A stretch of 63,752 nt of DNA, filler included, from an uncultured Methanosarcinales archaeon (GTDB lineage Archaea > Nanobdellota > Nanobdellia > Woesearchaeales > CAYMBN01), in assembly GCA_964388715.1 (NCBI GenBank). It is 6 parts of 4 records of this genome, joined end to end, with 100 filler letters (N's around TTAATTAATTAA, not from the genome) between each part and the next. Parts side by side here need not be neighbours in the genome. Positions count along the whole stretch, not along the records: positions 51,375 to 61,919 come from CAYMBN010000005.1; 5 more parts are not named here. One strand, 5' to 3'. Under the pieces are notes generated by a model. The model was given only the letters and a program-made list of their open reading frames with translations, was not told where the DNA came from and ran no database searches. Position numbers and translations under genes: made by a program. Of this stretch, positions 1 to 63,752 are shown one piece after another. Numbering within the stretch: the stretch's first letter is position 1; the number at the start of each line of letters is the position of its first letter.

Positions 1-1200
1 AAAATTTATGATATGTTTACTGCTGCTGAAAATTCTTCATTTTTTGGTGTATCACAACAAAGATTAGGATTACAGCAAGATAAAGTTAGTCAGTTCTTAG
101 CAACAATTGGTAAAATGGTTAAGGAATTGTTTCAGATTGTTAGAGAACTTAGAATTATTGATGAAAGAATGGATTATTATAAGGATAGTTATAATCCTGA
201 TAGAAGAAAAGCAGAACCTGCTGAGATTACACTAAAAGGCATTTTTATTGATATGGTTGAACAAGGTGCAAAGAATCCTAGTTCTGTGTATGGGATGGCA
301 CGTGAATTACAATTTGTTACTCTTCCTGATTTGTTTTTTTCAACTCATCCAAGGAAAGCAGATGATGTTGAAGATATGGTTGATAACCTTAAATTTAATA
401 GAAAAGTAAGAGAAGTGTTGAAAAGAAAACTTTATGGTTTTTTAAGATGGAAAGAGAATACATTTAAAGAAATTAAAAATAGAAGAAGGTTTACTATAAA
501 GTATCTTAGACAACATTATGATATAATTAAAATGTACATGAATTGGGTAAGACCTTACTTAAGAAATATACAAAGGTTAACCATGGATGAAAAATGGGTT
601 AAGAGTCCTCATCTTATAAGTGCTTTTGAAGGTAGTATAATTGAGATAGAATTTCTTGCAAAAAGATTTCCTTTTAATGAAAAAGAAGGTAAATATTTTA
701 AAAAAGTTTTTGGTGTGATTATTGCTCATTTTATTTACAGAACAAGGCCACACATGTCTTTTCAACAGGAAGGTTATCAACGTGGACCAGGGCATTTTGG
801 TAGGATTGTTATGGAGCTTAGGTCATATGCGTGGACACAAGAAGAAATTGATTTATACAAACAATTGAAAGTGCAGGAAGATTTTGAATTAATGAAAAGT
901 ATAAGTGCTTCTGTTGAAGCTGCTTATACTGCATTAGGTGATGACTTGCAGAATTATTTAGAGGAAGCTGGTGAAAGATTTCCAGGAAGAAAAAGTGGAG
1001 CAAAAGAAGGAAAAAAGAAGGGTAGAAAAAGGCCAAAAAGTGGTTTTTTTAGAAGTGCAGCGTCAGTAGCAAAAAAGAAGAGTTCAGAAGAAAAAGCACT
1101 AATTAAAGCTGAGAGGAGTAAAGCTCAAGGAGATGCTACTGAAATTATGTTTAATGGCTATAAGAATTTTAAGAAAGGGCATGGATTAGTAGCATGGTAA
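1..1200 (+). CDS. Hypothetical protein, probably 5'-truncated by the window edge
   Basis: 395+ aa ORF, frame open to position 1; no recognised motif; Lys-rich C-terminus. Confidence 0.7.
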   Translation, partial: KIYDMFTAAENSSFFGVSQQRLGLQQDKVSQFLATIGKMVKELFQIVRELRIIDERMDYYKDSYNPDRRKAEPAEITLKGIFIDMVEQGAKNPSSVYGMARELQFVTLPDLFFSTHPRKADDVEDMVDNLKFNRKVREVLKRKLYGFLRWKENTFKEIKNRRRFTIKYLRQHYDIIKMYMNWVRPYLRNIQRLTMDEKWVKSPHLISAFEGSIIEIEFLAKRFPFNEKEGKYFKKVFGVIIAHFIYRTRPHMSFQQEGYQRGPGHFGRIVMELRSYAWTQEEIDLYKQLKVQEDFELMKSISASVEAAYTALGDDLQNYLEEAGERFPGRKSGAKEGKKKGRKRPKSGFFRSAASVAKKKSSEEKALIKAERSKAQGDATEIMFNGYKNFKKGHGLVAW

Positions 1201-1209
1201 ATTATAAAA

Positions 1210-1830
1210 ATGGCGAAAAGTGGTTTTGAAAAATTAAAGGAATTACCGCCTGAAGAACGAATAAAAAAATTAAAAGAAATTGAGGAAGAAAGTAAAAAAG
1301 AGATTGAAAAAGCGCATAAACTTCTTAAGACAAGTGAAGAAGAATTAGAAATGAAAAAAGAGGAGAAACGTAAAATTCCTATACCTCAATTAAGATCAAT
1401 TGATATTGATGCTTTATTTTCACAAGAAGAAAAGGATCTTTTTAAAGTTAAAAGGTTTATTGCAGAAAGAAAAAAAGAGGAAGAAGTTAAAGAGAAACCA
1501 CTTGAACAGACTGTTGCAGAGACTCAATTAGATCTTACGCCTGAGCAGGTTCAACAGATTCAGGTTGAGTATGGGCTTAAGCGTGACACAGAGATGGCTA
1601 ACATTTATAACAGAGTAAGAGATATTTATAATCAAGCTAAGGAAACAGGTTATGTCTCACCTGATCAAATGAAACAACTTACTGCTGCGGTTTATGCAAT
1701 AGGAGAAAAACAGCAGGATATGCAAACCGGAAATTATCCTAGTGCAGGTGAAAATGTTATGAAGCAGATTGGTGTTGTATACGAGATGAAGAAAAAGTTA
1801 GAAGATCGTTGGACATATCAATCAAGATAA
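1210..1830 (+). CDS. Hypothetical protein, charged/coiled-coil N-terminus
   Basis: 206 aa ORF tightly spaced between neighbours. Confidence 0.7.
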   Translation: MAKSGFEKLKELPPEERIKKLKEIEEESKKEIEKAHKLLKTSEEELEMKKEEKRKIPIPQLRSIDIDALFSQEEKDLFKVKRFIAERKKEEEVKEKPLEQTVAETQLDLTPEQVQQIQVEYGLKRDTEMANIYNRVRDIYNQAKETGYVSPDQMKQLTAAVYAIGEKQQDMQTGNYPSAGENVMKQIGVVYEMKKKLEDRWTYQSR

Positions 1831-1846
1831 ACAAAAGAGAGGTAAA

Positions 1847-3895
1847 ATGATATTTAATCAAGGATATTATCATGTTATGGATCGTGGTTATGATAGTTCT
1901 CCTGCTCAGGAAGGTTCTGATACTAATGATGTTGGATTAAGTATTAAAGAAATTGGTCAAGGACTTCCAATGGGTATTGCAGCTAATAATGTACATGGTG
2001 TTGCTTCTAAAATAAGAATGGGTGTTGGATCAATGGAAATACAATTCCCTGGAGCTGTTCGTTCTAATAGACAATCTCATACACCTGGTGTTTATGGGAA
2101 AGATCAAAGAGTTGCGATGGAAGAATTAACAAGGATAAATGAAGTTAAGTTAACAACTCACGCTAGTTTTGGTATTATGGGTCTTGCAGGAGTTGATCAG
2201 CAAGGTAATTTTAATAAAGAACATAGAAAAATTCTTACTGATGAAGTTAAGCGTGCAATTGATTTTGCAGCTGATGCTGCACATGGTGGTTCTGTTGTTG
2301 TTCATACTGGTGAATATGAAAGACCTATTTCTGAAGAAGCTTGGGCAGAAGGTGGTAAAAAGTTTAGGCATTATGATGAAGAAGCTGAAAGAGCAACAAT
2401 ACGTGTTGTTGATAGAAGGAATGGAAGAGTAATTCAAGATGTTAAAAAGAATCAGAAAGTGACTGTTGCTGAATGGAGAAAAGCAGATAAATCTTATATG
2501 GCTAAGTATCAAGAAGGTGATTTTGACAAGTTATGTGGAAAACAAGTTATGATTAAAAAAGGAGATTATATTGATTATGAAGGTAATAAAATTATTGATC
2601 CGCTTAATGTTGAACATGGTCGTTTGCCAGAGTATAATGTTAAAACAGGTCGTTTTAATGTAAAGTTAAGGGATTGGCAATATTTTGTAGATGAGTCAAA
2701 AGAATGGAATCGATTAATGGAAGAAAAAAAAGGTAGACCATTAACATATGATGAAAAAATGACCCCTGAGGAAAGGTATATTAGGTCAACACTTGAAACA
2801 AGAGAAGGTTATGCACGTGGTTGGGCTTTACAATTTAGCGTTGGGATGAAAGAGAATATTGAGAATATTAGAGAATTAAGAAAGTTAAGAGCTCATTATC
2901 AACAACTTGATCAAAATCTTCCTGAAGATGAAAAATGGAAAATTATGATGCGTGATCAAAAGTATGGTAAAGCAGGGCAATTATTACCTCCTAAAACAAA
3001 GAATCCTTTAGAAGTTATTGATAAAGCAATATGGGAAGAAGAACGTAATCTTGCTTACCACCAGCAGTCAGGTTTATCACAAGAAAAAGAAGCGCATGAT
3101 TCAAGAGAACAGCAGGAAAATATATTGAGTGCAAGGAAATATGCACTTAAAGAAGCAAAAAAAGCTTATGCAGATGCTGCAATGCATGCTTATGACTTAA
3201 CACAAAAAAGAAAGCATGAATTGGATAAACCAATTTTTCTTACTTTAGAAAATATTTTTCCTGAAAGGTATGGTGGTCATCCTCAAGAACTTAAAAATTT
3301 GATAATGCTTTCAAGGCAGGAAATGGCTAAGAAATTACGACAAGAAAGAGGGTTAAATGAGAAGCAGGCAAGAGATGCTGCAGCAGTACATATCAAAGCT
3401 ACAATTGATACTGGACATTTTAATATATGGCGAAAATATTTTAGAGGGTCTGATGAAGAGTTTAAAAGTTGGTTAGTTAATCAAGTAGAAGATCTTGCTA
3501 AGAATAAATTGATTGGTAATGTACACTTAACTGATAATTTTGGTTATCAGGATGACCATTTGGCACCTGGGCAAGGTACTGCTCCTAACAAAGAAATTGT
3601 TAAAGTGTTGAAAAAACATGGTTATGATGAAGCTTATACTATTGAACCTGGTGCAGATGCAACAACTGATTTAAGTGATTTTCATGGTTTAATGAAAACT
3701 TGGAGACATTTTGGTAACAGTGTTTATGGTATTGGTGGTGGAGGTGGCGGACCTACCAGAGTTGGTGCCCCTTCACGACAATGGACAGATATTCAATATT
3801 CTTACTTTGGTCAGAACAGACCACCTTATTTTGTCTTTGGTGGATATGTGCCTTCACAAGATTGGACTCTTTGGAGTCAGGTTCCGATGGAATGA
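1847..3895 (+). CDS. Xylose isomerase/AP-endonuclease-2-like TIM-barrel protein with a large insertion
   Basis: TTHA, VVVHTGE, LENIFP, TIDTGH, VHLTDN..DDHLAPGQG and TIE motifs; SD GAGGT upstream. Confidence 0.7.
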   Translation: MIFNQGYYHVMDRGYDSSPAQEGSDTNDVGLSIKEIGQGLPMGIAANNVHGVASKIRMGVGSMEIQFPGAVRSNRQSHTPGVYGKDQRVAMEELTRINEVKLTTHASFGIMGLAGVDQQGNFNKEHRKILTDEVKRAIDFAADAAHGGSVVVHTGEYERPISEEAWAEGGKKFRHYDEEAERATIRVVDRRNGRVIQDVKKNQKVTVAEWRKADKSYMAKYQEGDFDKLCGKQVMIKKGDYIDYEGNKIIDPLNVEHGRLPEYNVKTGRFNVKLRDWQYFVDESKEWNRLMEEKKGRPLTYDEKMTPEERYIRSTLETREGYARGWALQFSVGMKENIENIRELRKLRAHYQQLDQNLPEDEKWKIMMRDQKYGKAGQLLPPKTKNPLEVIDKAIWEEERNLAYHQQSGLSQEKEAHDSREQQENILSARKYALKEAKKAYADAAMHAYDLTQKRKHELDKPIFLTLENIFPERYGGHPQELKNLIMLSRQEMAKKLRQERGLNEKQARDAAAVHIKATIDTGHFNIWRKYFRGSDEEFKSWLVNQVEDLAKNKLIGNVHLTDNFGYQDDHLAPGQGTAPNKEIVKVLKKHGYDEAYTIEPGADATTDLSDFHGLMKTWRHFGNSVYGIGGGGGGPTRVGAPSRQWTDIQYSYFGQNRPPYFVFGGYVPSQDWTLWSQVPME

Positions 3896-3930
3896 GAAAA
3901 TATTAAAACAATTATAAAATTATCTTCTTT

Positions 3931-4467
3931 ATGCATAAGAAATTTGAGTTAATTAATAAAGAATATGATGAATTCTATAAGTCATTAGCTGAGGAAGGTG
4001 GTGGGGTGTTTGTTCTTGATACTTCACATGGGATATGGGGGACAATGAGTGCTAAAAGTGTGTTTGATTTTTTTCAAAAAGTAGGATTGGGGAAGTTTAA
4101 GAGTTTTCTTGACTTAGGAAGCGGTGATGGTAAGATTGCTTTGATTGCTTCGCTTTTTACAAATGCAACAGGTATTGAAGGTGATAAGGGTTTGTTTAAT
4201 ACAAGTATTAAGATGAGAAGTAAGCTTGTACTTGATTGTGAATTGGTTCATGGTGATTATCTTGAACATGATTTAGGTAAGTATGATGTTATCTTTTGTA
4301 ATCCTGATAAACCTTTTTATCATGGGCTTGAAACAAAATTAATTAAAGAGTTTAAAGGTGTATTGTTTGTTTATAATGATATATTTTTACCAAGATTTCT
4401 TAAGAAGAAAAAGGTTTATCGAATTGAGCAGATGACCATTAATGAATATAGGGTTAACTGTGCATAG
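3931..4467 (+). CDS. Class I SAM-dependent methyltransferase
   Basis: Motif I FLDLGSGDG, then GIE, GDY and YDVIFCN. Confidence 0.8.
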   Translation: MHKKFELINKEYDEFYKSLAEEGGGVFVLDTSHGIWGTMSAKSVFDFFQKVGLGKFKSFLDLGSGDGKIALIASLFTNATGIEGDKGLFNTSIKMRSKLVLDCELVHGDYLEHDLGKYDVIFCNPDKPFYHGLETKLIKEFKGVLFVYNDIFLPRFLKKKKVYRIEQMTINEYRVNCA

Positions 4468-4583
4468 TGCCATGCCTGTAAAAAATACAAAAACTTAATT
4501 CTAATCATTATGGTTTTTGACAGTATTGTTTTACAATACGAATCCTTATTTTTTACAAAAAGATGGCAAAGGCACTATGCACA
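4459..4583. repeat. Long imperfect inverted repeat (MITE-like or hairpin)
   Basis: TGTGCATAGTGCC (4459-4471) / GGCACTATGCACA (4571-4583); inner TGTAAAAAATA (4477-4487) / TATTTTTTACA (4547-4557). Confidence 0.75.
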
Positions 4584-4646
4584 AGTGTTAAGTAATAACA
4601 TTTATATATTCTTACAGTTATTATTATATAAAAAAGAGGGAATATT

Positions 4647-7313
4647 ATGGATTATTATGCTGCTAAAGTTAGTGATGTTCTTAAGGAATTGAAGAGTTCT
4701 AAAAATGGTTTAACAGATAAGGAAGCTAAGAAAAGATTACTTAAGTATGGTGCAAATGAATTAGAAAAAGCAAAAGGAACAACCGCACTTAAGATTTTTC
4801 TGGATCAGTTTAAGAATGGACTTATTTTATTGCTTATTTTTGCTGGGATATTATCATTGTTTCTTAAACAGAATGTTGAGGCAGTTGCAATATATTTTAT
4901 TGTGTTATTAAATGCAATATTGGGTTTTGTTCAGGAGTATAGGGCAGAGAAAGCTTTGGAAGAACTTAAAAAAATGTCTGCACCAACTGCTAAGGTGTTA
5001 AGACATGGGAAAGAGATGAAGGTTCCTGCAAAAGAAATTGTACCTGGAGATATTCTCATGCTTGAAGCAGGTGATATTGTTGCAGCTGATTCAAGATTGA
5101 TAGAAGTTTCGAGTCTTAAGATTGATGAAGCTTCTTTAACAGGAGAGTCTGTTCCATCGAAAAAGGTTATTAATTCATTTAAACCTGGAACATCTGTAGC
5201 TGATCAGGAAAATATGGCTTTTATGGGAACTGTTGTTACATATGGTAAAGGAAAAAGTGTTGTCACAGGTACTGGAATGAAAACTGAATTTGGAAAGATT
5301 GCTACTTCATTGCAAACAACAAAGACTGTTAAAACTCCTTTACAAATTAAGTTTGAACAGTTAGCAAAACAACTTGGGATAATTGCTGTTTCTCTTGTTG
5401 TTATTTTGTTTATAGTTGGGGTATTGCAAGGTTCATTTTCTTTTAGTGAGATGGTTTTATTTGCATTAGCTGTTACTGTTTCAACTGTACCAAACTCTTT
5501 GCCATTGGTTGTGACAGTTGGATTATCTTTAGGAACAAAGAAGCTTGCTAAACATAATATGCTTATTAAAAAGCTTCCTGCTGCAGAAAGTTTAGGAGCT
5601 GTAACTATCATTTGTTCTGATAAAACTGGAACTATTACAAAAAATCAGATGACTGTCACAAAAGTTTTTTATAATAATCAAGTGATTGATGTTAGTGGAG
5701 CAGGTTATAATCCTACAGGTAATTTTAGTGTTAGTGGTAAACAAATTAATGCTAAAAGATTAGAATTATTATTAAGAATCGGTTATTTATGTAATAATGC
5801 AGAATTAGTTAAGAATGAAGGGAAATTTGATATTATTGGTGATCCTACAGAAGGTTCTTTGGTTGTTCTAGGAAGAAAAGGTAAATTTGATGATAAAAAT
5901 TTTTTACTTATCGACGAGCTTCCGTTTGATTCTGATAGGAAGCGGATGACTGTGATATTTAATAATAAAATAAATAAGAAGAAAGAAGCTTATGTTAAAG
6001 GTGCACCTGATCTTCTTTTGAAGTTTTGTACTAAGATAATTGAAAATGGAAAAGTAAGAAAGATTACGAAGAAAGATAAACAAAGAATTCTTAAAATGAA
6101 TAATGGTTTTGCAAAAGATGCATTACGTGTTCTTGGATTTGCATATAGGGATGTTTCTAATTTGAAAAAATATTCTATAACAAGTGTAGAAAAGGATTTG
6201 GTTTTTGTTGGACTTGTTGGAATGATTGATCCTCCTAGAAAGGAGATTAAAAAAGCAGTTAGTCAGTGTAAAAATGCTGGTATTGATGTTATGGTTATTA
6301 CTGGTGATCACGCAATTACAACACAGGCAGTAGCAAAACAAGTTGGATTGTTTAGTAAAGGAGATATCATACTTACAGGTGAAGAGATTGAAAATATGAA
6401 TGATGAAGAACTTATCAAACAAATTGATCAAGTAAGAATTGTTGCAAGAGCATTACCTATACAAAAATTAAGAATAGTTAATGCTTTGCAAAAGAAAGGA
6501 CATATTGTTGCGATGACTGGTGATGGTGTGAATGATGCTCCTGCACTTAAAAAATCTGATATTGGTATTGCAATGGGTATTACTGGTACAGATGTTGCAA
6601 AAGAGGTTTCAGAAGCAACCCTTGTTGATGATAATTTTGCGTCAATTGTGAGGGCAATTGGTGTTGGAAGGGATATTTATAATAAAATGATTAAGTCTGC
6701 GAAATATCTTTTATCTTGTAATGGTGGAGAAATAACTTCAGTGTTTATTGCAATAATGCTTAAGTTTCCATTACCTTTACTTCCACTTCAAATATTGTTA
6801 ATGAGCATACTTACTGATGATTTTCCTGCCTTAGGTTTGGGGTTGGAATCTGCTGAAGAAGGGATTATGGATCAAAAACCAAGAGATCCTAAAGAAAAAC
6901 CACTTACATCTAGGATAGTTTTGTCAATTGTTATTTTTGGACTAATTATGGGTTTAGGAACATTGTTTATGTTTGTGCAGTATAAAAATATTGATTTAAG
7001 TAAAGCACAGACAGTTGCGTTTACAACATTGGTAATGTTTCAGATGTTTGCTGTTATAAGTAGTAGAACTTTGCATAGTTCGCTTAAACATCTTAATCCT
7101 TTTTCAAATATGTGGTTATTTGGTGCAGTATGTTTATCAATAATAATTCAATTATTAGTTGTTTATGTACCATTTTTACAGACTGTTTTTGGTACAACAT
7201 CTTTATTATTGATTGATTGGATTAAGATTATTGCGATTGCAAGTTTAGGGTTTATAATGATGGAATTAAGTAAGATTATTGGGTTTAGAAAGAAAAGTGT
7301 TGTAACTGCATAA
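4647..7313 (+). CDS. P-type ATPase, type IIA-like cation transporter
   Basis: TGES, CSDKTGT, KGAP, MITGD and TGDGVND motifs; multiple TM helices; M4 reads PNSLP. Confidence 0.93.
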   Translation: MDYYAAKVSDVLKELKSSKNGLTDKEAKKRLLKYGANELEKAKGTTALKIFLDQFKNGLILLLIFAGILSLFLKQNVEAVAIYFIVLLNAILGFVQEYRAEKALEELKKMSAPTAKVLRHGKEMKVPAKEIVPGDILMLEAGDIVAADSRLIEVSSLKIDEASLTGESVPSKKVINSFKPGTSVADQENMAFMGTVVTYGKGKSVVTGTGMKTEFGKIATSLQTTKTVKTPLQIKFEQLAKQLGIIAVSLVVILFIVGVLQGSFSFSEMVLFALAVTVSTVPNSLPLVVTVGLSLGTKKLAKHNMLIKKLPAAESLGAVTIICSDKTGTITKNQMTVTKVFYNNQVIDVSGAGYNPTGNFSVSGKQINAKRLELLLRIGYLCNNAELVKNEGKFDIIGDPTEGSLVVLGRKGKFDDKNFLLIDELPFDSDRKRMTVIFNNKINKKKEAYVKGAPDLLLKFCTKIIENGKVRKITKKDKQRILKMNNGFAKDALRVLGFAYRDVSNLKKYSITSVEKDLVFVGLVGMIDPPRKEIKKAVSQCKNAGIDVMVITGDHAITTQAVAKQVGLFSKGDIILTGEEIENMNDEELIKQIDQVRIVARALPIQKLRIVNALQKKGHIVAMTGDGVNDAPALKKSDIGIAMGITGTDVAKEVSEATLVDDNFASIVRAIGVGRDIYNKMIKSAKYLLSCNGGEITSVFIAIMLKFPLPLLPLQILLMSILTDDFPALGLGLESAEEGIMDQKPRDPKEKPLTSRIVLSIVIFGLIMGLGTLFMFVQYKNIDLSKAQTVAFTTLVMFQMFAVISSRTLHSSLKHLNPFSNMWLFGAVCLSIIIQLLVVYVPFLQTVFGTTSLLLIDWIKIIAIASLGFIMMELSKIIGFRKKSVVTA

Positions 7314-7347
7314 AACATATAAATAATGAGTTTCTTCTTTTACTAAA

Positions 7348-7768
7348 ATGGTTAATTTAATAATAATTCATGGTGTAGGTGCGACTCCTCAGAGTAATTG
7401 GTTTCAATGGTTAAAGAAGGAGATGGAAGATCTGTCTATTAAAGTTCATATACCACAGTTTCCAACTCCTGAAAATCAATCACTGGAAAATTGGTTATTA
7501 GAGTTTAAAAAATATGAGCAATATCTTGATGACAATACTGTTTTAGTAGGACATTCACTTGGTTGTGCTTTTATTCTTAATGTTTTAGAAAGACTTGACA
7601 AGAAAATCAAAGCTGCAATATTAGTTGCTGGTTTTATTGGGAAGCTTAATATTGATAGATTTGATAGTGTCAACAAAACATTTTGTGAGAAAGAGTTTAA
7701 TTGGAACAAAATTAATGAAAATTGTAAGAATTTTGTTGTGATTAATTCTGAGAATGATCCTTATGTGC
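7348..7768 (+). CDS. RBBP9/YdeN-like alpha/beta hydrolase, 3'-truncated
   Basis: IIHG, WFQWL, GHSLG nucleophile elbow, SENDPYV; runs into the contig spacer. Confidence 0.85.
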
Positions 7769-7868
7769 NNNNNNNNNNNNNNNNNNNNNNNNNNNNNNNN
7801 NNNNNNNNNNNNTTAATTAATTAANNNNNNNNNNNNNNNNNNNNNNNNNNNNNNNNNNNNNNNNNNNN
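7769..7868. other. Artificial contig spacer
   Basis: N44-TTAATTAATTAA-N44, stops in all six frames. Confidence 0.97.
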
Positions 7869-7869
7869 A

Positions 7870-8379
7870 ATGGATAAAGTAGACTCAAACCTTTATTATT
7901 ATGACTGGAACATACCTAAAACATTTGAAGATGGAACTTATCCAATTAATATAACCTTCACAGACCCACTTGGAAACACAAAAACAAAAAACACTTCAAT
8001 CTTAATTTACACTTGGGAATCAGGAATTAACATAACTGATTTTATTGTTCACCCAGGTTATCAATATTATATACTAGAAGAAGAACCTCTTACTTACAAA
8101 ACAAATGATAGAGATATTACTATTGAAGGTTTTGTTTCAACAGACTCTTCTATTGAATCAGTTTATTATAAACATGGATGTAAAGAAGAACAAACAGCAG
8201 TTTTAGATGATAATAATCACTTTAATATAAATATCATTTTGTCAGGTATTGATGGTGAAGAAACACAAACATATGTAACATTAAGAGCAAAAAAGACATC
8301 TACTCAAGAAATAAACAAAACAATTTCAGTTATCCTTGATAAAAAACCACCACAAGTTCAACAAAGCATTATAGAATAA
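7870..8379 (+). CDS. C-terminal part of an Ig-like surface protein, 5'-truncated
   Basis: DGTYPINITFTDPLGN and LDKKPP Ig-like motifs; begins at contig edge. Confidence 0.65.
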   Translation: MDKVDSNLYYYDWNIPKTFEDGTYPINITFTDPLGNTKTKNTSILIYTWESGINITDFIVHPGYQYYILEEEPLTYKTNDRDITIEGFVSTDSSIESVYYKHGCKEEQTAVLDDNNHFNINIILSGIDGEETQTYVTLRAKKTSTQEINKTISVILDKKPPQVQQSIIE

Positions 8380-8387
8380 GAATTAAC

Positions 8388-11300
8388 ATGAAACTTAAAA
8401 AAATAATATGGATCTTTGTATTACTTTCTTTAATACTTAATTGTGCTGCTTTAACAATCCAAACATCTACACCAACAATTAAAGTATATTATGATGAAGA
8501 AGTTATTATTATCAACAAAAACCTAACAAATGATCTTAATAATGAAAGCTATGCACTATCACAAACAACACAAGATAACAAAACATTTGAATTTACCCCA
8601 ATATATGCTTTATCAAATGGAAATCATACATTTAAATTAGAAGCAAAAGATATTTTTGGTAATATAGCAGATGAGTACATATTAAAATTTACAATAAATG
8701 CACCATTCATAAACATAAAACTACACCAACCTAAGTTTGGTGTTTCAGATCACTTACCTTTTGACGTTATAATTAACACATCTCAGATTGCAATATGTAA
8801 ATATGCAATTAATCCTAATTATCTCTACAGTGAAATGATTTTTTTTACACAAACAAATAATTACACTCACAAAATATCAAACTTTAATATCCGTGAATCA
8901 AAACTTTATATTAAATGTAAAGATGAACTTAACAGAATAAACGAAAATCAACCAGTTATTTTTGACATTAGTTATGATAACACAGCCCCAAAACTCACAC
9001 CTATTTTTGATCCAAATCCTATAATTGAACTCATTGATGATAGAGCTAGAACAAACCTAACACTAACAACAGATGATTTTGCCATATGTAAATATTCAAC
9101 ACAAAACATAAATTATTCTTCTATGGGTAGTAAGTTTGACAACTGGAACCCTTACAAACAAGAAAATTTTGTTAAAACACATTCTAAAGAATTTGATTTT
9201 TCCAATGATACAAAAAATTATGATTATTATTTTACATGTGAAAACTTAGCAGGACTTGTTTCTAATCCTGTTAAAAAAACACTTACAGTAAACACACAAA
9301 TTGGTTTAACCATTAAAGTTAACACACCTTCACCTACAAAAGAAACAAATATTACTTTAGATATTTCAACAAACAAAAGATCAAAATGTTCCTTTACTTT
9401 TAATAGTACTGAAACATTATTTCCAACTACACTAGCAAAACAACATTCTATTAACATTGGAACTTTTACAGCAGGATCACACAAATTTAACATAACCTGT
9501 TCTTCTGCAGGAGAAAAAGTTACTAAAGATTTTACACTTGTTATTGATTTAAGTGAACCTTCAAAAGTTATTTTTGATGAAGATTTAAAAGATTATACTT
9601 GTGAAAGATCAAACAATAGATGGAGAGTTAGAGCAGAATTTTCTGCTCAAGACAACGAATCAGGTATAGGTGCTTTCAACTATTCACTTTACCAAGGAAA
9701 TAATCTTATTTTTGGTTGGATAACAGCAACTGCACGTGGAGATAATACTTATGAAGCAGAAGTTGAAACAAACAATAATGGTGACGACTTAAACTTAACT
9801 CCAGGTAAAAAATATCATTTTAGAGCAATTGCAATGAATAAAGTAGGAATCTGGAATAGAGATATAGAAGAAAGTAGAGACATAACAGCTCTTGACAAAT
9901 TAGATGATAAATGCAGAGATACTAATCCTCCTGAAACATCAATAACAACAAAAAAAATAACAAATGGAGTAAATATAACAATTAATTGTTATGATAGAAA
10001 TCCTGGTTGTGATGATTCAGAAAGAACTTATGGGAGTAATCTTGTTCAAGGTTTATGTAGTGAAACAAGAGAATATCATGATCGCCCAATTACACTAATT
10101 GAATCAACTTACTTTTGTTGGAGAGTTTGTGACACTGTTAACAATTGTAAAACCGAAATTCAATATGTTGATGTAAACGCAATGTTAAATGATGCAGATA
10201 ATGATGGTATTGCAGATGATTCTGACAATTGTGCAAACACTCCAAGTGATGAAGTTGCTGTTAAAAATGGTTGTTCGTGCTCACAACTAGATGAAGATAA
10301 GGACAATGTTAACAATTGCAAAGATGAATGTCCAAGAACCCCTTTAGCTGAGACAGACAAAGTTAATAACAAAGGTTGTGCACCTTCAGAAAGAGATTCA
10401 GATGGTGATGGTATGCCTGATAATTGGGAAAAATTATATGATCTTGATCCATATGACCCAAATGATCGTGATGAAGACCTTGATAATGATGGTTCTACTA
10501 ATTATGAAGAATACCGTGAAGGAACAGATCCAACAGATCCAAACTCAACACCAGCTATTGATTCTGATAGTGATGGTATTGTAGATAATAAAGATAAATG
10601 TCCAAACACACCTTTTGACGAACTAGCAAATGAAGATGGTTGTTCAGTATCACAAGTAGATACTGACCAAGATGGAATACCTGATGTTTGGGAAACACAA
10701 AATAATCTTGACCCAAATAATCCAGAAGATGCATACTTTGATAATGATGGTGAAGGACTTCTTAATATAGAAGAATATCAATATTCAACAAATCCTAATA
10801 ATGAAGATACAGATGGGGACAAATTTGATGATAAAAGAGAAATTGATGCAGGTACAGATCCAAATGATCCCAATTCAAAACCCGAAGGAGGAAGCATTTT
10901 ATCCGGTATTGTTTCAGTTTTAGGCACATTATCAATATTAGGTGGAGGAGGTTATTTGGGTTATGAAAAATATTTTGGAAAGAAAAAAGTATTAATGACT
11001 TCACCCACTACTAAAAAAACAATAATACCTCAACAAATAATTAAAAGAACTACAATCAAAAAACCATTACAATCAAAAACAAAAACCAGACAAAGACCAT
11101 TACAATTGTTAAAAAGAAAAAAATTAACCAAAGAAAAGAAAGTTACAGAAAGGTCAAAATTATTTGATGTATTTGGTAAAACATCACCTTCAAAAAAACT
11201 AAAAATAACACAAACAAAGAAACCAATCCTCAAAAGAATAACAAAACCAACCAAAAAATTAAATAAAATTAAAAACATTTTTGTTAGGCCAGCACAGAAA

Positions 11301-11393
11301 AAACAAAAAGACATTTTTGACAGATTACCTGGAAAAAATGTTAAAGATGAATTTAAAAAATTATCCAAATTAAATAAAAAAAATAAAAAATGA
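8388..11393 (+). CDS. Large membrane-anchored surface protein: Ig-like domains, thrombospondin type-3-like Ca-binding repeats, C-terminal TM and basic tail
   Basis: Signal peptide; repeated DxDxDG..D..DxCPxTP and DGMPDxWE units; TM near aa 840-862; Lys-rich tail. Confidence 0.85.
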   Translation: MKLKKIIWIFVLLSLILNCAALTIQTSTPTIKVYYDEEVIIINKNLTNDLNNESYALSQTTQDNKTFEFTPIYALSNGNHTFKLEAKDIFGNIADEYILKFTINAPFINIKLHQPKFGVSDHLPFDVIINTSQIAICKYAINPNYLYSEMIFFTQTNNYTHKISNFNIRESKLYIKCKDELNRINENQPVIFDISYDNTAPKLTPIFDPNPIIELIDDRARTNLTLTTDDFAICKYSTQNINYSSMGSKFDNWNPYKQENFVKTHSKEFDFSNDTKNYDYYFTCENLAGLVSNPVKKTLTVNTQIGLTIKVNTPSPTKETNITLDISTNKRSKCSFTFNSTETLFPTTLAKQHSINIGTFTAGSHKFNITCSSAGEKVTKDFTLVIDLSEPSKVIFDEDLKDYTCERSNNRWRVRAEFSAQDNESGIGAFNYSLYQGNNLIFGWITATARGDNTYEAEVETNNNGDDLNLTPGKKYHFRAIAMNKVGIWNRDIEESRDITALDKLDDKCRDTNPPETSITTKKITNGVNITINCYDRNPGCDDSERTYGSNLVQGLCSETREYHDRPITLIESTYFCWRVCDTVNNCKTEIQYVDVNAMLNDADNDGIADDSDNCANTPSDEVAVKNGCSCSQLDEDKDNVNNCKDECPRTPLAETDKVNNKGCAPSERDSDGDGMPDNWEKLYDLDPYDPNDRDEDLDNDGSTNYEEYREGTDPTDPNSTPAIDSDSDGIVDNKDKCPNTPFDELANEDGCSVSQVDTDQDGIPDVWETQNNLDPNNPEDAYFDNDGEGLLNIEEYQYSTNPNNEDTDGDKFDDKREIDAGTDPNDPNSKPEGGSILSGIVSVLGTLSILGGGGYLGYEKYFGKKKVLMTSPTTKKTIIPQQIIKRTTIKKPLQSKTKTRQRPLQLLKRKKLTKEKKVTERSKLFDVFGKTSPSKKLKITQTKKPILKRITKPTKKLNKIKNIFVRPAQKKQKDIFDRLPGKNVKDEFKKLSKLNKKNKK

Positions 11394-11884
11394 AATATCA
11401 AAAAAAAGCACAAATGGTAAGCCAAATTTTTATTTATATTATGGGCCTTATTGTAGTTGGATTCATAATATTATATGGTTATAATGCAATAAAAGGTTTT
11501 TATTCACAAGCAGAACAAGTAACTTTAATAGAATTTACAACAAAACTTCAATCAAACATTGAAAAGATTTCAAGCACAATTAATAAAGAAGAATTAACAT
11601 TAAACCCACCTAAATTGTATGATCAACTTTGTTTTGTTGATATTGAAAATGTTAACTCTGATTCCATTTCCCACCCACTAATTAAAAATAGTGTTAAGGA
11701 TAATGTAAGCATGAACATCTTTTTGATGGGAAAAGAAAGATTTAAACCAATATTTATTCACAAAAACAATCGACCACTAATAAAATTGGAATCACCTTAT
11801 TTTGATTGCACAAATATTTCTCATGACAAAATCACTTTACAGTTAGAAGGAGTTGGAAATGGTGCAAAGATTTCTTTCAAATAA
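11390..11884 (+). CDS. Class III signal peptide (pilin-like) protein
   Basis: KKA/QMVSQ followed by a hydrophobic helix. Confidence 0.8.
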   Translation: MKYQKKAQMVSQIFIYIMGLIVVGFIILYGYNAIKGFYSQAEQVTLIEFTTKLQSNIEKISSTINKEELTLNPPKLYDQLCFVDIENVNSDSISHPLIKNSVKDNVSMNIFLMGKERFKPIFIHKNNRPLIKLESPYFDCTNISHDKITLQLEGVGNGAKISFK

Positions 11885-12854
11885 AAAGGCAGTAATTGAA
11901 ATACAAGCAAGTTGGATATTTATATTAATTGCAGGTGTGGTCATTCTCTTATTTTTTACAGGTATAACTAAATTTCAAAGAACTTCTTCAGAATTTGGTT
12001 TAGAAGCAGACGTATTTAACAAATTTGACTTAATTTTATCAGGTTTAGAATCAAGCGTTAAAACAAGTAATGTAATAAATCTACCTAAATCAGGATTAAT
12101 CTTCGAATGTGATAAATTTAAGTTTTCTGATTCAAACATTGAAGGGAAAAGCTACAAAAATGCAATTGTGTTTGGCCCAGACAAATTAACATCGCTAAAA
12201 TTTATTACGTGGACAGAAACCTGGGAATTACCTTACAAAATATCAAATTTCCTTTACATTATTGATTCAGGTATAAAATATTTATTCATTTATGATAACC
12301 TTTATTATGACAAAGCTTTTGATTTATATGAAAACATTCCAGATTTTGTTAACAAAGAAATTAACTTAACCCCTGGATTAAAACAAGAAAACACTTTTTA
12401 TGTCTTTGTCACAGAACAAGAACCAAATTTTGTTCAATATAATTATTCAATTTGGATCAAACCATTAGGAGATTTTCATGGTGAAGTTAATTTTCCAGAT
12501 GGAAACCAAACTCATTATCTTGGAGATGCTACATTATATGGTGCAATTTTCTCAAATAATTACAAAAAATATAATTGTATAATCAAAAAAGCTTTTGAAA
12601 ATTATATTTATATTACAGATATTTTTCTAAAAAGAACAGAATATTTGATAAATAATGTTAATGAAGATTGTAAACAATATTACCAAACAGATCATCTTAG
12701 AGCAATACTTGATGAAACAAAAAACTGTAACAAGAATTTTCCCGATTTGTATAATTGTGATATTGAAAGAATCAAACTCAATGTAAACCGTTTAGGAGGA
12801 ATAACTGGTGACAATAACCTTTTACAACAATGGTCTTGTCCATTAATTTATTAA
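11859..12854 (+). CDS. Class III signal peptide (pilin-like) protein
   Basis: NKKA/VIEIQ followed by a hydrophobic helix; start overlaps the previous gene. Confidence 0.75.
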   Translation: MVQRFLSNKKAVIEIQASWIFILIAGVVILLFFTGITKFQRTSSEFGLEADVFNKFDLILSGLESSVKTSNVINLPKSGLIFECDKFKFSDSNIEGKSYKNAIVFGPDKLTSLKFITWTETWELPYKISNFLYIIDSGIKYLFIYDNLYYDKAFDLYENIPDFVNKEINLTPGLKQENTFYVFVTEQEPNFVQYNYSIWIKPLGDFHGEVNFPDGNQTHYLGDATLYGAIFSNNYKKYNCIIKKAFENYIYITDIFLKRTEYLINNVNEDCKQYYQTDHLRAILDETKNCNKNFPDLYNCDIERIKLNVNRLGGITGDNNLLQQWSCPLIY

Positions 12855-12855
12855 A

Positions 12856-13350
12856 ATGAAACGCAAAGCACAAGTTAAGATGGGAGAAAACATTGCAATA
12901 CTCTTCATTTTCCTAATTTTAATTGTATTTGGTTTAGTTTTTTATATGAAAGTACAAAAAACAACTTATACACAAAAAGTTGATGAATCATTTAGTGAAG
13001 ATGTTATTAAGATTAGCCAAATCATTTCCATGCTACCAGAAACAAGATGCCCAACAGACATAATTGGTATTGAAAATTGTATTGACTTAATAAAATTAAA
13101 TATCACAAGCAACTTGATCAATCAAGATACCTCAACAAGATTACATTATTTTGACAAATTTAAGTATAGCAAAATTCAACTTACCTCAGTATATCCTCTT
13201 TATGGAGTTAACATAACTTTTTATAATTATCCTAACAAAGAAAATCAAGAAGAATTACAATATCATTATGTTCCAATACCTGTTTTATCATATGATGCTA
13301 TAACAAGTAATTACATATTTTCAATATTAGAGGTGTTTGTTTACAAATGA
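12856..13350 (+). CDS. Class III signal peptide (pilin-like) protein
   Basis: MKRKA/QVKMGE followed by a hydrophobic helix. Confidence 0.8.
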   Translation: MKRKAQVKMGENIAILFIFLILIVFGLVFYMKVQKTTYTQKVDESFSEDVIKISQIISMLPETRCPTDIIGIENCIDLIKLNITSNLINQDTSTRLHYFDKFKYSKIQLTSVYPLYGVNITFYNYPNKENQEELQYHYVPIPVLSYDAITSNYIFSILEVFVYK

Positions 13351-13826
13351 AACGAAAGGCACAAACAGAAATAATGGGTTTAGCAGTAATAGTACTTTTA
13401 CTTGCTTTAGGAATGTTATTCATTGTAAAATTTGTTTTATTAAGACCAGAATCAACAACAGAACAAGAATTTGTACATTCACAATTAGCAGGAAAAATAT
13501 TAAATTCCTTAATAAAAACAACTTCTGACTGTAATAATGCACCATTAGCAGATGTTATCCAAAATTGTGTTGAAGGATTTCCAAATGGTGACATGTATTG
13601 CTTTAACACAGAAGAATATTCATGTAATTTCATTAACCAAACAATAAAATACATCCTCAAAGAAACACTTGATAAATGGAAAACAGATTACACTTTAACA
13701 ATCTCAGTTCAAAATCAAACCTTTTTCAAGTTTTCAGACTGTACAAGTCCTAATACAAAATCAGCAATTCAACCTATTAACACAGCCCTAGGTGACCTAA
13801 TCTTAAGATTAAACATTTGTAATTAG
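13347..13826 (+). CDS. Class III signal peptide (pilin-like) protein
   Basis: MKRKA/QTEIMG followed by a hydrophobic helix; ATGA overlap. Confidence 0.8.
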   Translation: MKRKAQTEIMGLAVIVLLLALGMLFIVKFVLLRPESTTEQEFVHSQLAGKILNSLIKTTSDCNNAPLADVIQNCVEGFPNGDMYCFNTEEYSCNFINQTIKYILKETLDKWKTDYTLTISVQNQTFFKFSDCTSPNTKSAIQPINTALGDLILRLNICN

Positions 13827-13864
13827 TAAACTTTTAATAACAAGCTCATATAATACACATTAAA

Positions 13865-13978
13865 ATGAAACCAAACAAAAAGGCCATAGGAACAATGTAC
13901 ATTGTGATAATCATTGTAGTTATCATAATCTTTTTTATACTATTCAAAATAATGTCAAACATAATACCAAAACCATGA
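13865..13978 (+). CDS. 37-aa minimal pilin-like peptide (not in ORF track)
   Basis: MKPNKKA/IGTMYIVIIIVVIIIFFILFKIMSNIIPKP*; stop overlaps the next start (ATGA). Confidence 0.7.
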   Translation: MKPNKKAIGTMYIVIIIVVIIIFFILFKIMSNIIPKP

Positions 13979-14895
13979 AACTAAACAAAAGAGCAGTTGG
14001 TGCACAAAACTTAACAATGATTATAATAGCATTAATTGCAGCAGGATTCTTTATATGGATTGTTTCTGATAAAATTGTTCCTTATTTAACAGAATCAGGT
14101 GGTACAGGAGCATGCTTATCTTCTGTTATACTTAGAGACCAAAGTCGAGGTTTCACACATATAAGTAGTCTTGAATGCGAAACAGAATTTATTAACCATG
14201 AATCCTTCCTAAAAAAATCAAAAATAGACAAAAACCATGAACCAGAAATAAAAATCAACAAAACCAAAGTATTCTTAGCAGATCAAATGTCAAACTGTTG
14301 GTATCAATTTGGAGAAGGACAATACGAACCTTTCCACGGCTACAAAACACAAGAAAAAGTGGGTTGTTTTGTTTGTTCTAAATTTACTATCCCAAACAAA
14401 GAATTTTATGAATCCAATGATAGAAAAATTATAGAAAAAAATGATTTTATAAATTTCCTTGATACATACTCAAAACCAACAATGGACAAAACCTATTACC
14501 AATTCCTCAAAAAGGCATTATATAATCAAGAAAACCCTTTTATACTTGGGATAGTAGAGGATGTAAAAACAAAAAAATTATATTCTCAAGATGAAAGAAG
14601 TTATGTCCCTCCAGGAACTGTTTTGATTATTGACGCAATCAAATTTTATTTTATCGACGAAGAAGAAAAACCAGGTTATGTTTTTTTTGAACCTGTTCTA
14701 CTTGAAGGAGAAGAATACTCTGTAATCTTCTGGCAACTTACTGACAACTATTTATCACAAGCTTTTGACAATGGTTTATTAAGCAATTTATTTAGTAGTA
14801 AATCAGAAGTTGAAAAAGTAGATAATCCTACACTTGTTATGGTAGTTCCTTATGAAAATGTTCAAAGTTTGGGGTGTGACACATTACAAGGTTAA
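13975..14895 (+). CDS. Class III signal peptide (pilin-like) protein
   Basis: NKRA/VGAQ; LADQMSNCWYQFGEG..CFVCS motif shared with the next gene. Confidence 0.8.
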   Translation: MKLNKRAVGAQNLTMIIIALIAAGFFIWIVSDKIVPYLTESGGTGACLSSVILRDQSRGFTHISSLECETEFINHESFLKKSKIDKNHEPEIKINKTKVFLADQMSNCWYQFGEGQYEPFHGYKTQEKVGCFVCSKFTIPNKEFYESNDRKIIEKNDFINFLDTYSKPTMDKTYYQFLKKALYNQENPFILGIVEDVKTKKLYSQDERSYVPPGTVLIIDAIKFYFIDEEEKPGYVFFEPVLLEGEEYSVIFWQLTDNYLSQAFDNGLLSNLFSSKSEVEKVDNPTLVMVVPYENVQSLGCDTLQG

Positions 14896-14924
14896 AAAAA
14901 AAGTCTTTAGCTACAATATTATTA

Positions 14925-15845
14925 ATGATGATTATACTTGGATTAATAATACTTATTTTCTTATCCTTCTTTGTTAAAGATGTTGGTGATTACATTGGTG
15001 GTATTGGTGATGATGAAAAATGCAGAGCAAGTGTTATTGCAAATGCAAAAACTAAAACAGGCCTTGTTGAAACAGGTTTAAGTGGTTTCACAAAACCATG
15101 GGGTTCAGAAACAAGAGAAATTGAATGTCCAACAAAACAAATTACAATAAAAAATCAAGAAATTGAAAAACAAGATGATATCAAAAAGATTCTTGCAAAT
15201 GAAATGTATTCTTGTTGGTGGAAATTTGGTGAAGGAAAACTCAATGCTTTTAGTGATTGGAAAACAGAAAATGTTTGTGCAATCTGTTCAATAGTTAGTT
15301 TTGATGAAAAAACAAAGGAAGAATATCCAAAAATAAATAAAATGAGTAAATATCTCGTCGAGAAAAAAATTCCTTTCAAAGAAAAAACTTATCATCAATA
15401 TTTCACAGGCAAATCCATAACAGATGAATCAATGCTAAATGAATTAATTGATAAAGAAAAACCAATAATAACTCAAATACCTTATTCAACAATCTTTGTG
15501 ATCACAAAACAAAACACTGCAAGTGAATTTTATAAATCAATTGGCATTACTAGCACCACAGGTGCTGTTGGCACAGGACTAGCTGCAGTAGGTGGAATAA
15601 TTTTATTAAACCTAATACCTGGTGTAAACATAGCAGCAACAACAGCTATTGCAGCTGGTGGAATTGGTTTTGGAACTGGTGCATTAACAGGAGGTTCTAT
15701 TGGTTCTTACATTGCGACAGAACACAAAGATCAATACTCTGCAGCAATTTATTTAGTACCTTATGAATTTGCAGATTTAAATGCAAAATGTAATTCACTT
15801 GGTCAAGATCCTTTTAAAGAAGAACGTGAAGAGGTGTTATCATGA
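14925..15845 (+). CDS. Pilin-like protein with a glycine-rich hydrophobic insertion; true start uncertain
   Basis: In-frame KKKS/LATILL lies upstream of the first ATG; LANEMYSCWWKFGEG..CAICS motif. Confidence 0.75.
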   Translation: MMIILGLIILIFLSFFVKDVGDYIGGIGDDEKCRASVIANAKTKTGLVETGLSGFTKPWGSETREIECPTKQITIKNQEIEKQDDIKKILANEMYSCWWKFGEGKLNAFSDWKTENVCAICSIVSFDEKTKEEYPKINKMSKYLVEKKIPFKEKTYHQYFTGKSITDESMLNELIDKEKPIITQIPYSTIFVITKQNTASEFYKSIGITSTTGAVGTGLAAVGGIILLNLIPGVNIAATTAIAAGGIGFGTGALTGGSIGSYIATEHKDQYSAAIYLVPYEFADLNAKCNSLGQDPFKEEREEVLS

Positions 15846-16000
15846 ATAAAAAAGGTTTTGAACTTGGCTGGCACTTTATTGGTTTATTAATCCTAGCAGT
15901 AGTATTAATGTTAATATTAATTTGGGTAATTAAATCATTAGGTGGAGAAAGTACAAGTCTTTTTGAAAAATTCAAAAACATAGTTTCTTTTGGAAAATGA
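15842..16000 (+). CDS. 52-aa pilin-like peptide (not in ORF track)
   Basis: MNKKG/FELGWHFIGLLILAVVLMLILIWVIK...FGK*; ATGA overlaps at both ends. Confidence 0.78.
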   Translation: MNKKGFELGWHFIGLLILAVVLMLILIWVIKSLGGESTSLFEKFKNIVSFGK

Positions 16001-18180
16001 ATAAAAAAGCAATTGCATGGAATGTTATAATAGTGGCAGTTTTCGTCGTTATAATCATTTTTGTAATACCTACAGCTTTATATGGTAACATACCCAAATT
16101 AATCAAAGGAGGAATTCCTTCCACTGAAATCAGAGACCAACAAACAAACATTGTCCCTTTTGATTTCTCAAACTTCGTAACCAACATTGAAACATGTAAA
16201 TACTCTGATGAAAAAGAATGCCTATGTCCAATAACATCATTTGCAAGATTTCCAATCAATAGAAGAATCTTTATCAAACAAGAAGACGGAATCTTTTTTT
16301 CATACTTAAAAACAAACATAAAACTAATGGAAAACACTGTTTGGTTTGAAGATCAAAATTCAATAAATTATTATTTTATACCACAAGCAAGATTTATAGG
16401 TAGTGTTTTCAAAGAAAAAAAAGGCTTTTTCTCACGTTTATTTAACCCAAACAATGAAAAAGACTTATTAGGAATAAGTTTATTCAAACCAGTTGACATA
16501 AAATACCAAGATCCTAAAATAGATTTTGAAGGAATAAAAACTCAAGTAGTATACTTGCCTCATGAAGAAGAAACAAAAAGTGGTGTTCCACAAGAAGTAA
16601 CTCAAAAATCAGCATTTTTATCATCAACACCATCAACCTACTCAGGATTAATTTACAAAAAAGATCAAGAAACCTATGTAATCCTCAATGATGATATATT
16701 AAAAGAAAAATACAGTAATTCTAAAACATGTGATATTCAATCAGGACTCAAACAAGCAATAGTTCAATTCAATGAATTTTACAATCAATACAATACTTGT
16801 GAAAACCAATTCGAACAAAACTGTTTATGCTCTCAATCAAAAATCCAATTACCAGAAGATTATAATATTCAAATTAAAGCAGGCAAAGAATATACTTATA
16901 GTGAAATCTCTCTTATTTACAAAGACACAAACATATTCACAAAACCATTAGAATTCCTATCAAACAAAGAAACCACATTTACACTCAAACCAAACAATTA
17001 CTTAATAAACCAAGATGGAAGAGTCCTAATAACAGAATTAAATCATAATTACTTCTCCTGTGATATAACATCACAAGACAAATATAATTACCTTGTTGAA
17101 AAATTCAAAAACTTTGAAAACACTAATTTTAATGATCAAGAAATCTGCATTGTTGACACACTTAATTTAGAAAACATTCAAGGAAATTTTGTTGCATACA
17201 ACTTAGCAGGTGAACCAAAAAAATTTAATTTAATATACACAGATGATGATTTCACAGGAGGACCAACAGATATTAACGGTGAATTATGTATTCTTGTAAA
17301 AATTAATAATCAATTTATCCCAAATCCTGTTACAAATAAATTTTACATAAATCAATATGAACCAGATGGTATGGGTGGATCACAATTAAAACAACTTGCA
17401 CAAGCAAGTGCAAAATTAGGAGATGATGATGGAAGCATTTATTACCAACTAAGCAAACACGCAAGATTATATTACATCCCTTCTGAAAAAGCAGTTTGTT
17501 TTGACCCAATTAACATCAAAGCAACACATGATAAATCATCACTAGAAATTGCAGGAGAAGAGGTCAAACCTTGTGAAGAACCAATAACTTCAGTAATTGC
17601 AGAATTAAACACTAAAAACATAATATTAAACAAAGTTTGTGAAAATAACCTCAACCAAGACCCAATGCCTGGTTTATTACTTGCTTTAACACAACAAGAA
17701 AGCAGTTTCAAACACTGTTGCCAAACCAAAAACAAGAACACAGATTATACATGTACCCATTCTGACAACACTATCTGTGACAAAGATCACATATTAACAA
17801 ATTATGATGAAGATGATAATCCTGTTGCAATTGGAATCATGCAAATTAATGTTAACCAACACATAGAAAGAATCAAAAGAATATGTGGATCCCTAAACCA
17901 AATTTATGATTTAAACTGTAACATCTTAGTTGGAATTGATATACTCAAAGAAAAATATGAAACATACAAAGATGGTATTGACTCAGAACTTGTTGATAAA
18001 TATTGTGAAATTCCAGCTCATGCAAAAACATACAAAACTTATGATGGTTGGAATGCTGCCTTAAGGGGCTACAATGGCCTAGATTGTGATACAGAAGGTG
18101 CTGATGTTGATTATGTTGAAACAATAAATAAAATTTATACAGATAGCTACAAAGACTCCAAATGTCCACAACCAACCTAA
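15997..18180 (+). CDS. Pilin-like protein with a C-terminal lytic transglycosylase (SLT/lysozyme-like) domain
   Basis: MNKKA/IAW signal; ALTQQESSF, GIMQIN, NILVGIDIL, AALRGYNG and YVETI motifs. Confidence 0.8.
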   Translation: MNKKAIAWNVIIVAVFVVIIIFVIPTALYGNIPKLIKGGIPSTEIRDQQTNIVPFDFSNFVTNIETCKYSDEKECLCPITSFARFPINRRIFIKQEDGIFFSYLKTNIKLMENTVWFEDQNSINYYFIPQARFIGSVFKEKKGFFSRLFNPNNEKDLLGISLFKPVDIKYQDPKIDFEGIKTQVVYLPHEEETKSGVPQEVTQKSAFLSSTPSTYSGLIYKKDQETYVILNDDILKEKYSNSKTCDIQSGLKQAIVQFNEFYNQYNTCENQFEQNCLCSQSKIQLPEDYNIQIKAGKEYTYSEISLIYKDTNIFTKPLEFLSNKETTFTLKPNNYLINQDGRVLITELNHNYFSCDITSQDKYNYLVEKFKNFENTNFNDQEICIVDTLNLENIQGNFVAYNLAGEPKKFNLIYTDDDFTGGPTDINGELCILVKINNQFIPNPVTNKFYINQYEPDGMGGSQLKQLAQASAKLGDDDGSIYYQLSKHARLYYIPSEKAVCFDPINIKATHDKSSLEIAGEEVKPCEEPITSVIAELNTKNIILNKVCENNLNQDPMPGLLLALTQQESSFKHCCQTKNKNTDYTCTHSDNTICDKDHILTNYDEDDNPVAIGIMQINVNQHIERIKRICGSLNQIYDLNCNILVGIDILKEKYETYKDGIDSELVDKYCEIPAHAKTYKTYDGWNAALRGYNGLDCDTEGADVDYVETINKIYTDSYKDSKCPQPT

Positions 18181-18267
18181 ACAGCTTAAACATTTGAAAT
18201 TTCCAAAACATTTATATATAATAGAGCATATAAATTCAATATTAATATTCAAAACGAGGTGAATCAT

Positions 18268-18543
18268 ATGAACAAAAAAGCACAAGGAATTTCTCTTAAT
18301 GTCATTATTATAGCTGCTGTAGCACTAATCGTTCTGGTTATATTAGTAGCTATCTTTACAGGCAGAATGGGTATATTTACAAAAGATATTGGTACTGCAA
18401 CTGAAGGTGCAAAATGTTCTGGTAAAGTTATGACACCAGGAGAATGTGATGCAGCAAAAGGTGAACAATTATTAGGTAATTTTAATGATGTTGATGCAGG
18501 ATTAGTTTGTTGTAAAACAGCAGAAACAACAGAAGGTGAATAA
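18268..18543 (+). CDS. Candidate major pilin
   Basis: MNKKA/QGISLNVIIIAAVALIVL; upstream TATA-like TTTATATA near 18211, SD GAGGTGA, T-rich tract after the stop. Confidence 0.8.
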   Translation: MNKKAQGISLNVIIIAAVALIVLVILVAIFTGRMGIFTKDIGTATEGAKCSGKVMTPGECDAAKGEQLLGNFNDVDAGLVCCKTAETTEGE

Positions 18544-18615
18544 TCTCTTTTTCTTTCTTTTTTCAATAATCTTTAAATACTAGCTTATCCTATTTTTTAC
18601 AAAAGGGTGATATTT

Positions 18616-18921
18616 ATGAATAAGAAAGGCTTTGAAATGACTTTCAGTGCAATTATATACGCTGCTTTAGCACTTATTATTTTAACTGTGGTAATTCTTA
18701 TTTTCACAGGTCAAATGACCAAGATTTCAGGTATATTTAGTCAGAAAACAGACGAACTTAGTGACCAATCTAACAGAATGACATTAATAAGTGGAGATTG
18801 TTCTGTTGACAAAAATGGTGAATGTTGTCTAGAAAACGATGAAAGAGAACAGTTTTCAACACCAATAAATGGATGGAAAGATTGTAATGAACAAAAACCA
18901 ATGTGTTGCCAAAAAAGCTAA
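18616..18921 (+). CDS. Small pilin-like protein, paralogue of the previous gene
   Basis: MNKKG/FEMTF..ALIILTVVILIFTG; C-terminal CC; SD GGGTGA. Confidence 0.8.
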   Translation: MNKKGFEMTFSAIIYAALALIILTVVILIFTGQMTKISGIFSQKTDELSDQSNRMTLISGDCSVDKNGECCLENDEREQFSTPINGWKDCNEQKPMCCQKS

Positions 18922-19330
18922 CACTAATTATATGATAATGTTTGTTGTAGGCCTTATCCTATTAATCATAATAGCAATACCAATGTACGGCTTTATTGCA
19001 CGTTTATTTAACATATTTTCTGATAACCCAGATCAAGCAACAATAGGTTCATTTGATAACCTTATTGAAGAAATTGAAAACATAATAAAAGAAGACACCA
19101 ACCAAAAAACAATCCCTTACTACATCAAACCAGGCATACAATTAAACAAATGTAGTGAAGAAGTACTTTGTTTATGTGAAGATGAAAACTGCGAAACAAC
19201 AATAAAAGAATCTGAAGTATTCCAAGGCTTCGTATTCATCATCAAAGACCAAATTATCTTTGAAAAAGATGAAGTAAAAAACATTAAACTCGAGAAAAAC
19301 GCCAATACAATTAGTATCAGTTGGCCGTAA
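18869..19330 (+). CDS. Class III signal peptide (pilin-like) protein
   Basis: AKKA/NTNY followed by a hydrophobic helix; CLC motif; start uncertain. Confidence 0.72.
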   Translation: MDGKIVMNKNQCVAKKANTNYMIMFVVGLILLIIIAIPMYGFIARLFNIFSDNPDQATIGSFDNLIEEIENIIKEDTNQKTIPYYIKPGIQLNKCSEEVLCLCEDENCETTIKESEVFQGFVFIIKDQIIFEKDEVKNIKLEKNANTISISWP

Positions 19331-19362
19331 ATTATATAAACCAATAAACTAATTCTTAGAGT

Positions 19363-20193
19363 ATGTTAAAAAAAAGAGGAACATCAGAAATACAAGAACA
19401 ACTTTTCTTTGTTTTTGAACTACTTCTAGTCCTTTTTGTAGGTTTTGCACTATTTCGTTATGTAAACACAATTGTTGAAAATCAATTATTTGAAGCAGAA
19501 TACCTCACAAGAGACACAGCACTTTTAATGAACACAATGTCAGGAATAAACTCAAACGTTTTTTTTAATTTCCTTTCAAAAAAAGATCTTAACCTTGAAT
19601 TCAACACTGTTTTAACAAACAATGTGATAATCACACTTAACAACAAAAAATTCAAACAATATGGGATAGACATAACATTTCCATTTGCAACAAACCAAAA
19701 CCACATTTACAATTTAAAAAACCCAGGCAAATTCAAAAACACAATACATTTCATAAAACAAGGCAACAATTTCATAGTTAGTGAAAAAACAGGTGGAAAA
19801 ACCAAATCATATTACTATGAAAATGTAAAAACATCAAATATACCAAAAAAGATTAATCTTAAATGTGCATCAGAAATAGAATCATTCTGTAACAATCTAA
19901 AACAATATTCAGAATCAAGAAACCTTGGCATAGAATTCACAACAAAGGACTCAGACATTTATCTCACAATAAGCAAAAACACAAAAAACAAAGCAACCAT
20001 TGTCAAAAATAAAGAAAGCAGAAAGTTTGCATCACTCATCTTTAATAATCTAAACAAAGATAGCATAATCATTGTAGATTCAAGCCAACTCGATGCTTTA
20101 GTTATAATTAATCTTGAACTTACAGAAGAACTAATTAACCATCCTTCAACACTTGAAGCTTTCAAAAACACAATAGAGGAATTTTTCAAATGA
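19363..20193 (+). CDS. Pilin-like protein with a possible degenerate Amidase_3-like C-terminal domain
   Basis: KKRG/TSEIQE signal; DIYLTIS..ESRKFASLIFNNL..IINLEL..AFKNTIEEFF pattern. Confidence 0.65.
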   Translation: MLKKRGTSEIQEQLFFVFELLLVLFVGFALFRYVNTIVENQLFEAEYLTRDTALLMNTMSGINSNVFFNFLSKKDLNLEFNTVLTNNVIITLNNKKFKQYGIDITFPFATNQNHIYNLKNPGKFKNTIHFIKQGNNFIVSEKTGGKTKSYYYENVKTSNIPKKINLKCASEIESFCNNLKQYSESRNLGIEFTTKDSDIYLTISKNTKNKATIVKNKESRKFASLIFNNLNKDSIIIVDSSQLDALVIINLELTEELINHPSTLEAFKNTIEEFFK

Positions 20194-20879
20194 AACGCAA
20201 GGCACAACTATTATCATACAACCTTTTATCCTATACCTGGAGGATGATTTTTTTAGTTGTGGCTGTATTTACCATAATTTACCTAATCAAATTCTTTACT
20301 AATGTACATGTTGAAACACATGAACTAAGACCATACATATTTTCAAACAACATTGTAAACAGCCTGTCATATTATGATCCGGAAATAAATCGTTTTTATA
20401 AAGGCATACTTGATCCTAACAAAATAAACCAAATTGAAAATTTAATATATTATGGTGAAGAAAACAATGTAATCTGCGCCAATATAAGTCTGTTTGATGA
20501 AAACCAAAACCTTCTCTCAGAATTCTTTTACAATAAGAAAAAATACGATCAATGGAAACCATTAACCTGGAGTGAAGATTATTTTAGTGAAAAATTCCAA
20601 TTCATGATAATTGTAAAAGATTTTGATCAATTAGTAAAACAAGAAAAACAAAGAATCACTAACAAAAACATTGAATTAAACAAACAAATCAACGAAATTC
20701 AAAAAGCATTAGCAATAGCAGGACAAACAGGATCAATACTAGAACAAACAAGATTAACTCAAACAATACCTATATTAGAAATGAGAAAACAAAGAAATAA
20801 TCAAAGATTAGAATTACTCCAAAAAACAAAAGATCCTGTAATGCACATGATAATAGATGTTGTAACACCAAGAGGCTAA
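20190..20879 (+). CDS. Pilin-like protein with a coiled-coil insertion
   Basis: MKRKA/QLLSY; Q/K-rich helical segment near the C-terminus. Confidence 0.78.
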   Translation: MKRKAQLLSYNLLSYTWRMIFLVVAVFTIIYLIKFFTNVHVETHELRPYIFSNNIVNSLSYYDPEINRFYKGILDPNKINQIENLIYYGEENNVICANISLFDENQNLLSEFFYNKKKYDQWKPLTWSEDYFSEKFQFMIIVKDFDQLVKQEKQRITNKNIELNKQINEIQKALAIAGQTGSILEQTRLTQTIPILEMRKQRNNQRLELLQKTKDPVMHMIIDVVTPRG

Positions 20880-20882
20880 AAA

Positions 20883-21407
20883 ATGAATAAGAAAGCTTTT
20901 TTAACAAGCGCAATCATTGATTATTTTGCATATTTAGCATTTGCTTTAGTTATAGTAACTTTCTTTTTTGTTTTTAATCATGCATCAAAGAACATTGAAG
21001 CACAAGTTACAGAATTAAAAGTGGATATTGAAAATGGACAATATTTAGTTACACTCCTCAATAAACCAATCACTATAAACAATCATGATTACACAATAGC
21101 AGAATTGATAGTTAACTCTTTTTATGATAACACAAACAATTTATTACTAAAACAAGAAGCAATCAAAATATTAAAAAGCATTCCTCCTCCACAAGAAACT
21201 ACTGGGGGATGGAACCTTGATATTTTCTTTATGCCACAAGAAAAATTATTTTGGTCTATTCCAAGTTTTACCAGTACACAAACCATCAAAATAAAATCAC
21301 ATCATAATTATGTAATACTTCCTTTAAGGGAGCCTAAAGCTTATCTCAAACTAGACCTTAATTTTGAAACACACAAACCATATGAATTAATAAGGACTAT
21401 AACATGA
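20883..21407 (+). CDS. Class III signal peptide (pilin-like) protein
   Basis: MNKKA/FLTS followed by a hydrophobic helix. Confidence 0.78.
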   Translation: MNKKAFLTSAIIDYFAYLAFALVIVTFFFVFNHASKNIEAQVTELKVDIENGQYLVTLLNKPITINNHDYTIAELIVNSFYDNTNNLLLKQEAIKILKSIPPPQETTGGWNLDIFFMPQEKLFWSIPSFTSTQTIKIKSHHNYVILPLREPKAYLKLDLNFETHKPYELIRTIT

Positions 21408-22885
21408 AACTAAAAAACAATAAAAAAGCAGCAATGTTATTCTCAATACTAATAGTCTTTGTAACCTTCTTTGTACTTCTTTATGCATATATACAACTTA
21501 CAGACAAATACAATGATTTTGATCAAAAAATTGGCTTAAGACAACTCTCATTACTAAAAGCAGAAGCAGATAAAGAATTATCATTAATTTACAATGATCT
21601 TATTGCAAAACACGCAATAAAAAAATCATACCTAGGTCTTAACAACAACGGAGGACTTTTCAACAAAGATTGTGGTGAAGTATATGGTTACAGCCTATGG
21701 AACAACAAAGAAAAAGAATGTTACCCAAATACACAAACAGAATTGCCACTTTTTATTCAATCTAATTTATCAACTGATTATGAAATCACAATAGGTCAAA
21801 ACATAAAAGGTTTTTCATACAATTTCCTAGAACAGAACATTTATTGCACACAACAGGGCTTTAACAAATATTGGGGTTGGACATTTCAACCAGATCAAGA
21901 CTTTATGTGTGGAAAACTTACATACAAACATAATTTTAAACTTCCTCTCAAAAAAGACCTATCTGCTTACAATGATTTAATTGACAAATCCAAAGAATTG
22001 ATCCAAAAATGCCAGATAGAAAGTGATGTACAAGGTTGTGTTAACAAAATTTCCAAAGAGAACAATTGGCAACTAGTTCAATTAGAAGAAAATACTAATA
22101 ATCACTTTGCTTTTAATTACAATAACATTAAATTTGCACTTTTTATCCCAGATAAAGTACCTCCTTCTGAAACACAATTTATTTCTGTTAGTGATAACAA
22201 AGTAACAGAAGGATCTGTTTTAATCAACTTCAAACCAAATCCAGAAACAGACATAAAACATTATAACATTTATTATGAAAAAAGTCCATTGATTATACTT
22301 AAATCAATTGTACCAAGTCAAGTAAAAAACAAAAAAACAATAAATCAATTTGATTATACATATAATGATTATACACATAACAAAGAAAATCTTTACAAAT
22401 TCTCCACAGAAGAAGAATCTACTTTCAAAAGATTTGAACCAGGCAAATTATACTATTTTACTCCAACTGAAAAAGATTCCTACTACATATATGTTCTAAA
22501 CAACCTAGAAGATAATAAAAACCATCTTTTTGCTATGACTGCTACTGATTACAGTGGAAATGAAAGAATCACTGCAAAAATTAAATATGGTTCATCTATT
22601 GATGACCTCTATGCAGAACCTATTCAAGAGATTGAAGTAACACCTATCTCAGATCAAATCCAACTTACTTGGAAAATGCCTGAAAAAAATATTGATGGAA
22701 CAGAATTTGATGATTTCAGTCACTATAACATTTACTGTTTAGAAAACAACGTTATGACAGAATCAACACCTATAACAACAACACAAGAAACAATTACCAC
22801 AAATAAATGCAACTATTACACTATAACAGCAATAGATCAAACAGGAAATGAGAATAAAAACTTTAACTTTGTTGAATCTTCTTAA
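21404..22885 (+). CDS. Pilin-like protein with C-terminal fibronectin type III-like domains
   Basis: NKKA/AMLF; DIKHYNIYY, AMTATDYSGNE, LTWKMP..HYNIY..ITAIDQTGNE. Confidence 0.78.
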   Translation: MKLKNNKKAAMLFSILIVFVTFFVLLYAYIQLTDKYNDFDQKIGLRQLSLLKAEADKELSLIYNDLIAKHAIKKSYLGLNNNGGLFNKDCGEVYGYSLWNNKEKECYPNTQTELPLFIQSNLSTDYEITIGQNIKGFSYNFLEQNIYCTQQGFNKYWGWTFQPDQDFMCGKLTYKHNFKLPLKKDLSAYNDLIDKSKELIQKCQIESDVQGCVNKISKENNWQLVQLEENTNNHFAFNYNNIKFALFIPDKVPPSETQFISVSDNKVTEGSVLINFKPNPETDIKHYNIYYEKSPLIILKSIVPSQVKNKKTINQFDYTYNDYTHNKENLYKFSTEEESTFKRFEPGKLYYFTPTEKDSYYIYVLNNLEDNKNHLFAMTATDYSGNERITAKIKYGSSIDDLYAEPIQEIEVTPISDQIQLTWKMPEKNIDGTEFDDFSHYNIYCLENNVMTESTPITTTQETITTNKCNYYTITAIDQTGNENKNFNFVESS

Positions 22886-23870
22886 TTTCACTATCTAACT
22901 TCTTAATCTCTTGATCAGGATTAACATCAGTAAAAACTAATTGAGATACAAATTCAAGCCTATCAAACATTTGATTCCTTTTTGTTCTTCCAACAACCTT
23001 AATCATTTTTCCTAACAAATCATTTTTCAATCCTTCAAAAGCTTGTGGATTTTCTTTAAGTGCAAGCATTTCTTCTGGCCTTTTCCCTAACAAACGTTCT
23101 GCTTGTGCTCTAAAAAAAACAGTTCTTATTGAATCAGTTCCATCATCTAGTACAGTATTCATTACATATGAATAACTTGGTTTTTGTTCATTATGTGTAT
23201 CACAAAAAAATAAATTTTCTCTTTGCTTTAACCTTTTTCCACATTCAGAACAAACCTCAAAAAATCTTGGTTCAAGTGCTTGAACAATTGTACCTAACAA
23301 TTCAATATCCCTTTCCTCTTCTTTTAACTCACTGATTTGCTTCCTTGTACCAGAATATTGTTTAACTTCACCCACATTTTCCCCTTCTGGATTTATAATT
23401 AAAGAACTATTATCATTTAAGTGTACTTCTTTATAACCTTGATTTTCTTTCACATACCCACCATCAAGTTTAATAATATCATTTTCTTTTAAATTAAGAA
23501 TATTATCAGCTGTACTTCCCCACATAACAACTCTTATCTTACCTGTTTCATCACCAATTATCATTGATCCAACTTTACCTTTACGATTATTTGTTTCAAA
23601 TTCTCTAACACCAAACAATCTTTGTACTTTTCCAACTGTTTCAACATTTCTCATTCCTGTAAGGATATTTTTAATTTCTAATCTACCACCTAATTGATCA
23701 AATAATCTTACCCCATATTCATTTGCAACAATATGTGCAGCACCCTCTTTAGAAATTAACCCTGACAATTGTTCCATTTTTTGTTTTACTTTAACTTCAA
23801 TATCTTCTTTAGAAACATTAGCTTTTTCTTGAATTTTTTGTAATATATTTTCATAAGGTATTTTAATCAT
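22863..23870 (-). CDS. rpa: Replication protein A (OB-fold ssDNA-binding protein with zinc finger)
   Basis: GDETGKIRVVMW OB motif; CSECGK..CDTH; DDGTDSIR. Confidence 0.85.
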   Translation of the reverse strand: MIKIPYENILQKIQEKANVSKEDIEVKVKQKMEQLSGLISKEGAAHIVANEYGVRLFDQLGGRLEIKNILTGMRNVETVGKVQRLFGVREFETNNRKGKVGSMIIGDETGKIRVVMWGSTADNILNLKENDIIKLDGGYVKENQGYKEVHLNDNSSLIINPEGENVGEVKQYSGTRKQISELKEEERDIELLGTIVQALEPRFFEVCSECGKRLKQRENLFFCDTHNEQKPSYSYVMNTVLDDGTDSIRTVFFRAQAERLLGKRPEEMLALKENPQAFEGLKNDLLGKMIKVVGRTKRNQMFDRLEFVSQLVFTDVNPDQEIKKLDSEIKKIQQS

Positions 23871-23938
23871 TTTATCCTACATGAAATATTTATTGTTTAT
23901 ATAGTTAACTATTTAAAATAGGTAATAATCTTCACTAT

Positions 23939-24391
23939 ATGCTCGCAAAAACACACTTAATTTTTGGATTATTAATAGGATTACTTACTTTTCAATATTT
24001 TGAAATTAACAAATATTTGTTTATTTTTATAGTATTATTAGGAGCTATTTTGCCAGATATTGATGAAAAAGATTCTTATATCAACAAAAAATTAAAAATT
24101 TCAAAAATCATTGGATATATATTCAAACACAGAGGTTTTTTTCATTCATTATTTTTTGTTTTTTTAATATGTTTATTATTTTATTACACTCTTGGTCCTA
24201 ATTATGCTTATGCTTTATTAATTGGAATTACATCACATTTAATTGCAGATAGCCTAACCAAATCAGGCATAAACTTTTTTCATCCATTCAAGATTTTTAG
24301 AATAAGTGGATTTGTTACAACAGGCTCACTTTTCGAAACTGTATTACTTATAATTTTAATTATAATTATTGTATTGGTCATATTGAAATGA
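23939..24391 (+). CDS. YdjM-like membrane metal-dependent hydrolase
   Basis: TH, LPDID, HRGFFHS and SHLIADSLT motifs. Confidence 0.85.
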   Translation: MLAKTHLIFGLLIGLLTFQYFEINKYLFIFIVLLGAILPDIDEKDSYINKKLKISKIIGYIFKHRGFFHSLFFVFLICLLFYYTLGPNYAYALLIGITSHLIADSLTKSGINFFHPFKIFRISGFVTTGSLFETVLLIILIIIIVLVILK

Positions 24392-25290
24392 AAATAGGTA
24401 ACTTAAAACTCAAAAACAACCTTGTACTAGCACCAATGGCAGGTGTAAATGATCTTGCTTTTAGATTAATGTGTTTAAAATATGGTGCTGGATTAATTTA
24501 CACCGGAATGGTAAGTTCTGAAGCACTTGCAAGAGGAAACAAAAAAACAAAAGAAATTTACAGAACATGTAAACAAGAAAAACCATTAGCTATACAATTA
24601 TTTACTTCAAAACAAGAATTTCTTGCAAAAGCAACTAAAATAGTTTCAAAATCAGCAAGTATAATTGATCTTAACATGGGATGTCCTTACCCAGATCTTA
24701 CTAAAGCTGGGGCTGGTTCTGCTTTACTCAAATATCCAAAAAAAATTCAACAATTAATTAAAACCATGAAAAACAACACAACAAAACCAATCACAGCAAA
24801 GATTCGTATTACTTCTCAACTAAAAAACACAATCAAAATTGCAAAAATAATTGAAAAAGCAGGTGCAGATGCACTAGCAGTGCATGCAAGAACACAAAAA
24901 CAATTTTATTCTGGAAAAGCTGATTGGAAAATTATCAAGAAAATTAAACAATCCATTTCAATCCCCCTCATAGCAAACGGAGATGTTAGGTCAAGGCAAG
25001 ATTATCAAGATATTCTTGAACAAACAAACTGTGACTTTGTCATGATTGGCAGAGCAGCAATAGGAAATCCAGCAATATTTTCAGAAATTCTCAAAAACAA
25101 ACCTAAAAACAGATTCAAACTATTTCAGGAATATTATAAACTAGCTAAAAAACACAAAATAACTTACCTCCACCATTTAAAGACTCAAGCAGCCTTCTTT
25201 ATTAAAGGAATGCCAGGAGCAGCAAGTATAAGAAATCAAATAATGCAAACCAAATCCATCAAAGAATTACAAAAAATAATAAAAAAATAA
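24388..25290 (+). CDS. dusB: tRNA-dihydrouridine synthase
   Basis: LAPMAG, DLNMGCP, VHART, NGDV and MIGRAAIGNP motifs. Confidence 0.9.
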   Translation: MKIGNLKLKNNLVLAPMAGVNDLAFRLMCLKYGAGLIYTGMVSSEALARGNKKTKEIYRTCKQEKPLAIQLFTSKQEFLAKATKIVSKSASIIDLNMGCPYPDLTKAGAGSALLKYPKKIQQLIKTMKNNTTKPITAKIRITSQLKNTIKIAKIIEKAGADALAVHARTQKQFYSGKADWKIIKKIKQSISIPLIANGDVRSRQDYQDILEQTNCDFVMIGRAAIGNPAIFSEILKNKPKNRFKLFQEYYKLAKKHKITYLHHLKTQAAFFIKGMPGAASIRNQIMQTKSIKELQKIIKK

Positions 25291-25292
25291 AA

Positions 25293-25493
25293 TTAAAACA
25301 ATACACCTAATCTAAACAGTGCTGATCCTAACCAAGCTACTAATACTGCATAAGCTAGTGCCATCATCCAATGTAATGGAATACCTTTCCAGAAATGATG
25401 TGTTTCTTTGTCATGCATGCTTGCTGTTAAGGTCATTATTCCATACCCTAAACAATCCAGAACAAACAAATACCAAATAATTTTTTCTATCAT
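25293..25493 (-). CDS. Small membrane protein
   Basis: 66 aa, two TM segments; SD GAGGTGA upstream. Confidence 0.65.
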   Translation of the reverse strand: MIEKIIWYLFVLDCLGYGIMTLTASMHDKETHHFWKGIPLHWMMALAYAVLVAWLGSALFRLGVLF

Positions 25494-25510
25494 TTAATCA
25501 CCTCTTTATT

Positions 25511-25735
25511 TTACACTCCCAAAAATTTAAACAGTTCAAATATAAGGAATGCTGGCCAAACAATTGCCTTTAATACTCCTAAAACACCATTCCAAAATCC
25601 TGTTGCAGTTGATATGAAATAAATCAGTGCACCTATAAAACCTACACAATAAATACCTGGCCCAGAACAAGACTCTTTAAAACTACATTTCATTTTTGGT
25701 TTCTTTACCTTTTTCTTTGCTTTCTTTTTTACCAT
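25511..25735 (-). CDS. Small membrane protein
   Basis: GFIGALIYFI..GVLKAIVWPA; SD GGGGTGA upstream. Confidence 0.7.
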   Translation of the reverse strand: MVKKKAKKKVKKPKMKCSFKESCSGPGIYCVGFIGALIYFISTATGFWNGVLGVLKAIVWPAFLIFELFKFLGV

Positions 25736-25748
25736 TTGGTTTCACCCC

Positions 25749-26216
25749 CTAAACTTGTGCAAAAAGTATCATATAATTATGTCCAAACTTTTTAGCACAC
25801 TTTGGACAATATGCATAATGAACATAATACTTTTTAGCTTTTTTCCCTTTTAAATATGGATTCATTTGTTTTATAAATTTAGGAACAGCATTATAAGGTC
25901 CATCAAATACTTTTGTCATAAATATTCCAGACAAATTAACATTCTTTGCTTTTTCAACAGGTTTTGTAACATTCATATATAACTCAGACTTAAACATATG
26001 TGGATCATAAAATAATACTAACCAATCTTCTTTAGGTGGATCTGCTTTAGCTTCTTTCGTCAATTTCCACATCTTTGTAATCTTCTTCCCAATCATTGGT
26101 GGAAAAGGTATATGAAATAGTGTAGGAATAGTTTCTTTAATAAATGGTTTATTTTGCCAATTAAATGTCTTTTTATCCCATTTCTCAGGTTTAAATTCAG
26201 GACAGCAATCTTCCAT
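25749..26216 (-). CDS. Conserved hypothetical protein (GyrI-like fold possible)
   Basis: CCPxF..W, KVFDGPY and YCPKCAK motifs. Confidence 0.7.
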   Translation of the reverse strand: MEDCCPEFKPEKWDKKTFNWQNKPFIKETIPTLFHIPFPPMIGKKITKMWKLTKEAKADPPKEDWLVLFYDPHMFKSELYMNVTKPVEKAKNVNLSGIFMTKVFDGPYNAVPKFIKQMNPYLKGKKAKKYYVHYAYCPKCAKKFGHNYMILFAQV

Positions 26217-26309
26217 AACACATCACCCATATAGTAATTGTTTTTGAGTTTTATAAATTTTATGGAGAAATTACTTTAAATAAGGCAGATTTAATATGTT
26301 TAATAAATT

Positions 26310-28880
26310 TTATTCACAAACTTGATATGGTCCTTCCTCTTCTTCAGGTTCTTCTTCAACTTCTTCTTCAGGACAATCATATCCTATACAGGCAAGTTTA
26401 GGTGGTGGTGGTACAGGAAGACCGCTACTGCTTTTTGACATCTCACCTTTGTTACAAGTAAATGTTATTAGTGTACCGCCGTGAGATCCTTGAAATGCTT
26501 TAGGAAGTTCAACCATGTTCAAAAATTCTACCTGTGGTGGTCCACCTCCTTCATAATAACACTCATAAGTCATATATTTATTTTTAATAGTAAACACATC
26601 AACATTAGGAACTGATCCTGTAACAGTACAACCAGAATACTTGTAAATCTCATCAACTTGCACCTGTGTTGTATCTTTTAAACGTAAAGTCCCTTGAAAA
26701 TAACAGTTACTCCAAGAACTAATTGATACTTCAGTATCACATACTTGACAGCCATTCTCATGAGTTTGTCCATCACTATAACAAACACCATCAACAAAAC
26801 AACCACCACAACCAGTATCAAATTTCATGATTTCTGATTGTTCACAAAATACACCTTGTACACAACTTACTGCTCTGAAGTTATATGTTGTTTCAGGAAT
26901 TAATCCTACAGAGATTTTTATTTCATGGTTTTCTACTGGAATAGAAGATTTAATATTTAACATTTCAGTTTTTCCATCTTCACCATACATTACTTTAGAT
27001 GTTGTTGGTAAGTTAGTTTTCCAGGAAATTGTTGCAGTAGATGCTGTTATTTCTTTAACTTGTACATCATAAATTTCTATGTTTTCACACTGACCATTTT
27101 TACATATTTCCGTACATTCATAGTTTGTGTTCTTTACCTGGTTGCCTGAACAGTAGAATTCTTTTAAGTATTTTCCATCTAGACAAATGTCTTGTAAAGG
27201 GTAATCATCAGTTATCATTGGAATGTTATCCAAGGAAACACCTTGATCTGTTTTTTGAGTGTAAACAAAACCACTTTTATCATATACAAGTCCATTGTCA
27301 GTATCTTTACATATTTCACCTGTTGGAATGTCTTCCAAAGGTTCATCTAATAAAACATTACCTTCTTGTAAAATATTTTCATCTAATAAATTATCTTGTT
27401 CAGAAGAGGATTCATCCTCTAGGCACTCTTCAAAAGTTTTTTTACATGTGCCATCTTGACAAAGGAATGGTTTTACTAAAGGACAACCTTCACATTCTTT
27501 GAATTCTTTAGTACAAGTGCCATCTTGACAAAGGAATGGATTGTCTTCAGGACAACCTACATCAACAATAATTATTTCTTCCTTCTCAATTGTAAACAAT
27601 TCCCACCATGGTTTTTCTTCTTCAAGAAGAGATAAATTATGAGCATCTACTTTTTTTGATGTTTCAATATTAACAGGAATAATACCAAAAAGATGAGTTT
27701 CTTTTTTTGTTGAGATTTCATAGACTGCACGATTATCTTCAATGTCAAGTTTGATTTCTTCTAAATCATTTACTTTCCTAACATGTTGTTCTAATAATTC
27801 ATCATACTCATTTTCTATGACTACTTGATTGTCATCTTGTTTTAAAACAATGAAATCTTCACGTACATCAGTTTCAATATCTTCAGCAATATGGAAATTA
27901 ATTAGGTTTTCTTCTTCATCACTGTTAATATGAAGAGTAGTTTCTCCATCATTAGAAATTTCAAGTGATGCTTCATAATCCCACCAATATACTTGATCAG
28001 CACTAGGTTCATGACCAGGCTCCCAACTATCAGGACCTGTACCTGGATCATCACCCCATTCACCAGAAGCATCAAAACAACGCGCATCAATAATACAATT
28101 ATATCCATCACCAGATGGACCTTCAATTGGTTCCCCATAACAATGTTCACATGTTCGACATGATTTTTCTCTTTCTTCCCATTGTTTTTCAGTTAAACAA
28201 TTATTACCAGAACCATATAAATCAAGGCATTTATCTGCACATGCCGTGCATTTTGGATTTTGTTCTCCTCCAGCGTCCGGACCTAAACCTTGACATATCA
28301 ATCCTGAATCAACACAATCACGCATACACTGTTCAAACTCATTATCTACAGAGGGTCCTTTTTCTATGCCACATTCTTCTTCACATTGACCAATATAATC
28401 AGCTTGGCAAGAAAAATCTAATTTATCACAGTTTTTATATAAGCAAGACTCAGTACAAGCTTCTTCTTCATTTGCTGGCCGGTGAATATCCTTAATAGCT
28501 GCAGCTTTAGCACAATTACCTGTACATTCTTCAAGATTTTTTATATCATTAAAATCAAAGAAATTTTTATACTCTTCTTCAGATAACATGTACTCTGCCT
28601 TATCTCCAGAAGTAAAATAAAAAATCAAATTACATTTGTCATTAATCAAACCTTTAATTTCAACCTTAGAAACACCTGCATCATCTGTTAAAGGAGGGAA
28701 AGTACTAATTTCACAATTATGAATACGACCAAGACTTTGTTCCATTCTTTGAGCCATATCATCAAAATCCATGCCTGGCCTTTCATCCATACCTTCAGGA
28801 GGTCCTTCATCATATTGAGCAACTACAAATGAAGATAAAACAAATAAGAATACAACAAATAACACTCCTCTTTTTTTCAT
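26310..28880 (-). CDS. Secreted Cys-rich acidic protein with an FN3-like domain
   Basis: Signal peptide; many Cys; LFGIIPV..EEKPWW motif; CKDTDNG..GxV repeat; ATISWKTN FN3-like segment. Confidence 0.75.
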   Translation of the reverse strand: MKKRGVLFVVFLFVLSSFVVAQYDEGPPEGMDERPGMDFDDMAQRMEQSLGRIHNCEISTFPPLTDDAGVSKVEIKGLINDKCNLIFYFTSGDKAEYMLSEEEYKNFFDFNDIKNLEECTGNCAKAAAIKDIHRPANEEEACTESCLYKNCDKLDFSCQADYIGQCEEECGIEKGPSVDNEFEQCMRDCVDSGLICQGLGPDAGGEQNPKCTACADKCLDLYGSGNNCLTEKQWEEREKSCRTCEHCYGEPIEGPSGDGYNCIIDARCFDASGEWGDDPGTGPDSWEPGHEPSADQVYWWDYEASLEISNDGETTLHINSDEEENLINFHIAEDIETDVREDFIVLKQDDNQVVIENEYDELLEQHVRKVNDLEEIKLDIEDNRAVYEISTKKETHLFGIIPVNIETSKKVDAHNLSLLEEEKPWWELFTIEKEEIIIVDVGCPEDNPFLCQDGTCTKEFKECEGCPLVKPFLCQDGTCKKTFEECLEDESSSEQDNLLDENILQEGNVLLDEPLEDIPTGEICKDTDNGLVYDKSGFVYTQKTDQGVSLDNIPMITDDYPLQDICLDGKYLKEFYCSGNQVKNTNYECTEICKNGQCENIEIYDVQVKEITASTATISWKTNLPTTSKVMYGEDGKTEMLNIKSSIPVENHEIKISVGLIPETTYNFRAVSCVQGVFCEQSEIMKFDTGCGGCFVDGVCYSDGQTHENGCQVCDTEVSISSWSNCYFQGTLRLKDTTQVQVDEIYKYSGCTVTGSVPNVDVFTIKNKYMTYECYYEGGGPPQVEFLNMVELPKAFQGSHGGTLITFTCNKGEMSKSSSGLPVPPPPKLACIGYDCPEEEVEEEPEEEEGPYQVCE
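27448..27539. repeat. Intragenic direct repeat with 69-bp period
   Basis: GTGCCATCTTGACAAAGGAATGG at 27448 and 27517, encoding PFLCQDGT twice. Confidence 0.85.
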
Positions 28881-29064
28881 AATACCAATTCAATTTACAG
28901 AATATAAAAATCTTTCTATAAAATTTATTCTATAACTAAAAACCCACTCCCCACTGGACAAACACGGTAAAAGTATATAAAGGAAGACGTATTTTTATAT
29001 ATTAACTCCAAGTGCCTTATGAGGTGCTTTGAAACAAGACGCGATAAGCAAGGAGGTGTTTGCT

Positions 29065-29313
29065 ATGTCTGAGAACAAACCTGAAAAAAAATTTAGTGCA
29101 GGAGCTATTTCTGCAACTGTGTGGGCTAATGAAGCCAAAAATAAACAAGGAGAACCTGTTTCCTATAGAACAGTATCTCTACAGAGAGCATATAAAGACA
29201 AAAACGATGTATGGCAACATACAAATTCTTTTAGAGTAGGTGATCTACCAAAAGCAACTTTAGTACTGCAGAAAGCATATGAATATATTGTTTTAAAAGG
29301 AGAGGTTGAATAA
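29065..29313 (+). CDS. Small conserved protein immediately upstream of radA
   Basis: SD GGAGGTG before ATG 29065; 2-nt gap to radA. Confidence 0.75.
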   Translation: MSENKPEKKFSAGAISATVWANEAKNKQGEPVSYRTVSLQRAYKDKNDVWQHTNSFRVGDLPKATLVLQKAYEYIVLKGEVE

Positions 29314-29315
29314 AA

Positions 29316-30248
29316 ATGGAATTAAAAGAATTACCTGGTGTAGGAGCAGCAACAGTTGATAAACTAACTCAAGCCGGTTTTAGAGATTTGATGAGCATTG
29401 CAGTAGCATCACCAGGACAGTTAGTTGAAGCTGTTGGTGTAGGTGAAGCTTCAGCAAGAAAAATGATCAATGCTGCTAGAAACAATCTTGATATGGGGTT
29501 TGAAAGTGGTGCTCAACTATTAAAGAAACGAGCCTACGTAAAAAAGATTACAACAGGAAGTGAAAGTTTTGACAAATTAATGGAAGGTGGTTTTGAAACA
29601 GGCGCAATAACAGAATGTTTTGGAGAATATGGTTCAGGTAAAACACAGATAGCACATTTACTAGCAGTAAATATTCATAAAAACAAAGAATACAAAAATC
29701 CTATTGCAATTTACATTGACACAGAAAACACATTTAGACCAGAAAGAATTAAACAATTAGCAGTTGGTGCAGGTATTGATCCTGAGCTAGCATTGAAAAA
29801 CATTAAAGTTGCCCGTGCATATAACTCTGATCATCAAATGCTTTTAGCAGAAAAGATTCAAGATCTCATTACAAAAGATAACTTAAACGTAAAAGTTGTT
29901 ATAATTGATTCATTGATAGCACACTTTAGAGCAGAATTCATTGGCCGTGGAACATTAGCAGAAAGACAACAAAAACTTAACAAACACATGCACACACTAC
30001 TCAAACTAGCTGATGCTAATAATGTATGTTTGTATGTAACAAACCAAGTACAAGTAGATCCTGCTCAGTTCTTTGGTGATCCAACTAAAGCTGTTGGTGG
30101 ACATATTGTTGCACACGCATCAACATTCAGAATCTATCTAAGGAAAGGTAAGAAAGGTAGCAGAGTAGCTAAGTTAGTAGACAGTCCTAATCTACCTGAT
30201 GGTGAATGTAATTTCTTTGTAGAAACTCAAGGATTAAGAGATGTATAA
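29316..30248 (+). CDS. radA: DNA repair and recombination protein RadA
   Basis: N-terminal HhH LPGVG; GEYGSGKTQ; IDTENTFRPER; GRGTLAERQQ. Confidence 0.96.
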   Translation: MELKELPGVGAATVDKLTQAGFRDLMSIAVASPGQLVEAVGVGEASARKMINAARNNLDMGFESGAQLLKKRAYVKKITTGSESFDKLMEGGFETGAITECFGEYGSGKTQIAHLLAVNIHKNKEYKNPIAIYIDTENTFRPERIKQLAVGAGIDPELALKNIKVARAYNSDHQMLLAEKIQDLITKDNLNVKVVIIDSLIAHFRAEFIGRGTLAERQQKLNKHMHTLLKLADANNVCLYVTNQVQVDPAQFFGDPTKAVGGHIVAHASTFRIYLRKGKKGSRVAKLVDSPNLPDGECNFFVETQGLRDV

Positions 30249-30356
30249 TTTTTTTATTTTTTTTTCACCAAAAATTTATAAATAATACCTTATTTTCTCC
30301 TCTTATAAGCACATTATCTCAATAATGTGTAAATAGATACATAAGGTGAAATAAAT

Positions 30357-30668
30357 ATGATGGGAAGAAGTTTTGCGCCTGTTAAAGTTGGCGAAGAAAT
30401 TGATGTAAAAATAGAAGCTGTTGGAGAAAAAGGTGATGGTATAGCAAAGAAAGACGGCTTTGTATTGTTTATCCCTGGTGTTAAGGAAGGGGAAGAAGTT
30501 AGAATAAGAGTAACAAAAGTCTTACGAAAAGTAGGCTTTGCTGAAGCTATTGGAAAAGCTACTGGAGAAGTTAAATCCTCAGAACCTGCTCAGGAACAAC
30601 CAGCAGCAGAACCAGAACCTGCAGTAGAAGATACAGAAGACTTTGGTGAAGATATCAAAGAAGAATAA
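30357..30668 (+). CDS. Single TRAM-domain RNA-binding protein
   Basis: APVKVGEEIDVKIEAVGEKGDGIAK..FVLF; acidic tail. Confidence 0.9.
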   Translation: MMGRSFAPVKVGEEIDVKIEAVGEKGDGIAKKDGFVLFIPGVKEGEEVRIRVTKVLRKVGFAEAIGKATGEVKSSEPAQEQPAAEPEPAVEDTEDFGEDIKEE

Positions 30669-30713
30669 TTATTATGATTAAATTTATATATTCTTTTTCT
30701 TTTTTCTTTTTTC

Positions 30714-31226
30714 ATGAGATTATTTATAGCAATTGACATCCCAGAATACTTAACAACACCATTAAAAGAATCAATAAAAACAAAAGGACTTAATCTTACC
30801 AAAGATTCTCATTTAACACTAAAATTCTTAGGAGATGTTGAAGATCCCAACCCCATAATAGAAAAACTAAAGACAATTTCTTTCAAACCTTTCAAAATCT
30901 CATTAAACAAAACAGGAGTTTTTCCTAACAACAATTACATACGTGTTGTTTGGGTAGACATTCAACCAAAAGAACAAACAATAACCTTACAAAAACAGAT
31001 AACAGAACAATTAAGTGAATTCAAAGAACAATATGAATTCTCTCCACACATTACATTAGCAAGAGTCAAATTCCTAGAAGATAAAGAATCTTTCCTAAAC
31101 AAACTTAACTTATTAAAACTCAACAAAGAAACCTTTGAAGTAACCCATTTCAAACTAATAAAAAGCACTCTTACTTCAGAAGGACCTGTTTATGAAGATA
31201 TAGCTACTTATCCACAACCTTTATAA
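30714..31226 (+). CDS. thpR: RNA 2',3'-cyclic phosphodiesterase (2H family)
   Basis: MRLFIAI, HLTLKFLG and PHITLAR motifs. Confidence 0.92.
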   Translation: MRLFIAIDIPEYLTTPLKESIKTKGLNLTKDSHLTLKFLGDVEDPNPIIEKLKTISFKPFKISLNKTGVFPNNNYIRVVWVDIQPKEQTITLQKQITEQLSEFKEQYEFSPHITLARVKFLEDKESFLNKLNLLKLNKETFEVTHFKLIKSTLTSEGPVYEDIATYPQPL

Positions 31227-31249
31227 ATCCCACCTCAATTTCAGTAACT

Positions 31250-31349
31250 ATTGCCTAACTTATACAACAAGAGTTTGTGTAAGGCACTGTAAAGGGCTAT
31301 AAAAATTGCAGTATTAGAATAATTCTAATAACTGTTGGAGGAAATTAAA
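31250..31349 (+). promoter_or_regulatory. Structured 5' leader of rps2
   Basis: TATA TTTATAAA at 31220-31227, then three hairpins (31252-31286, 31287-31311, 31312-31330) before SD GGAGG. Confidence 0.5.
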
Positions 31350-31946
31350 ATGGCAGATCAATTTTTAGTACCACAAGATGTTTATCTTAAAGCAGGTATT
31401 CACATAGGTACAAAATTCAAAACAAAATACATGGAACAATTTATTTACAAAACAAGACCAGATGGTTTATCAGTACTAAACCTACAAAAAATAGATGAAA
31501 GAATAAGAGTAGCTTCTAACTTTTTATCACAATACGCACCAGAAGATATCTTAATTGTTAGCAGAAGAGAAAACAGTTGGGATGCTGTAAAACTTTTTGG
31601 TGAAGCAACAGGAATAAAAGTATTTCCAGGAAGATATGCTCCAGGAATACTCACAAACTCAAAACTAAGAAATTACATAGAAACAAAAATTATTCTTATA
31701 ACAGACTCATGGCCAGACAGAAACGCTGTCCAGGACGCAATGATATTAGGTATTCCAGTAATGGCACTATGTGACACAAACAACCAATCAAACAACATAG
31801 ATTTTGTCATACCTTGCAATAATAAAGGAAAAAAGAGTCTTGGATTATTTTTCTATATATTAGCAAGAGAATACTTAAGAAATCGTGGATCCCTTGAAAA
31901 AGACAAAGACTTAAGTATTCCAATGGAAGAATTTATGAAGGAATAA
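31350..31946 (+). CDS. rps2: 30S ribosomal protein S2 (archaeal type)
   Basis: YLKAGIHIGT, PGILTN, ALCDTNN and PCNNKG motifs. Confidence 0.95.
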   Translation: MADQFLVPQDVYLKAGIHIGTKFKTKYMEQFIYKTRPDGLSVLNLQKIDERIRVASNFLSQYAPEDILIVSRRENSWDAVKLFGEATGIKVFPGRYAPGILTNSKLRNYIETKIILITDSWPDRNAVQDAMILGIPVMALCDTNNQSNNIDFVIPCNNKGKKSLGLFFYILAREYLRNRGSLEKDKDLSIPMEEFMKE

Positions 31947-31961
31947 TTTTTATTTTATTTT

Positions 31962-32633
31962 TTATTCAACTCCTTCAATACCTTTCTCAACAATATTAAA
32001 ATCAACTAACTTACCTTCTTCAATACTCCTATGCTTACGCAGTATTGCTCTTCTACAATTCTTATAACATTGTAACTCAATCAAACACTTACTTCCATAC
32101 TTAAGGATATCTCCACCAACCATATTTACCCTTTCTCTATTATCAAAATCAGCATACACTTGATTAGTTAACAAAACAGGAATCTCTTTATTCCGTGCAA
32201 TTTCTGTTAAAAAAGAAATCTGTTGCCCTAATTCTTTATTTACACCATAAACATCATCACTCTTACCCATCTCCAATCTATAAAGCATAGCAACAGTATC
32301 AACAACAATCAATCCAATCTTTTCATTAACCAAATTTCTTAACTTTTCAAAACAATTTTTTTGTTCTTCAAATGAAACAGGTTTTAAAAAAAGTATATTT
32401 TCAAGTATTTTTTCATAATCCTCACAAAGCTGTTTTACCCTTTCTACAGAAAAACCACCTTCTGTATCAATAAATATAACTTTTTTACCACTTCTAGCAA
32501 CATCAATAACAGCCAATAAACACAATAATGTTTTACCAGACCCAGCAGGTCCATAAATAGTACTAACTACATCTTTTTCATACCCTTTAAATACTTCATC
32601 CAACACCTCAGAGCCTGTATGTATTGTTTTCAT
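31962..32633 (-). CDS. radB: DNA repair protein RadB
   Basis: YGPAGSGKT, IDTEGGFSVER, TNQVY and LRKHRS basic patch. Confidence 0.93.
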   Translation of the reverse strand: MKTIHTGSEVLDEVFKGYEKDVVSTIYGPAGSGKTLLCLLAVIDVARSGKKVIFIDTEGGFSVERVKQLCEDYEKILENILFLKPVSFEEQKNCFEKLRNLVNEKIGLIVVDTVAMLYRLEMGKSDDVYGVNKELGQQISFLTEIARNKEIPVLLTNQVYADFDNRERVNMVGGDILKYGSKCLIELQCYKNCRRAILRKHRSIEEGKLVDFNIVEKGIEGVE

Positions 32634-32706
32634 AGGCCATAGCAATTATTGTGTGTTTATAAATATATCTAAAAATTTTTAAATACATGCGCTATAAACA
32701 AGAATT

Positions 32707-34221
32707 ATGAAGGTAAAGAGGGAGTATTGGATACTAGCTATTATATTTTTATTTGCATTAGTCTTAAGACTTTTTTTAACCATGCAAACACCTTTCTTTA
32801 GCTCAGATTATGCTTATTATGTATTCAGACAAGTTGATAATATCAAAAATACAGGTTTACCAATTATTTATGATGAATTAAGCTATGGGGGAAGGATAGT
32901 CATAGACCCCCCACTTTATTATTATACTTTAGCTGTATTCAGTTTTATCATGCCAGTTGAACTAGCTGCCAAGATAATTCCAAACATATTTGCGTCGTTA
33001 CTTGTTGTTGTTGTTTATCTCCTTTGTTATCAAATCACAAAAAACAAACAAGCATCATTATTTTCATCGTTTATTTCAGCATTTCTTCCTATTTATGTGA
33101 TAAAAACAATTAATTCTGCTTCAGACTATTCCATTATGGTCCCGCTTATGATCACTTTGCTTTACTTTTTCATTAAATCAATTGAAAACAAAAAATATGC
33201 TAATTATTACATTTTCTTTATGTTTGTATTAGCATTAATTAACATGTCAATTATAACATTAATTATTGGTTTTCTCATTTACCTTCTTTTAATTAAACTT
33301 GAAAAATTCAAATATAAAAGAGTTGAAATAGAATTAATCCTTTTCTCATGCTTCCTCATAATTTGGCTCCTTCTCCTATTATTTAAGAAAGCATTCCTTA
33401 TGCATGGTTATAATGTAATTTGGAAAAATATTCCTAAACAAATCCTTGCAAGTTACTTTACTCCTGCAACAATACTCCAAGGAATTTACCTTATAGGTCT
33501 TATACCTTTTATTTTTGGGATATACATTTTATACAAATACACATTTAAAGAAAAAAATCGTAACATATCATTATTAATTGGATTTGCTCTTTCTATAATG
33601 TTATTGCTCTGGTTTAAATTAATTGAACCTTCTATGGGCTTAATCTTTTTAAGCATTATCCTCACAGTTGCATTATCACAATTTTACAAAACGTTCACTA
33701 AATTTATAGATAAAACTAAATTATTCCCTTACAAAAAAATAATCATTTCATTATTTTTGTTAATTGTAATTATTTCGTCTGGATATCCTACTTATACTTA
33801 TGCATTATCAGAAATAAATAACGCAGTTGCTAGAGAAGAAATAGATGCACTTGAATGGATAAGAACAAATACACCTAAAAATTCAATTATTTTAGGAACA
33901 CTCAATGAAGGACATTTTATTGCACACATAGCTAAAAGAAAAAATGTACTTGATTTTAAATTTTTGTTAGTTCAAAATGCTGATCAACGTTTAACAGATA
34001 TAAAAACGATTTACACAACCTGGTCAATCACAGATGCTTTAACTTTACTTAATAAATATAATGTGAATTATATCTTATTTTCAAACCGAGCAAAAAAATT
34101 ATCTAATAAAGATTCACTTCAATATATCAATGAAGAATGTTTCGAACTAGTTTATGATTACAATATTAAAATTTACAAGGTATTATGTATAATGGAAGAA
34201 AATGAAATTAAAACTAACTGA
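32707..34221 (+). CDS. GT-C fold polytopic glycosyltransferase-like protein
   Basis: N-terminal loop (YDELSYGGR..DPPLYY), many TMs, C-terminal ALEWIRTNTP..YNVNYI domain. Confidence 0.7.
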   Translation: MKVKREYWILAIIFLFALVLRLFLTMQTPFFSSDYAYYVFRQVDNIKNTGLPIIYDELSYGGRIVIDPPLYYYTLAVFSFIMPVELAAKIIPNIFASLLVVVVYLLCYQITKNKQASLFSSFISAFLPIYVIKTINSASDYSIMVPLMITLLYFFIKSIENKKYANYYIFFMFVLALINMSIITLIIGFLIYLLLIKLEKFKYKRVEIELILFSCFLIIWLLLLLFKKAFLMHGYNVIWKNIPKQILASYFTPATILQGIYLIGLIPFIFGIYILYKYTFKEKNRNISLLIGFALSIMLLLWFKLIEPSMGLIFLSIILTVALSQFYKTFTKFIDKTKLFPYKKIIISLFLLIVIISSGYPTYTYALSEINNAVAREEIDALEWIRTNTPKNSIILGTLNEGHFIAHIAKRKNVLDFKFLLVQNADQRLTDIKTIYTTWSITDALTLLNKYNVNYILFSNRAKKLSNKDSLQYINEECFELVYDYNIKIYKVLCIMEENEIKTN

Positions 34222-35623
34222 AAAAAATAGTATAATTTTTATTTTAATACTGGCAATTTTAATATTCTTATTACCACACTTTTTTTCATATTTCAACAAT
34301 AATTTTATAATAAATGGTTCTGAACCATATTATCACGCAAGAATCACTTCTTTAATAAAAAACAATCCTTCACTTACTAAGGATCCATTTACAAATATTC
34401 CTATTGTCTTCAACGGATATTATTATTTATTAGCAGCTCTTTCCAATATAATAAACATAGGAATATTATTAAGACTTATTCCTTATATTTTTGGTATTTT
34501 AACAGTTTTACTTTTCTTTTTGATCCTTAAAAAACTTAAAATTAAAAGAAATATAAGATTTATCACTTTAATTTTATTAATCTTTTCACCTACTTTTATT
34601 TATTTATCCACACAATCAAATGTATATATTATTGGTATTTTTATAATGTTTTTAGCCTTATGGACATACCTCAACAATAAAAAATGGATTTCATACTTTT
34701 TATTCCTAATAACACCTCTGTTTGGTTTATTTAATTCAATAATTCTTATCTTACTTTTATTGATATATCTCTTTGTTAAAAGAAAAACAGAAATTTACAT
34801 GCTTTTTTTCACAGTACTTCTAATAACTATATTATTATTTTCTCACCTTTTTAATCAATTATATCTCACAAATTTATATTTAAACAGGAATATAATTATA
34901 CAATTTTTCACAGAACTAGGAGCAAAATTTGGATTTCCTTTGTTTTACCTCATATTAGCATTGTTTGGTTTCACAATAACTTGGAACAAAAAAAAGGAAT
35001 TTTTACCGGTTTATTTATTTAGCCTAACTTTGATTTTAATCTTTACTTTCTTAGCAAATTTTACAAATATTTATCTCAACTTTGTATTTGTATTTTTTAG
35101 TGCATTTACTATTGATTATTTTTTAAAAGTAAAATGGGATATCAATTTAATAAAAAACTTAACATTTTTATTGCTTATTTGTGGAATAATTTTCTCAACA
35201 TTATCCTATTCAAATGAAATCACAAAACAAATACCTAATCAAGAAACAGTAAAAGGTTTACAATGGTTAAACCAAAACTCACCTTCAGACGCAATAATTT
35301 TTTCACACCATTCAAAAGGTTTTTTCATAGAATATTTAAGCAATAGAAGGGTATTTATGAATGAAAATTATATTTATTTAAACAATTTTGAAGAATACCA
35401 TAATACTTCAAACATTTTATTTTATTCACGTGATTTAGACATCACAAGCTCATTACTTGATAAACATAATATCTCTTACATTTGGATAGATTCTCAAATG
35501 TTAAATAATCAAGTATGGACCAAAGAAAAACAAGGACTTTTATTTTTATTCAGAAATCAAGAATATTTTGAAGAAATTTACAAAAATAAAGATATCCAAA
35601 TTTGGAGGTATCTCAGAAAATGA
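34202..35623 (+). CDS. GT-C fold polytopic glycosyltransferase-like protein (paralogue)
   Basis: EPYYHAR, many TMs, LQWLNQNSP..HNISYIW. Confidence 0.7.
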   Translation: MKLKLTEKNSIIFILILAILIFLLPHFFSYFNNNFIINGSEPYYHARITSLIKNNPSLTKDPFTNIPIVFNGYYYLLAALSNIINIGILLRLIPYIFGILTVLLFFLILKKLKIKRNIRFITLILLIFSPTFIYLSTQSNVYIIGIFIMFLALWTYLNNKKWISYFLFLITPLFGLFNSIILILLLLIYLFVKRKTEIYMLFFTVLLITILLFSHLFNQLYLTNLYLNRNIIIQFFTELGAKFGFPLFYLILALFGFTITWNKKKEFLPVYLFSLTLILIFTFLANFTNIYLNFVFVFFSAFTIDYFLKVKWDINLIKNLTFLLLICGIIFSTLSYSNEITKQIPNQETVKGLQWLNQNSPSDAIIFSHHSKGFFIEYLSNRRVFMNENYIYLNNFEEYHNTSNILFYSRDLDITSSLLDKHNISYIWIDSQMLNNQVWTKEKQGLLFLFRNQEYFEEIYKNKDIQIWRYLRK

Positions 35624-36867
35624 ATATTCTTGTAAGTATCCTTCTTTGGATAACTTATATTGTTTCTTTGTATTTTGCAATATTTTGGTTAATGGTTTTA
35701 ATGAATACCAAACCAGGTTATCAAAAAAAGAAAGTACTCAAACAAGTTTTTGTAACTATTGCAGTTCCTGCTTATAATGAAGAAAAAACAATTAAACAAA
35801 CCATTAAAAACATTTTAAGATTAGATTATCCTAAAAATAAGTATGAAATTATTGTAATAAATGATGGATCAAAAGATAAAACCAAAAAAATTGTAAAAAA
35901 ATTACAAAAAAAATATCCCACTATAAAATTAATTAATCAAGTAAATAAAGGTAAAGGAGCTGCTCTTAATACCGCACTAAAAATAACCAAAGGGAAATAT
36001 TTTATTTGTCTCGATGCTGATTCATTTGTAAATAAAAATGCCTTAAACAGAATTCTTCCTTATTTTACAGATAAAAATATTGCAGCTATATTGCCTGTTT
36101 TAAAAGTAAAATCACCTAAAAATATATTACAAAGAATGCAATGGTATGAATATCTTGTTAATATGTTTTATAAGGAATTAATGAGCCGACTTAATTGTGT
36201 TCATGTTACACCTGGCCCATTTAGTGTATATAAAACAAGTATTTTAAAAAAATTAAAAGGTTTTGATCCAAAAAGAAATCTTACAGAAGACTTAGAAATG
36301 GCACTAAGACTCCAAAAAAATAATTATAAAATAATACAATTACTTAACACAGAAGTTAAAACCATTGCACCTTCAACAGTTAAAGAATTGTACAAACAAA
36401 GAAACCGTTGGTATAAAGGTTCTATTATAAATGCAATTAAGTACAAAAAAATGATGTTTAACAGAAAATATGGTGATTTTGGAATAATTCAAATGCCAAC
36501 AATAATATTGTATGGCTTAATAGCAATAATTGCTATTTCAGCTTTATTATATTATTCACTTAAACCTTATGTGACATATTTTTATCATATGAGTTTTGTT
36601 AACTTTGATTTTTGGACTTTTATTAAAAATATCACATTCAACTTTAATTATCTTGATTTAAACTATTCTCTTTTGTTAGTATTTGTTGTAATGATCTTAG
36701 TAACATTATACATAATAAAAAAGTCACATATTCACACTCAAGAAAAAGTAGCCAAATTTGGTATTTTTAGTTTACTTATCTACTTGTTTTTTTATTTTAT
36801 TATATTAGGCTTAATGTGGATAGGAATATTATTTGATATGATACTTGGCAGAACACAAAAATGGTGA
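35620..36867 (+). CDS. GT2 processive glycosyltransferase (cellulose synthase/PgaC-like)
   Basis: PAYNEE, NDGSKD, GKGAALN, DADS, TED and QRNRW motifs. Confidence 0.9.
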   Translation: MNILVSILLWITYIVSLYFAIFWLMVLMNTKPGYQKKKVLKQVFVTIAVPAYNEEKTIKQTIKNILRLDYPKNKYEIIVINDGSKDKTKKIVKKLQKKYPTIKLINQVNKGKGAALNTALKITKGKYFICLDADSFVNKNALNRILPYFTDKNIAAILPVLKVKSPKNILQRMQWYEYLVNMFYKELMSRLNCVHVTPGPFSVYKTSILKKLKGFDPKRNLTEDLEMALRLQKNNYKIIQLLNTEVKTIAPSTVKELYKQRNRWYKGSIINAIKYKKMMFNRKYGDFGIIQMPTIILYGLIAIIAISALLYYSLKPYVTYFYHMSFVNFDFWTFIKNITFNFNYLDLNYSLLLVFVVMILVTLYIIKKSHIHTQEKVAKFGIFSLLIYLFFYFIILGLMWIGILFDMILGRTQKW

Positions 36868-36871
36868 TCAA

Positions 36872-37522
36872 ATGAGAAAAATGGATACAGAAAGATACTT
36901 GATAGCAGCATTAATTACTTTAGGTATATTTTTATTAGGCTTAATGTTGGGTTTTTTAGTAGAAAGTAAAAGAGTTGAATATATTCAATATCAAACTAAA
37001 ATAAAAAGTCTTGATTTTTCTTCATTACAACTTCAATATACTTATATTGACCAAATGAGTCAAGAACAAAATTGTCCTGCTGTACTTGAAGCATTTGACC
37101 AAAGCATGCAAAGTTTAGAAAAAACTAGATTAGAATTAGAAAATTATAATGAAAATGCACAATTAAATAAGAATAATTTTGATTTGTTATTAAGAGAATA
37201 TACTTTAGCACAACTCAGATTTTGGCTTTTTGCAAAACAAGCAAAAAATGTTTGTGATTCTGAAACAACATCCATTCTTTACTTCTTTTCCTCTCAAGAA
37301 GAATGTAGCCAATGTGATGCACAGGCATTTATATTGACATACTTAAAAAAGAAATTTGGAGAAGAATTATTAATATTTTCATTAGATGCTAGAAAAGAAG
37401 AAGAACCATTAGTAAGAATCTTAAAAAAGTCTTACAATATCACAACTTACCCAACATTAATAATTGGCAACAAAAAATTTGAAGGATTAATATCAAAAGC
37501 AGAAATACTTAATGAAATATAA
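36872..37522 (+). CDS. Membrane-anchored thioredoxin-fold protein
   Basis: N-terminal TM, coiled region, CSQC, YNITTYPTLII. Confidence 0.75.
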   Translation: MRKMDTERYLIAALITLGIFLLGLMLGFLVESKRVEYIQYQTKIKSLDFSSLQLQYTYIDQMSQEQNCPAVLEAFDQSMQSLEKTRLELENYNENAQLNKNNFDLLLREYTLAQLRFWLFAKQAKNVCDSETTSILYFFSSQEECSQCDAQAFILTYLKKKFGEELLIFSLDARKEEEPLVRILKKSYNITTYPTLIIGNKKFEGLISKAEILNEI

Positions 37523-37524
37523 AA

Positions 37525-39030
37525 ATGTTAAAAAAAGTAAAAAAAAAATTTAAAGAACACAAATTTCTTTTTATTATAATTCTACTATTTTTAATTTTTA
37601 GATCAATTCAACTTTTTAAATTTCACCATATGATCTGGGATGAAGCTGTTTATATTGGGATAGGTAAATATATTTGGTCCTTTGGTAAAATTGGTTTATG
37701 GGAAAACATAAGACCAATAGGTTTATCACTCTTTTTAGGATTTTTATGGAAACTAGGCTTAAATAGTATCTTTTTTTCAGAATTATTAATCCTATTTTTT
37801 GCAATAGGTAATATTTTATTAATTTATTTCATAGCAGAAAAACTATTCAATAAAAATATAGCAATCATGTCTTCTTTATTATTAGCAGTAACACCTATCT
37901 TTTTTTATTATTCTTCATTCATATTTACTGGTATTTCTTCCACTTTCTTTGCACTTTTAGCTTTTTACTTTTTTATTAACAAAAAGCTAATTCTTGCTGG
38001 AGTCTTTAGTGCAATTACTTTTTTATTTAGATTTCCTCAAGGCATTCTATTAGCATCACTTTGTATTATTTTATTATTTAATAAAAACAATTTTAAAACA
38101 AAGATCAAGAATTTATTCTTATTATGCTCAACATTCTTTATAATAATCCTCCCTTTCCTTATTTCAAATTTTTTAATGTACAAATCATATACTTCTAAAT
38201 TTTATCATGCAATATTAAGGCCTTTTATATTAGGTTCACTTCATCAAAATAATCCAGCACATAGTGTTTTAGCACACGGTTTTTGGTATAATTATTTTTA
38301 TTATTTTATTGAACTTTTCAAAAACAATTACTTATTAGTGTTTCTCATATTAGGAATCATTTTTTATCTTAAACAACCTCAAAAAGAATTAAACTTACTA
38401 TTCACAACATTATTATTATACTTAATTTATTTTTCTTATATAGGCAATAAACAACTCAGATTTGCTTTAGTTTTCCTACCTTATTTTTGTATTATTTCTG
38501 CTTATGGATTATATAATCTGCTATCACTTTCAAAAAAACAAAAACATAAAATATACATCATATTAGCATTACTTATAATTTTATTTTTATTCACTTTTCC
38601 TATTAAAACCAATTTTAAACAATTCAAGTGGAGAATTGATAAAGAACCGCTTATAGTTAAGGAGTTCTACAAATTTTTTTCTAGCAAGAATATTCAAGCT
38701 CCCATACTTAGTACAGATCCCGTTTTTATAGCATATAATGATGTTAAACTAATGCCCTTTTACAATAATGTAGATGATGCTATTACCATTCTCCTAGATC
38801 AATCAGGAGTAAAATCTAATGATAATAATAAAATACTTTATGAACAACAACACAAAGATGTAAAATATATCACTTACACAGACAATTTTTTCCCTTGTCA
38901 AGGAAATTCTTCTTGTGAAAATAAAAAGAAAGTATTATTAAGTATGATTGAACTAAGAAACAATCTTATATTTTCTAGGACATATAATAACAATGGATAT
39001 TACATCTTTGAGAATCCTTCATTTAAATAA
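37525..39030 (+). CDS. GT-C (ArnT/PMT-like) glycosyltransferase
   Basis: WDEAVY, RPIG, KQLRF motifs; many TMs. Confidence 0.8.
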   Translation: MLKKVKKKFKEHKFLFIIILLFLIFRSIQLFKFHHMIWDEAVYIGIGKYIWSFGKIGLWENIRPIGLSLFLGFLWKLGLNSIFFSELLILFFAIGNILLIYFIAEKLFNKNIAIMSSLLLAVTPIFFYYSSFIFTGISSTFFALLAFYFFINKKLILAGVFSAITFLFRFPQGILLASLCIILLFNKNNFKTKIKNLFLLCSTFFIIILPFLISNFLMYKSYTSKFYHAILRPFILGSLHQNNPAHSVLAHGFWYNYFYYFIELFKNNYLLVFLILGIIFYLKQPQKELNLLFTTLLLYLIYFSYIGNKQLRFALVFLPYFCIISAYGLYNLLSLSKKQKHKIYIILALLIILFLFTFPIKTNFKQFKWRIDKEPLIVKEFYKFFSSKNIQAPILSTDPVFIAYNDVKLMPFYNNVDDAITILLDQSGVKSNDNNKILYEQQHKDVKYITYTDNFFPCQGNSSCENKKKVLLSMIELRNNLIFSRTYNNNGYYIFENPSFK

Positions 39031-39258
39031 TGAACGTACAAAAGTTAAATATTGTTTACTTCCTATCTTAGACTCTCCACCTCTTCTTAATCCAAAATTA
39101 TAATATATCTCACCAATACTTACTCCACTTTGACAATATTTAAGAATGTCAAATAAAACCTTAAATCCTGGTTTTTCAAATTTTTCTTCATAATTTTTTA
39201 ATATTTTCTTAAATAACCTTGTTTTTATCCCAAAAAAGCCAGATACAGGATCTTTACA
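39019..39258 (-). CDS. C-terminus of a DPM1-like GT2 glycosyltransferase, 5'-truncated (not in ORF track)
   Basis: Translates KDPVSGFFGIK..PGFKVLFDIL..FGLRRGGESKIG..LFK*. Confidence 0.8.
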   Translation of the reverse strand, partial: CKDPVSGFFGIKTRLFKKILKNYEEKFEKPGFKVLFDILKYCQSGVSIGEIYYNFGLRRGGESKIGSKQYLTFVRSLFK

Positions 39259-39358
39259 NNNNNNNNNNNNNNNNNNNNNNNNNNNNNNNNNNNNNNNNNN
39301 NNTTAATTAATTAANNNNNNNNNNNNNNNNNNNNNNNNNNNNNNNNNNNNNNNNNNNN
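39259..39358. other. Artificial contig spacer
   Basis: N-TTAATTAATTAA-N. Confidence 0.97.
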
Positions 39359-39710
39359 AATAATCAACATGAAACACAATTTCATTAGAAACATCATCTT
39401 TATCAATATTCATTTTAGGTGGGAATCCAATACATGTATGAATTAAACCCATTTTAATATTATCAACACAAGTTTTATTATTTGTAAATCTTTCAATGTT
39501 ATAATCAGTTGCAACTAATTCCTGTACAATTGACTCTGACAACTCAGAATATTCAGAAGAATACACTCCAATGTTAAGAGCATATGTGTTTGAATTATCA
39601 AAAGCAATACCAACAAGAAAAATTACCAAAAGAGGTGCCAGAATTACAATAAGAGCAGATCCTTTAGATCTTATCAACAATTTAAAATTTTTCTTGATTA
39701 TATTAATCAT
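39359..39710 (-). CDS. ABC-2 type transporter permease, 3'-truncated
   Basis: IIKKNFKLLIRSK..ILAPLLVIFLVGIAF; follows an ABC ATPase. Confidence 0.8.
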
Positions 39711-40663
39711 TTTTCACTTTTTGTTACAAATTCAAATACCTCGGCAAGTGATGGTTTATCCACATTCACATCAAGTAATGTTTCATTCATATCCTCAATA
39801 ATATGTAACAAATTATGTAAAACCGTTTCAGCTCTTTGAGTATAAATAATAACTTTATGTTCATGATTTACTACTTTCTCGATTGGTAATTTTTTATGTT
39901 TTAATTTCTTTATAATCTTGCTGTATTTACCAGGTGAGGTTTCTAGGTGAATCTCTTCATTCTTTGAATAAATATTCTTTAATTCATTAGGCGATCCAAC
40001 TTCAACAATTTTATTTTTGTGTAATACAGCAATTCTATTACAAAAATTTTGAATATCATTCAACAAGTGTGAAGCAATAATAATTGTTGTTCCTTGTTCA
40101 TTAATCTGTTTAATTAAATCTTTAATTTCTCTTCTTAATACAGGATCAAGATCAGAAATTGGTTCATCTAATATCAATATTTTAGGTTTATGTACTAGGG
40201 CACACGCTATTCCAAGACGTTTCTGCATACCTCCAGATAAAAATTGTCCAAGTGTTTTTCGTGCTTCATCTAATTCTGTTAGTTTTAAAAGATGATTTTT
40301 ATTATTTTTCTTAACTTTCTTTTTCAACTTATAAAGGGAAGCAAAATGTTCTAGATTTTCTTCTACAGTCAAATTAGGATAATATGAAGCATGCTGTGGT
40401 GAAAAACCAAAGTTGTTTTTAACATTCCTCATATTCTTAAATATTGACTTATACTTTTTATCAGATAAAAACAAGATATCTCCATCATCAGGCTGCAAAA
40501 AGCCAATCAAAGAATTTAATAAAGTGGTTTTACCAGAACCACTCATACCAACAATACCAAATATGTCTCCTTTGTATATTTTTAAATTAACATTATCAAG
40601 AACAATCTTTTTACCAAATTGTTTAATTAAATCTTTAACTTCAATAATCACTTCTTTTTCCAT
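39707..40663 (-). CDS. ABC transporter ATP-binding protein
   Basis: GMSGSGKT, LSGGMQKR, ILDEP and SH motifs. Confidence 0.93.
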   Translation of the reverse strand: MEKEVIIEVKDLIKQFGKKIVLDNVNLKIYKGDIFGIVGMSGSGKTTLLNSLIGFLQPDDGDILFLSDKKYKSIFKNMRNVKNNFGFSPQHASYYPNLTVEENLEHFASLYKLKKKVKKNNKNHLLKLTELDEARKTLGQFLSGGMQKRLGIACALVHKPKILILDEPISDLDPVLRREIKDLIKQINEQGTTIIIASHLLNDIQNFCNRIAVLHKNKIVEVGSPNELKNIYSKNEEIHLETSPGKYSKIIKKLKHKKLPIEKVVNHEHKVIIYTQRAETVLHNLLHIIEDMNETLLDVNVDKPSLAEVFEFVTKSEK

Positions 40664-40775
40664 TAACAAAATAAAACATATTTACTTTATAAATCTATTG
40701 GAAATTTCTTCATCTCTCAACTAAGTAACAAATCAACCACAATATTTATAAATTAAATACAATATTCCATGAATT

Positions 40776-41174
40776 ATGAGTACAAAACTAGTTTCAGTGG
40801 GCTCTTTACAAAGAGGAAATTATGTTGTAGTCGATGGAGTAGCTTGTAAAGTAGTTGACACACAAACAAGCAGACCAGGTAAACACGGTCACGCAAAAGT
40901 TCGTTTAACAGCAGTGGGCTTAATTGATGATAAAAAAAGAGTTATTGTAATGCCAGGACATGATAATATTGAAAGCCCTATTGTTGATAAGAGAACTGCA
41001 CAAGTGTTATCAATCAATGGAAAGATAGCTAATGTAATGGACACAGAAACATATGAAACTTTTGACATGAAAATTGCAGAAGAACTAAAAGAAGATTGTG
41101 TTGAAGGTTGTCAAATATTATACTGGGTTATACTTAGTGAAAAAGTTATGAAACAAGTTAAATCAAATGATTAA
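40776..41174 (+). CDS. eif5a: Translation factor aIF5A
   Basis: SRPGKHGHAK hypusine motif. Confidence 0.95.
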   Translation: MSTKLVSVGSLQRGNYVVVDGVACKVVDTQTSRPGKHGHAKVRLTAVGLIDDKKRVIVMPGHDNIESPIVDKRTAQVLSINGKIANVMDTETYETFDMKIAEELKEDCVEGCQILYWVILSEKVMKQVKSND

Positions 41175-41176
41175 AA

Positions 41177-41338
41177 ATGGTAAAATTTGAAGAAGCAAAT
41201 ATTCGTAGGTTTAAAGGAGTTTTCGTTTGTAAGCGTTGTAAATCAATAGTGCGCGGTCCTAATCTTAAAGTAATCCAAGGAAAAATTGCTTGCAGAAAAT
41301 GTGGAAGCAAAGCATTACGTCCAAAAAGGAAGAAATAA
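41177..41338 (+). CDS. rpl40e: 50S ribosomal protein L40e (not in ORF track)
   Basis: MVKFEEA..VCKRCKS..CRKCGSKALRPKRKK*. Confidence 0.88.
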   Translation: MVKFEEANIRRFKGVFVCKRCKSIVRGPNLKVIQGKIACRKCGSKALRPKRKK

Positions 41339-41374
41339 GTAACCAGTTGTTAAAAATTTTTAAAAGAGGCAATC

Positions 41375-42568
41375 ATGTTTTATGAATACATTCTACAATT
41401 TAAATGGATTATTCTATTTTACCTTATTATTCTCATTTTAGTTTTAACCTACAAAAAGAAATTAAATTTTGTAGGAAAATTCTTTATACTTTACAGAACA
41501 AAAATCGGATTAAAATTCATGGGAAAATTCTCCAAAAAATATCGTGAATTATTAAAACTGTTAGGTTACATTGGTATAGGTATTGGATTTATTGGTATGA
41601 TTTTCATATCAATCATATTACTACAAAACCTTTACACCCTTTTTTTTCAACCTGAAGCAGCAGCAGGTATTGCTTTAGTTCTTCCAGGAGTAAACATTCC
41701 TGGTGTAGGTGTATTACCTTTTTGGTATTGGTTAATTTCAATATTTGTTATAGCTGTAATGCATGAAGGTGCTCACGGTGTAATTGCTTTAGCACACAAC
41801 GTTAAAATAAAAAAAACAGGTTTATTTTTACTCGGTCCAATAATAGGTGCTTTTGTTGAACCTAATGAAAAAGAAGTAAAAAAACAAAGTGATATTGTAC
41901 AATATTCTATTCTTGCAGCAGGAGCATTTTCAAATATTATTTTTGCATTTTTCATATTAATCCTTATGATATTTGCAGTATCACCAATACACAATCATAT
42001 GGTTGAACCAAATGGAATATCTTTTTCAGGTTTACACAACAATACAGTTCCAGCTTCTTTAGCAGGACTAGAACCAGGAATGATTATTACAGGTATAAAC
42101 AATGTAACAACACTAAACTATGAAGAATTTTATAATGTTTACAAGTATATCCAACCAGGAGACCTAATCCAAATCAAAGCAAACAATAATTGGTATGATC
42201 TCAAAACAATATCCAACCCAGAAGACAATACAGCAACATTTATTGGAATTAAAGACATAAAACAAGAATTTATTCTCAAACAAAAATTCAGTACCATCCT
42301 GGGCAATTTATCTTTCTCAATAGTTTCTTTTTTCAAAGAATTATTCAAATGGTTATACATTTTAAGTTTAGGGATTGGTATTTTCAATCTTCTTCCATTA
42401 GGAATCGCAGATGGCGGTAGAATGTTACAAGTAGCTTTATGGCAATTAAAAAAAGATAGAAAAAAAGCAGACATTTTATGGAAAAAAATATCAGCATTAT
42501 TTATTTTTGTATTATTACTCATTCTATTCATATTATTATTAAGGTTTCTTGGAATCACCTTTATATAA
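41375..42568 (+). CDS. Site-2 protease (M50) with PDZ-like domain
   Basis: HEGAH, GAFVEP and FNLLP..ADGG motifs. Confidence 0.92.
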   Translation: MFYEYILQFKWIILFYLIILILVLTYKKKLNFVGKFFILYRTKIGLKFMGKFSKKYRELLKLLGYIGIGIGFIGMIFISIILLQNLYTLFFQPEAAAGIALVLPGVNIPGVGVLPFWYWLISIFVIAVMHEGAHGVIALAHNVKIKKTGLFLLGPIIGAFVEPNEKEVKKQSDIVQYSILAAGAFSNIIFAFFILILMIFAVSPIHNHMVEPNGISFSGLHNNTVPASLAGLEPGMIITGINNVTTLNYEEFYNVYKYIQPGDLIQIKANNNWYDLKTISNPEDNTATFIGIKDIKQEFILKQKFSTILGNLSFSIVSFFKELFKWLYILSLGIGIFNLLPLGIADGGRMLQVALWQLKKDRKKADILWKKISALFIFVLLLILFILLLRFLGITFI

Positions 42569-42604
42569 ATAACATTTATATAATATCACTTTATCCAGGG
42601 TAAT

Positions 42605-43306
42605 ATGTTATATGTAATCTTAATTGAACCAGAAATACAGGGTAATATTGGTGCGATAGCAAGAGCAATGAAAAATTTTGCACTAAAAAATCTTATTTTA
42701 ATTAACCCAAAATGTAATCACCTCAACAATGAATCAAAAAGAAGGGCAAAACATGCACAAGATATACTCAAAAAAACAAAAGTTAAACCTTTTTCTTACC
42801 TAAAACAGTTTGATTATCTTATTGGAACAACCGCAAAAATCGGAAGAGATTATAATATTCCACGAATACCAATCACACCAGAACAATTATCACAAAAATT
42901 ATCAACCATTAAGAATAAAAGTAAAAAGAATCAAAAAATAGCAATTGTTTTTGGTAGAGAAGGTCCTGGCCTAACTAATCAAGAAATCTTAATGTGTGAC
43001 TTTATTGTATCAATCCCATCCTCAAAAAAATATTTCACATTAAACATAAGCCATGCAGCTTCAATAATATTTTATGAACTATTCAAAAAACAAAAAACCA
43101 CAACCATTTCTCACATAACTCCAATTAGCAAAAAAGATAAACAACAAATTCTTAAGATGATGAACCAAGTGCTGAACAAACTTCCATTTGCAACAAAAGA
43201 AAAAAAACAAACACAAAAAATAGTATGGAAAAGAGTCATTAACAAAGCACTACTTTCAAAAAGAGAAGCATTTGCAATAATGGGTTTTCTAAGAAAATTA
43301 TTATAA
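42605..43306 (+). CDS. trmJ: TrmJ-like SPOUT tRNA methyltransferase
   Basis: NIGAIARAMKNF, VFGREGPGL and LNISHA motifs. Confidence 0.88.
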   Translation: MLYVILIEPEIQGNIGAIARAMKNFALKNLILINPKCNHLNNESKRRAKHAQDILKKTKVKPFSYLKQFDYLIGTTAKIGRDYNIPRIPITPEQLSQKLSTIKNKSKKNQKIAIVFGREGPGLTNQEILMCDFIVSIPSSKKYFTLNISHAASIIFYELFKKQKTTTISHITPISKKDKQQILKMMNQVLNKLPFATKEKKQTQKIVWKRVINKALLSKREAFAIMGFLRKLL

Positions 43307-43335
43307 CACAATATATAAAAATTTCATACAAATAC

Positions 43336-43686
43336 TTAATTTTCAACCTTTTTCTCGTCAGACTTTTCCAAATATCCTTTTTCTTCTAAATATTCCTTAA
43401 TTCTATTATCAATTTTAGGTTCTGCTTTTTCTCCTAAAGAATAATATGTTCTCTCAACTTCACTTCCCCAAGAATAATCTCCTTTTTGTTTTTCTACTTT
43501 TTCAACTTTAAACTCTTCTGTTGAAAGACCTTTTTTAAGATGATAATAAATAGATCTCATTGTAACTTCAGGAAATATTTCAACATAAATCTTGTAAATC
43601 TGATAAGCATACAAAGGAGACTTAAAAAACAAAATCTCTACAATATTCTGTCTTATTACAGACTTAACAGGTCTACCTCTTGCCAT
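43336..43686 (-). CDS. Winged-helix-like conserved protein
   Basis: Likely start MARGRP; RSIYYHLKKG helix-turn-helix. Confidence 0.7.
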   Translation of the reverse strand: MARGRPVKSVIRQNIVEILFFKSPLYAYQIYKIYVEIFPEVTMRSIYYHLKKGLSTEEFKVEKVEKQKGDYSWGSEVERTYYSLGEKAEPKIDNRIKEYLEEKGYLEKSDEKKVEN

Positions 43687-43729
43687 AAAACAAATATAAT
43701 TTAAATACATATATATTTCTTTTGATTTA

Positions 43730-44074
43730 ATGCTAATCAACAAAACAAAAAACACAATTATAGCTGAAAAAACTAAAATCCTAAAAAATCCTTTTTCACA
43801 ATCAATAGGTTTAATGTTTTCAAAAAAAATAAAAAACAAAGCGTTAATTTTCAAATTCACAAAACCTAGAATAGTTTATGTACACATGTTTTTTGTTTTC
43901 TTTCCAATTGACATACTTTTCCTAGATGAAAATCAACAGATCATTGAAACACTCACAAACCTAAAACCATTTTCATTTTACAAATCAAAAAACAAGGCAA
44001 AATATTTAATTGAACTTCCATTAAATCAAATCAGAGATAAAAAAATAAATTTGCTTGACAAACTTGAATTTTAA
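43730..44074 (+). CDS. DUF192 family protein
   Basis: GLMF, HMFFVFFPIDILFLD and YLIELP motifs. Confidence 0.88.
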   Translation: MLINKTKNTIIAEKTKILKNPFSQSIGLMFSKKIKNKALIFKFTKPRIVYVHMFFVFFPIDILFLDENQQIIETLTNLKPFSFYKSKNKAKYLIELPLNQIRDKKINLLDKLEF

Positions 44075-44296
44075 TAAAAATATCAAAAAAATTCTAACAC
44101 AAACATTAAAAAATGAAGTTTTCATTCCAAAGTAAATATCATACAAAATCATACGGCCTTGGTAGTAAATATACCGAAAACTTTATAAATGCCTGACAAT
44201 TAAATTATTTAAAATAATGAGGGTTAGGGTAATTAAAAAAAGAGGGGAAAGTAGTTTCTCTTAGATTATTATTTTAAATAAAAAAAAGGTGATAAA

Positions 44297-47200
44297 ATGG
44301 AAAATACAAACCAAACAAATATGACTTCTTCAAAAAGCTTTTTGAGAAGAAAAATCTCATTTCTTCTGGTGATTTCCGTTTTATTGATGTTTGCACTTAG
44401 CGTAAGCTCTGTTTTTGCAGTACCAACTGTAGTTTTAAATACTCCAATAAATAGTACAAACATAAGTAATGAAGCTTTCACATTAAATGCTACAATCGCA
44501 GGTGTTGAGGGTGTAAATATTACAACAACTCCATGGTTTTCAGTTTCAAACTCTACCAATACATGGAATTATTCAACAACAAATATTTCTAGTGAATATA
44601 TCAATGTAACATTTAATACTTCTGCATTAAGTGCAGATGGAGCCTATAATATTACAGTGTTTGCATATAACACAACTGATGGCCTAAATAACAGTATAAT
44701 TCATGTGTTTACAGTTGATAACACAGCACCTAACTTTACATACAATGTCTCAAACAATACTGCTTATGGGAGTGTAATTTATATTGCCGCTAACTTCACA
44801 GATGGAACAACTGGAATTAAAAACGCAAGCTTATTTGTAAATGGTGTACAAAATACAACAAATCTAACAGTATCAGGGGCAGCTGATGCACTAACAACAG
44901 TTAACTTTACTTTTACACCAACAGCAGCTCAAGTGTCAAGTACACTTAACTTTTCAATTAAAGTATGGGATTTTGCAGGTAATTTTAATGAATCACAGAA
45001 CATGTCAATTACAATAACAGATGCTACTCCTCCAAATGCATCTTTAAACACACCTACAGCAAGCTTCAATGTAAGTGGAGTTTACACATTAAATGCAACA
45101 GTAAACGATTCTATTGCAGTAAATGCTGTATGGTTTGCAATTTCAAACATGTCATCAGGTTGGTATAAATGGAATTATACAACAACAAATGTTTCAAGTG
45201 ATTATATTAATGTAACTTTCAACGCCTCTGTATTAACAGCAGCAGAAGGAGATGGAAATTACAACATTACAATATTTACAAATGACTCAACCAATAACAC
45301 AAACAATTCTATAGTTAGAGTATTTACTGTAGACACCACAGCGCCTAACTATACTTACAATGTATCTAACAATACTGCTTCAGGAAGTGCAATTTACATT
45401 GCCGCTAACTTTACAGATGGAACAACTGGAGTAAAGAACGCAAGCTTGTTTGTAAATGGAGTACAAAATGCAACAAATACAACAGTGTCAGGATCAGCTA
45501 ATGCATTAACAACAGTTAACTTTTCCTATACTCCGTTAGCAAACCTGGTAGCAACTACTCTTAACTTCTCAATTAAAGTATGGGATTATGCAGGTAACTT
45601 TAACGAATCACAAAATATGTCAGTTACAATAACAGATGGTACTAGCCCAAATGTAACATTAAATAAACCATCTAATTCATCAAACATAACTGGAGTATAT
45701 ACTTTAAATGCTACAATTAGAGATGACGTTGCAATAAGTTCAGCTAAATTTTCAATTTCAAACATGTCAAAAGGATGGTATAAATGGAATTATACTGTAA
45801 ATAACATATCTGACTTTTATATAAACACAACCTTTAATGCCTCTGTAATTTCAGCATCAGACGGTGATGGTAATTACAACGTCACTATATTTTCAAATGA
45901 TACAACCGGAAACGCAAACAATACAATAGTAAAAGTATTTACAATAGATACTGCAGGCCCTGCATTAAACTGGAACAACACAAATAACACAAATTATGGC
46001 GCTGCAATCTACATAGCAGCCAATTTTACAGATGCAACAACAGGTATCAAAAACGCAAGCTTGTATGTTAATGGAGCACTAAACTCCTCCAACACAACAT
46101 TTCCTGGTGGACCAAACACACTTAGAATAGCCAACTTTACATTTACACCAGGTTTAACACAAGTTGGAGATTCAATCAACTTCACTGTTGTAGCATATGA
46201 CTTTGCAGGTAACTCAAACACTACACCTAATTTATCAATAACAATTACAGATAACATTAATCCAAATGTAAGTATAGTAACTCCAACAAACGAATCCAAT
46301 ATAAGTGGAGTATATGTGTTTAATGCATCTGTATTAGATGCAGTTGCAGTAACAAGTGTATGGTTTGCAATTACAAACGCATCAGCCACTGCCTATAATA
46401 AAAATCATACAGCATCAAACGTATCAAGTTATTATTATGCAAGCATTAACACATCAAATACATCAATATTCCCAGTATCAGGTGGAACATATAACGTAAC
46501 TATATTTGCAAATGATACAACTGGTAATCTTAATAGCAGCATTAAAGTTCAGTTCGTAGTTGACAATTACGCACCAATCTTCAACTTTACATTATCAGAC
46601 CGTTATGTAAAATCAACAGATCTGGTAGTAATCACAGTTAATGCAACAGACAATATATCTGGAATAAGCACAGTAATCGCAGAAGGAGTTGCATTAAACC
46701 AATCTGCTAATATTTGGAATGGTACAATATTACTAAGCTCAGAAGAAGTACTTAACATTACAGTAGTTGACACAGCCAACAATACTAACACTTCTTCAAT
46801 AACAAGCCCAGGAATTACCTATGCATTAGATGATGACGCACCAACCTTTACAATAACATCACCAAACACAAGTCAAACAATATTTACCAATGCAAATGGT
46901 AACGTAACAATCAACTTTACACTAAATGAAGCAAACGCAACTCGATGGAACGTCACAGTTGATGGTACAGCAATAACCCTAACACCATCAGCAAACAATG
47001 CTACTAATATATCTATTCAAAACTTAAGCACAGGACCACACACAATCGTGTTCAGTGCAAAAGACGAAGCAGGTAACTTAGCAACCCAAGTTACAAGAAG
47101 TATTACTGTTGTTTCTCAAGAAAACGTTGATACTCTGATGACTACTATTAAAAGCTCCAATACAAACTACTTAAGAAATGTATCTTTATTAAATTCAACT

Positions 47201-47741
47201 GCAACTGTCAATGGAAGCATCTGGATGAACCAAACCTTAACACTTCGTTTCATAGCAAACGCATCTGTAACAGACAATTATACAGTAACAATGCCAAGCT
47301 TCAACACATCTTTGGCAAACTGGAACAAAACAGCAGATCTAATCGTAGTTACAAGCAAACACTCAAAACAATCCAACTTAAGCCAGAACAAATCAGGAAC
47401 AAACATAACTAATTTAGTATTACTACAAAACACAAGCGATTTCCTAAATGACAATTATTATAACACAAGTGTAATTATTTTCAATCAAACATTAAAAGAC
47501 TTAAATGTGTTATATATTGAAGATGATCAAGGTTTCACAATCTACAACTTAACACGATGTACAGGCAACACCGCTCCAACATCAGCAGTTGGTACAGCAG
47601 CAACAGCATGTTATACAAATGATTCAGCAAATGTAACAGCTTATGTACCACATTTATCAGGAGTAGCCTTAGCAAACGATACAGTCGCACCAACAGTTAA
47701 CTTAACAGCACCAGTAAACACAACAACACCTCAAACAAACA
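44297..47741 (+). CDS. Very large N-glycosylation-rich Ig-repeat surface glycoprotein, 3'-truncated
   Basis: Signal peptide; dense N-x-S/T sequons; DNTAP and DFAGN repeats; HLS motif. Confidence 0.85.
44700..46300 (+). repeat. Three intragenic repeats with 615-bp (205-aa) period
   Basis: IAANFTDxTTG coding sequence at 44783, 45398 and 46013. Confidence 0.85.
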
Positions 47742-47841
47742 NNNNNNNNNNNNNNNNNNNNNNNNNNNNNNNNNNNNNNNNNNNNTTAATTAATTAANNN
47801 NNNNNNNNNNNNNNNNNNNNNNNNNNNNNNNNNNNNNNNNN
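47742..47841. other. Artificial contig spacer
   Basis: N-TTAATTAATTAA-N. Confidence 0.97.
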
Positions 47842-47842
47842 A

Positions 47843-47998
47843 AAAGGAAGAGGAAAAGGCTTTTTTGATAGATTTTTAAAAGACATCAAAGGAAAAAAAC
47901 CAATTATTGGCCTTTGTTATGAAGATCAAATTACAAAAAGCCTAATTTCAAAAGAATGGGACATAAAAGTCGATAAAATTATAAAGGATAAAAAATAA
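47843..47998 (+). CDS. C-terminus of 5-formyltetrahydrofolate cyclo-ligase, 5'-truncated (not in ORF track)
   Basis: GRGKGFFDRFL..IGLCYEDQI..WDIKVDKII; adjacent to glyA. Confidence 0.82.
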   Translation, partial: KGRGKGFFDRFLKDIKGKKPIIGLCYEDQITKSLISKEWDIKVDKIIKDKK

Positions 47999-48009
47999 CC
48001 TTATTTAAA

Positions 48010-49263
48010 ATGAAAATAAAAAATATTAGAAAAGAGGATCCTATTGTAGCTAAGATAATAAAAAAAGAACTTAAAAGACAAAAAAATCAATTAAATATGA
48101 TCCCTTCTGAAAATTATTCTAGTAAAGCTGTTCTCGAAGCTTCTGGTTCAATTATGATGAATAAATATGCAGAAGGTTATCCAAAAAAAAGATATTATCA
48201 AGGAAATAAATTTATTGATGATATTGAAATACTTGCAATTGAAAGGGCAAAAAAATTATTCAATGCAGAACATGCTAATGTACAATCCCTTTCTGGAAGT
48301 CCAGCTAATATGGCTGTATATTTTGCATTACTTAATTTAAAAGACAAAGTACTTGGTATGAATCTAAACCATGGTGGACACTTAACCCACGGTAGTAAAG
48401 TTAATTTCTCAGGTAAACTTTACACATTCATTGATTATGGTGTTGAACCAGAAACAGAATTACTTGATATGGACAAGGTAAGAAAAATTGCTGAAAAAGA
48501 AAAACCAAAAATAATAATTAGTGGTTACACAGCATACCCAAGAACAATTGATTTTAAAGAGTTTCACTCTATTGCACAAGATGTGGGTGCCATATCAATG
48601 GCTGATATATCACACATTGCAGGACTCATTGTAGGTGAAGCACATCCATCACCATTACCTTTCACAGATATTGTTACAACAACCACACATAAAACATTAA
48701 GAGGACCAAGAAGTGCCATAATCCTCTGTAAAGAAAAATTTGCAAAGCAAATAGATAAAGCAGTATTCCCTGGTTTACAAGGTGGTCCACATGAACATAC
48801 AATTGCTGCAAAAGCTGTTGCCTTTGAGGAAGCAATGAAACCAGAATTTAAAGAGTATTCTTCACAGATTATAAAAAATGCTAAAACACTTGCTGAAACC
48901 TTAATGGAAAACGGAATAAAATTAGTTTCTAATGGAACAGATAATCACTTAATATTAATTGACCTTATCAAAACCAAAACAATTGGAAAACAAGGACTTG
49001 GAAAAGAAGCAGCCGTTGCACTTGAACAAGCAGGAATAATTACAAATGCAAACACAATTCCATTTGATCCTAGTACACCTTTCAGACCATCAGGCATAAG
49101 ATTAGGAACTCCAATATTAACAACAAGAGGTATGAAGGAATCAGAAATGAAATTAGTTGGAGAATGGATTGCAAAAATTCTTAATAATCTTGAGAACAAA
49201 ACAATAAGAAAAGAAACTAAACAGCAAGTAAAAGAAATCTGTAAAGAATTTGTATTTTATTAA
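48010..49263 (+). CDS. glyA: Serine hydroxymethyltransferase
   Basis: PSENY, NKYAEGYP, GGHLTHG, TTTHKTLRGPR and GGTD-like NGTDNH motifs. Confidence 0.96.
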   Translation: MKIKNIRKEDPIVAKIIKKELKRQKNQLNMIPSENYSSKAVLEASGSIMMNKYAEGYPKKRYYQGNKFIDDIEILAIERAKKLFNAEHANVQSLSGSPANMAVYFALLNLKDKVLGMNLNHGGHLTHGSKVNFSGKLYTFIDYGVEPETELLDMDKVRKIAEKEKPKIIISGYTAYPRTIDFKEFHSIAQDVGAISMADISHIAGLIVGEAHPSPLPFTDIVTTTTHKTLRGPRSAIILCKEKFAKQIDKAVFPGLQGGPHEHTIAAKAVAFEEAMKPEFKEYSSQIIKNAKTLAETLMENGIKLVSNGTDNHLILIDLIKTKTIGKQGLGKEAAVALEQAGIITNANTIPFDPSTPFRPSGIRLGTPILTTRGMKESEMKLVGEWIAKILNNLENKTIRKETKQQVKEICKEFVFY

Positions 49264-49274
49264 GAGGCACAAAT

Positions 49275-50471
49275 ATGAACTATAATCAAGCTATTAGATA
49301 TATTTATAGCAGAGAAAAATTTGGAATAAAATTAGGACTAAAAAACATAACAAGACTAATGAATTTTCTTAAAAACCCACAAAAGCATTTCAAATCAATC
49401 CATGTTGCGGGTACAAATGGAAAAGGTTCTGTTTGTGCTTTTATTTACTCAATACTTCAAAAACAAGGTTACAAAGTAGGAATCTACACAAGCCCACATC
49501 TTATTGATTTCAGAGAAAGGATTATGATTAATGGAAAAAAGATAAACAAGAAAAAAGTCACAACATTATTAACAAAAATAAAACCATTCATTAAGGAACA
49601 CACTTTTTTTGAAGTTGTAACAGCATTAGCATTCCTTTACTTTAAACAACAAAAAGTAGACTTTGCTATTGTTGAAGTTGGTATGGGTGGCAGACTTGAC
49701 GCAACTAACATAATAAAACCAGAAATAAGTATTATAACAAATATTTCATTAGAACATACAAAATACTTAGGAAAAACAACAAAGAAGATAACATATGAAA
49801 AAGCAGGGATTATCAAACAAGGTATTGATGTTATAACACTTAAAAACAACAAAGGATTAAATATTATTAAAAAAACATGTAAAAAAAGACAATCAAAGCT
49901 ACATATAATAAAAATCAAAAAAATAAAATCATCTCTCGATGGAGATTTTCAATATCAAAATGTTTCTCTTGCATTAAAAACAATCAATTTGTTAAGAAAA
50001 AAGGGATATAAAATAAACCAAGATGCTATAAAAAAAGGTTTAAGATCGACAAAATGGCCAGGAAGAATGCAATTTATTTCAAAAAACATACTTTTTGATT
50101 GTGCACATAATCCAACTGCTGCTAAAACACTTTCAAAAGAAATAAGAAAACTAAAAAAGAAATTAAATTATAAAAATATTTATCTTATTTTAGGAATTAT
50201 GAAAGATAAAAATGTAAAATTATTCTGCAAAAATATCACACCAATAACAAAAGAAATTATAATAACAAAACCCAAAATATCACGATCTGCAGATCCAAAA
50301 GTAATTGCCAAATATATAAAGAAAAAAGTAACAATAATAAGTAATGTGTGTGAAGCATTAGAATATGCTAAAATAAAAGCAGGAAAAAATAATTTAATAG
50401 TACTAACCGGCTCTATATTTACTGTTGGAGAGGCTTTTTCTTGCATCAGATCTAAGCCATTTAGCTCCTAA
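49275..50471 (+). CDS. folC: Folylpolyglutamate synthase/dihydrofolate synthase
   Basis: HVAGTNGKGS, TSPHL, EVGMGGRLDATN, WPGR and DCAHN motifs. Confidence 0.95.
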   Translation: MNYNQAIRYIYSREKFGIKLGLKNITRLMNFLKNPQKHFKSIHVAGTNGKGSVCAFIYSILQKQGYKVGIYTSPHLIDFRERIMINGKKINKKKVTTLLTKIKPFIKEHTFFEVVTALAFLYFKQQKVDFAIVEVGMGGRLDATNIIKPEISIITNISLEHTKYLGKTTKKITYEKAGIIKQGIDVITLKNNKGLNIIKKTCKKRQSKLHIIKIKKIKSSLDGDFQYQNVSLALKTINLLRKKGYKINQDAIKKGLRSTKWPGRMQFISKNILFDCAHNPTAAKTLSKEIRKLKKKLNYKNIYLILGIMKDKNVKLFCKNITPITKEIIITKPKISRSADPKVIAKYIKKKVTIISNVCEALEYAKIKAGKNNLIVLTGSIFTVGEAFSCIRSKPFSS

Positions 50472-51083
50472 ATAAATAAAAGGAGTATCAATTAAAGCAA
50501 ATACTATTTTAAATAACCAATAAGGGATTATCAAACTGATTATAAAAATAACATCAAACTTAGGAGCAATCCTATAAAATGCCAAAAACATAAAGAGAGT
50601 AGTATCAATAAATTGACTTACTATTGTAGATAAATTATTTCTCAACCACAAATGTTTACCATTTGTTTCCCTTTTTAAGAAAGCAAAAGCCCAAACATCA
50701 TGATATTGACTTACAAAAAAAGCAATTATACTTGCCATTGTCATTCTTAAACTACTTCCAAACACAGATTGAAAAGCTTCCTGATTTCCCCATGTAGGAT
50801 TTGCTGGAAGTTTTATTGAAAAATACATCATAAACAGAGTAAATAATAAAATAAACACAGAAATGTAAACAAAAGTTTTTGCTACTTGTTTCCCACGCAC
50901 TTCTGTAATAACATCCGTTACTAAAAATAAGAGTGGTACAAAAAATATTCCTACAGAAACTCTAACTCCAAAAAGTGTCGTTATTTTAGTTCCCAAAGTA
51001 TTCGCAAGAATCAAAGCACATATAAATACTGCTAAGAGAATATTTGTTTTCTTTTCGAGTGTACTATTTTTTTTGTTTTCCAT
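50403..51083 (-). CDS. Queuosine precursor transporter (YhhQ/Vut_1 family)
   Basis: TDVITEV, SQYHDV, LWLRNNLSTIVSQFIDT and DTPF motifs. Confidence 0.9.
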   Translation of the reverse strand: MENKKNSTLEKKTNILLAVFICALILANTLGTKITTLFGVRVSVGIFFVPLLFLVTDVITEVRGKQVAKTFVYISVFILLFTLFMMYFSIKLPANPTWGNQEAFQSVFGSSLRMTMASIIAFFVSQYHDVWAFAFLKRETNGKHLWLRNNLSTIVSQFIDTTLFMFLAFYRIAPKFDVIFIISLIIPYWLFKIVFALIDTPFIYLGAKWLRSDARKSLSNSKYRAG

Positions 51084-51098
51084 GTTATTCTCAAAATT

Positions 51099-51274
51099 TT
51101 ATTTTATTACTCTATTTAATATGCTCTTTAATTCACCCATATTTAAAGTTTTTGATGTAAATAAAACAAATAAATAAACTAAAAACCCAATTGGAATTAC
51201 TATTAAAAGTTCCCAAAACCAGTGAAGCACAATCAAATCTTTCAATACAAATAATACAATTGTAAACAAAATTC
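51099..51274 (-). CDS. C-terminal fragment of a membrane protein (flippase-like tail)
   Basis: Open frame ..LLIVIPIGFLVYLFVLF..ELKSILNRVIK* up to the contig edge. Confidence 0.45.
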
Positions 51275-51374
51275 NNNNNNNNNNNNNNNNNNNNNNNNNN
51301 NNNNNNNNNNNNNNNNNNTTAATTAATTAANNNNNNNNNNNNNNNNNNNNNNNNNNNNNNNNNNNNNNNNNNNN
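51275..51374. other. Artificial contig spacer
   Basis: N-TTAATTAATTAA-N. Confidence 0.97.
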
Positions 51375-52203
51375 TACAATATGGACACAAGATAATCAAA
51401 TCAACAAATATCCTTTCTTGATATATCATAAAGATGGAAACATAGTTGATATTGATTCAACAATCAGCTTTATTAAAGATTATAAACCAACTAGAATCAC
51501 ATTAATAGAAGATTCACCAAAAGAATTTGATTCATTATTAGCAAGTGCTGCCTCATTATATACAAATAAAATACAAAAAATAAGTCTAAATGATTATTTT
51601 TCCTATTGGAAATCATACAAAGACATAATTTACGTTGACAATGATTATAGTTTAACAATGATGGCCTCTGTTTATGCATCACTGAAAAATATTCCAATAG
51701 TAATAAAAGGAACCACAACCGATAATACTAATACATTTAATCAAAAGAATGTAATAGCAATTAATATAAAGTGCCCAGAAAACTCTGCCTCATGTTACAA
51801 AATAGAATCTTTAGTAGAACTACAAAAAGAATACATTAAACTAACTAAAACAGATAAAGCAATCCTTGTAAACCCAAGTGATATTAACATTTTAACAAAA
51901 GAAAACTTAATCCCCCTAAAAACACCAAACATAATCCAAAACTTATACTCATCAGCATCATTATCAGCACCAATACTTGCTTCTGCTAAACATGAGTTAA
52001 TCATATTCACAAATATAGATCAAACACAACAAAATCCTTATTGTGAAACAGATATTAACACTCAACAAAATTTCAACAAAATTATTATTGATATTAACAA
52101 TAACATCAATACATTGTTTAATTACAATCCAAAATACTTAACAATTTTAGGATCACCAATGGCAATACCTGATTCAGACTTTGATTTATGCATTGGTAAA
52201 TAA
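51375..52203 (+). CDS. Hypothetical surface-associated protein, 5'-truncated
   Basis: ORF from contig edge; ASVYASLKNIP, LSAPILASAKHE and YLTILGSP motifs. Confidence 0.6.
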
Positions 52204-52215
52204 GGAGGAATCAAA

Positions 52216-52872
52216 ATGAACAAATATAATTCAATAAAAAAAGCATGTGAAATCAGTGATGAAATTTTTTGTTTAATCTTAAGTAATTTCGAGAATTTTG
52301 AGACTGAAAAAGATATTGAATATTTTATTAAAAAAGAGATTAAAAGGAGAAATTATAAATTATCATTTAAACCAATTGTTGCTTCAGGAAAAAATGCTGC
52401 CGACCCACATCATAAACCCACAACTAAGAAATTAATAAAAGGTTTTTGTGTTATAGACCTTGGAGTTAAGGTTAATGATTTTTGTTCAGATTGTACACGA
52501 ACTTTTTATATAGGTAAAGCAAGTAAAAAAGAAAAGTTATTATATAAAAAAGTTTTAAGAGTACAAAAAGAATCAATAAGGAATATAAAAAACATTAAAA
52601 AACCTTGTGAACTTGATTTGAAAGCAAGAAAACAACTTGGAAAAAACCTTTTACATTCGCTTGGGCATGGTATTGGGAAAAGAGTTCATGAAGCTCCAAA
52701 AATAGGTCCAAAAAACAAAAGGTTTTTTAAGAAAAATGTATTTATTACAATTGAACCAGGATATTATGTTAAAAATAAGTTTGGAATAAGGATTGAAGAC
52801 ACTATTTATGTAGGAAATCAAATTAAAGTTTTAACAAAATTTACTAAAAATTTAAGAGAGGTGCAAATATGA
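52216..52872 (+). CDS. M24 Xaa-Pro peptidase (catalytic domain only)
   Basis: DLG..SDCTRT, HSLGHGIG..HE, TIEPG and GIRIED motifs. Confidence 0.9.
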   Translation: MNKYNSIKKACEISDEIFCLILSNFENFETEKDIEYFIKKEIKRRNYKLSFKPIVASGKNAADPHHKPTTKKLIKGFCVIDLGVKVNDFCSDCTRTFYIGKASKKEKLLYKKVLRVQKESIRNIKNIKKPCELDLKARKQLGKNLLHSLGHGIGKRVHEAPKIGPKNKRFFKKNVFITIEPGYYVKNKFGIRIEDTIYVGNQIKVLTKFTKNLREVQI

Positions 52873-54629
52873 GATATGACGAAGCAAAGTTTAATCTTGC
52901 AGTAGACAGATATCATAGAAAATTAAAGATTACAAAAGGTAAAAACATAGCAATCACTTTAAATCTAAAAGATAAATCTGCCTTTTTTTCTCTTGCGCCT
53001 TTAACAAAAGCAGCTCATTTATGTAAAAAGAGTGTTTTTATTTCAGTAGGAAGAAACTTTTGTGAACTTTTTAATGATTTGTGGTGCGTACACTGTGATG
53101 ATGACCAAAATATTGGAAGTGATAAGATAGATGCATTAGCTGATTTTATTGAAATTGTTGATGAAAAGGCTGAAGGAAAGTTTGAAAAATTATTTCACAG
53201 ACCTGAAATAATGTTAGAAGCTGGAAAAAATGGTTTCAAAGGTACAATTAATTTAGAATATAAGCACCAATGGTTCAAACCTTATAAAAGTAAAAAATTA
53301 TCAGAAACCTGTAAAAATATTCTTAAGAATTGCTATGCTTTGAAAAAAAATGAAACAATGGCAATATACTTTATAACAATGCCTAAAGAAACAAAAGAAC
53401 ATCCTCTTGAAGATTATCTTGACTCTTATGCAATATCATGGAATATGATGTCAGCTGCCAAGAAAATAGGAAATGTTGTGATGCTTTCTTATACAAAAAG
53501 AGATTCAATGCTTGACCCAATGGATAAAATAAGTGATCTTAGGTTAACTTTACTTGGATGCGATATTTGTAAAAACTCTAATGAACAAGTATTTAAGTTA
53601 TATAAACGCCTTAAAAAAATTTTAGGAATTAAAGATATTGAAATTTTTGATGCTGTATTTGCAACTAAAGGTAAAGGATATCCAGGAAAACATTTATTTG
53701 GAGAATTAATTGGTTATCCTTCATTAAATAAAAAAACAAGATGGTCAAATCCAAGTTCAATGTTATATAGATTTGATTGGTTACCACAAACTAAAATTGA
53801 CAAACGTGAACCACAAACAAGGTTAGGTATAACAGATACACTTCCAATTGATATTTTTATTGAATCATGTAATGTTAATTATAACAAATTAAGGAGGAGA
53901 AATCAACAAATTAAGGAATTGCTTGATAAAAGTGATTATATTAGGGTTATTGGTGAAGAAACTAATGGATTTAAAACTGATTTTAAGGTTTTCCTAAAAA
54001 AAGGTAAAAAAAGAAGAACAGTTAAAAGAAGTGATTCTGATGTTAGATTTAAAATAAATCCTGAATTCTACAAACAAACCAAAGTAAAAGCAGGTATGTT
54101 TGCAAACCATCCTGGTGGTGAAGCATTTGTAACACCTGAAAAATTAATTGGAAGGTTTATTGCTGATGTTGTAATTAATATTGATCAAAGTTATAGATTG
54201 AATCCAAGAAACCCTTTGATTATTGATAATAATAATAATAATAAAGAATATAAAATTGTCAAAGGGTCTAAAAATATTACTAAAAAACTAAAAGAAAGAA
54301 AAGATCAAGCATGGGAACGTTTAATGCAACAAGCTAGAAATAAAAGTTTACCCCAAGATATAATATCTCTTAAAATGAAAAATTTTAATAATATAGGTGA
54401 ATTTGCTATTAATACTAATCCTAAAGCAAGGTTATGTGATTATCTTATTGTGAATGAAAAAATAGTCAACATGTTACATATTGCACTTGGATCTGGTTAT
54501 GAAGCAGATAGGGAAACAGAGTACCATATGGATATGGTGATCGATTCTCCACGACAAAAACTAGACATTTATGGTGTTAAAGGTAAAAAAAAGATTTGGA
54601 TAATTAAAAAAGGTGAGTTTGTTGTCTGA
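52869..54629 (+). CDS. M29-like (thermophilic metalloprotease) aminopeptidase
   Basis: NHPGGEAF, IGEFAINTN, NEKI..HIALG and HMDMV motifs. Confidence 0.78.
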   Translation: MRYDEAKFNLAVDRYHRKLKITKGKNIAITLNLKDKSAFFSLAPLTKAAHLCKKSVFISVGRNFCELFNDLWCVHCDDDQNIGSDKIDALADFIEIVDEKAEGKFEKLFHRPEIMLEAGKNGFKGTINLEYKHQWFKPYKSKKLSETCKNILKNCYALKKNETMAIYFITMPKETKEHPLEDYLDSYAISWNMMSAAKKIGNVVMLSYTKRDSMLDPMDKISDLRLTLLGCDICKNSNEQVFKLYKRLKKILGIKDIEIFDAVFATKGKGYPGKHLFGELIGYPSLNKKTRWSNPSSMLYRFDWLPQTKIDKREPQTRLGITDTLPIDIFIESCNVNYNKLRRRNQQIKELLDKSDYIRVIGEETNGFKTDFKVFLKKGKKRRTVKRSDSDVRFKINPEFYKQTKVKAGMFANHPGGEAFVTPEKLIGRFIADVVINIDQSYRLNPRNPLIIDNNNNNKEYKIVKGSKNITKKLKERKDQAWERLMQQARNKSLPQDIISLKMKNFNNIGEFAINTNPKARLCDYLIVNEKIVNMLHIALGSGYEADRETEYHMDMVIDSPRQKLDIYGVKGKKKIWIIKKGEFVV

Positions 54630-55737
54630 ATTAAGTTTGTTAAAAAAATTAATTAAAGAGAATACTTCTAATCCTCCAGGTAATGAGTACAGAGTAGCCA
54701 AAATAATCACACATTTTTTCAAGAAAAATAACATTAAGTATAAAGTTTTTTCTAAAAACAAAAAAAGACCCAACATTGTAAGTTATATTGGAAAAGGAAA
54801 ACCAAGATTATTAATTCCTGCACATATGGATGTAGTACCTGCTGGTGATGGATGGAAAACAAACCCTTTCAAAGCTACTATCAAAGGAGACAAAGTATAT
54901 GGAAGAGGAAGTACAGATAATAAAGGGCAACTAGCATCTATACTTTACGCTGCAAAAGAATTAAAAAAATATGAAAAACAATTAAATGGCACTGTAATGA
55001 TAGCTGCTGTTAGTGATGAAGAAACAAGTTCTAAATATGGCATGAAACATCTTATTAACAAAAAATTAATCAAACCAGATTATGCAATCATCCCAGATAC
55101 AGGAGGATATTGTATTGAGATTGACATTGCTGAAAAAGGAGGATTATTCTTTGATATTGAATTTTTTGGTAAACAAGCACATGGATCACGACCTTGGACA
55201 GGGATAAATGCAATTGAACAGTGTGCTGAATTTATTACTAAACTAAAAAAACATAAATTTAAGTATAAAAAACATAAATTATTAAGTCCTCCAACAGTAA
55301 ATATTGGAAAGATACAAGGTGGTGCAAAACACAATATTGTTGCAGGCAAGTGTAAAGTTGGGATAGATATAAGATATTTGCCAGGAATGACCCAAAAAAA
55401 CATATTAACAGAAATTAAAAAGTTATTAAAAAATTATAAATATAAAATAATTATCTTAACAAACCATAAACCTACACAAGTTTCTCCAAATAATATAATT
55501 GTTAAGATTATAAAACATCAAGTTAAAAAAATACTAAAAAAACAAGCAAAGATAATTGGATTAGAAGGGGCAACTGTTTGTAAACAATTAATTGAAAAAG
55601 GAATTCCAGCAATAGGTTACAGTTCTGGTGATGGAAATTTAGCACATAGTTCCAATGAACATATTAAAATAAAAGAATTAAAACAATTCAAAAGAATTAT
55701 TATTGGTATTTGCTTAGAACTTATGGGGGTGAAATAA
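54613..55737 (+). CDS. M20 ArgE/DapE-family metallopeptidase
   Basis: HMDVVP, GRGSTDNKG, DEE, AHGS and AHSSNE motifs. Confidence 0.92.
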   Translation: MSLLSELSLLKKLIKENTSNPPGNEYRVAKIITHFFKKNNIKYKVFSKNKKRPNIVSYIGKGKPRLLIPAHMDVVPAGDGWKTNPFKATIKGDKVYGRGSTDNKGQLASILYAAKELKKYEKQLNGTVMIAAVSDEETSSKYGMKHLINKKLIKPDYAIIPDTGGYCIEIDIAEKGGLFFDIEFFGKQAHGSRPWTGINAIEQCAEFITKLKKHKFKYKKHKLLSPPTVNIGKIQGGAKHNIVAGKCKVGIDIRYLPGMTQKNILTEIKKLLKNYKYKIIILTNHKPTQVSPNNIIVKIIKHQVKKILKKQAKIIGLEGATVCKQLIEKGIPAIGYSSGDGNLAHSSNEHIKIKELKQFKRIIIGICLELMGVK

Positions 55738-56010
55738 ATGTCAGAACAAAGAGAAGCTTTAATGAGAATTCCTGTAGCAATTGTAACTGGAATAATACTA
55801 AGTTTTTGGTTAGCACTAATAAAAGTTTTAGCATTAGTAAATCTTTTAATTACACTATTTACAGGTAAAAGAAATACTGACCTTGCAGAATTTTGTGAAA
55901 TATTTAACACACAAGCATACATGTTTATGAGATACATAACATTTATGTCAAATAGCAGACCATTTCCTTTTAATAAACTACAAAAGAATTTGTTTAGTTT
56001 TTCAAGGTGA
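55738..56010 (+). CDS. DUF4389-like small membrane protein
   Basis: LMRIP..LFTGKR..YITFMSNSRPFPF. Confidence 0.75.
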   Translation: MSEQREALMRIPVAIVTGIILSFWLALIKVLALVNLLITLFTGKRNTDLAEFCEIFNTQAYMFMRYITFMSNSRPFPFNKLQKNLFSFSR

Positions 56011-56084
56011 ATTTTTTGTTTTTTTTTTAGATTTTTCTAAAACTTTATAAACAAATAAGGAAATTACACATTTAGGATAAATCC

Positions 56085-56178
56085 TTTTGAAGTGCAACAG
56101 TGCGATGATCCTGGTGAACACCATCTGACGCAAGGATGATGAACGGAAGTAACTTGGTAGTGCTGCATTGATTCAAAA
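56085..56178 (+). ncRNA. Candidate C/D-box small RNA
   Basis: TATA at 56044-56051; terminal stem TTTTGAA/TTCAAAA; C-like GCGATGA 56102, D' CTGA 56125, C' ATGATGA 56136, D-like TTGA 56168; locally GC-rich. Confidence 0.55.
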
Positions 56179-56207
56179 AATAATTAGAATTTAAGAAAAT
56201 ATTCTTA

Positions 56208-57347
56208 CTAACCAAACATCCCCATATAATCCTTTCCTTCCCTTTCTTCAGATTTTTTAACTTTCTTAATTCCTTCTAAAATATCATTCTTTTTTATAAT
56301 GTGCCTACTGGATCTTATTGCAAAGTAACCTGCTTCTGTACAAACAGCTTTTATTTCTGCTCCTGAAAAACCTTCCATTTTTTTGATTATATCCTTTGTA
56401 CTCAATCCTTTTTCAAGTTTCATATTTCTTGTATGTATTTTAAATATAGCTTTTCTCGCGTCTTTATCAGGGTTAGGAACAAATATTAATCTATCAAGTC
56501 TACCAGGTCTAAGGATTGCAGGATCAAGTATATCTTTTCTATTAGTACAACCAATTACTTTTACATCACCAAGTGGTTTAAAACCATCAAGTTCTGCTAA
56601 AAATTGCATAAATGTACGCTGTACTTCTCTTTCTCCAGAAGTACCTATTTCTATTCTCTTTGCAGCTAAAGCATCCAGTTCATCGATAAATACCACAGCA
56701 GGTGCTTTTTCTCTTGCAAGATTAAATACTTCTTTAACAAGCTTTGCACCCTCTCCAATAAATTTTTGTACAAGTTCAGAAGCAACAATTTCTATAAATG
56801 TTGATTTTGTTGCAGCTGCAACAGCCTTTGCTAATAATGTTTTACCAGTACCTGGCGGTCCATATAATAAAATACCTTTTGGTGGCTGTATCCCAACTTT
56901 TCTAAATAATTCAGGTTTCTTTAATGGTAATTCTACTACTTCGTGTATTTCATTTATTTGTTCTGTTAAACCTCCTATATCTTTCCAAGAAACAGTTGGT
57001 TTTTCCATTATAACAAAATTTTGAACATTAAATTTTTTAGTAGCATTTACCTTTTTTATAATATTAAGATTTTTTTGTTCAACCAAAACAGAATCTCCTG
57101 ATCTTAATTTGCCAGAATCATCTGACTTATTTACAAGAAACATATTACCATTAGGAATCCTTATCATAACTTGATTTCCTATCAATTCCCTTACTTCACA
57201 TACCATTAAAGGAACTTGTTTTATACGATTAAGTTCTTGTTTAAGATTATCAATTGTAGTCCTAAGAAGCCTATTTTCCTCTTCTAAACCAGAACTATCA
57301 GCAGTATAAGAATACATTATTTTATTTAATTCATCTTTGGTAGTCAT
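56208..57347 (-). CDS. pan: Proteasome-activating nucleotidase
   Basis: Coiled coil plus OB domain; GPPGTGKTLLAKA, FIDELD and LRPGRLDR motifs. Confidence 0.92.
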   Translation of the reverse strand: MTTKDELNKIMYSYTADSSGLEEENRLLRTTIDNLKQELNRIKQVPLMVCEVRELIGNQVMIRIPNGNMFLVNKSDDSGKLRSGDSVLVEQKNLNIIKKVNATKKFNVQNFVIMEKPTVSWKDIGGLTEQINEIHEVVELPLKKPELFRKVGIQPPKGILLYGPPGTGKTLLAKAVAAATKSTFIEIVASELVQKFIGEGAKLVKEVFNLAREKAPAVVFIDELDALAAKRIEIGTSGEREVQRTFMQFLAELDGFKPLGDVKVIGCTNRKDILDPAILRPGRLDRLIFVPNPDKDARKAIFKIHTRNMKLEKGLSTKDIIKKMEGFSGAEIKAVCTEAGYFAIRSSRHIIKKNDILEGIKKVKKSEEREGKDYMGMFG

Positions 57348-57373
57348 ATATATTAAATAACATATTTTATTTA

Positions 57374-57490
57374 AAAACTTTTTGAAAAAGTTAAGCTTTT
57401 TCCAAACGGTTTAGAACAATGGTTCTAAAACTTTTTGAAAAACCAGAGGTTTTTCTAAATGATTTAGGATAATAATCCTAAAACCTTTTG
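57374..57490. repeat. 53-bp tandem repeat of double hairpins
   Basis: AAAAC(T/C)TTTT at 57374, 57427 and 57480; each full unit has two palindromes. Confidence 0.75.
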
Positions 57491-57535
57491 TTTTACACAA
57501 ATTTTATAAATAGTTTATTGATCTTATAATATAAA

Positions 57536-58630
57536 ATGGCAATATCAACAATGCAAAAATTTCAATTAAAGAAGTTTATCAAAGAATTAGCTAGTTATAA
57601 GGCTAGACACACTGAATTTGTTACTGTTTATGTACCACAAGGTTATGAATTAGTTAAAATCCTTCAGCATTTAAATCAAGAACAAGGAACTGCAACAAAC
57701 ATTAAATCGACCTCAACAAGAAAAAATGTAATTGCAGCCTTAGAAAAGATGATTCAACATTTAAAAATTTACAAGAAAACACCACCTAATGGTTTAGCTG
57801 TTTTTTCAGGCAATGTAGCTGAAAGAGAAGGTCAACAAGATGTCCAAGTTTGGAGTATTGAACCTCCTGTACCACTAAAAACACGAATTTATAGATGTGA
57901 TAAAAATTTTCAACTTGATTTATTAATTGATATGCTTGAAGTTAAAGAGTGTTATGGTTTAATTGTTGTTGATAAAAGAGATGCAAATATTGCATTACTA
58001 AAAGGTAAAGCAATAATACCCTTATCAAAAACACATTCAGAAGTACCTGGTAAAATGAGGGCAGGTGGACAATCAGCACAACGTTTCGCAAGAAATAGGG
58101 AACTAGCTGCAAAAGCACATTTTAAAAAAGTTGCTGAATATGTTAAAAATGAATTTCTTGGAAATAAAAATTTAAAGGGAATTATTGTAGGTGGACCAGG
58201 TCCAACCAAACATGAATTTGTTGAAGGTGATTTTATTACAAATGAAGTTAAAAAAAAGATTATTGCTATTAAAGATTTAAGTTATACTGGAGAGTTTGGA
58301 TTACAAGAATTACTTGATAAAAGTCAAGATGTTCTAGCACAAGAAGAAGTTGCTGGTGAAAAAAAAATAATGAATCAATTTTTGAATTTACTTTCAAAGA
58401 AACCTGGAAAAGTTACTTATGGTGAAAAAGAAGTTATGGAAAAATTAAAGATGGGTGCTGTTGAAATTTTATTATTAAGTGAGTCACTTGATGAAAAAAC
58501 TATTGAAAATTTTGAGGAAAAGGCAAAGGAATTTAGTTCAATTGTAAAAATTATTTCAATTGAAACAAGAGAAGGAGTTCAATTAAAAGAGATTGGTAAG
58601 ATAGCTGCTATTCTACGTTATGAGGCATAA
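57536..58630 (+). CDS. prf1: Peptide chain release factor aRF1
   Basis: NIKS, YRCD and GGQS motifs. Confidence 0.96.
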   Translation: MAISTMQKFQLKKFIKELASYKARHTEFVTVYVPQGYELVKILQHLNQEQGTATNIKSTSTRKNVIAALEKMIQHLKIYKKTPPNGLAVFSGNVAEREGQQDVQVWSIEPPVPLKTRIYRCDKNFQLDLLIDMLEVKECYGLIVVDKRDANIALLKGKAIIPLSKTHSEVPGKMRAGGQSAQRFARNRELAAKAHFKKVAEYVKNEFLGNKNLKGIIVGGPGPTKHEFVEGDFITNEVKKKIIAIKDLSYTGEFGLQELLDKSQDVLAQEEVAGEKKIMNQFLNLLSKKPGKVTYGEKEVMEKLKMGAVEILLLSESLDEKTIENFEEKAKEFSSIVKIISIETREGVQLKEIGKIAAILRYEA

Positions 58631-58632
58631 TA

Positions 58633-59310
58633 ATGAGTAAGTTAGTTGAAAAAGCTTATTTAGCTTTATTTCCTGGTCAACAAGAAAAATATAACTTTTC
58701 TTTAAAATATAGTGGAAAATTTAAGGATTATAATGCAAATATTAAAAAAATACATAAAAATATTGAGGTTTGTCTTAGTAAAAAATGGAGGGGAGTAAAT
58801 AAAGAAATAATTATTGGACTTATACAAAATTTGTTATTAAAAATACTAAAACAAACCAAAGAAACAATTAATATTGATTTATATAATTCTTTTATAAAAA
58901 AATTACATATAGCAATTCCTAAAGAAAGAATTGATGCAACTTTACTAAGATCATTCACAAGAGTTAATGAAAAATATTTTTATAATATAATTGAAGTGCC
59001 TAATTTGATTTGGGGGAATTATTCTAAAAGAAAGTTAGGTAGTTATGATTTTCATACGGATACAATTAGTATAAGTAAATATTTTCAACATACAGAACTG
59101 GAATTACTTGATTATGTAATGTATCATGAATTGTTGCATAAAAAATATAAGTTTGAAAATAAAAAAGGTAAAAATTATTTTCATCATAGTAAGTTTAAGA
59201 AAGCTGAGAAAGAGTTTGAGAATAGTGAAGTGATTGAGAATAAGTTAAAATATATTGGAAGGAGAAATGTGAGAAAGAAGAAAGTTAATTTCTTGAGTAA
59301 GTGGTTTTGA
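58633..59310 (+). CDS. SprT-like zinc metalloprotease
   Basis: LGSY, YVMYHELLH and HSKF motifs. Confidence 0.8.
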   Translation: MSKLVEKAYLALFPGQQEKYNFSLKYSGKFKDYNANIKKIHKNIEVCLSKKWRGVNKEIIIGLIQNLLLKILKQTKETINIDLYNSFIKKLHIAIPKERIDATLLRSFTRVNEKYFYNIIEVPNLIWGNYSKRKLGSYDFHTDTISISKYFQHTELELLDYVMYHELLHKKYKFENKKGKNYFHHSKFKKAEKEFENSEVIENKLKYIGRRNVRKKKVNFLSKWF

Positions 59311-59381
59311 GTTTTAGTAACCTTTTTGAGGAACAAAACCTTTATATATTATAAATATTTTATCAAAAACAGGTGATTGTC

Positions 59382-59591
59382 ATGGCTTCAAAAAAATTAT
59401 TACCTTTAGCTGCAATGGAAAGAATTTTAAAATTAGCAGGTGCTGATAGAGTTTCTGATAAAGCAAAAGAAACTTTGAAGAATGTTTTAGAAGAAATTGG
59501 TGAAGATATTTCTACTCAAGCTGTTAAATTGGCACATCATGCAGGTAGAAAGACTGTTAAATCAGAAGATATTAAACTGGCTGCTAGGTGA
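59382..59591 (+). CDS. Archaeal histone
   Basis: [37 protein letters not shown]. Confidence 0.95.
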
Positions 59592-59600
59592 AGTGATTTT

Positions 59601-60386
59601 TTATATTAATTTTGAAAGGTTTTTTATATCTTTATTTGCAACATGTGTGTAAATTTGGGTTGTTCTTAGGTTTTTGTGGCCAAGAAGTTTTTGTATATGT
59701 CTTATGTCTGCACCTGCTTCAAGCAGATGAGTTGCAAATGAATGTCTTAAAGTATGTGGAGTAACTTTTTTTTCTATTCCTGCTTTTTTAGCAGTATTTT
59801 TAACAATACTTTGTATTGTACGTTTATTATATTTTTTTGAAAAATTTGAAACAAAAATTAATCCTTGTTTTTTAGGTTTTAATATATTGATAAAATCTTT
59901 TAATCTTGAATGAAGAAACAGGACTCGATCTCTACTACCTTTTGTAACCTTAAGATGTATAATCTCTCTTTCAAAATCAATATCTTGCCATTTTAGGTTG
60001 ATTAGTTCATTAAGTCTTATGCCAGTGTAATAAAGGAACATAATAATCAACCTATGTTTTAGATTGTTTACAGACTCAAACATTCTGTTGATTTCTTCTC
60101 TACTTAATACAATAGGAAGTTTTTCATTGTTTTTTGCTAGAGGAATTTCTTGATTAAAATTTTGTTTAAGAACTTTTTCATGAAAAAATTTTAATGCAAA
60201 ATAAACAGAGCGCATACTTGACCTGCTTTTATTAGTATAACTTAAAAGAAACTCTCTAGGACTTTTTTTTAATACTAAGTATTTTTTTATTACACTAATA
60301 TATGCTTTTTTAGTTTGTTTAGAATATCTTCTTAAATTAAGTTCTTCAGACAATTTTTTAAGATACAACTTGTTTTCTTCTTCCAT
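59601..60386 (-). CDS. Tyrosine recombinase (Xer/IntI-like, lacking the IntI insertion)
   Basis: [21 protein letters not shown] and TTQIY catalytic set; IntI-like RRYSxxTxxAY and LPIVLS; only 56 aa between KGSRDR and HTLRH. Confidence 0.93.
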
Positions 60387-60441
60387 ACATAAATAAAATA
60401 ACTTAAAATATATAAAAATTTCGCTTTTACTCCATCTTTAC

Positions 60442-60484
60442 CTTATTAAACGACAATTAAAACTGCGTTTAATAAGTGTTAAGT
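60442..60484 (+). other. attI-like primary recombination site
   Basis: CTTATTAAACG/CGTTTAATAAG palindrome followed directly by GTTAAGT core, just upstream of the integrase start. Confidence 0.6.
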
Positions 60485-61027
60485 TTAATTGCTGGGCTTT
60501 AACGGTTTTTTGCTTTAAATGAAACTAAAGTAATCGATAAATTTATATAAGATATGATATTAAATCTTTATTATGAACTGGAAGGAATTTTTCAACAAAG
60601 TGTATTTTATCCTATTAGCAGTTGTATTAGTTGTATCATTAATTTATAATTATACAACCGCACATATCTGTACAACAGGAAAAGGATGTGGACCTGATTG
60701 GACTATCATACCAATTCTTACTCTGGGTCATTTAATAGTATTTACTATTATTTATGGAATTATATTTTTTATCATTAGAAAATCTAAAAAATAAACTTCT
60801 TCTTTTTCTTAATGAGCAAAAAACCTAGCCCAGCAACTTCTCCGCTCCTCACTCATTTCATGAGTTGCGGTGCTCGACCACGTTGCACTCTCCTCGCTCC
60901 GCTCGTCGGGAAACTTAACAGCATTTAAATGGCTCGAGCCTTGCAGGCTCTCGACCCAAATTTTCTCCGCTCGGTTTTGTGGGTTGCCTCAAAACCTTCG
61001 CTCCGAAAACTTCATTTAAATGCCGTG
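60479..61027 (+). mobile_element. Gene cassette 1
   Basis: Starts (G)TTAAGTTT, exact complement of its own AAACTTAAC at 60911; one ORF plus an attC-like site. Confidence 0.75.
60573..60794 (+). CDS. Cassette-borne small two-TM membrane protein
   Basis: 73 aa; TATA TTTATATAA at 60542-60550. Confidence 0.75.
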   Translation: MNWKEFFNKVYFILLAVVLVVSLIYNYTTAHICTTGKGCGPDWTIIPILTLGHLIVFTIIYGIIFFIIRKSKK

Positions 61028-61033
61028 TTAAGT
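60913..61033 (+). repeat. attC-like site 1
   Basis: ACTTAAC-A-GCATTTAAATG ... CATTTAAATGC-CGT-GTTAAGT. Confidence 0.8.
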
Positions 61034-61865
61034 TCAATTTTTGACCCGCCTCATACTGAGGTTTTACCGAATTTTATTAAAGTTGTTCACTTTATTTAAA
61101 TAGATTTAAATAGAATTTTTGGTTATTACATAAAAAATAAGTCTTCAGGAGATTCTTCTTCCATTGCAGTTATAAAACCATTAATTAAATTTGAAGCAAC
61201 TGGAACCAATCCTAGAAACTCATAGTGTTTAGGAGATGCAAGACCATGCCAAACCGCACAACCATATGCTACAGCAACTGCTGCTAATGTTAATTTTTCA
61301 GTCACATTTTCCAATTTAGATTTTTCAGGACCATAGTTGCCATATCTTTTTCTCATTGTAGAATCATAATGATATAACATAAGATTGTGTACTCTCATGA
61401 CTCCTTCACTAATTCCTTTTCCTATTCTGCCAACTAATGTTGAACCAGATAAATCAGAATCTTCAATCTTTTCAGATAACTTATAACCCAAATAAGGTAC
61501 AATTTGTGTTGGTAAAGTTACAGGTAAAGTTGGTATGTACAAAAATAACATTTCTCCTATCATATTATAACTGTATTTATTTTATTTGATATAAAAACAT
61601 TTATGTACTGTAATACATAATAGCCAAAAACTACACTCACAACATAAAATTCGGCGGGCCAAAAACTTTGATTTTTTCGGCTTCGCCGACCGTTGCACTA
61701 AAAATCAATCCTTATCAGGAGAACTTAACAGCATTTAAACAGTTTCGTTTTCTTGCAGAAAACTCCACCCAAATTCTACCTACTACAGCACTCCTAGCCT
61801 GCTTCGAGTCTGTGGTCTGCCTCATCCTCGATGTCGCACCCTAAGAACTTTGTTTAAATGCCGTG
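61028..61865 (+). mobile_element. Gene cassette 2 (ORF inverted)
   Basis: Starts (G)TTAAGTTC, exact complement of its own GAACTTAAC at 61721. Confidence 0.75.
61126..61563 (-). CDS. Cassette-borne hypothetical protein
   Basis: 145 aa; minus-strand TATA-like TTTTTATATC about 25 nt upstream (61588-61597). Confidence 0.65.
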   Translation of the reverse strand: MIGEMLFLYIPTLPVTLPTQIVPYLGYKLSEKIEDSDLSGSTLVGRIGKGISEGVMRVHNLMLYHYDSTMRKRYGNYGPEKSKLENVTEKLTLAAVAVAYGCAVWHGLASPKHYEFLGLVPVASNLINGFITAMEEESPEDLFFM

Positions 61866-61871
61866 TTAGTC
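61723..61871 (+). repeat. attC-like site 2
   Basis: ACTTAAC-A-GCATTTAAACA ... TGTTTAAATGC-CGT-GTTAGTC. Confidence 0.8.
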
Positions 61872-61919
61872 TCAATTCCCAAATCGCCCTTTATGTGCTG
61901 GCAGCACAAATTTTTAAAA

Positions 61920-62019
61920 NNNNNNNNNNNNNNNNNNNNNNNNNNNNNNNNNNNNNNNNNNNNTTAATTAATTAANNNNNNNNNNNNNNNNNNNNNNNNN
62001 NNNNNNNNNNNNNNNNNNN
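61920..62019. other. Artificial contig spacer
   Basis: N-TTAATTAATTAA-N. Confidence 0.97.
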
Positions 62020-63752
62020 GATGTTTCTAAACCTGTTCCAGGATCATTTGGCTTTGCCATTATGTCAAATGAATCTCCGTAGAAAAGAGTTACTGTGTCG
62101 ACTACTAAACCTTCGACAGCCATGTTTTGGATTGTTGGTTTTGTTTTTTCATATAATTGATGAGTCAGTGTTAATATTGATTTTTCAGTTCCTTTTATCA
62201 TTGCTTCTAGTTTAAAGCTTATAGGTCCTTTTGGAGTTGCTTGTGTTGGACATTTTAATTTTATATTAAATGCTCCACTATGTTCTGCTCCTAAATTAAT
62301 GTTTCCAAATTCAGAACTCATTGCTGTTAAACTAAATTTATTTAATGGATCTTCTAATTGACATTTTGTAAGGTCATAAGGAACTCCTTTTGATGCTTCT
62401 GCAATAAATATTCTTATTCCATCAACACCAAATGTGTCTGATTCTGCTTTATTACTGCTGCTGAATTCAATTATGTATTCATCATTAACATATATCCTGT
62501 CATCATGTTTTACTTTTATATAATCACCTAATGATTTTTCAGGATTTGATGGGATTGTTGTACAAGTTTGAGTATTAGCAGGAATATTACAATTACAACT
62601 TCCTTCTGCACAATCTATTTCATTATTTCTATTATTATCTACACCATCATCACATACTTCACTTAAGCTACATGTTTCTCCTCTTGCATTTGTTTGTCCA
62701 GCACAATTAGGATCTGCACAATCTATCTTGTTATTATTATCATTATCAAAACCATCTGAACAAAGTTCTGGTGTGTTTTCTTGACCACTGCTTACACACA
62801 TTGCACCATAATATGTTCCAATCATTCCATTACAATCTTCTGTATCTTTACAATTTGTTTTGCCGTCTAAATCATTGTCATCTGCATCAGCGCATGCAAA
62901 TGCATTTATGTTTTCAACAACAGATAAACCTGGGAATCCTGTTATGCCGCATAAATTAAATCTGTGTTTACAATCTGTGTTAAATTCTCCTTGTTGTAAT
63001 TGATCTGTTGGTTTTTCATCATATCCTTCTATATCATCATGACCATCTGTTCCTGCATCAAAATCATTATTTTCTCCATCTTTACATAAATCAAATACAA
63101 ATAAATTGAATTCATAAGGTGCACATACTTTTGTAGGATCATCAGGATGCACAATACTTAAACAATCAGGATCATCACAATCAAATCCTCCAAAAGGATT
63201 TGTTTCATATTTATTTTTATTTTCATCCCAGAAATAAGTATCTAAATCATTATCTAATCCGTCGAAACATCTTCTTTTATCTTCTTCACCATCCACATTT
63301 AATAATTCTGAATCTGTTTTACAGTTTTCTGCATCTGCACAATCATAGTCAAAACAATCATGTCCAAATTTTTCTCCTGTATATGCAGATCTAAATGGTC
63401 CTTCGTCATATGGATGAGGTATTCTGTATCCCCCTAACCAGTCTCCTGCATTGGCTACTTGTCTGTCAAAGTCATTGTCTATTCCGTCTGAACACCAACC
63501 TGCACCATTGTTTTCAAATTTCGGACACGGATTAGCATCAATATCGTCGCTTGTTCCGCCTCTTCCCCAACAAGCTGAAGTATCATAACAATCAATTGAG
63601 TTTGTATCGCAGTCTCCTCCAAATGTATAGTCTGTACAATAATATGAAGTTACTAACCATGGGTTAGGGTTGGATGCATCATTATCAAATCTGTCGTCGC
63701 AACTACTTATTCCTTTAGTAGTTTTATCATAATATGAAACTCCTTGCATTGG
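62020..63752 (-). CDS. Fragment of a giant Cys/Asp-rich repeat surface protein
   Basis: Repeated CxDGxDNDxD..DCxDxxC units; open at both ends. Confidence 0.8.

Follow-up and report, generated by a model that had tools for sequence, protein, structure and literature searches.

The window analysed here, a stretch of 63,752 nucleotides (63.7 kb), belongs to an uncultured archaeon assigned to the Woesearchaeales (NCBI GenBank assembly GCA_964388715.1). One of its genes, P0001, encodes a protein of 727 aa in which a class III-like leader and a hydrophobic helix are followed by an orphan middle region and a C-terminal GH23/SLT domain. The gene belongs to a series of 14 consecutive ORFs on one strand whose N-termini are class III-like. 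The features are as follows.

11390..22885, + strand: pilin-like cluster of 14 same-strand ORFs that contains the gene, from class III-like N-termini
15997..18180, + strand: whole gene, P0001 (727 aa)
15997..16011, + strand: short, basic leader MNKKA, residues 1 to 5, from the sequence and class III criteria
16012..16083, + strand: hydrophobic H-domain (alpha-1-like helix), residues 6 to 29, from the AlphaFold2 helix and hydropathy
16084..17556, + strand: Cys-containing middle region, residues 30 to 520, with neither detectable relatives nor a confident fold
17557..18177, + strand: GH23/SLT lysozyme-like domain as modelled, residues 521 to 727, from Pfam, AlphaFold2, Foldseek, and profile matches
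17662-18027, + strand: Pfam SLT core, residues 556 to 677
17698..17700, + strand: gaa codon of Glu568, predicted to be the catalytic acid within ES, from conservation and profile alignment to the RQES of Slt70
17713..17826, + strand: Cys-rich insert HCC..C..C after ES and before GxMQ, residues 573 to 610, from the sequence and alignment
17833..17844, + strand: GIMQ motif, residues 613 to 616, from the alignment of relatives
18067..18078, + strand: GYNG motif, residues 691 to 694, followed by Y706-V707-E708, from the alignment of relatives

Both the gene and the domain are native in composition, the GC content being 0.322 in the domain, 0.299 in the gene, and 0.294 in the window.

The protein begins with MNKK-A|IAWNVIIVAVFVVIIIFVI, where a prepilin peptidase would be expected to cleave after Ala5 (Lys at -2, Ala at -1) and about 24 hydrophobic residues follow. 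In the full-length AlphaFold2 model, residues 2 to 29 are helical with pLDDT values of 75 to 93, and the mean hydropathy of the H-domain is 3.62. Archaeal class III signals are described in part of PMC4371748 as having a charged residue at -2, Gly, Ala, or Ser at -1, and then an H-domain of about 20 residues, the UpsA site (KA|IS) being an example. The initial annotation had called this a class III signal protein. What stands of that claim is the agreement with the -2/-1 rule and the H-domain; the Pfam pilin and class III models, on the other hand, have no match. Searches of this protein and its neighbours found none of these models at an E value of ≤1 in Pfam or of ≤0.1 in NCBIfam.

Residues 30 to 520 remain an orphan region, for which neither relatives nor a confident fold could be detected. 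A search with residues 26 to 530 yielded no relatives at E ≤ 0.01 among 5686 candidates, and the best score for the middle region in the Atlas search was 0.78, under the lead level. The full-length AlphaFold2 model has a mean pLDDT of 51.1, with residues 31 to 291 and 347 to 525 below 50. When the whole protein was used in a word-indexed homologue search, the single match was obtained via the C-terminal domain only.

It had also been proposed that the ORF ends in an SLT domain, with four motifs in the SLT order and a catalytic Glu codon at 17698 to 17700, and our analysis agrees on all of these points. The Pfam SLT family (PF01464) matches residues 556 to 677 at 33.6 bits, where the gathering cut-off is 21.3, and with an E value of 3.1e-8. 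QQESS (residues 566 to 570), GIMQI (613 to 617), NILVG (642 to 646), and GYNG..YV (691 to 694 and 706 to 707) follow one another in that order, and the codon in question, gaa, specifies Glu568. The motif scheme of Blackburn and Clarke (2001) for family 1 enzymes is said to run, in order, ES, GxMQ, (A/G)YNxG, and a trailing Tyr. A search of 1.84 billion representatives yielded 190 relatives at E ≤ 1e-3, and 52 of these also reach E ≤ 1e-10. Glu occupies the Glu568 column in 100 of the 101 relatives that cover it, and Ser occupies the Ser569 column in 92 of 101. Conservation is similarly high in the GxMQ columns (G in 143/146, M in 132/152, and Q in 145/152) and the YNG columns (Y in 150/150, N in 138/150, and G in 149/150), while Tyr706 is shared by 118 of 137 relatives. 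The Glu708 column holds Glu in 106 and Asp in 18 of 137 relatives, and this residue is a candidate for a second catalytic acid of the kind present in hydrolases. The first position of GYNG is Gly instead of the Ala of A-Y-N-x-G, as it is in 47 of 150 relatives.

Although phmmer with residues 521 to 727 found no match among PDB sequences at E ≤ 1, the family profile matched Slt70 at an E value of 2.9e-10, with the family ES aligned on the RQES of Slt70; counted along this alignment, the residue opposite Glu568 is Glu478. The same profile also matches MltC, EtgA (E value of 3.8e-6), MltE, and a phage tape-measure protein. Two further matches are uninformative, namely IagB, the best NCBIfam match (16.2 bits, far under its cut-off of 208 bits), and the PHROGs family phrog_19890, which is of unknown function (E value of 1.9e-4).

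With 43 relatives in the alignment, AlphaFold2 modelled residues 521 to 727 at a pLDDT of 94.6 and a pTM of 0.89. A helix spans residues 558 to 569 in the full-length model, with E568-S569 at its end. The lysozyme-like fold, which had been named as a check on the assignment, was recovered by Foldseek, the nearest structures being MltF, MltC, MltE, and goose lysozyme, with weak E values: all the top PDB matches listed are GH23 proteins (prob 0.77 to 0.99, TMq 0.37 to 0.49, best E value of 0.027), and none reaches E ≤ 1e-3. Against BFVD, the best E value is likewise weak (1.3e-3), and the best viral fold matches are GH23 lytic transglycosylases or goose-type lysozymes. The sequence profiles and the structural model together confirm the prediction that the C terminus is a true SLT/GH23 domain whose catalytic motifs are intact. 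The earlier term “muramidase” is loose, as the motifs belong to lytic transglycosylases, which cleave MurNAc-GlcNAc non-hydrolytically to 1,6-anhydroMurNAc products, and the enzyme may be either a transglycosylase or a hydrolase.

The Cys-rich insert (HCC..C..C, residues 573 to 610) pointed out in the initial annotation is real and is common to a subgroup of the relatives. Cys574 is conserved in 88/99, Cys575 in 57/99, Cys586 in 68/97, and Cys594 in 83/108 relatives, and the alignment shows eight conserved Cys residues in the domain. A maximum-likelihood tree of the domain (24 of 80 rows after a coverage filter) leaves the position of the window's protein unresolved, with 9 of the 21 inner branches open, and therefore neither a donor nor an order of architectures is claimed.

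The view of the carrier as pilin-like is strengthened by its setting among 13 other pilin-like ORFs. The N-termini in this cluster follow the pattern [NQKA][KR]K[AG]| and continue into a hydrophobic helix. Eleven of the 14 cluster ORFs pass our class III rule, compared with 6 of the 63 other window ORFs of at least 90 aa; the rule is home-made, lets through some giant proteins with Sec-type signals, and fails to recognise L001. Neither Pfam nor tblastn (E ≤ 0.01) detected a pilus ATPase, a platform protein, or an A24 prepilin peptidase in the window.

An 8-row alignment of domain relatives was used to retrieve 79 related loci, of which 75 are labelled Archaea, mostly Woesearchaeota, Nanobdellota, or Pacearchaeota. 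They include giant homologues of 1,888 to 3,188 aa with Sec-like signals. The N-terminus is complete in 60 homologues; the class III rule is passed by 21 of them, 13 of which are 243 to 606 aa long. Further same-strand pilin-like ORFs accompany 17 of the 18 loci with short forms, and the density of such ORFs is 2.6 per 10 kb in short-form loci versus 0.71 in the other 61. Synteny with the window extends to an RPA gene in 14 loci and a RadA gene in 11, which identifies these related loci as the same locus as the window's. Pilus-type operons at related loci contain homologues of members of the window cluster, and there the equivalent cluster has genes for a PilB-type ATPase, a 9-TM protein, and an A24 prepilin peptidase on its flanks. 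By tblastn, homologues of the T2SSE (PilB-type) ATPase were found in 9 of the 79 loci, of the 9-TM protein (725 aa) in 11, and of the A24 peptidase in 13, one A24 gene being that at 11537-12379 of L067. Because the 9-TM protein matches Pfam T2SSF only below threshold, in two of eight proteins (E values of 0.005 and 0.067), the designation “PilC-like” is based on position and topology.

Other modules are found on sister carriers in these syntenic loci. Peptidase_M23 occurs on a pilin-like protein of L050 (7712-8722), L043 and L065 have it within their SLT proteins, and Amidase_2 occurs on proteins of L077 (7053-8138) and L058 (2369-3355). The N-termini are class III-like, by eye or by rule, in L050, L077, L058, and L043, and that of L065 passes the rule. 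One carrier family exists bare (about 176 to 180 aa), with Amidase_2 (L077), or with SLT (L031 and L038). The known substrates of Amidase_2 (N-acetylmuramoyl-L-alanine amidase) and Peptidase_M23 both lie in murein. Peptidoglycan had been put forward as the target from the SLT domain, and this proposal gains support from the sister pilin-like proteins, whose Peptidase_M23 or Amidase_2 modules point to murein.

From the sequence, the gene context, and the models, we consider it somewhat probable that the protein is a modular prepilin-type surface protein, presented on a pilus or on the cell surface, with which a Woesearchaeota-like DPANN archaeon cleaves the glycan of bacterial murein. An A24 prepilin peptidase would remove the basic leader MNKKA, and the hydrophobic helix would then either anchor the protein in the membrane or enter the body or tip of a filament, which may be a type IV pilus-like structure or a pseudopilus formed from the 13 neighbouring pilin-like proteins. 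The orphan region of about 490 residues may act as a stalk. The GH23 domain, probably stabilised by disulfides, would cut the MurNAc-GlcNAc linkage of bacterial peptidoglycan via Glu568. We assume that murein synthesis is absent from this archaeon; as it is not expected to make murein, the substrate would have to be foreign, presumably a bacterial cell wall at the site of contact, whether that of a host, a prey, or a competitor. The sole Mur-ligase-like gene in the window (49275-50471) is FolC and does not concern murein synthesis. In related genomes, sister carriers encoded by the operon would contribute an amidase and an M23 endopeptidase; between them, the three enzymes would act on all of murein's glycan, stem-peptide link, and cross-link.

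The protein might instead be a membrane-anchored or bindosome-like ectoenzyme that never enters a filament, its class III-like N-terminus serving as the anchor while the domain cuts murein at cell-cell contacts. This is a possibility to be taken seriously, though we think it rather unlikely. The window lacks detectable pilus machinery, no pilin fold could be recognised in the low-confidence part of the full-length model (residues 31 to 291 and 347 to 525, pLDDT below 50), which says nothing either way about a pilin module, and 727 aa far exceeds the typical size of a pilin. Archaeal class III signals also serve non-filament proteins, and the bindosome sugar-binding proteins are cited as an example in part of PMC4371748. 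However, 13 other pilin-like ORFs surround the gene, and its positional equivalents in relatives lie between the ATPase/platform genes and the A24 peptidase gene. Moreover, in bacteria, large modular pilins are predicted to be displayed at filament tips, according to part of PMC8179133.

It is improbable that the GH23 domain acts on a glycan other than murein (chitin-like, another beta-1,4-GlcNAc polymer, or an envelope polysaccharide of an archaeal host), in which case it would say nothing about bacterial hosts. The GH23 fold includes the Ralstonia A-471 chitinase (3w6b), which is among our fold matches with a TMq of 0.49, comparable to the lytic transglycosylases, and the fold therefore leaves the substrate unfixed. 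The family is also divergent, with just 33.6 bits in Pfam and a unique Cys-rich insert beside the catalytic Glu. Nevertheless, the best sequence-profile matches are murein transglycosylases, and both Amidase_2 and Peptidase_M23 are found on sister carriers of this type of operon. A non-catalytic adhesin module that binds glycan strands and attaches the cell to its partner, a binding or attachment role being named as possible in part of Castelle et al. 2021 (PMC8204110), is very improbable given the catalytic Glu in 100 of 101 relatives and the nearly invariant ES, GxMQ, and YNG motifs, the pattern expected from purifying selection on catalysis.

The proposed murein-cleaving surface protein can be compared with several known systems. 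It shares fold class and motif order with the family 1 lytic transglycosylases (PF01464, GH23: Slt70, MltC, MltE, and MltF). Whereas these are periplasmic lipoproteins or soluble enzymes, the domain is here attached to a class III-type carrier in an archaeon presumed to have no murein, has low sequence similarity to them, and has a Cys-rich insert after ES. EtgA/IagB of the T3SS likewise tie an SLT domain genetically to a surface filament or secretion machine; VirB1 of the T4SS and BfpH of the bundle-forming pilus are other machine-associated specialised lytic transglycosylases. These enzymes are separate and soluble and open the producer's own sacculus, whereas here the enzyme is fused to its carrier and the producer would have no sacculus. 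Virion lytic transglycosylases of phages (PRD1 P27380 and tape-measure/tail lysins) also place GH23 on an extracellular penetration device directed at a foreign wall, but they are viral structural proteins, while the present gene is chromosomal and lies in a conserved cellular locus adjoining RPA and RadA.

Few DPANN archaea have been cultured, and for most the partners are not known; GH23 genes have been the main genomic argument that some Woesearchaeota and Pacearchaeota live on bacteria rather than on archaea. Both the presence of GH23 in DPANN and the idea of a bacterial host are already published. As the initial annotation stated, such domains have been noted in DPANN genomes before, in parts of PMC8204110, PMC9723730, and PMC11537232; the literature on them includes Castelle 2021 and Vigneron et al. 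2022, with Rinke 2013 and Castelle 2015 cited for earlier mentions. The large murein-like transglycosylases of fam00969 (Castelle 2021, in part) are homologous GH23 proteins from the same lineages, for which the same inference of a bacterial wall was drawn, but they reach about 3,000 aa and are of the Sec type, in contrast to the 727-aa class III-like protein within a pilin-like cluster described here. Modular type IV pilins, such as PilB of S. sanguinis with its vWA module, likewise combine a class III signal, a helix, and a grafted module (Raynaud et al. 2021, in part), with tip display predicted by the authors (part of PMC8179133). They differ in being bacterial and mainly adhesive and in having IPR012902-type pilin modules, whereas the pilin module here is putative; the word “transglycosylase” does not occur in the main text of PMC8179133. 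In the literature consulted, we found no description of a pilin carrier or a pilus-operon context for DPANN GH23.

The gene context fits the published idea of such archaea attacking or feeding on bacteria. Prepilin-type carriers, a conserved pilus-type operon, and alternative amidase or M23 modules make what was a loose hint into a mechanism that can be tested part by part: the leader cleavage site, the catalytic Glu568, and the operon. If true, archaea would possess a surface machine dedicated to attacking a polymer specific to bacteria, and the “modular pilin” principle would reach archaea and enzymes.

A bolder extension, which we offer tentatively and regard as more doubtful than the surface protein itself, is a chromosomal wall-drilling pilus or pseudopilus that is conserved in Woesearchaeota/Pacearchaeota for cross-domain episymbiosis or predation, with the window's 727-aa protein as its GH23 member. 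Such an apparatus may consist of the ATPase, the 9-TM platform, about 5 to 14 pilin-like proteins, and the A24 peptidase, encoded beside RPA and RadA, and its carriers may bear interchangeable modules (a GH23 glycan cleaver, an M23 endopeptidase, or Amidase_2). Uptake of bacterial DNA or nucleotides might be a further role of the apparatus, given that genes for a single-stranded-DNA-binding protein and a recombinase are its conserved neighbours.

The SLT-domain gene and its motifs are as follows.

15997-18180, + strand, SLT-domain gene, ORF of 727 amino acids (aa)
Residues 566-570, + strand, QQESS motif, with the Glu568 codon gaa at 17698-17700
Residues 613-617, GIMQI motif
Residues 642-646, NILVG motif
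Residues 691-694, GYNG motif, followed by Y706-V707

As the initial annotation stated, all of these motifs are present in the SLT order. Pfam SLT (PF01464) matches residues 556-677 (E value, 3.1e-8) with 33.6 bits; because this score exceeds the curated cutoff of 21.3, the signal is beyond chance, and the SLT domain is confirmed. Its composition is native (GC content, 0.322 versus 0.294 for the window). In a scan of 1.84 billion representative proteins, residues 521-727 have 190 relatives at an E value of ≤1e-3, 52 of them at ≤1e-10 and none at ≤1e-30. In a local profile alignment of 152 sequences (same residue/sequences covering the column), the conserved positions include Glu568 (100/101), Ser569 (92/101), Gly613 (143/146), Gln616 (145/152), Asn642 (147/154), Tyr692 (150/150), Asn693 (138/150), and Gly694 (149/150); Glu708 is also conserved. 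The Cys-rich insert noted earlier (HCC..C..C, residues 573-610) follows the catalytic Glu, and eight Cys residues are kept across the family (e.g., Cys697 in 144/150 and Cys670 in 125/151), which would fit a disulfide-stabilized extracellular domain.

An AlphaFold2 model of the domain, built from a 44-row alignment of its relatives, has a mean pLDDT of 94.6 and a pTM of 0.89. The top Foldseek matches in the PDB are GH23 proteins only (MltF, goose-type lysozyme, MltC, MltE, Slt, and a Ralstonia GH23 chitinase), though their scores are modest (best E value, 0.027, with no match at ≤1e-3; TMq, 0.37 to 0.49). Among viral models, the best matches are LT_GEWL/SLT virion proteins, including the PRD1 transglycosylase (best E value, 1.3e-3). 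A profile of the same alignment finds Slt70 first (E value, 2.9e-10), with the ES motif of the family aligned to RQES of Slt70, followed by MltC, EtgA, MltE, a phage tape-measure protein, and g-type lysozymes. The domain is thereby shown to have a GH23 fold, and its catalytic motifs are complete and conserved.

SLT-type domains had been noted in DPANN archaea before, and three papers bear this out: GH23 or “murein-like lytic transglycosylase” proteins of Woese- and Pacearchaeota were reported by Castelle et al. 2021 (PMC8204110), with Rinke 2013 and Castelle 2015 given as earlier sources, and the same theme appears in Vigneron et al. 2022 (PMC9723730) and PMC11537232. Attachment to or attack on bacteria is already proposed there. 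Modular pilins have been described for bacteria (PMC8179133). In the main texts of the open literature, we saw neither pilin-type carriers nor a pilus-operon context described for DPANN GH23 enzymes; the papers listed for DPANN together with type IV pili, peptidoglycan, and a bacterial host all concern CPR bacteria or other topics, as judged from titles and the openings of abstracts, and a census of archaeal type IV pili (PMC4858521) mentions neither transglycosylase, lysozyme, nor DPANN.

The N terminus of the 727-aa protein, MNKKA followed by a hydrophobic helix (residues 2-29 in AlphaFold2), fits the archaeal class III pattern, as was originally proposed; in PMC4371748, this pattern requires a charge at −2 and G, A, or S at −1, e.g., KA↓IS in UpsA. 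The gene lies in a cluster of 14 consecutive ORFs (11390-22885, + strand), 11 of which pass a home-made class III N-terminus rule and carry an [NQKA][KR]K[AG] site; the N termini of the other three are alike by eye. Elsewhere in the window, 6 of 63 ORFs of at least 90 aa pass the same rule. Curated pilin models in Pfam and NCBIfam do not match the 727-aa protein, and a pilin globular module is unproven because residues 30-520 have no detectable relatives in homologue searches and no confident AlphaFold2 fold. Two tandem paralogue pairs occur in the cluster (13975-14895/14925-15845, 28% identity; 18259-18543/18607-18921, 35% identity). Immediately upstream, a 1,001-aa protein (8388-11393, + strand) with a Sec-like signal, 23 Cys residues, an Ig-like domain (Big_13, subthreshold), Asp-rich thrombospondin-type-3-like repeats (weak NCBIfam matches), a C-terminal hydrophobic segment, and a Lys-rich tail is probably an adhesin.

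A scan with one genome per species gave 79 related loci (L numbers), 75 of them labeled Archaea. In tblastn searches with window proteins, genes for RPA (14 loci), RadA (11 loci), and YdjM (5 loci) lie downstream of the SLT cluster, and cluster homologues of the 306-aa tandem pair (10 loci for 13975-14895 and 15 for 14925-15845) and of the 493-aa protein (21404-22885; 6 loci) were found; this gene content shows that the window and related loci are the same locus. Machinery was surveyed first with Pfam in 14 loci, where 50 of the 117 large ORFs were covered, and then by tblastn over all 79 loci. The cluster is flanked by a T2SSE-type ATPase in 9 loci, by a Peptidase_A24 prepilin peptidase in 13, and in 11 by a protein of 725 aa and about nine hydrophobic stretches (9-TM), which resembles T2SSF in only two of eight proteins (E values, 0.005 to 0.067). 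In relatives, the 9-TM gene is followed by one for a conserved protein of about 290 aa, to which the 306-aa pair is homologous. The order in L067 (1022-15825), on one strand, is ATPase, 9-TM, three pilin-like genes, SLT, one pilin-like gene, A24, RPA, YdjM, and RadA; such one-strand operons recur in other Woese- and Pacearchaeota loci (L064, L055, L031, L077, and L020). The pilin-like cluster that holds the 727-aa gene thus belongs, in relatives, to a pilus-type operon. The ssDNA-binding protein and recombinase genes, adjacent to this operon at long range, recall competence regulons, but their adjacency may equally be mere inherited synteny.

The SLT proteins of the related loci show three architectures: giants of about 1,900 to 3,200 aa, which have Sec-like signals and are the form known from the literature; proteins of about 750 to 1,500 aa with charged N termini; and short proteins (243 to 606 aa) with class III-like N termini. 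The home-made rule, which also passes some Sec-type giants and misses the Woesearchaeota contig L001, is passed by 21 of 60 SLT proteins with complete N termini, 13 of the 21 being short forms. Further same-strand pilin-like ORFs surround the SLT gene in 17 of 18 short-form loci (65 in 253 kb, versus 61 in 858 kb for other loci). In ten loci (L002, L004, L005, L011, L013, L015, L016, L032, L060, and L073), the SLT protein has about 750 to 1,250 aa and a charged N terminus, and its gene comes after that of a conserved protein of about 385 to 420 aa with a class III-like N terminus (..KA↓QSGMNAAVLVAII..). Nine loci (including L005, L006, L015, and L060) have an eRF1-like gene upstream on the opposite strand, with 27 to 29% identity to the window eRF1 in the four loci listed. 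This arrangement seems to represent another system, distinct from the first.

Other murein hydrolase modules co-occur in related clusters, as assigned from domain matches. On proteins with class III-like N termini, Peptidase_M23 is found in L050 (7712-8722) and, together with SLT in single proteins, in L043 (8216-12055) and L065 (5112-6932), and Amidase_2 in L077 (7053-8138) and L058 (2369-3355); L073 (7127-10864) also counts among these carriers or SLT fusions. The L077 amidase carrier family is bare (about 176 to 180 aa) in seven loci and bears SLT in L031 and L038, and in L043 and L076 a homologue of the 493-aa protein has SLT inserted into it; the enzymatic modules have thus been grafted onto more than one carrier of a single apparatus. 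The known substrates of the three enzyme families are the murein glycan, the MurNAc-peptide bond, and the peptide cross-link, so murein is the most economical candidate target.

The initial annotation read the 727-aa protein as a filament-displayed muramidase. This reading is partly supported: the GH23 domain, the class III-like N terminus, the pilin-like cluster, and the M23/Amidase_2 modules of related clusters strengthen it, whereas the window has no tblastn homologue of the ATPase, 9-TM protein, or A24 peptidase. We infer a scheme in which the leader would be cut after Ala5 and the protein presented by a filament or pseudopilus, either on it or at its tip, and not simply anchored in the membrane; its GH23 domain would cleave bacterial peptidoglycan and may be deployed against a bacterial host, prey, or competitor.

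Genes for RadA, aIF5A, eRF1, an S2 of archaeal type, and an OB-fold protein of RPA type are present in the window, with identities of 66% (RadA), 63% (S2), and 48% (RPA) to L001, a contig of a Candidatus Woesearchaeota metagenome-assembled genome. The source organism is a Woesearchaeota-like DPANN archaeon. No tRNA or Rfam match was found in the window. Murein synthesis can be dismissed for the single Mur-ligase-like gene of the window, which is FolC. Two Cys-rich proteins have almost no Pfam signal (26310-28880, − strand, 856 aa, 50 Cys, N terminus KKRG followed by a hydrophobic stretch; 61968-63749, − strand, 593 aa, 32 Cys). A tyrosine recombinase (59601-60386, − strand; Phage_integrase family; E value, 2e-44) lies close to the window end, and Pfam gave no match for its neighbors (61126-61563 and 61968-63749). 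The filler positions 7769-7868, 39259-39358, 47742-47841, 51275-51374, and 61920-62019 each hold 12 readable bases between two 44-base N runs, mostly at gene ends, and look like masked stretches.

Among the related loci, L036 is labeled Patescibacteria, and L003 and L008 are labeled Omnitrophica WOR_2. L036 encodes homologues of archaeal RPA and RadA, and L003 encodes one of RPA; the pilin-like genes of L008 resemble those of the window; all three appear to be archaeal contigs, mislabeled or misbinned. Six other loci are labeled Methanosarcinales and one (L052) “bacterium.” In a Nanoarchaeota metagenome-assembled genome (L037, 7814-10258), the RadA gene contains an intein bearing a LAGLIDADG endonuclease domain.

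Follow-up and report, generated by a model that had tools for sequence, protein, structure and literature searches.

The locus occupies positions 59601-61919, up to the end of contig C5, within the window—the whole 63,752-nt stretch of DNA analyzed here, from the genome of an uncultured archaeon of the Woesearchaeales. A tyrosine recombinase gene faces away from a palindrome with a GTTAAGT core, in the arrangement that a sequence-only reading had described, and behind the palindrome stand two complete units and a third truncated by the contig end. Repeat spacings agree with the unit lengths given in that reading (549 and 838 bp), and each complete unit carries a single ORF. The features are as follows:

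59601-60386, minus strand: XerA-type tyrosine recombinase gene (ORF of 261 aa)
60442-60486, plus strand: attI-like docking site (palindrome arms, loop, T, and core), with arms CTTATTAAACG at 60442-60452 and CGTTTAATAAG at 60466-60476
60479-61027, plus strand: cassette 1, 549 bp (repeat spacing from G60478 to G61027)
60489-60513, plus strand: right arm of the cassette 1 outer stem, complementary to 60816-60836 and backed by the own-start folding comparison
60573-60794, plus strand: ORF of cassette 1, 73 aa, hydrophobic
60816-60836, plus strand: left arm of the cassette 1 outer stem, read from the sequence
60837-60910, plus strand: G+C-rich upstream module of cassette 1, containing the conserved CGTTGCACT at 60881-60889
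60911-61035, plus strand: attC-like site 1, 125 nt, from its fold and covariance model R1 (77.1 bits, E 3.6e-12 per genome); R'' 60911-60919, A 60920, L'' 60921-60931, L' 61013-61023, CGT bulge 61024-61026, R' 61027-61035
61028-61865, plus strand: cassette 2, 838 bp (repeat spacing from G61027 to G61865)
61038-61077 and 61643-61664: arms of the cassette 2 outer stem
61126-61563, minus strand: ORF of cassette 2, 145 aa
61721-61873, plus strand: attC-like site 2, 153 nt, from its fold and R1 (85.9 bits, E 5.5e-14 per genome); R'' 61721-61729, L'' 61731-61741, L' 61851-61861, CGT bulge 61862-61864, R' GTTAGTCTC 61865-61873
61866-61919, plus strand: first part of cassette 3, which the contig end truncates

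The recombinase matches Pfam PF00589 (2e-44), and its top-scoring family is XerA_Arch (NF040815), whose equivalog cut-off it narrowly misses (207.7 vs. 220 bits). Integron integrase profiles had been expected to match weakly or not at all, and both NCBIfam models that make up this evidence fall below their cut-offs: TIGR02249 scores 190.8 bits in two stretches (cut-off 265) and NF011946 scores 127.3 bits (cut-off 435). Motif positions and alignments to XerA, XerD, and IntI4 assign the full tyrosine-recombinase catalytic set (R, K, H-x-x-R, H/W, Y) to candidate residues R124, K149, H211, R214, H237, and Y246. XerA is the best solved relative: Structure 5hxy aligns in a single piece from end to end, whereas the alignment to IntI4 (VchIntIA, 2a3v) skips chain residues 173-242 opposite query residues 162-186, so that the recombinase lacks ~45 residues of the IntI-specific insertion. 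By alignment, the IntI-specific additional domain near patch III is absent, in keeping with the earlier view that this enzyme is no canonical IntI. The interval from the catalytic lysine to HxxR had been put at 56 residues; it is 61 (K149 to H211, of HTLR), and the missing insertion argued from it still stands. None of the 151 genomes of a phylum sample exceeds the TIGR02249 cut-off, and the matches there split at profile positions ~181 and 237, skipping the insertion. A second recombinase of this genome lies on another contig (C21).

The docking site comprises two 11-nt arms separated by a 13-nt loop and followed by a T and the core GTTAAGTTT (60478-60486), which lies outside the palindrome. 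It folds at −10 kcal/mol (z −3.1), and crossover would fall within or beside its invariant GTTA (60478-60481). This layout differs from dif, given in PMC8371274 as two 11-nt inverted repeats with a 6-nt spacer in single copy; moreover, L'-spacer-R' sites related to the docking site reappear behind every cassette. The palindrome-plus-GTTA arrangement is also found upstream of recombinase homologues in 14 genomes of an order sample, and the docking site is near-identical in three related loci (L076, L079, and L081).

The sites of both units share the pattern AAC-A-GCATTTAAA...TTTAAATGC-CGT-GTT, as originally noted. Each site comprises a 9-bp R stem, one A:T pair with a bulge of 2-3 nt next to R', a 12-bp covarying L stem centered on TTAA, and a three-way junction in which CCAAAT is conserved; in site 1 the junction, between L'' and L', carries ACCCAAAT. 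The cores read nnnnnTAAC and GTTAnnnnn, with TAAC/GTTA nearly invariant in 36 sites. Those of site 1 (ACTTAAC and GTTAAGT) agree with the integron consensus RYYYAAC/GTTRRRY, and the site 2 R' (GTTAGTC) deviates from GTTRRRY at one position. In the circular form, the site adds an outer stem of 20-25 bp and, together with the upstream module, reaches ~250 nt. Across an alignment of 12 sites from five genomes, 97.1% of cells are paired (38-44% in slid controls) and 8 of the 12 L-stem pairs carry two-sided changes; given this covariation, it is pairing rather than sequence that is conserved. No counterpart of the two extrahelical bases of attC, nor of its unpaired central spacer, was seen in these sites.

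Fold z-scores as DNA are −5.2 (top strand) and −6.0 (bottom strand) for site 1 and weaker for site 2 (−2.3 and −3.0), a modest gain over shuffles. The region 60816-60910 has a GC fraction of 0.42-0.58 against ~0.2-0.3 nearby, and its CGTTGCACT has a second copy at 61691-61699 and recurs in relatives' sites. With up to two mismatches allowed, a search of the 1,300,152-base assembly returned two copies of TTTAAATGCCGTGTTA, each of them in the array, and no copy of the reversed control. An Rfam scan of 59300-61920 (E up to 10) returned a lone match to STnc410 (E 4.2; 15.1 bits vs. a gathering score of 50), taken as chance. A simple hairpin-plus-core finder recovered site 1 only and nothing convincing in relatives, because it demanded R''/R' pairing within the array; it was replaced by motif reading and by R1, a covariance model built from 12 sites.

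Cassette ends pair with the start of their own cassette rather than with the adjacent core. The core at 60478, GTTAAGTTT, is complementary to AAACTTAAC at 60911, the start and end of cassette 1, and GTTAAGTTC at 61027 is complementary to GAACTTAAC at 61721 in cassette 2, where the following start reads GTTAGTCTC. Among 19 adjacent pairs, R'' is complementary over at least 7 contiguous nt to the preceding site's R' in 15; its match to the in-array R' is mostly just the invariant 4-5 nt. We joined each cassette end in silico to each candidate start and ranked the starts by gain in folding energy. In 18 of 19 cassettes, no candidate improved the fold more than the cassette's own start (by −6.8 to −28.3 kcal/mol across the 18), compared with −0.3 to −8.0 kcal/mol for the in-array neighbor. 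Seven further pairs, first set aside or not yet included, placed the own start first in four, bringing the total to 22 of 26 cassettes across 10 genomes. Both window cassettes rank their own start first of 29 candidates, with gains of −21.2 kcal/mol (cassette 1) and −21.4 kcal/mol (cassette 2). Two of the four cassette ends whose presumed own start did not come first span 3.7 and 5.4 kb, and these cassettes may hold undetected sites. The own-start complementarity first noticed in two cassettes extends to relatives, and the cassette boundaries and circular permutation can be read directly from the sequence.

R1 matches occur in 19 of the 41 genomes of the order sample and in 64 of the 151 genomes of the phylum sample. 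Within this genome, both copies lie in the array and none elsewhere in 1.3 Mb, as opposed to a genome-wide scatter. In 80 loci with close recombinase relatives, all 39 R1 matches (in 22 loci) are on the strand opposite to the gene and upstream of it, so that orthologues do flank such arrays. Among the matches listed, 23 genomes (24 loci) have sites immediately upstream of a recombinase homologue that points away from them, with no other geometry. The close relatives come from records labeled Woese-, Pace-, Aenigmat-, Iain-, and Micrarchaeota. Single site copies distant from any recombinase match were also observed in some genomes.

An unrooted tree of 45 rows, from which four ORFs shorter than 240 aa were left out, separates 14 docking-site genes from 7 dif-adjacent genes by a branch with 97/95 support, setting the recombinase apart from dif-adjacent XerA paralogues. 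One exception (G015) sits on the dif side with an R1 match ~400 nt upstream (E 1e-4), and several site-adjacent homologues of just 39-41% identity fall outside the tree set. Six genomes of the order sample hold both a site-associated gene and a dif-side paralogue. In four genomes the site-associated type is the sole Xer-like gene found, and for this reason the recombinase may not be dedicated to cassettes.

The triloops of the sites bear on the choice of strand that folds. Perfect-stem triloop hairpins number 69 across 36 sites: The loop of 40 is TNC when read along the top strand, hence GNA along the bottom one, and a single hairpin has GNA on the top strand. As reported in PMC3201870 and PMC13037366, d(GNA) triloops and GCGNAGC mini-hairpins are very stable in DNA, and the bias of 40 to 1 suggests folded single-stranded DNA. 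Wobble cells are a weak guide to the same choice: There are 32 top-strand G:T cells against 12 A:C cells, and one column dominates, with 27 of the G:T cells in one pair. We lean slightly toward the bottom strand as the one that folds as single-stranded DNA and serves as substrate.

Cassette content varies, which favors the earlier reading. The cassette 2 protein was found in this genome alone among 401 genomes of the phylum sample, an absence that has no bearing on its origin. A unitig running exactly from 60478, the start of the docking core, to 60908 recurs in four metagenome runs from two studies. In one of these (X5), the unitig is preceded by 25 different letters, and an equally long 456-letter record in another (X3) suggests the same; the left neighbor of cassette 1 differs in two runs. 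Circles cannot appear in these data, which are Logan contigs, and the run that covers the stretch best may come from the very sample behind the assembly. In two runs (X1 and X2), a contig leads from 61919 back to 61664, with 31 letters on its shorter side, so that the sequence beyond 61919 would repeat the upstream module and thereby explain the assembly break. Joints at 61012>61691 and 61744>61829 have just 21-22 letters on the shorter side and are given no weight. Most of the recombinase gene is without cover in X1 and X2, a gap from which we draw no inference. Among relatives, 32 of 76 untruncated loci have their contig end <500 nt upstream of the gene, and contigs end inside or at the GTT core in five loci (including the three with the near-identical docking site) as well as in three genomes.

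Neither window ORF matched a Pfam or NCBIfam family. Cargo in relatives includes PIN, Fic/DOC, AbiEii-like AAA_21, and SIR2-like proteins, methyltransferases, hydrolases, LemA, and many proteins without a family—a content that is typical of cassettes. Units measure 0.3-4 kb and carry one or two cargo genes, with replication, phage, and morphogenesis genes absent. In integrons, most cassettes lack a promoter of their own and share one orientation behind a common promoter, Pc. Here the ORFs point both ways: one in each direction in the window (cassette 1 plus, cassette 2 minus), and 29 of 53 along the array against 24 of 53 opposite in eight arrays of relatives.

Our preferred reading, to which we assign a probability of about 0.8, is that the array is an integron-like gene-cassette platform with a XerA-type tyrosine recombinase as its integrase. 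Drawn from sequence comparison, the enzyme class, site family, geometry, and own-start pairing all lend support to this reading, first put forward as a parallel cassette-capture system. The recombinase (59601-60386), as the probable catalyst, would join the resident docking site (60442-60486, beside the gene's putative promoter) with a cassette's folded site, exchanging strands within or beside the invariant GTTA. Exchange at that point would account for the form of each cassette, which opens with the right half of its site and closes with the left part, just as integron cassettes do. The array would grow and be reordered as cassettes insert at the docking site and are excised between pairs of cassette sites. 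By analogy with integrons, the single-strand exchange would be resolved by replication.

Several alternatives were weighed against this platform reading. One keeps both platform and enzyme and lets duplex core sites (L' arm, spacer, R' arm) recombine, leaving the R''-L'' half and the hairpins for protein binding, cruciform, or transcript structure. Duplex sites are the usual substrate of Xer-type enzymes, the docking site has a duplex L'-spacer-R' layout resembling the 3' half of cassette sites, and the recombinase lacks the domain that reportedly contacts the extrahelical bases of folded attC. We nevertheless regard duplex recombination as unlikely: The L stem keeps its pairing rather than its sequence, bottom-strand triloops are biased 40 to 1 toward the GNA type, which is stable in DNA, and end-start pairing reaches past the core into the 20-25 bp outer stems, which a duplex core site would not need. 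That the recombinase is simply the cell's dimer resolvase XerA and the docking site its dif, with cassettes exploiting Xer in the manner of integrative mobile elements (IMEX) and no dedicated integrase, strikes us as distinctly improbable. IMEX elements such as CTXphi integrate at dif through the host XerCD with a folded single-stranded attP, and the arrays share with them a Xer-type enzyme on a hairpin of two inverted half-sites and a tandem pile-up at one chromosomal site. XerA_Arch is the top family of the recombinase and XerA its nearest solved structure. Seven loci of relatives carry a canonical dif-like palindrome in the equivalent place, directly upstream of XerA paralogues; several genomes have the site-associated type alone; and a crude, narrow palindrome search of this 95.75% complete genome yielded one non-dif-looking match and no canonical dif. 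Against a resolvase stand the six genomes holding both genes across the 97/95 branch, the second recombinase of this genome, and a docking site whose arms lie 13 nt apart with the crossover core outside the palindrome. Moreover, an IMEX element is a phage or island that brings genes for its own replication or morphogenesis, whereas the units here are small cassettes with one or two cargo genes, and several genomes hold a separate associated paralogue. Even if the enzyme were the resolvase, the system would still be integron-like in behavior.

That the G+C-rich elements are structured RNAs or MITE/REP-like intergenic repeats, and take no part in cassette recombination, is already largely refuted. 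They are structured islands in an A+T-rich genome, and the lone copies far from recombinase matches would fit such an origin. Set against this are the lack of any Rfam family, the presence of just two copies in the genome, both in the array, and the constant position and orientation relative to the recombinase gene (39 of 39). Furthermore, each element pairs with the start of its own unit, across a gene, which an inserted hairpin cannot explain.

Nor does an ordinary integron with canonical IntI and canonical attC, as reported in Archaea, account for the locus except with very low probability. As far as Ghaly et al. 2022 (PMC9668308) describe integrons, including archaeal ones and clusters of attC sites without an integrase (CALINs), some of these in Nanoarchaeota, the locus shares their divergent recombinase gene, docking site, and array of mostly single-gene cassettes. 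It likewise shares nnnTAAC and GTTAnnn cores in imperfect-hairpin sites, the own-start core complementarity that marks circular cassettes recombined in GTT, and accessory, toxin-antitoxin-like, and orphan cargo. A bottom-strand hairpin loop of GAA type, present here, also occurs in the attCaadA7 primer (Data S10, PMC9668308). The enzyme, however, scores as XerA and lacks the IntI-specific insertion, with both IntI models under cut-off. At the R-L junction, the sites have an A:T pair and a 2-3 nt bulge in place of the 5-nt unpaired spacer with extrahelical bases found in attC, including nine archaeal attCs given in the supplement of PMC9668308 (of 539). None of these nine contains CCAAAT or TTCAAT. 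Inside, where attC has a free, variable loop, the sites form a conserved three-way junction (CCAAAT, TTGCA loops); an upstream module and outer stem are additional; the docking site is a hairpin-forming palindrome; and ORFs run in both directions, unlike those of most integrons.

Archaeal XerA/dif (PDB 5hxy, 4a8e; PMC8371274, as far as it describes the system) provides the nearest protein family and fold class, also with a single recombinase, and the paralogous XerA genes of this order likewise have a site directly upstream. It differs in arm spacing, core position, the absence of further sites behind each cassette, and the side of the tree on which its recombinases fall. The pdif modules of Acinetobacter plasmids resemble the array as small gene modules bounded by Xer-type sites; as outlined in 10.1101/2024.04.09.588662, these are duplex XerC/D sites in inverted pairs on plasmids, unlike the folded hairpins and one-directional array beside a recombinase gene seen here. 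A literature search, covering few subscription journals, returned no account of archaeal cassette arrays served by a XerA-type recombinase.

On the platform reading, this widespread system, which bears the full sequence signature of cassette capture, shows that a plain Xer-type enzyme can support integron-style gene collecting, a point of direct relevance to the origin of integrons from Xer recombinases. Integron integrases are defined by their extra domain, described as essential for integron recombination. MacDonald and colleagues, whose paper is cited in PMC8138268, are said to have found in 2006 that this domain grips the flipped-out (extrahelical) bases of folded attC. We give even odds to a second integron lineage without the IntI domain, in which a XerA-derived integrase would act on folded bottom-strand sites that have no extrahelical bases and instead present a bulge, a three-way junction, and GNA triloops. 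The system may represent the ancestral Xer-like state behind bacterial IntI or an independent invention. Where a genome has no other Xer gene, its chromosome dimers may be resolved by this enzyme at the docking site too. The mechanism lends itself to direct tests with oligonucleotides and one small protein, given how compact and highly structured the sites are.

The finding also offers an explanation of why archaeal surveys by IntI profile met attC clusters and almost no integrases: One such survey gives 6 IntIs against 539 attCs (PMC9668308). Reports of attC clusters without an integrase in Nanoarchaeota could find their explanation in such a second lineage. With sites in 64 of 151 genomes and canonical IntI in none, it would be the main cassette platform of an entire class within the DPANN archaea. 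The system suggests a principal way in which DPANN archaea, whose small genomes rely on accessory genes, acquire new genes.

Positions 51375–61919 of the window are the final 10.5 kb of contig C5 of the source genome (G000), so the array sits at a contig end. The window joins pieces of contigs C2, C4, C5, and C29 with N runs at 7769–7868, 39259–39358, 47742–47841, 51275–51374, and 61920–62019; the last of these, at least, includes a TTAATTAATTAA linker, and sequences flanking any N run are not genomic neighbors. Reading away from the recombinase start, an A+T-rich stretch leads to a palindrome, a T, a core, two complete units, and 55 bases of a third. The sequence-only reading had described this layout, and the ORF, palindrome, core, and 549- and 838-bp units are all present at 59601–61919.

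Features of the recombinase–cassette locus (palindrome arms and core read from the sequence; last line on another contig)
59601–60386, minus strand: recombinase ORF, 261 aa
60442–60452: first palindrome arm of the attI-like docking site, CTTATTAAACG
60466–60476: second palindrome arm of the docking site, CGTTTAATAAG
60478–60486: docking-site core, GTTAAGTTT, preceded by T
60479–61027: cassette 1, 549 bp, with one ORF (73 aa, plus strand)
60911–61035: attC-like site 1
61028–61865: cassette 2, 838 bp, with one ORF (145 aa, minus strand)
61721–61873: attC-like site 2
681–1508 of G000 contig C21: second recombinase (locus L004), 275 aa

Each unit is closed by a G+C-rich block (GC 0.40–0.58 vs. about 0.2–0.3 nearby) containing AAC-A-GCATTTAAA...TTTAAATGC-CGT-GTT. 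The 16-nt right end of the site, searched with up to two mismatches, has two copies in the 1.3-Mb assembly, both at the array; the reversed control has none. Folded as single-stranded DNA, site 1 reaches −27.2 kcal/mol on the top strand (z −5.2) and −31.0 on the bottom (z −6.0), site 2 at −17.5 (z −2.3) and −21.6 (z −3.0), and the docking-site hairpin at about −10 (z −3.1). Searches of Pfam and NCBIfam gave no family for either cassette ORF of the window, and Rfam gave none for the array region. On the minus strand, TTTTTATATA at 60400–60425 lies between the palindrome and the recombinase start codon, at the position of an archaeal TATA box; as a promoter element it would place the docking-site palindrome just upstream of the recombinase's own promoter, which suggests that the gene could be autoregulated. 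At 61968–63752 (minus strand), contig C29 has an ORF longer than 590 aa whose product is highly enriched in Cys, Asp, Asn, and Gly and carries D-x-D-x-D-G-like and CxxxC repeats; this is probably a large secreted calcium-binding or adhesin-like protein, on another contig and unrelated to the array.

The recombinase resembles XerA more closely than integron integrases. It matches Pfam Phage_integrase (2e-44), and its best NCBIfam family is XerA_Arch (NF040815; 207.7 bits, slightly below the cut-off of 220); the integron-integrase models TIGR02249 (190.8 bits over two stretches, cut-off 265) and NF011946 (127.3 bits, cut-off 435) score well below theirs. Thermoplasma XerA (5hxy) aligns in a single piece, query 4–255 with chain 38–307. 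The Vibrio integron integrase (2a3v) aligns in two, query 9–162 with chain 6–173 and query 186–253 with chain 242–309, leaving 24 residues of the query opposite 69 of IntI4. Candidate catalytic residues are R124, K149, H211, R214, H237, and Y246. The 56 residues first counted between the catalytic Lys and HxxR measure 61, and the absence of the IntI insertion stands.

The cassette boundaries and their permutation are visible in the complementarity of the sites. Integron crossover falls in G/TT, so a cassette starts with the right half of its own site, and its R'' arm (the left partner of R') complements its own start, not its neighbor's. Arrays also follow the docking site in four related genomes (G017, G006, G002, and G018). 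At least seven contiguous bases match between R'' and the previous site's R' in 15 of 19 adjacent pairs; R'' and its own in-array R' mostly share just the invariant 4–5 bases. The match between the docking-site core and R'' of the first cassette is 9 nt long in G000, G017, G002, and G018, 8 nt in G029, and 7 nt in G008. Complementarity in the window runs beyond the core that the sequence-only reading had noted, joining 60489–60513 with 60816–60836 and 61038–61077 with 61643–61664; the whole site of a circular cassette would thus be a structure of ~250 nt closed by an outer stem.

A blind scripted joining test quantified this pattern. Each cassette's last 260 nt was joined in turn to 29 candidate starts (the initial 70 nt of each), and every joint was scored by how much the folding energy improved. 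For 18 of 19 cassettes the best candidate was the cassette's own start, with gains of −6.8 to −28.3 kcal/mol in those 18 (−21.2 for cassette 1 and −21.4 for cassette 2), whereas the in-array neighbor's start gained only −0.3 to −8.0 kcal/mol. Seven further pairs had initially been left out or not yet included, and the own start came first in four of them; the three failing pairs include intervals of 3.7 and 5.4 kb in G020, which may hide undetected sites.

An alignment of twelve sites, drawn from five genomes, reveals a common frame. Its 5' half comprises nnnnnTAAC, A, a 12-nt L'' arm around TTAA, a hairpin with a CTTGCAG loop, and (C)CCAAAT; its 3' half comprises a second hairpin, ACTTC, the L' arm, a spacer (GAT, ATAT, or CGT), and GTTAnnnnn. 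Pairing holds in 97.1% of 204 cells of this alignment, and both sides of the L stem are changed in 8 of 12 pairs. The covariation score is 0.498 vs. 0.150 in shuffles, with 0 of 500 shuffles as high, and sliding the partner by 1–3 columns lowers pairing to 38–44%. It is therefore the pairing that is conserved, not the letters. In a related genome (locus L070, 4043–4468 of G028:C3), two sites 300 bp apart carry ATC/GAT in place of AAC/GTT on both sides, a compensatory change in an otherwise invariant core.

The fold differs from that of published attC sites. Here the R and L stems are joined by one A:T pair and a 2–3-nt bulge, whereas nine published archaeal attCs and attCaadA7 have a 5-nt unpaired spacer; the interior is a conserved three-way junction where published attCs have a free loop. 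No counterpart of the attC extrahelical bases was seen in the aligned sites. A CGTTGCACT hairpin is conserved in the upstream module (the G+C-rich block before R''), 30 nt before R'', at 60881–60889 and 61691–61699 and also in G017 and G006 sites. It often lies, together with a CGGCTTCGCCG hairpin, within a covarying stem (e.g., GATTTTT...AAAAATC), and it may bind an accessory protein or act as a hairpin for priming.

The triloops of these sites show a strand bias. Among 69 perfect-stem triloop hairpins in 36 sites and their upstream modules, 40 have a T-N-C loop on the top strand (18 C(TTC)G, 16 T(TGC)A, 5 C(TAC)G, and 1 T(TTC)A) and hence a G-N-A loop on the bottom; just one has G-N-A on the top. 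According to the abstracts of PMC3201870 and PMC13037366, d(GNA) triloops and mini-hairpins of the GCGNAGC type have very high stability in DNA. A loop of the same kind, GCCGCTTCGCGGC, occurs in the primer for attCaadA7 that PMC9668308 gives in Data S10. Strand bias, GNA stability in DNA, and this likeness favor the bottom DNA strand as the one that would fold, as in integrons. The wobble count is a weak guide to the strand, with 32 G:T cells on the top strand, of which 27 share a single column, vs. 12 A:C cells.

Homologues of the recombinase (E 1e-20 or better) occur in 32 of 40 other genomes of the same order. Upstream of the best of them the docking site is conserved, as a TTAAxCG...CGxTTAA palindrome followed by TA, 2–3 bases, and GTTAnnnnCAAT; it was found in 14 genomes of the order sample, in three of which (G033, G037, and G019) the contig stops at or just past its GTT. 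Seven homologues (L018, L019, L045, L047, L049, L051, and L031) instead have a textbook dif-like palindrome immediately upstream, such as TTCGTATAAT-atac-ATTATACGAA (G034) or AGTTCGCATA-atgtatat-TAGGCGAACT (G031). We take the palindromes upstream of XerA paralogues in this order to be near the bacterial dif consensus, and their placement directly upstream of the gene recalls bacterial xerH/difH and xerS/difSL.

An unrooted tree of 45 homologues (four ORFs below 240 aa left out) separates the two kinds of gene. With labels taken from a motif search and inspection by eye, which left 24 of the 45 rows unlabeled, a single 97/95 branch parts the 14 docking-site genes from the seven dif-adjacent genes, and six genomes have one gene on each side. 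The exception is L024 of G015, which falls on the dif side yet has a site match ~400 nt upstream. The source assembly has one other tyrosine recombinase, the C21 protein (32% identity), one of six members of a distinct clade on the dif side. Upstream of it lies an imperfect palindrome, AGTGGACATG...AATGTCCAGT, and directly downstream is the gene for a radical-SAM protein with an apparent C-terminal helix-hairpin-helix; this recombinase may be the true dimer resolvase of G000. In a single-contig genome, a 55% identical homologue (G059:C1:217250–217942) is a decayed copy, given its five in-frame stops, and an intact paralogue is present in the same genome.

Gene and site are linked across the phylum. 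The covariance model built from the 12 sites (R1) matches 19 of 41 genomes of the order sample (46 matches, E 1e-3 or better) and 64 of 151 high-quality phylum genomes, 11 of them from other orders of the class; 95 of the 151 have a recombinase homologue at E 1e-40 or better. TIGR02249 exceeded its cut-off in 0 of 151 genomes and also in 0 of 14 control genomes, which thus give no positive control, and its matches in the 151 split at profile positions ~181 and 237, around the IntI insertion. Among the matches listed, sites lie directly upstream of a homologue on the opposite strand at 24 loci in 23 genomes, and no other site–gene geometry was found among them (read by eye; 24 further site matches lay outside this set).

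A scan of one genome per species gave 80 loci with relatives 41–70% identical, taken with up to 6 kb on either side. R1 has 39 matches in 22 of these loci, and 39 of 39 lie upstream of the gene on the opposite strand. Record titles span Woesearchaeota, Pacearchaeota, Aenigmatarchaeota, Nanoarchaeota, Iainarchaeum, Diapherotrites, and Micrarchaeota. Several loci (L076, L081–L084, L088, L094, and others) come from assemblies titled "uncultured Methanosarcinales" or "Thermoplasmatales archaeon," titles that may be unreliable because the nearest relatives are titled Woese-, Pace-, or Aenigmatarchaeota. Of 76 loci with an untruncated gene, 32 have under 500 nt of contig upstream of it, and in L076, L079, L081, L099, and L122 the contig breaks off inside or at the GTT core. 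Assembly breaks fall where populations differ.

Parts of the window occur in eight public metagenome runs, which come from two studies, and the run with the best cover may be the source sample; four were aligned (X1, X2, X3, and X5) as Logan contigs, which show neither circles nor strands. All four contain a unitig at exactly 60478–60908 (depths 24, 25.2, 8.3, and 8.2), the body of cassette 1 from the core G to just before R''. In X5, 25 other letters precede 60478, indicating a different left neighbor for cassette 1 with the break at the predicted point, and an X3 record of equal length (456 letters) points the same way. A 927-letter contig in X1, X2, and X3 matches 61026–61124 and then 61626 onward, with, by arithmetic, ~790 unmatched letters between the matched ends vs. 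501 in the window; the same cassette 2 ends seem to carry other cargo there, although the contig is possibly a diverged allele of cassette 2. A contig in X1 and X2 runs from 61919 back to 61664, so the sequence past the contig end repeats the upstream module, which explains why assembly stopped.

Cargo in relatives' arrays includes LemA, a VIT-family protein, GlpM, an AAA_23 and metallophosphoesterase pair within one 4-kb unit, an AbiEii-like AAA_21 ATPase, SurE, TrmB, methyltransferases, hydrolases, Fic/DOC, PIN, a weak SIR2-like match, and many proteins without a family. Among 401 phylum-sample genomes, only G000 yielded the 145-aa cassette 2 protein. Unlike in most integrons, ORF orientation is mixed (29 same and 24 opposite; n = 53), and certain units, of 261 bp in G020 and 300 bp in G028 (at L070), leave no room for a gene.

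The feature is real. What might compete with a cassette platform is a plain XerA acting at dif, with the units as small Xer-exploiting elements, and the genomes that have only this type of recombinase would fit that account. Four observations weaken it: six genomes carry a dif-adjacent paralogue as a separate gene, G000 itself has another recombinase, the docking-site architecture is not that of dif, and the cargo is cassette-like. A cassette role and a dimer-resolution (XerA/dif) role may also coexist. The proposal of an integron-like array beside a non-canonical IntI is supported by the missing IntI insertion, the cassette signature, and the gene–site linkage.

In the mechanism that we propose for this cassette platform, the XerA-type enzyme would bind the L and R arms at the docking site and also those of a cassette site in its folded form, where the R''/R' and L''/L' duplexes would mimic both arms of a Xer core site and the bulge would mark the central region. 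One strand would be exchanged within or beside GTTA, and replication would resolve the junction. Cassettes would be inserted at the docking site and excised by recombination between a pair of cassette sites. The sequences themselves show the cassette boundaries, their permutation, the covariation, the strand bias, and the gene–site linkage; this enzyme as the catalyst, a single-stranded substrate, and the resolution step are what we infer from them.

Archaeal integrons are already known: PMC9668308 reports 539 attCs and six IntIs from 75 genomes. Every one of the six has the IntI-specific domain, and the attCs mostly sit in clusters that lack an integrase, among them those of Nanoarchaeota genomes with 2–4 attCs and no IntI. 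The nine of those 539 attCs whose sequences are given there, and were compared, are canonical and without the motifs of the present site class. Our literature search returned no account of cassette arrays served by a XerA-type enzyme. Judged on sequence, the system is an integron in layout and probably in function, and it lies outside the IntI-defined family.

Follow-up and report, generated by a model that had tools for sequence, protein, structure and literature searches.

A contig of an archaeal draft genome carries what is probably an integron-like cassette array, with sites of non-canonical attC geometry, beside a tyrosine recombinase without the IntI additional domain. The window, that is the whole 63.7-kb stretch of DNA analysed, consists of six contigs of this genome (29% GC) joined by N44-TTAATTAATTAA-N44 linkers, one of which (61920-62019, no strand) follows the array-bearing contig (51375-61919). 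The array starts with the recombinase gene on the minus strand, followed by site 0, cassette 1 (a 73-aa ORF), site 1, cassette 2 (a 145-aa ORFan), site 2, and the contig end, which lies 47 nt past site 2. Sites 1 and 2 are 810 nt apart, and short ORFs lie between the sites. An integron cluster was defined as two or more sites, less than 4 kb apart, that separate short ORFs, with cassette ends matching across the cassette, and the array is such a cluster. The interval to which the earlier note had drawn attention probably contains the second cassette of an integron-like array.

The same contig carries archaeal housekeeping genes (ORF list, Pfam), namely those for a histone and for two proteins that, from reading their translations, we take to be a proteasome-activating nucleotidase-like AAA ATPase and an aRF1-like protein. 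The host is probably a DPANN-type archaeon, in which the array would be small, chromosomal and integron-like. A tRNA gene search found none. The cassette array stops at a contig break, and such breaks are common at repeats.

Sites 1 and 2 were delimited on the plus strand by their folds and by coordinate pair counts. Site 1 (60912-61034, 123 nt) has an R stem (60912-60920 with 61026-61034), an L stem (60921-60931 with 61013-61023), a CG bulge between the two stems (61024-61025), hairpin A with a TGC loop (60936-60950), a linker with ACCCAAATT at 60954, and hairpin B (60961-61009). Site 2 (61722-61872, 151 nt) has a left R half (61722-61730), an L stem (61731-61741 with 61851-61861), a CG bulge (61862-61863), hairpin A (61747-61763), ACCCAAATT at 61767, and a larger hairpin B region. 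The architecture is therefore a 9-bp R stem (AACTTAACA/TGTTAAGTT), a 2-nt CG bulge on the 3' arm and an 11-bp L stem, from which hairpin A, the linker and hairpin B form a three-way junction; the tips are Y-shaped and comprise 81 nt in site 1 and 109 nt in site 2. Two core motifs are present as exact copies, AACTTAACAGCATTTAAA at 60912 and 61722 and TTTAAATGCCGTGTTA at 61015 and 61853, and no further exact copy of either was found in the 63.7 kb. The ends of the two sites are identical over 18 nt and 16 nt, respectively, and unique within the window. Both sites form islands of about 50% GC against a background of 20-30%.

All of the sequence features listed in the earlier note were recovered. 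It had suggested folding both strands, and in each of the four folds none of 200 shuffles was as good: as ssDNA, site 1 folded with z = -5.5 on the plus strand and -6.8 on the minus strand, and site 2 with z = -3.7 on either, so that both strands fold about equally. The compensatory change that it had described in the outer stems was found in the L stem, which is fully Watson-Crick in site 1 (GCATTTAAATG/CATTTAAATGC, 11/11) and in site 2 (GCATTTAAACA/TGTTTAAATGC, 11/11), with 2 of the 11 pairs altered on both sides between the two sequences. The inner hairpin also behaves as described: hairpin A reads GAGCCT-TGC-AGGCTC in site 1 (6/6 pairs) and GTTTTCT-TGC-AGAAAAC in site 2 (7/7 pairs), so that the TGC loop and the ACCCAAATT that follows are retained while the stem has been replaced whole, in a compensatory manner, between the two copies. 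G-T pairs are absent from every stem, all pairs being Watson-Crick. Pairs were counted by coordinates in a script, because a MAFFT alignment of the two sites misaligns hairpin A. These observations support sites 1 and 2 as elements of the folded-DNA type, while the apparent covariation, coming from two sequences, is anecdotal.

A motif upstream of each site had been reported as well, and we located it at 60876-60889 (GACCACGTTGCACT) and 61688-61699 (GACCGTTGCACT), both on the plus strand. Each copy ends exactly 22 nt ahead of the R box AACTTAAC, and the two 22-nt gaps are unrelated in sequence. The string CGTTGCACT occurs three times in the window, where 0.04 copies are expected; the third copy (49014) is within a coding gene.

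The two cassettes differ in their contents. The ORF of cassette 1 (60573-60794, plus strand) encodes a small hydrophobic protein of 73 aa, and that of cassette 2 (61126-61563, minus strand) encodes a protein of 145 aa whose sole relative, among 5.8 billion clusters and 1.84 billion representatives, is 99% identical. Neither ORF has a Pfam or NCBIfam match. Each ORF is enclosed by a 21-bp inverted repeat that is private to its cassette. In cassette 1, the left arm (60489-60514, plus strand) and the right arm (60815-60836, plus strand) form a long-range repeat of 10 + 11 bp, with 60489-60498 pairing 10/10 with 60827-60836 and 60504-60514 pairing 11/11 with 60815-60825. In cassette 2, the left arm (61038-61077, plus strand) is broken by a local hairpin, and it pairs with the right arm (61644-61665, plus strand) over 6 + 4 + 11 bp (61038-61043 with 61660-61665, 6/6; 61045-61048 with 61655-61658, 4/4; 61067-61077 with 61644-61654, 11/11). 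The longest repeat segment taken alone was reached in 3 and 4 of 300 mononucleotide shuffles, which is moderately strong only. When the end of cassette 1 was joined to its own start it folded at -58.1 kcal/mol, compared with -43.6 and -41.0 kcal/mol for foreign starts; for cassette 2 the values were -57.4 kcal/mol against -36.9 and -39.3 kcal/mol. The own start is thus favoured over a foreign one by 14 to 20 kcal/mol.

The R boxes follow the same rule. In site 1, the left half AAACTTAAC is complementary at 9/9 positions to the right end of site 0 (GTTAAGTTT) and at 8/9 to its own right end; in site 2, the left half GAACTTAAC scores 9/9 against the right end of site 1 and 6/9 against its own (GTTAGTCTC). 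The latter value is expected if the right half of site 2 belongs to the next cassette. The ninth R-box pair tracks the cassette and not the site in both junctions, at one variable position each. Moreover, the right end of site 2 diverges directly after GTTA, with CAATT retained. Cassette starts are therefore complementary to their own ends and not to those of the neighbour, and the data fit discrete units that may circularise or exchange at the invariant AAC/GTT. Two crossover models, one at the right GTT (61027|61028; as in canonical integrons, site 0 would then be attI) and one at the left AAC (60918|60919), fit the flank complementarity of the two cassettes alike, because both predict the same pairs.

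Site 0 (60442-60486, plus strand) is a minimal site beside the recombinase, recognised by its fold, its helix count and its repeat of the right end of site 1. It consists of an L-type hairpin (CTTATTAAACG / CGTTTAATAAG, 11 bp with 11/11 paired, and a 13-nt loop), followed by one bulged base (T60477) and then the right R half GTTAAGTTT; its fold has a z of about -3.1. The string GTGTTAAGTTTAATT at site 0 repeats the right end of site 1, and the R-box core is common to both; after the bulge, site 0 reads GTTAAGTTTAATT, identical to the right end of site 1. The proximal site also has GTGTTAAGTT-AATT in common with the array. No left R half for site 0 was found in the array. Site 0 is either an attI equivalent or the first attC; under the left-AAC model it would be a complete first attC with its outer R half outside the array.

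The recombinase (59601-60386, minus strand, 261 aa) is XerA/IntI-like and belongs to the Phage_integrase family (Pfam PF00589, E = 2e-44), and its gene is divergent from the array. The top NCBIfam model was XerA_Arch (207.7 bits, cut-off 220), followed by IntI TIGR02249 (190.8 bits in two stretches, cut-off 265). The protein aligns contiguously, end to end, with the XerA structures 5hxy and 4a8e. Against VchIntIA (2a3v), residues 9-162 aligned with chain residues 6-173 and residues 186-253 with 242-309, leaving 23 residues between the aligned blocks in the recombinase versus 68 in VchIntIA, and IntI1 takes 299 codons over the same 241 query residues. The recombinase therefore has no IntI additional domain, and recognition through the canonical IntI insertion is not available to it. 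The earlier note had read the sites as folded DNA recognised by a route other than that insertion, and this part of its interpretation is supported as far as the folding and the missing domain are concerned. It had also set the branched sites apart from canonical attC hairpins, but long canonical sites such as VCR have branched tips (PMC2727003), and therefore this contrast fails.

The geometry of the sites nevertheless departs from that of canonical attC. The R boxes of site 1 (ACTTAAC and GTTAAGT) fit the consensus RYYYAAC and GTTRRRY. In site 2, ACTTAAC fits, while the R' box GTTAGTC is off at one position, within the portion assignable to the next cassette. According to Bouvier 2009 (PMC2727003), the extrahelical bases of attC sit on the R''-L'' arm, the spacer of VCR is symmetric with 5 nt, and the terminal structure ranges from 3 nt up to complex branched forms in large sites. 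Such variable terminal structures are present here, in the Y-shaped tips as well as in the 13-nt loop of site 0. Sites 1 and 2 show neither the two or three extrahelical bases of the R''-L'' arm nor an unpaired central spacer that is roughly symmetric. With the plus strand taken as top, the 5' arm of the sites is paired over 20 consecutive nt, and only the CG on the 3' arm is unpaired. The asymmetry of the spacer (A versus CGT) pointed out in the earlier note is real, and a 9-bp R stem with a 2-nt CG bulge represents it best. As a control, the dfrA14 attC beside intI1 (L080) was folded; in its top strand the 5' arm carries the single-base bulges, and three nucleotides on each side are unpaired between the boxes. 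Sites 1 and 2, by comparison, have no single-base bulge in the L stem, and their extra bases are only on the opposite (L'-R') arm. Site 0 follows the same arm, with its extra T on the 3' arm between the boxes.

Taking these features together, we infer a mechanism in which the active form of sites 1 and 2 is most likely a folded single strand or else an extruded cruciform. Such a fold would present a duplex made of the R box (9 bp, with AAC/GTT) and the L box (11 bp), capped by the variable Y-shaped tip, and the 2-nt bulge between the boxes would mark one arm. Both boxes would be bound by a tyrosine recombinase, and one strand would be exchanged within the invariant AAC/GTT triplet, so that cassettes would move as units with complementary ends. 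The inventory of recombinases covers the 63.7-kb window, and the adjacent XerA/IntI-like protein is most likely the enzyme acting on the sites, rather than another recombinase in the genome. Since it has no IntI additional domain, strand choice would be read from the bulge between the boxes and not from extrahelical bases held by that domain.

The array might instead be an ordinary CALIN, served in trans by a true IntI elsewhere in the genome or left as a relic of transfer, with an unrelated housekeeping XerA as its neighbour. CALINs have been reported in Archaea: Ghaly 2022 (PMC9668308) counted 539 attC sites, for the most part in CALINs, against only 6 IntI among 75 archaeal genomes, Nanoarchaeota included, and describes all six IntI with the additional domain. 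Recombinases near attC sites that have no IntI-specific region were likewise judged not to be integron integrases by Cury 2016 (PMC4889954), and the R boxes here do match the attC consensus. In addition, relatives of about 260 aa that are 65-72% identical to the recombinase are common in Woesearchaeota and Nanoarchaeota. Such wide conservation looks like that of a housekeeping XerA; the recombinase could have a housekeeping role, and its adjacency to the array could be incidental. Nonetheless, site 0 lies only 55 nt from the start of the recombinase and has the R-box core in common with the array, a 10-mer of site 0 recurs upstream of a related recombinase (L004, below), the bulge and the extrahelical bases read by IntI are on opposite arms, and a second recombinase without the domain is also paired with an array (L039, below). 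We consequently regard a CALIN as rather unlikely.

A less probable explanation is that small IMEX-like elements integrated in tandem through the host Xer at a dif-like site, each site being a folded attachment site. The recombinase does align best, and contiguously, with XerA, the sites are hairpins of two inverted half-sites, and tandem integration beside the proximal site would give such an array. However, with dif modelled as one 28-bp site, in which inverted 11-bp arms lie on either side of a 6-bp spacer, the best 11-6-11 palindrome between the recombinase and the first ORF, in the region of site 0, reached 7/11. Each cassette has one small ORF and no replication or phage genes, and in Thermococcales dif does not adjoin xerA (PMC2958812). 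We thus consider tandem IMEX-like integration improbable.

That the sites are not recombination sites but GC-rich ncRNA genes, terminators or insulators, or MITE-like palindromic repeats is the least probable explanation, for although GC-rich islands of AT-rich archaeal genomes are often structured RNAs and the sites have 20-nt terminal inverted repeats, no Rfam family matched (E above 2 in the region, nothing at gathering score window-wide), the stems are free of G-T pairs and the two strands fold about equally, the flanks of sites 1 and 2 have no target-site duplication, and the break of site 2 after GTTA with CAATT kept, along with the complementary cassette ends, indicates a crossover point rather than the end of a transposon.

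The loci used for comparison were drawn from a scan of genome contigs with an alignment of 24 recombinases, matched through the generic motif RHSFATHLL, which gave at least 79 loci, with at most 45% identity among the matches listed. The 79 loci and the window were screened for repeated palindromes with a 9-mer stem in common, and the screen flagged the window, L008, L039, L073, and L076. L073 was rejected as a coincidental pair some 17 kb apart, L076 as a true XerD with REP-like repeats, and L008 because its site is inside a 570-nt duplication. Among the matches listed (79 loci), L039 is the sole comparable array directly upstream of a recombinase. It comes from a Firmicutes metagenome-assembled genome (contig PGZN01000027.1) and has five palindromic sites of 300-390 nt with four ORFs. 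Its recombinase (290 aa) has 24 residues against 67 at the place of the insertion, which is thus absent, and it reaches the cut-off of the XerA model and not that of IntI. At four of four junctions in L039, a site's R' is exactly complementary to the R'' of the site that follows, and 20 of 89 predicted consensus pairs show double-sided changes among the sites. Of its two spacers (9 versus 6 nt), the longer corresponds in relative arm to the bulge in the window, since it occupies the arm distal to the recombinase-proximal R box.

The 10-mer TTAAGTTTAA, from the right R half of site 0, is also located 31 nt upstream of the L004 recombinase in the same orientation; this recombinase is from Woesearchaeota and is 43% identical to that of the window, and the 10-mer has 9 copies in the 1.17 Mb of loci. 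When sites 0, 1 and 2 were compared by blastn with the 80 loci and with the remainder of the window, no hit had an E below 0.6, and an apparent pair of sites in L010 was due to chance. No match to the sites was found by blastn in distant mode in the plasmid and phage collections, and a profile of the two translated sites against the protein collection gave four candidates, none at E <=10. The Ghaly 2022 supplement (PMC9668308) has no exact copy of either core motif. In the literature outside subscription journals, no Xer-type cassette system appeared to have been described for DPANN.

The array and L039 could tentatively be placed in a separate cassette-capturing lineage, found in DPANN archaea and at least one Firmicutes, in which an I2-less XerA/IntI-like enzyme would act on folded attC-like hairpins, with the strand marked by a small bulge that separates the R and L boxes and is not on the arm of the canonical extrahelical bases. 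This possible lineage might represent a pre-integron state or an independent route to the recognition of single-stranded sites. The domain would either never have been gained or have been lost.

Recombination of single-stranded attC has been tied to the gain of the additional (I2) domain of IntI (PMC7790495, PMC4792948, PMC4889954). In line with such accounts, integron-finding programs discard recombinases without this domain. If the array works with a domain-less Xer-like enzyme, recombination of folded sites would be possible without the additional domain, the system would offer a candidate ancestral form of integrons, and cassette systems of DPANN archaea and CPR bacteria would be undercounted in surveys. 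If the adjacency is incidental, the array would be another archaeal CALIN with a somewhat unusual attC geometry. Archaeal integrons are already in print (PMC9668308). Integron integrases read such hairpins with the additional domain, which the recombinase beside this array does not have, and recognition of its sites may therefore differ from that in known integrons.

Like integrons, the array has imperfect palindromes with RYYYAAC...GTTRRRY ends (57-150 nt in integrons), R and L boxes and a variable tip that is branched in long sites. It also has tandem, short and mostly unknown ORFs, a divergent tyrosine recombinase beside the first site, and R-box halves that match across the cassette and not within the site. 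It differs from integrons in a recombinase that has no IntI additional domain, in a perfect L stem free of extrahelical bases, and in a spacer of 1 versus 3 nt that is not symmetric, with the extra bases on the L'-R' arm. Further differences are the conserved accessory motif 22 nt outside the site and the 21-bp cassette-specific stem beyond the R box.

The XerA/dif system resembles the array in recombinase size, domain order and best alignments, and in having a single recombinase with no paralogue pair. The sites of the array, in contrast, are about 120-150 nt long, present in multiple copies, and bound cassettes. L039 is similar in that a recombinase without the IntI insertion adjoins tandem palindromic sites, while its sites have no sequence similarity to those of the window and are 300-390 nt long, the locus is bacterial, and all four ORFs read away from the recombinase. 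In the CTX phage, a folded ssDNA hairpin is recombined by the host Xer. CTX thus provides a Xer-family enzyme without the IntI domain that acts on a hairpin of inverted half-sites, with the unpaired element central. Unlike CTX, the array has no phage or replication module, and its units are single small ORFs stored in an array.

The window consists of six contigs joined by artificial linkers of the form N44-TTAATTAATTAA-N44 (7769-7868, 39259-39358, 47742-47841, 51275-51374, and 61920-62019). The sequences on either side of a linker are not genomic neighbours. The contig after that of the array carries a long open frame (61968-63752) that continues past the window end, and its protein is of a secreted type, contains repeats, and is rich in Cys and Asp. 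Elsewhere in the window, an intergenic island between two genes (56083-56175, 49% GC) carries TGATGA and CTGA motifs and possibly encodes a small RNA of the C/D-box-like kind. The sole match in an Rfam search of this island was a weak CD-box (E = 0.7), far under the gathering score.

Among the recombinase loci fetched from other genomes, nine from CPR bacteria or DPANN archaea had a contig end 600 nt or less upstream of the recombinase gene. The sequence GTCG(C/T)ACAACTC..CTATACG was common to two CPR bacteria (L002 430-520 and L007 430-510), upstream of their XerA-like recombinase genes. Upstream of a Pacearchaeota recombinase (L003 716-848), a CACTAAG-NTAAC-CTTAGT-type motif was present in two copies separated by 105 nt, and a single copy lay upstream of a Woesearchaeota recombinase (L037 8630-8655); the motif may be a dif-like site of the lineages concerned. 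Also upstream of the Woesearchaeota recombinase, a 55-nt imperfect palindrome lies on each side of a scaffold gap (L037 9414-9623), and it has the short words TAGCCCAG and CCGAATTTTA in common with the cassette-specific repeats of the window.

In a Firmicutes metagenome-assembled genome (L039), the array and recombinase occupy 230-4745 and 5090-5962. The array comprises five giant attC-like sites of 300-390 nt each, with perfect complementarity at the cassette junctions. Integron-finding programs have an upper size limit on the sites they detect, which sites of this length may exceed. The sites adjoin a 290-aa recombinase that lacks the IntI insertion, the additional domain of integron integrases.
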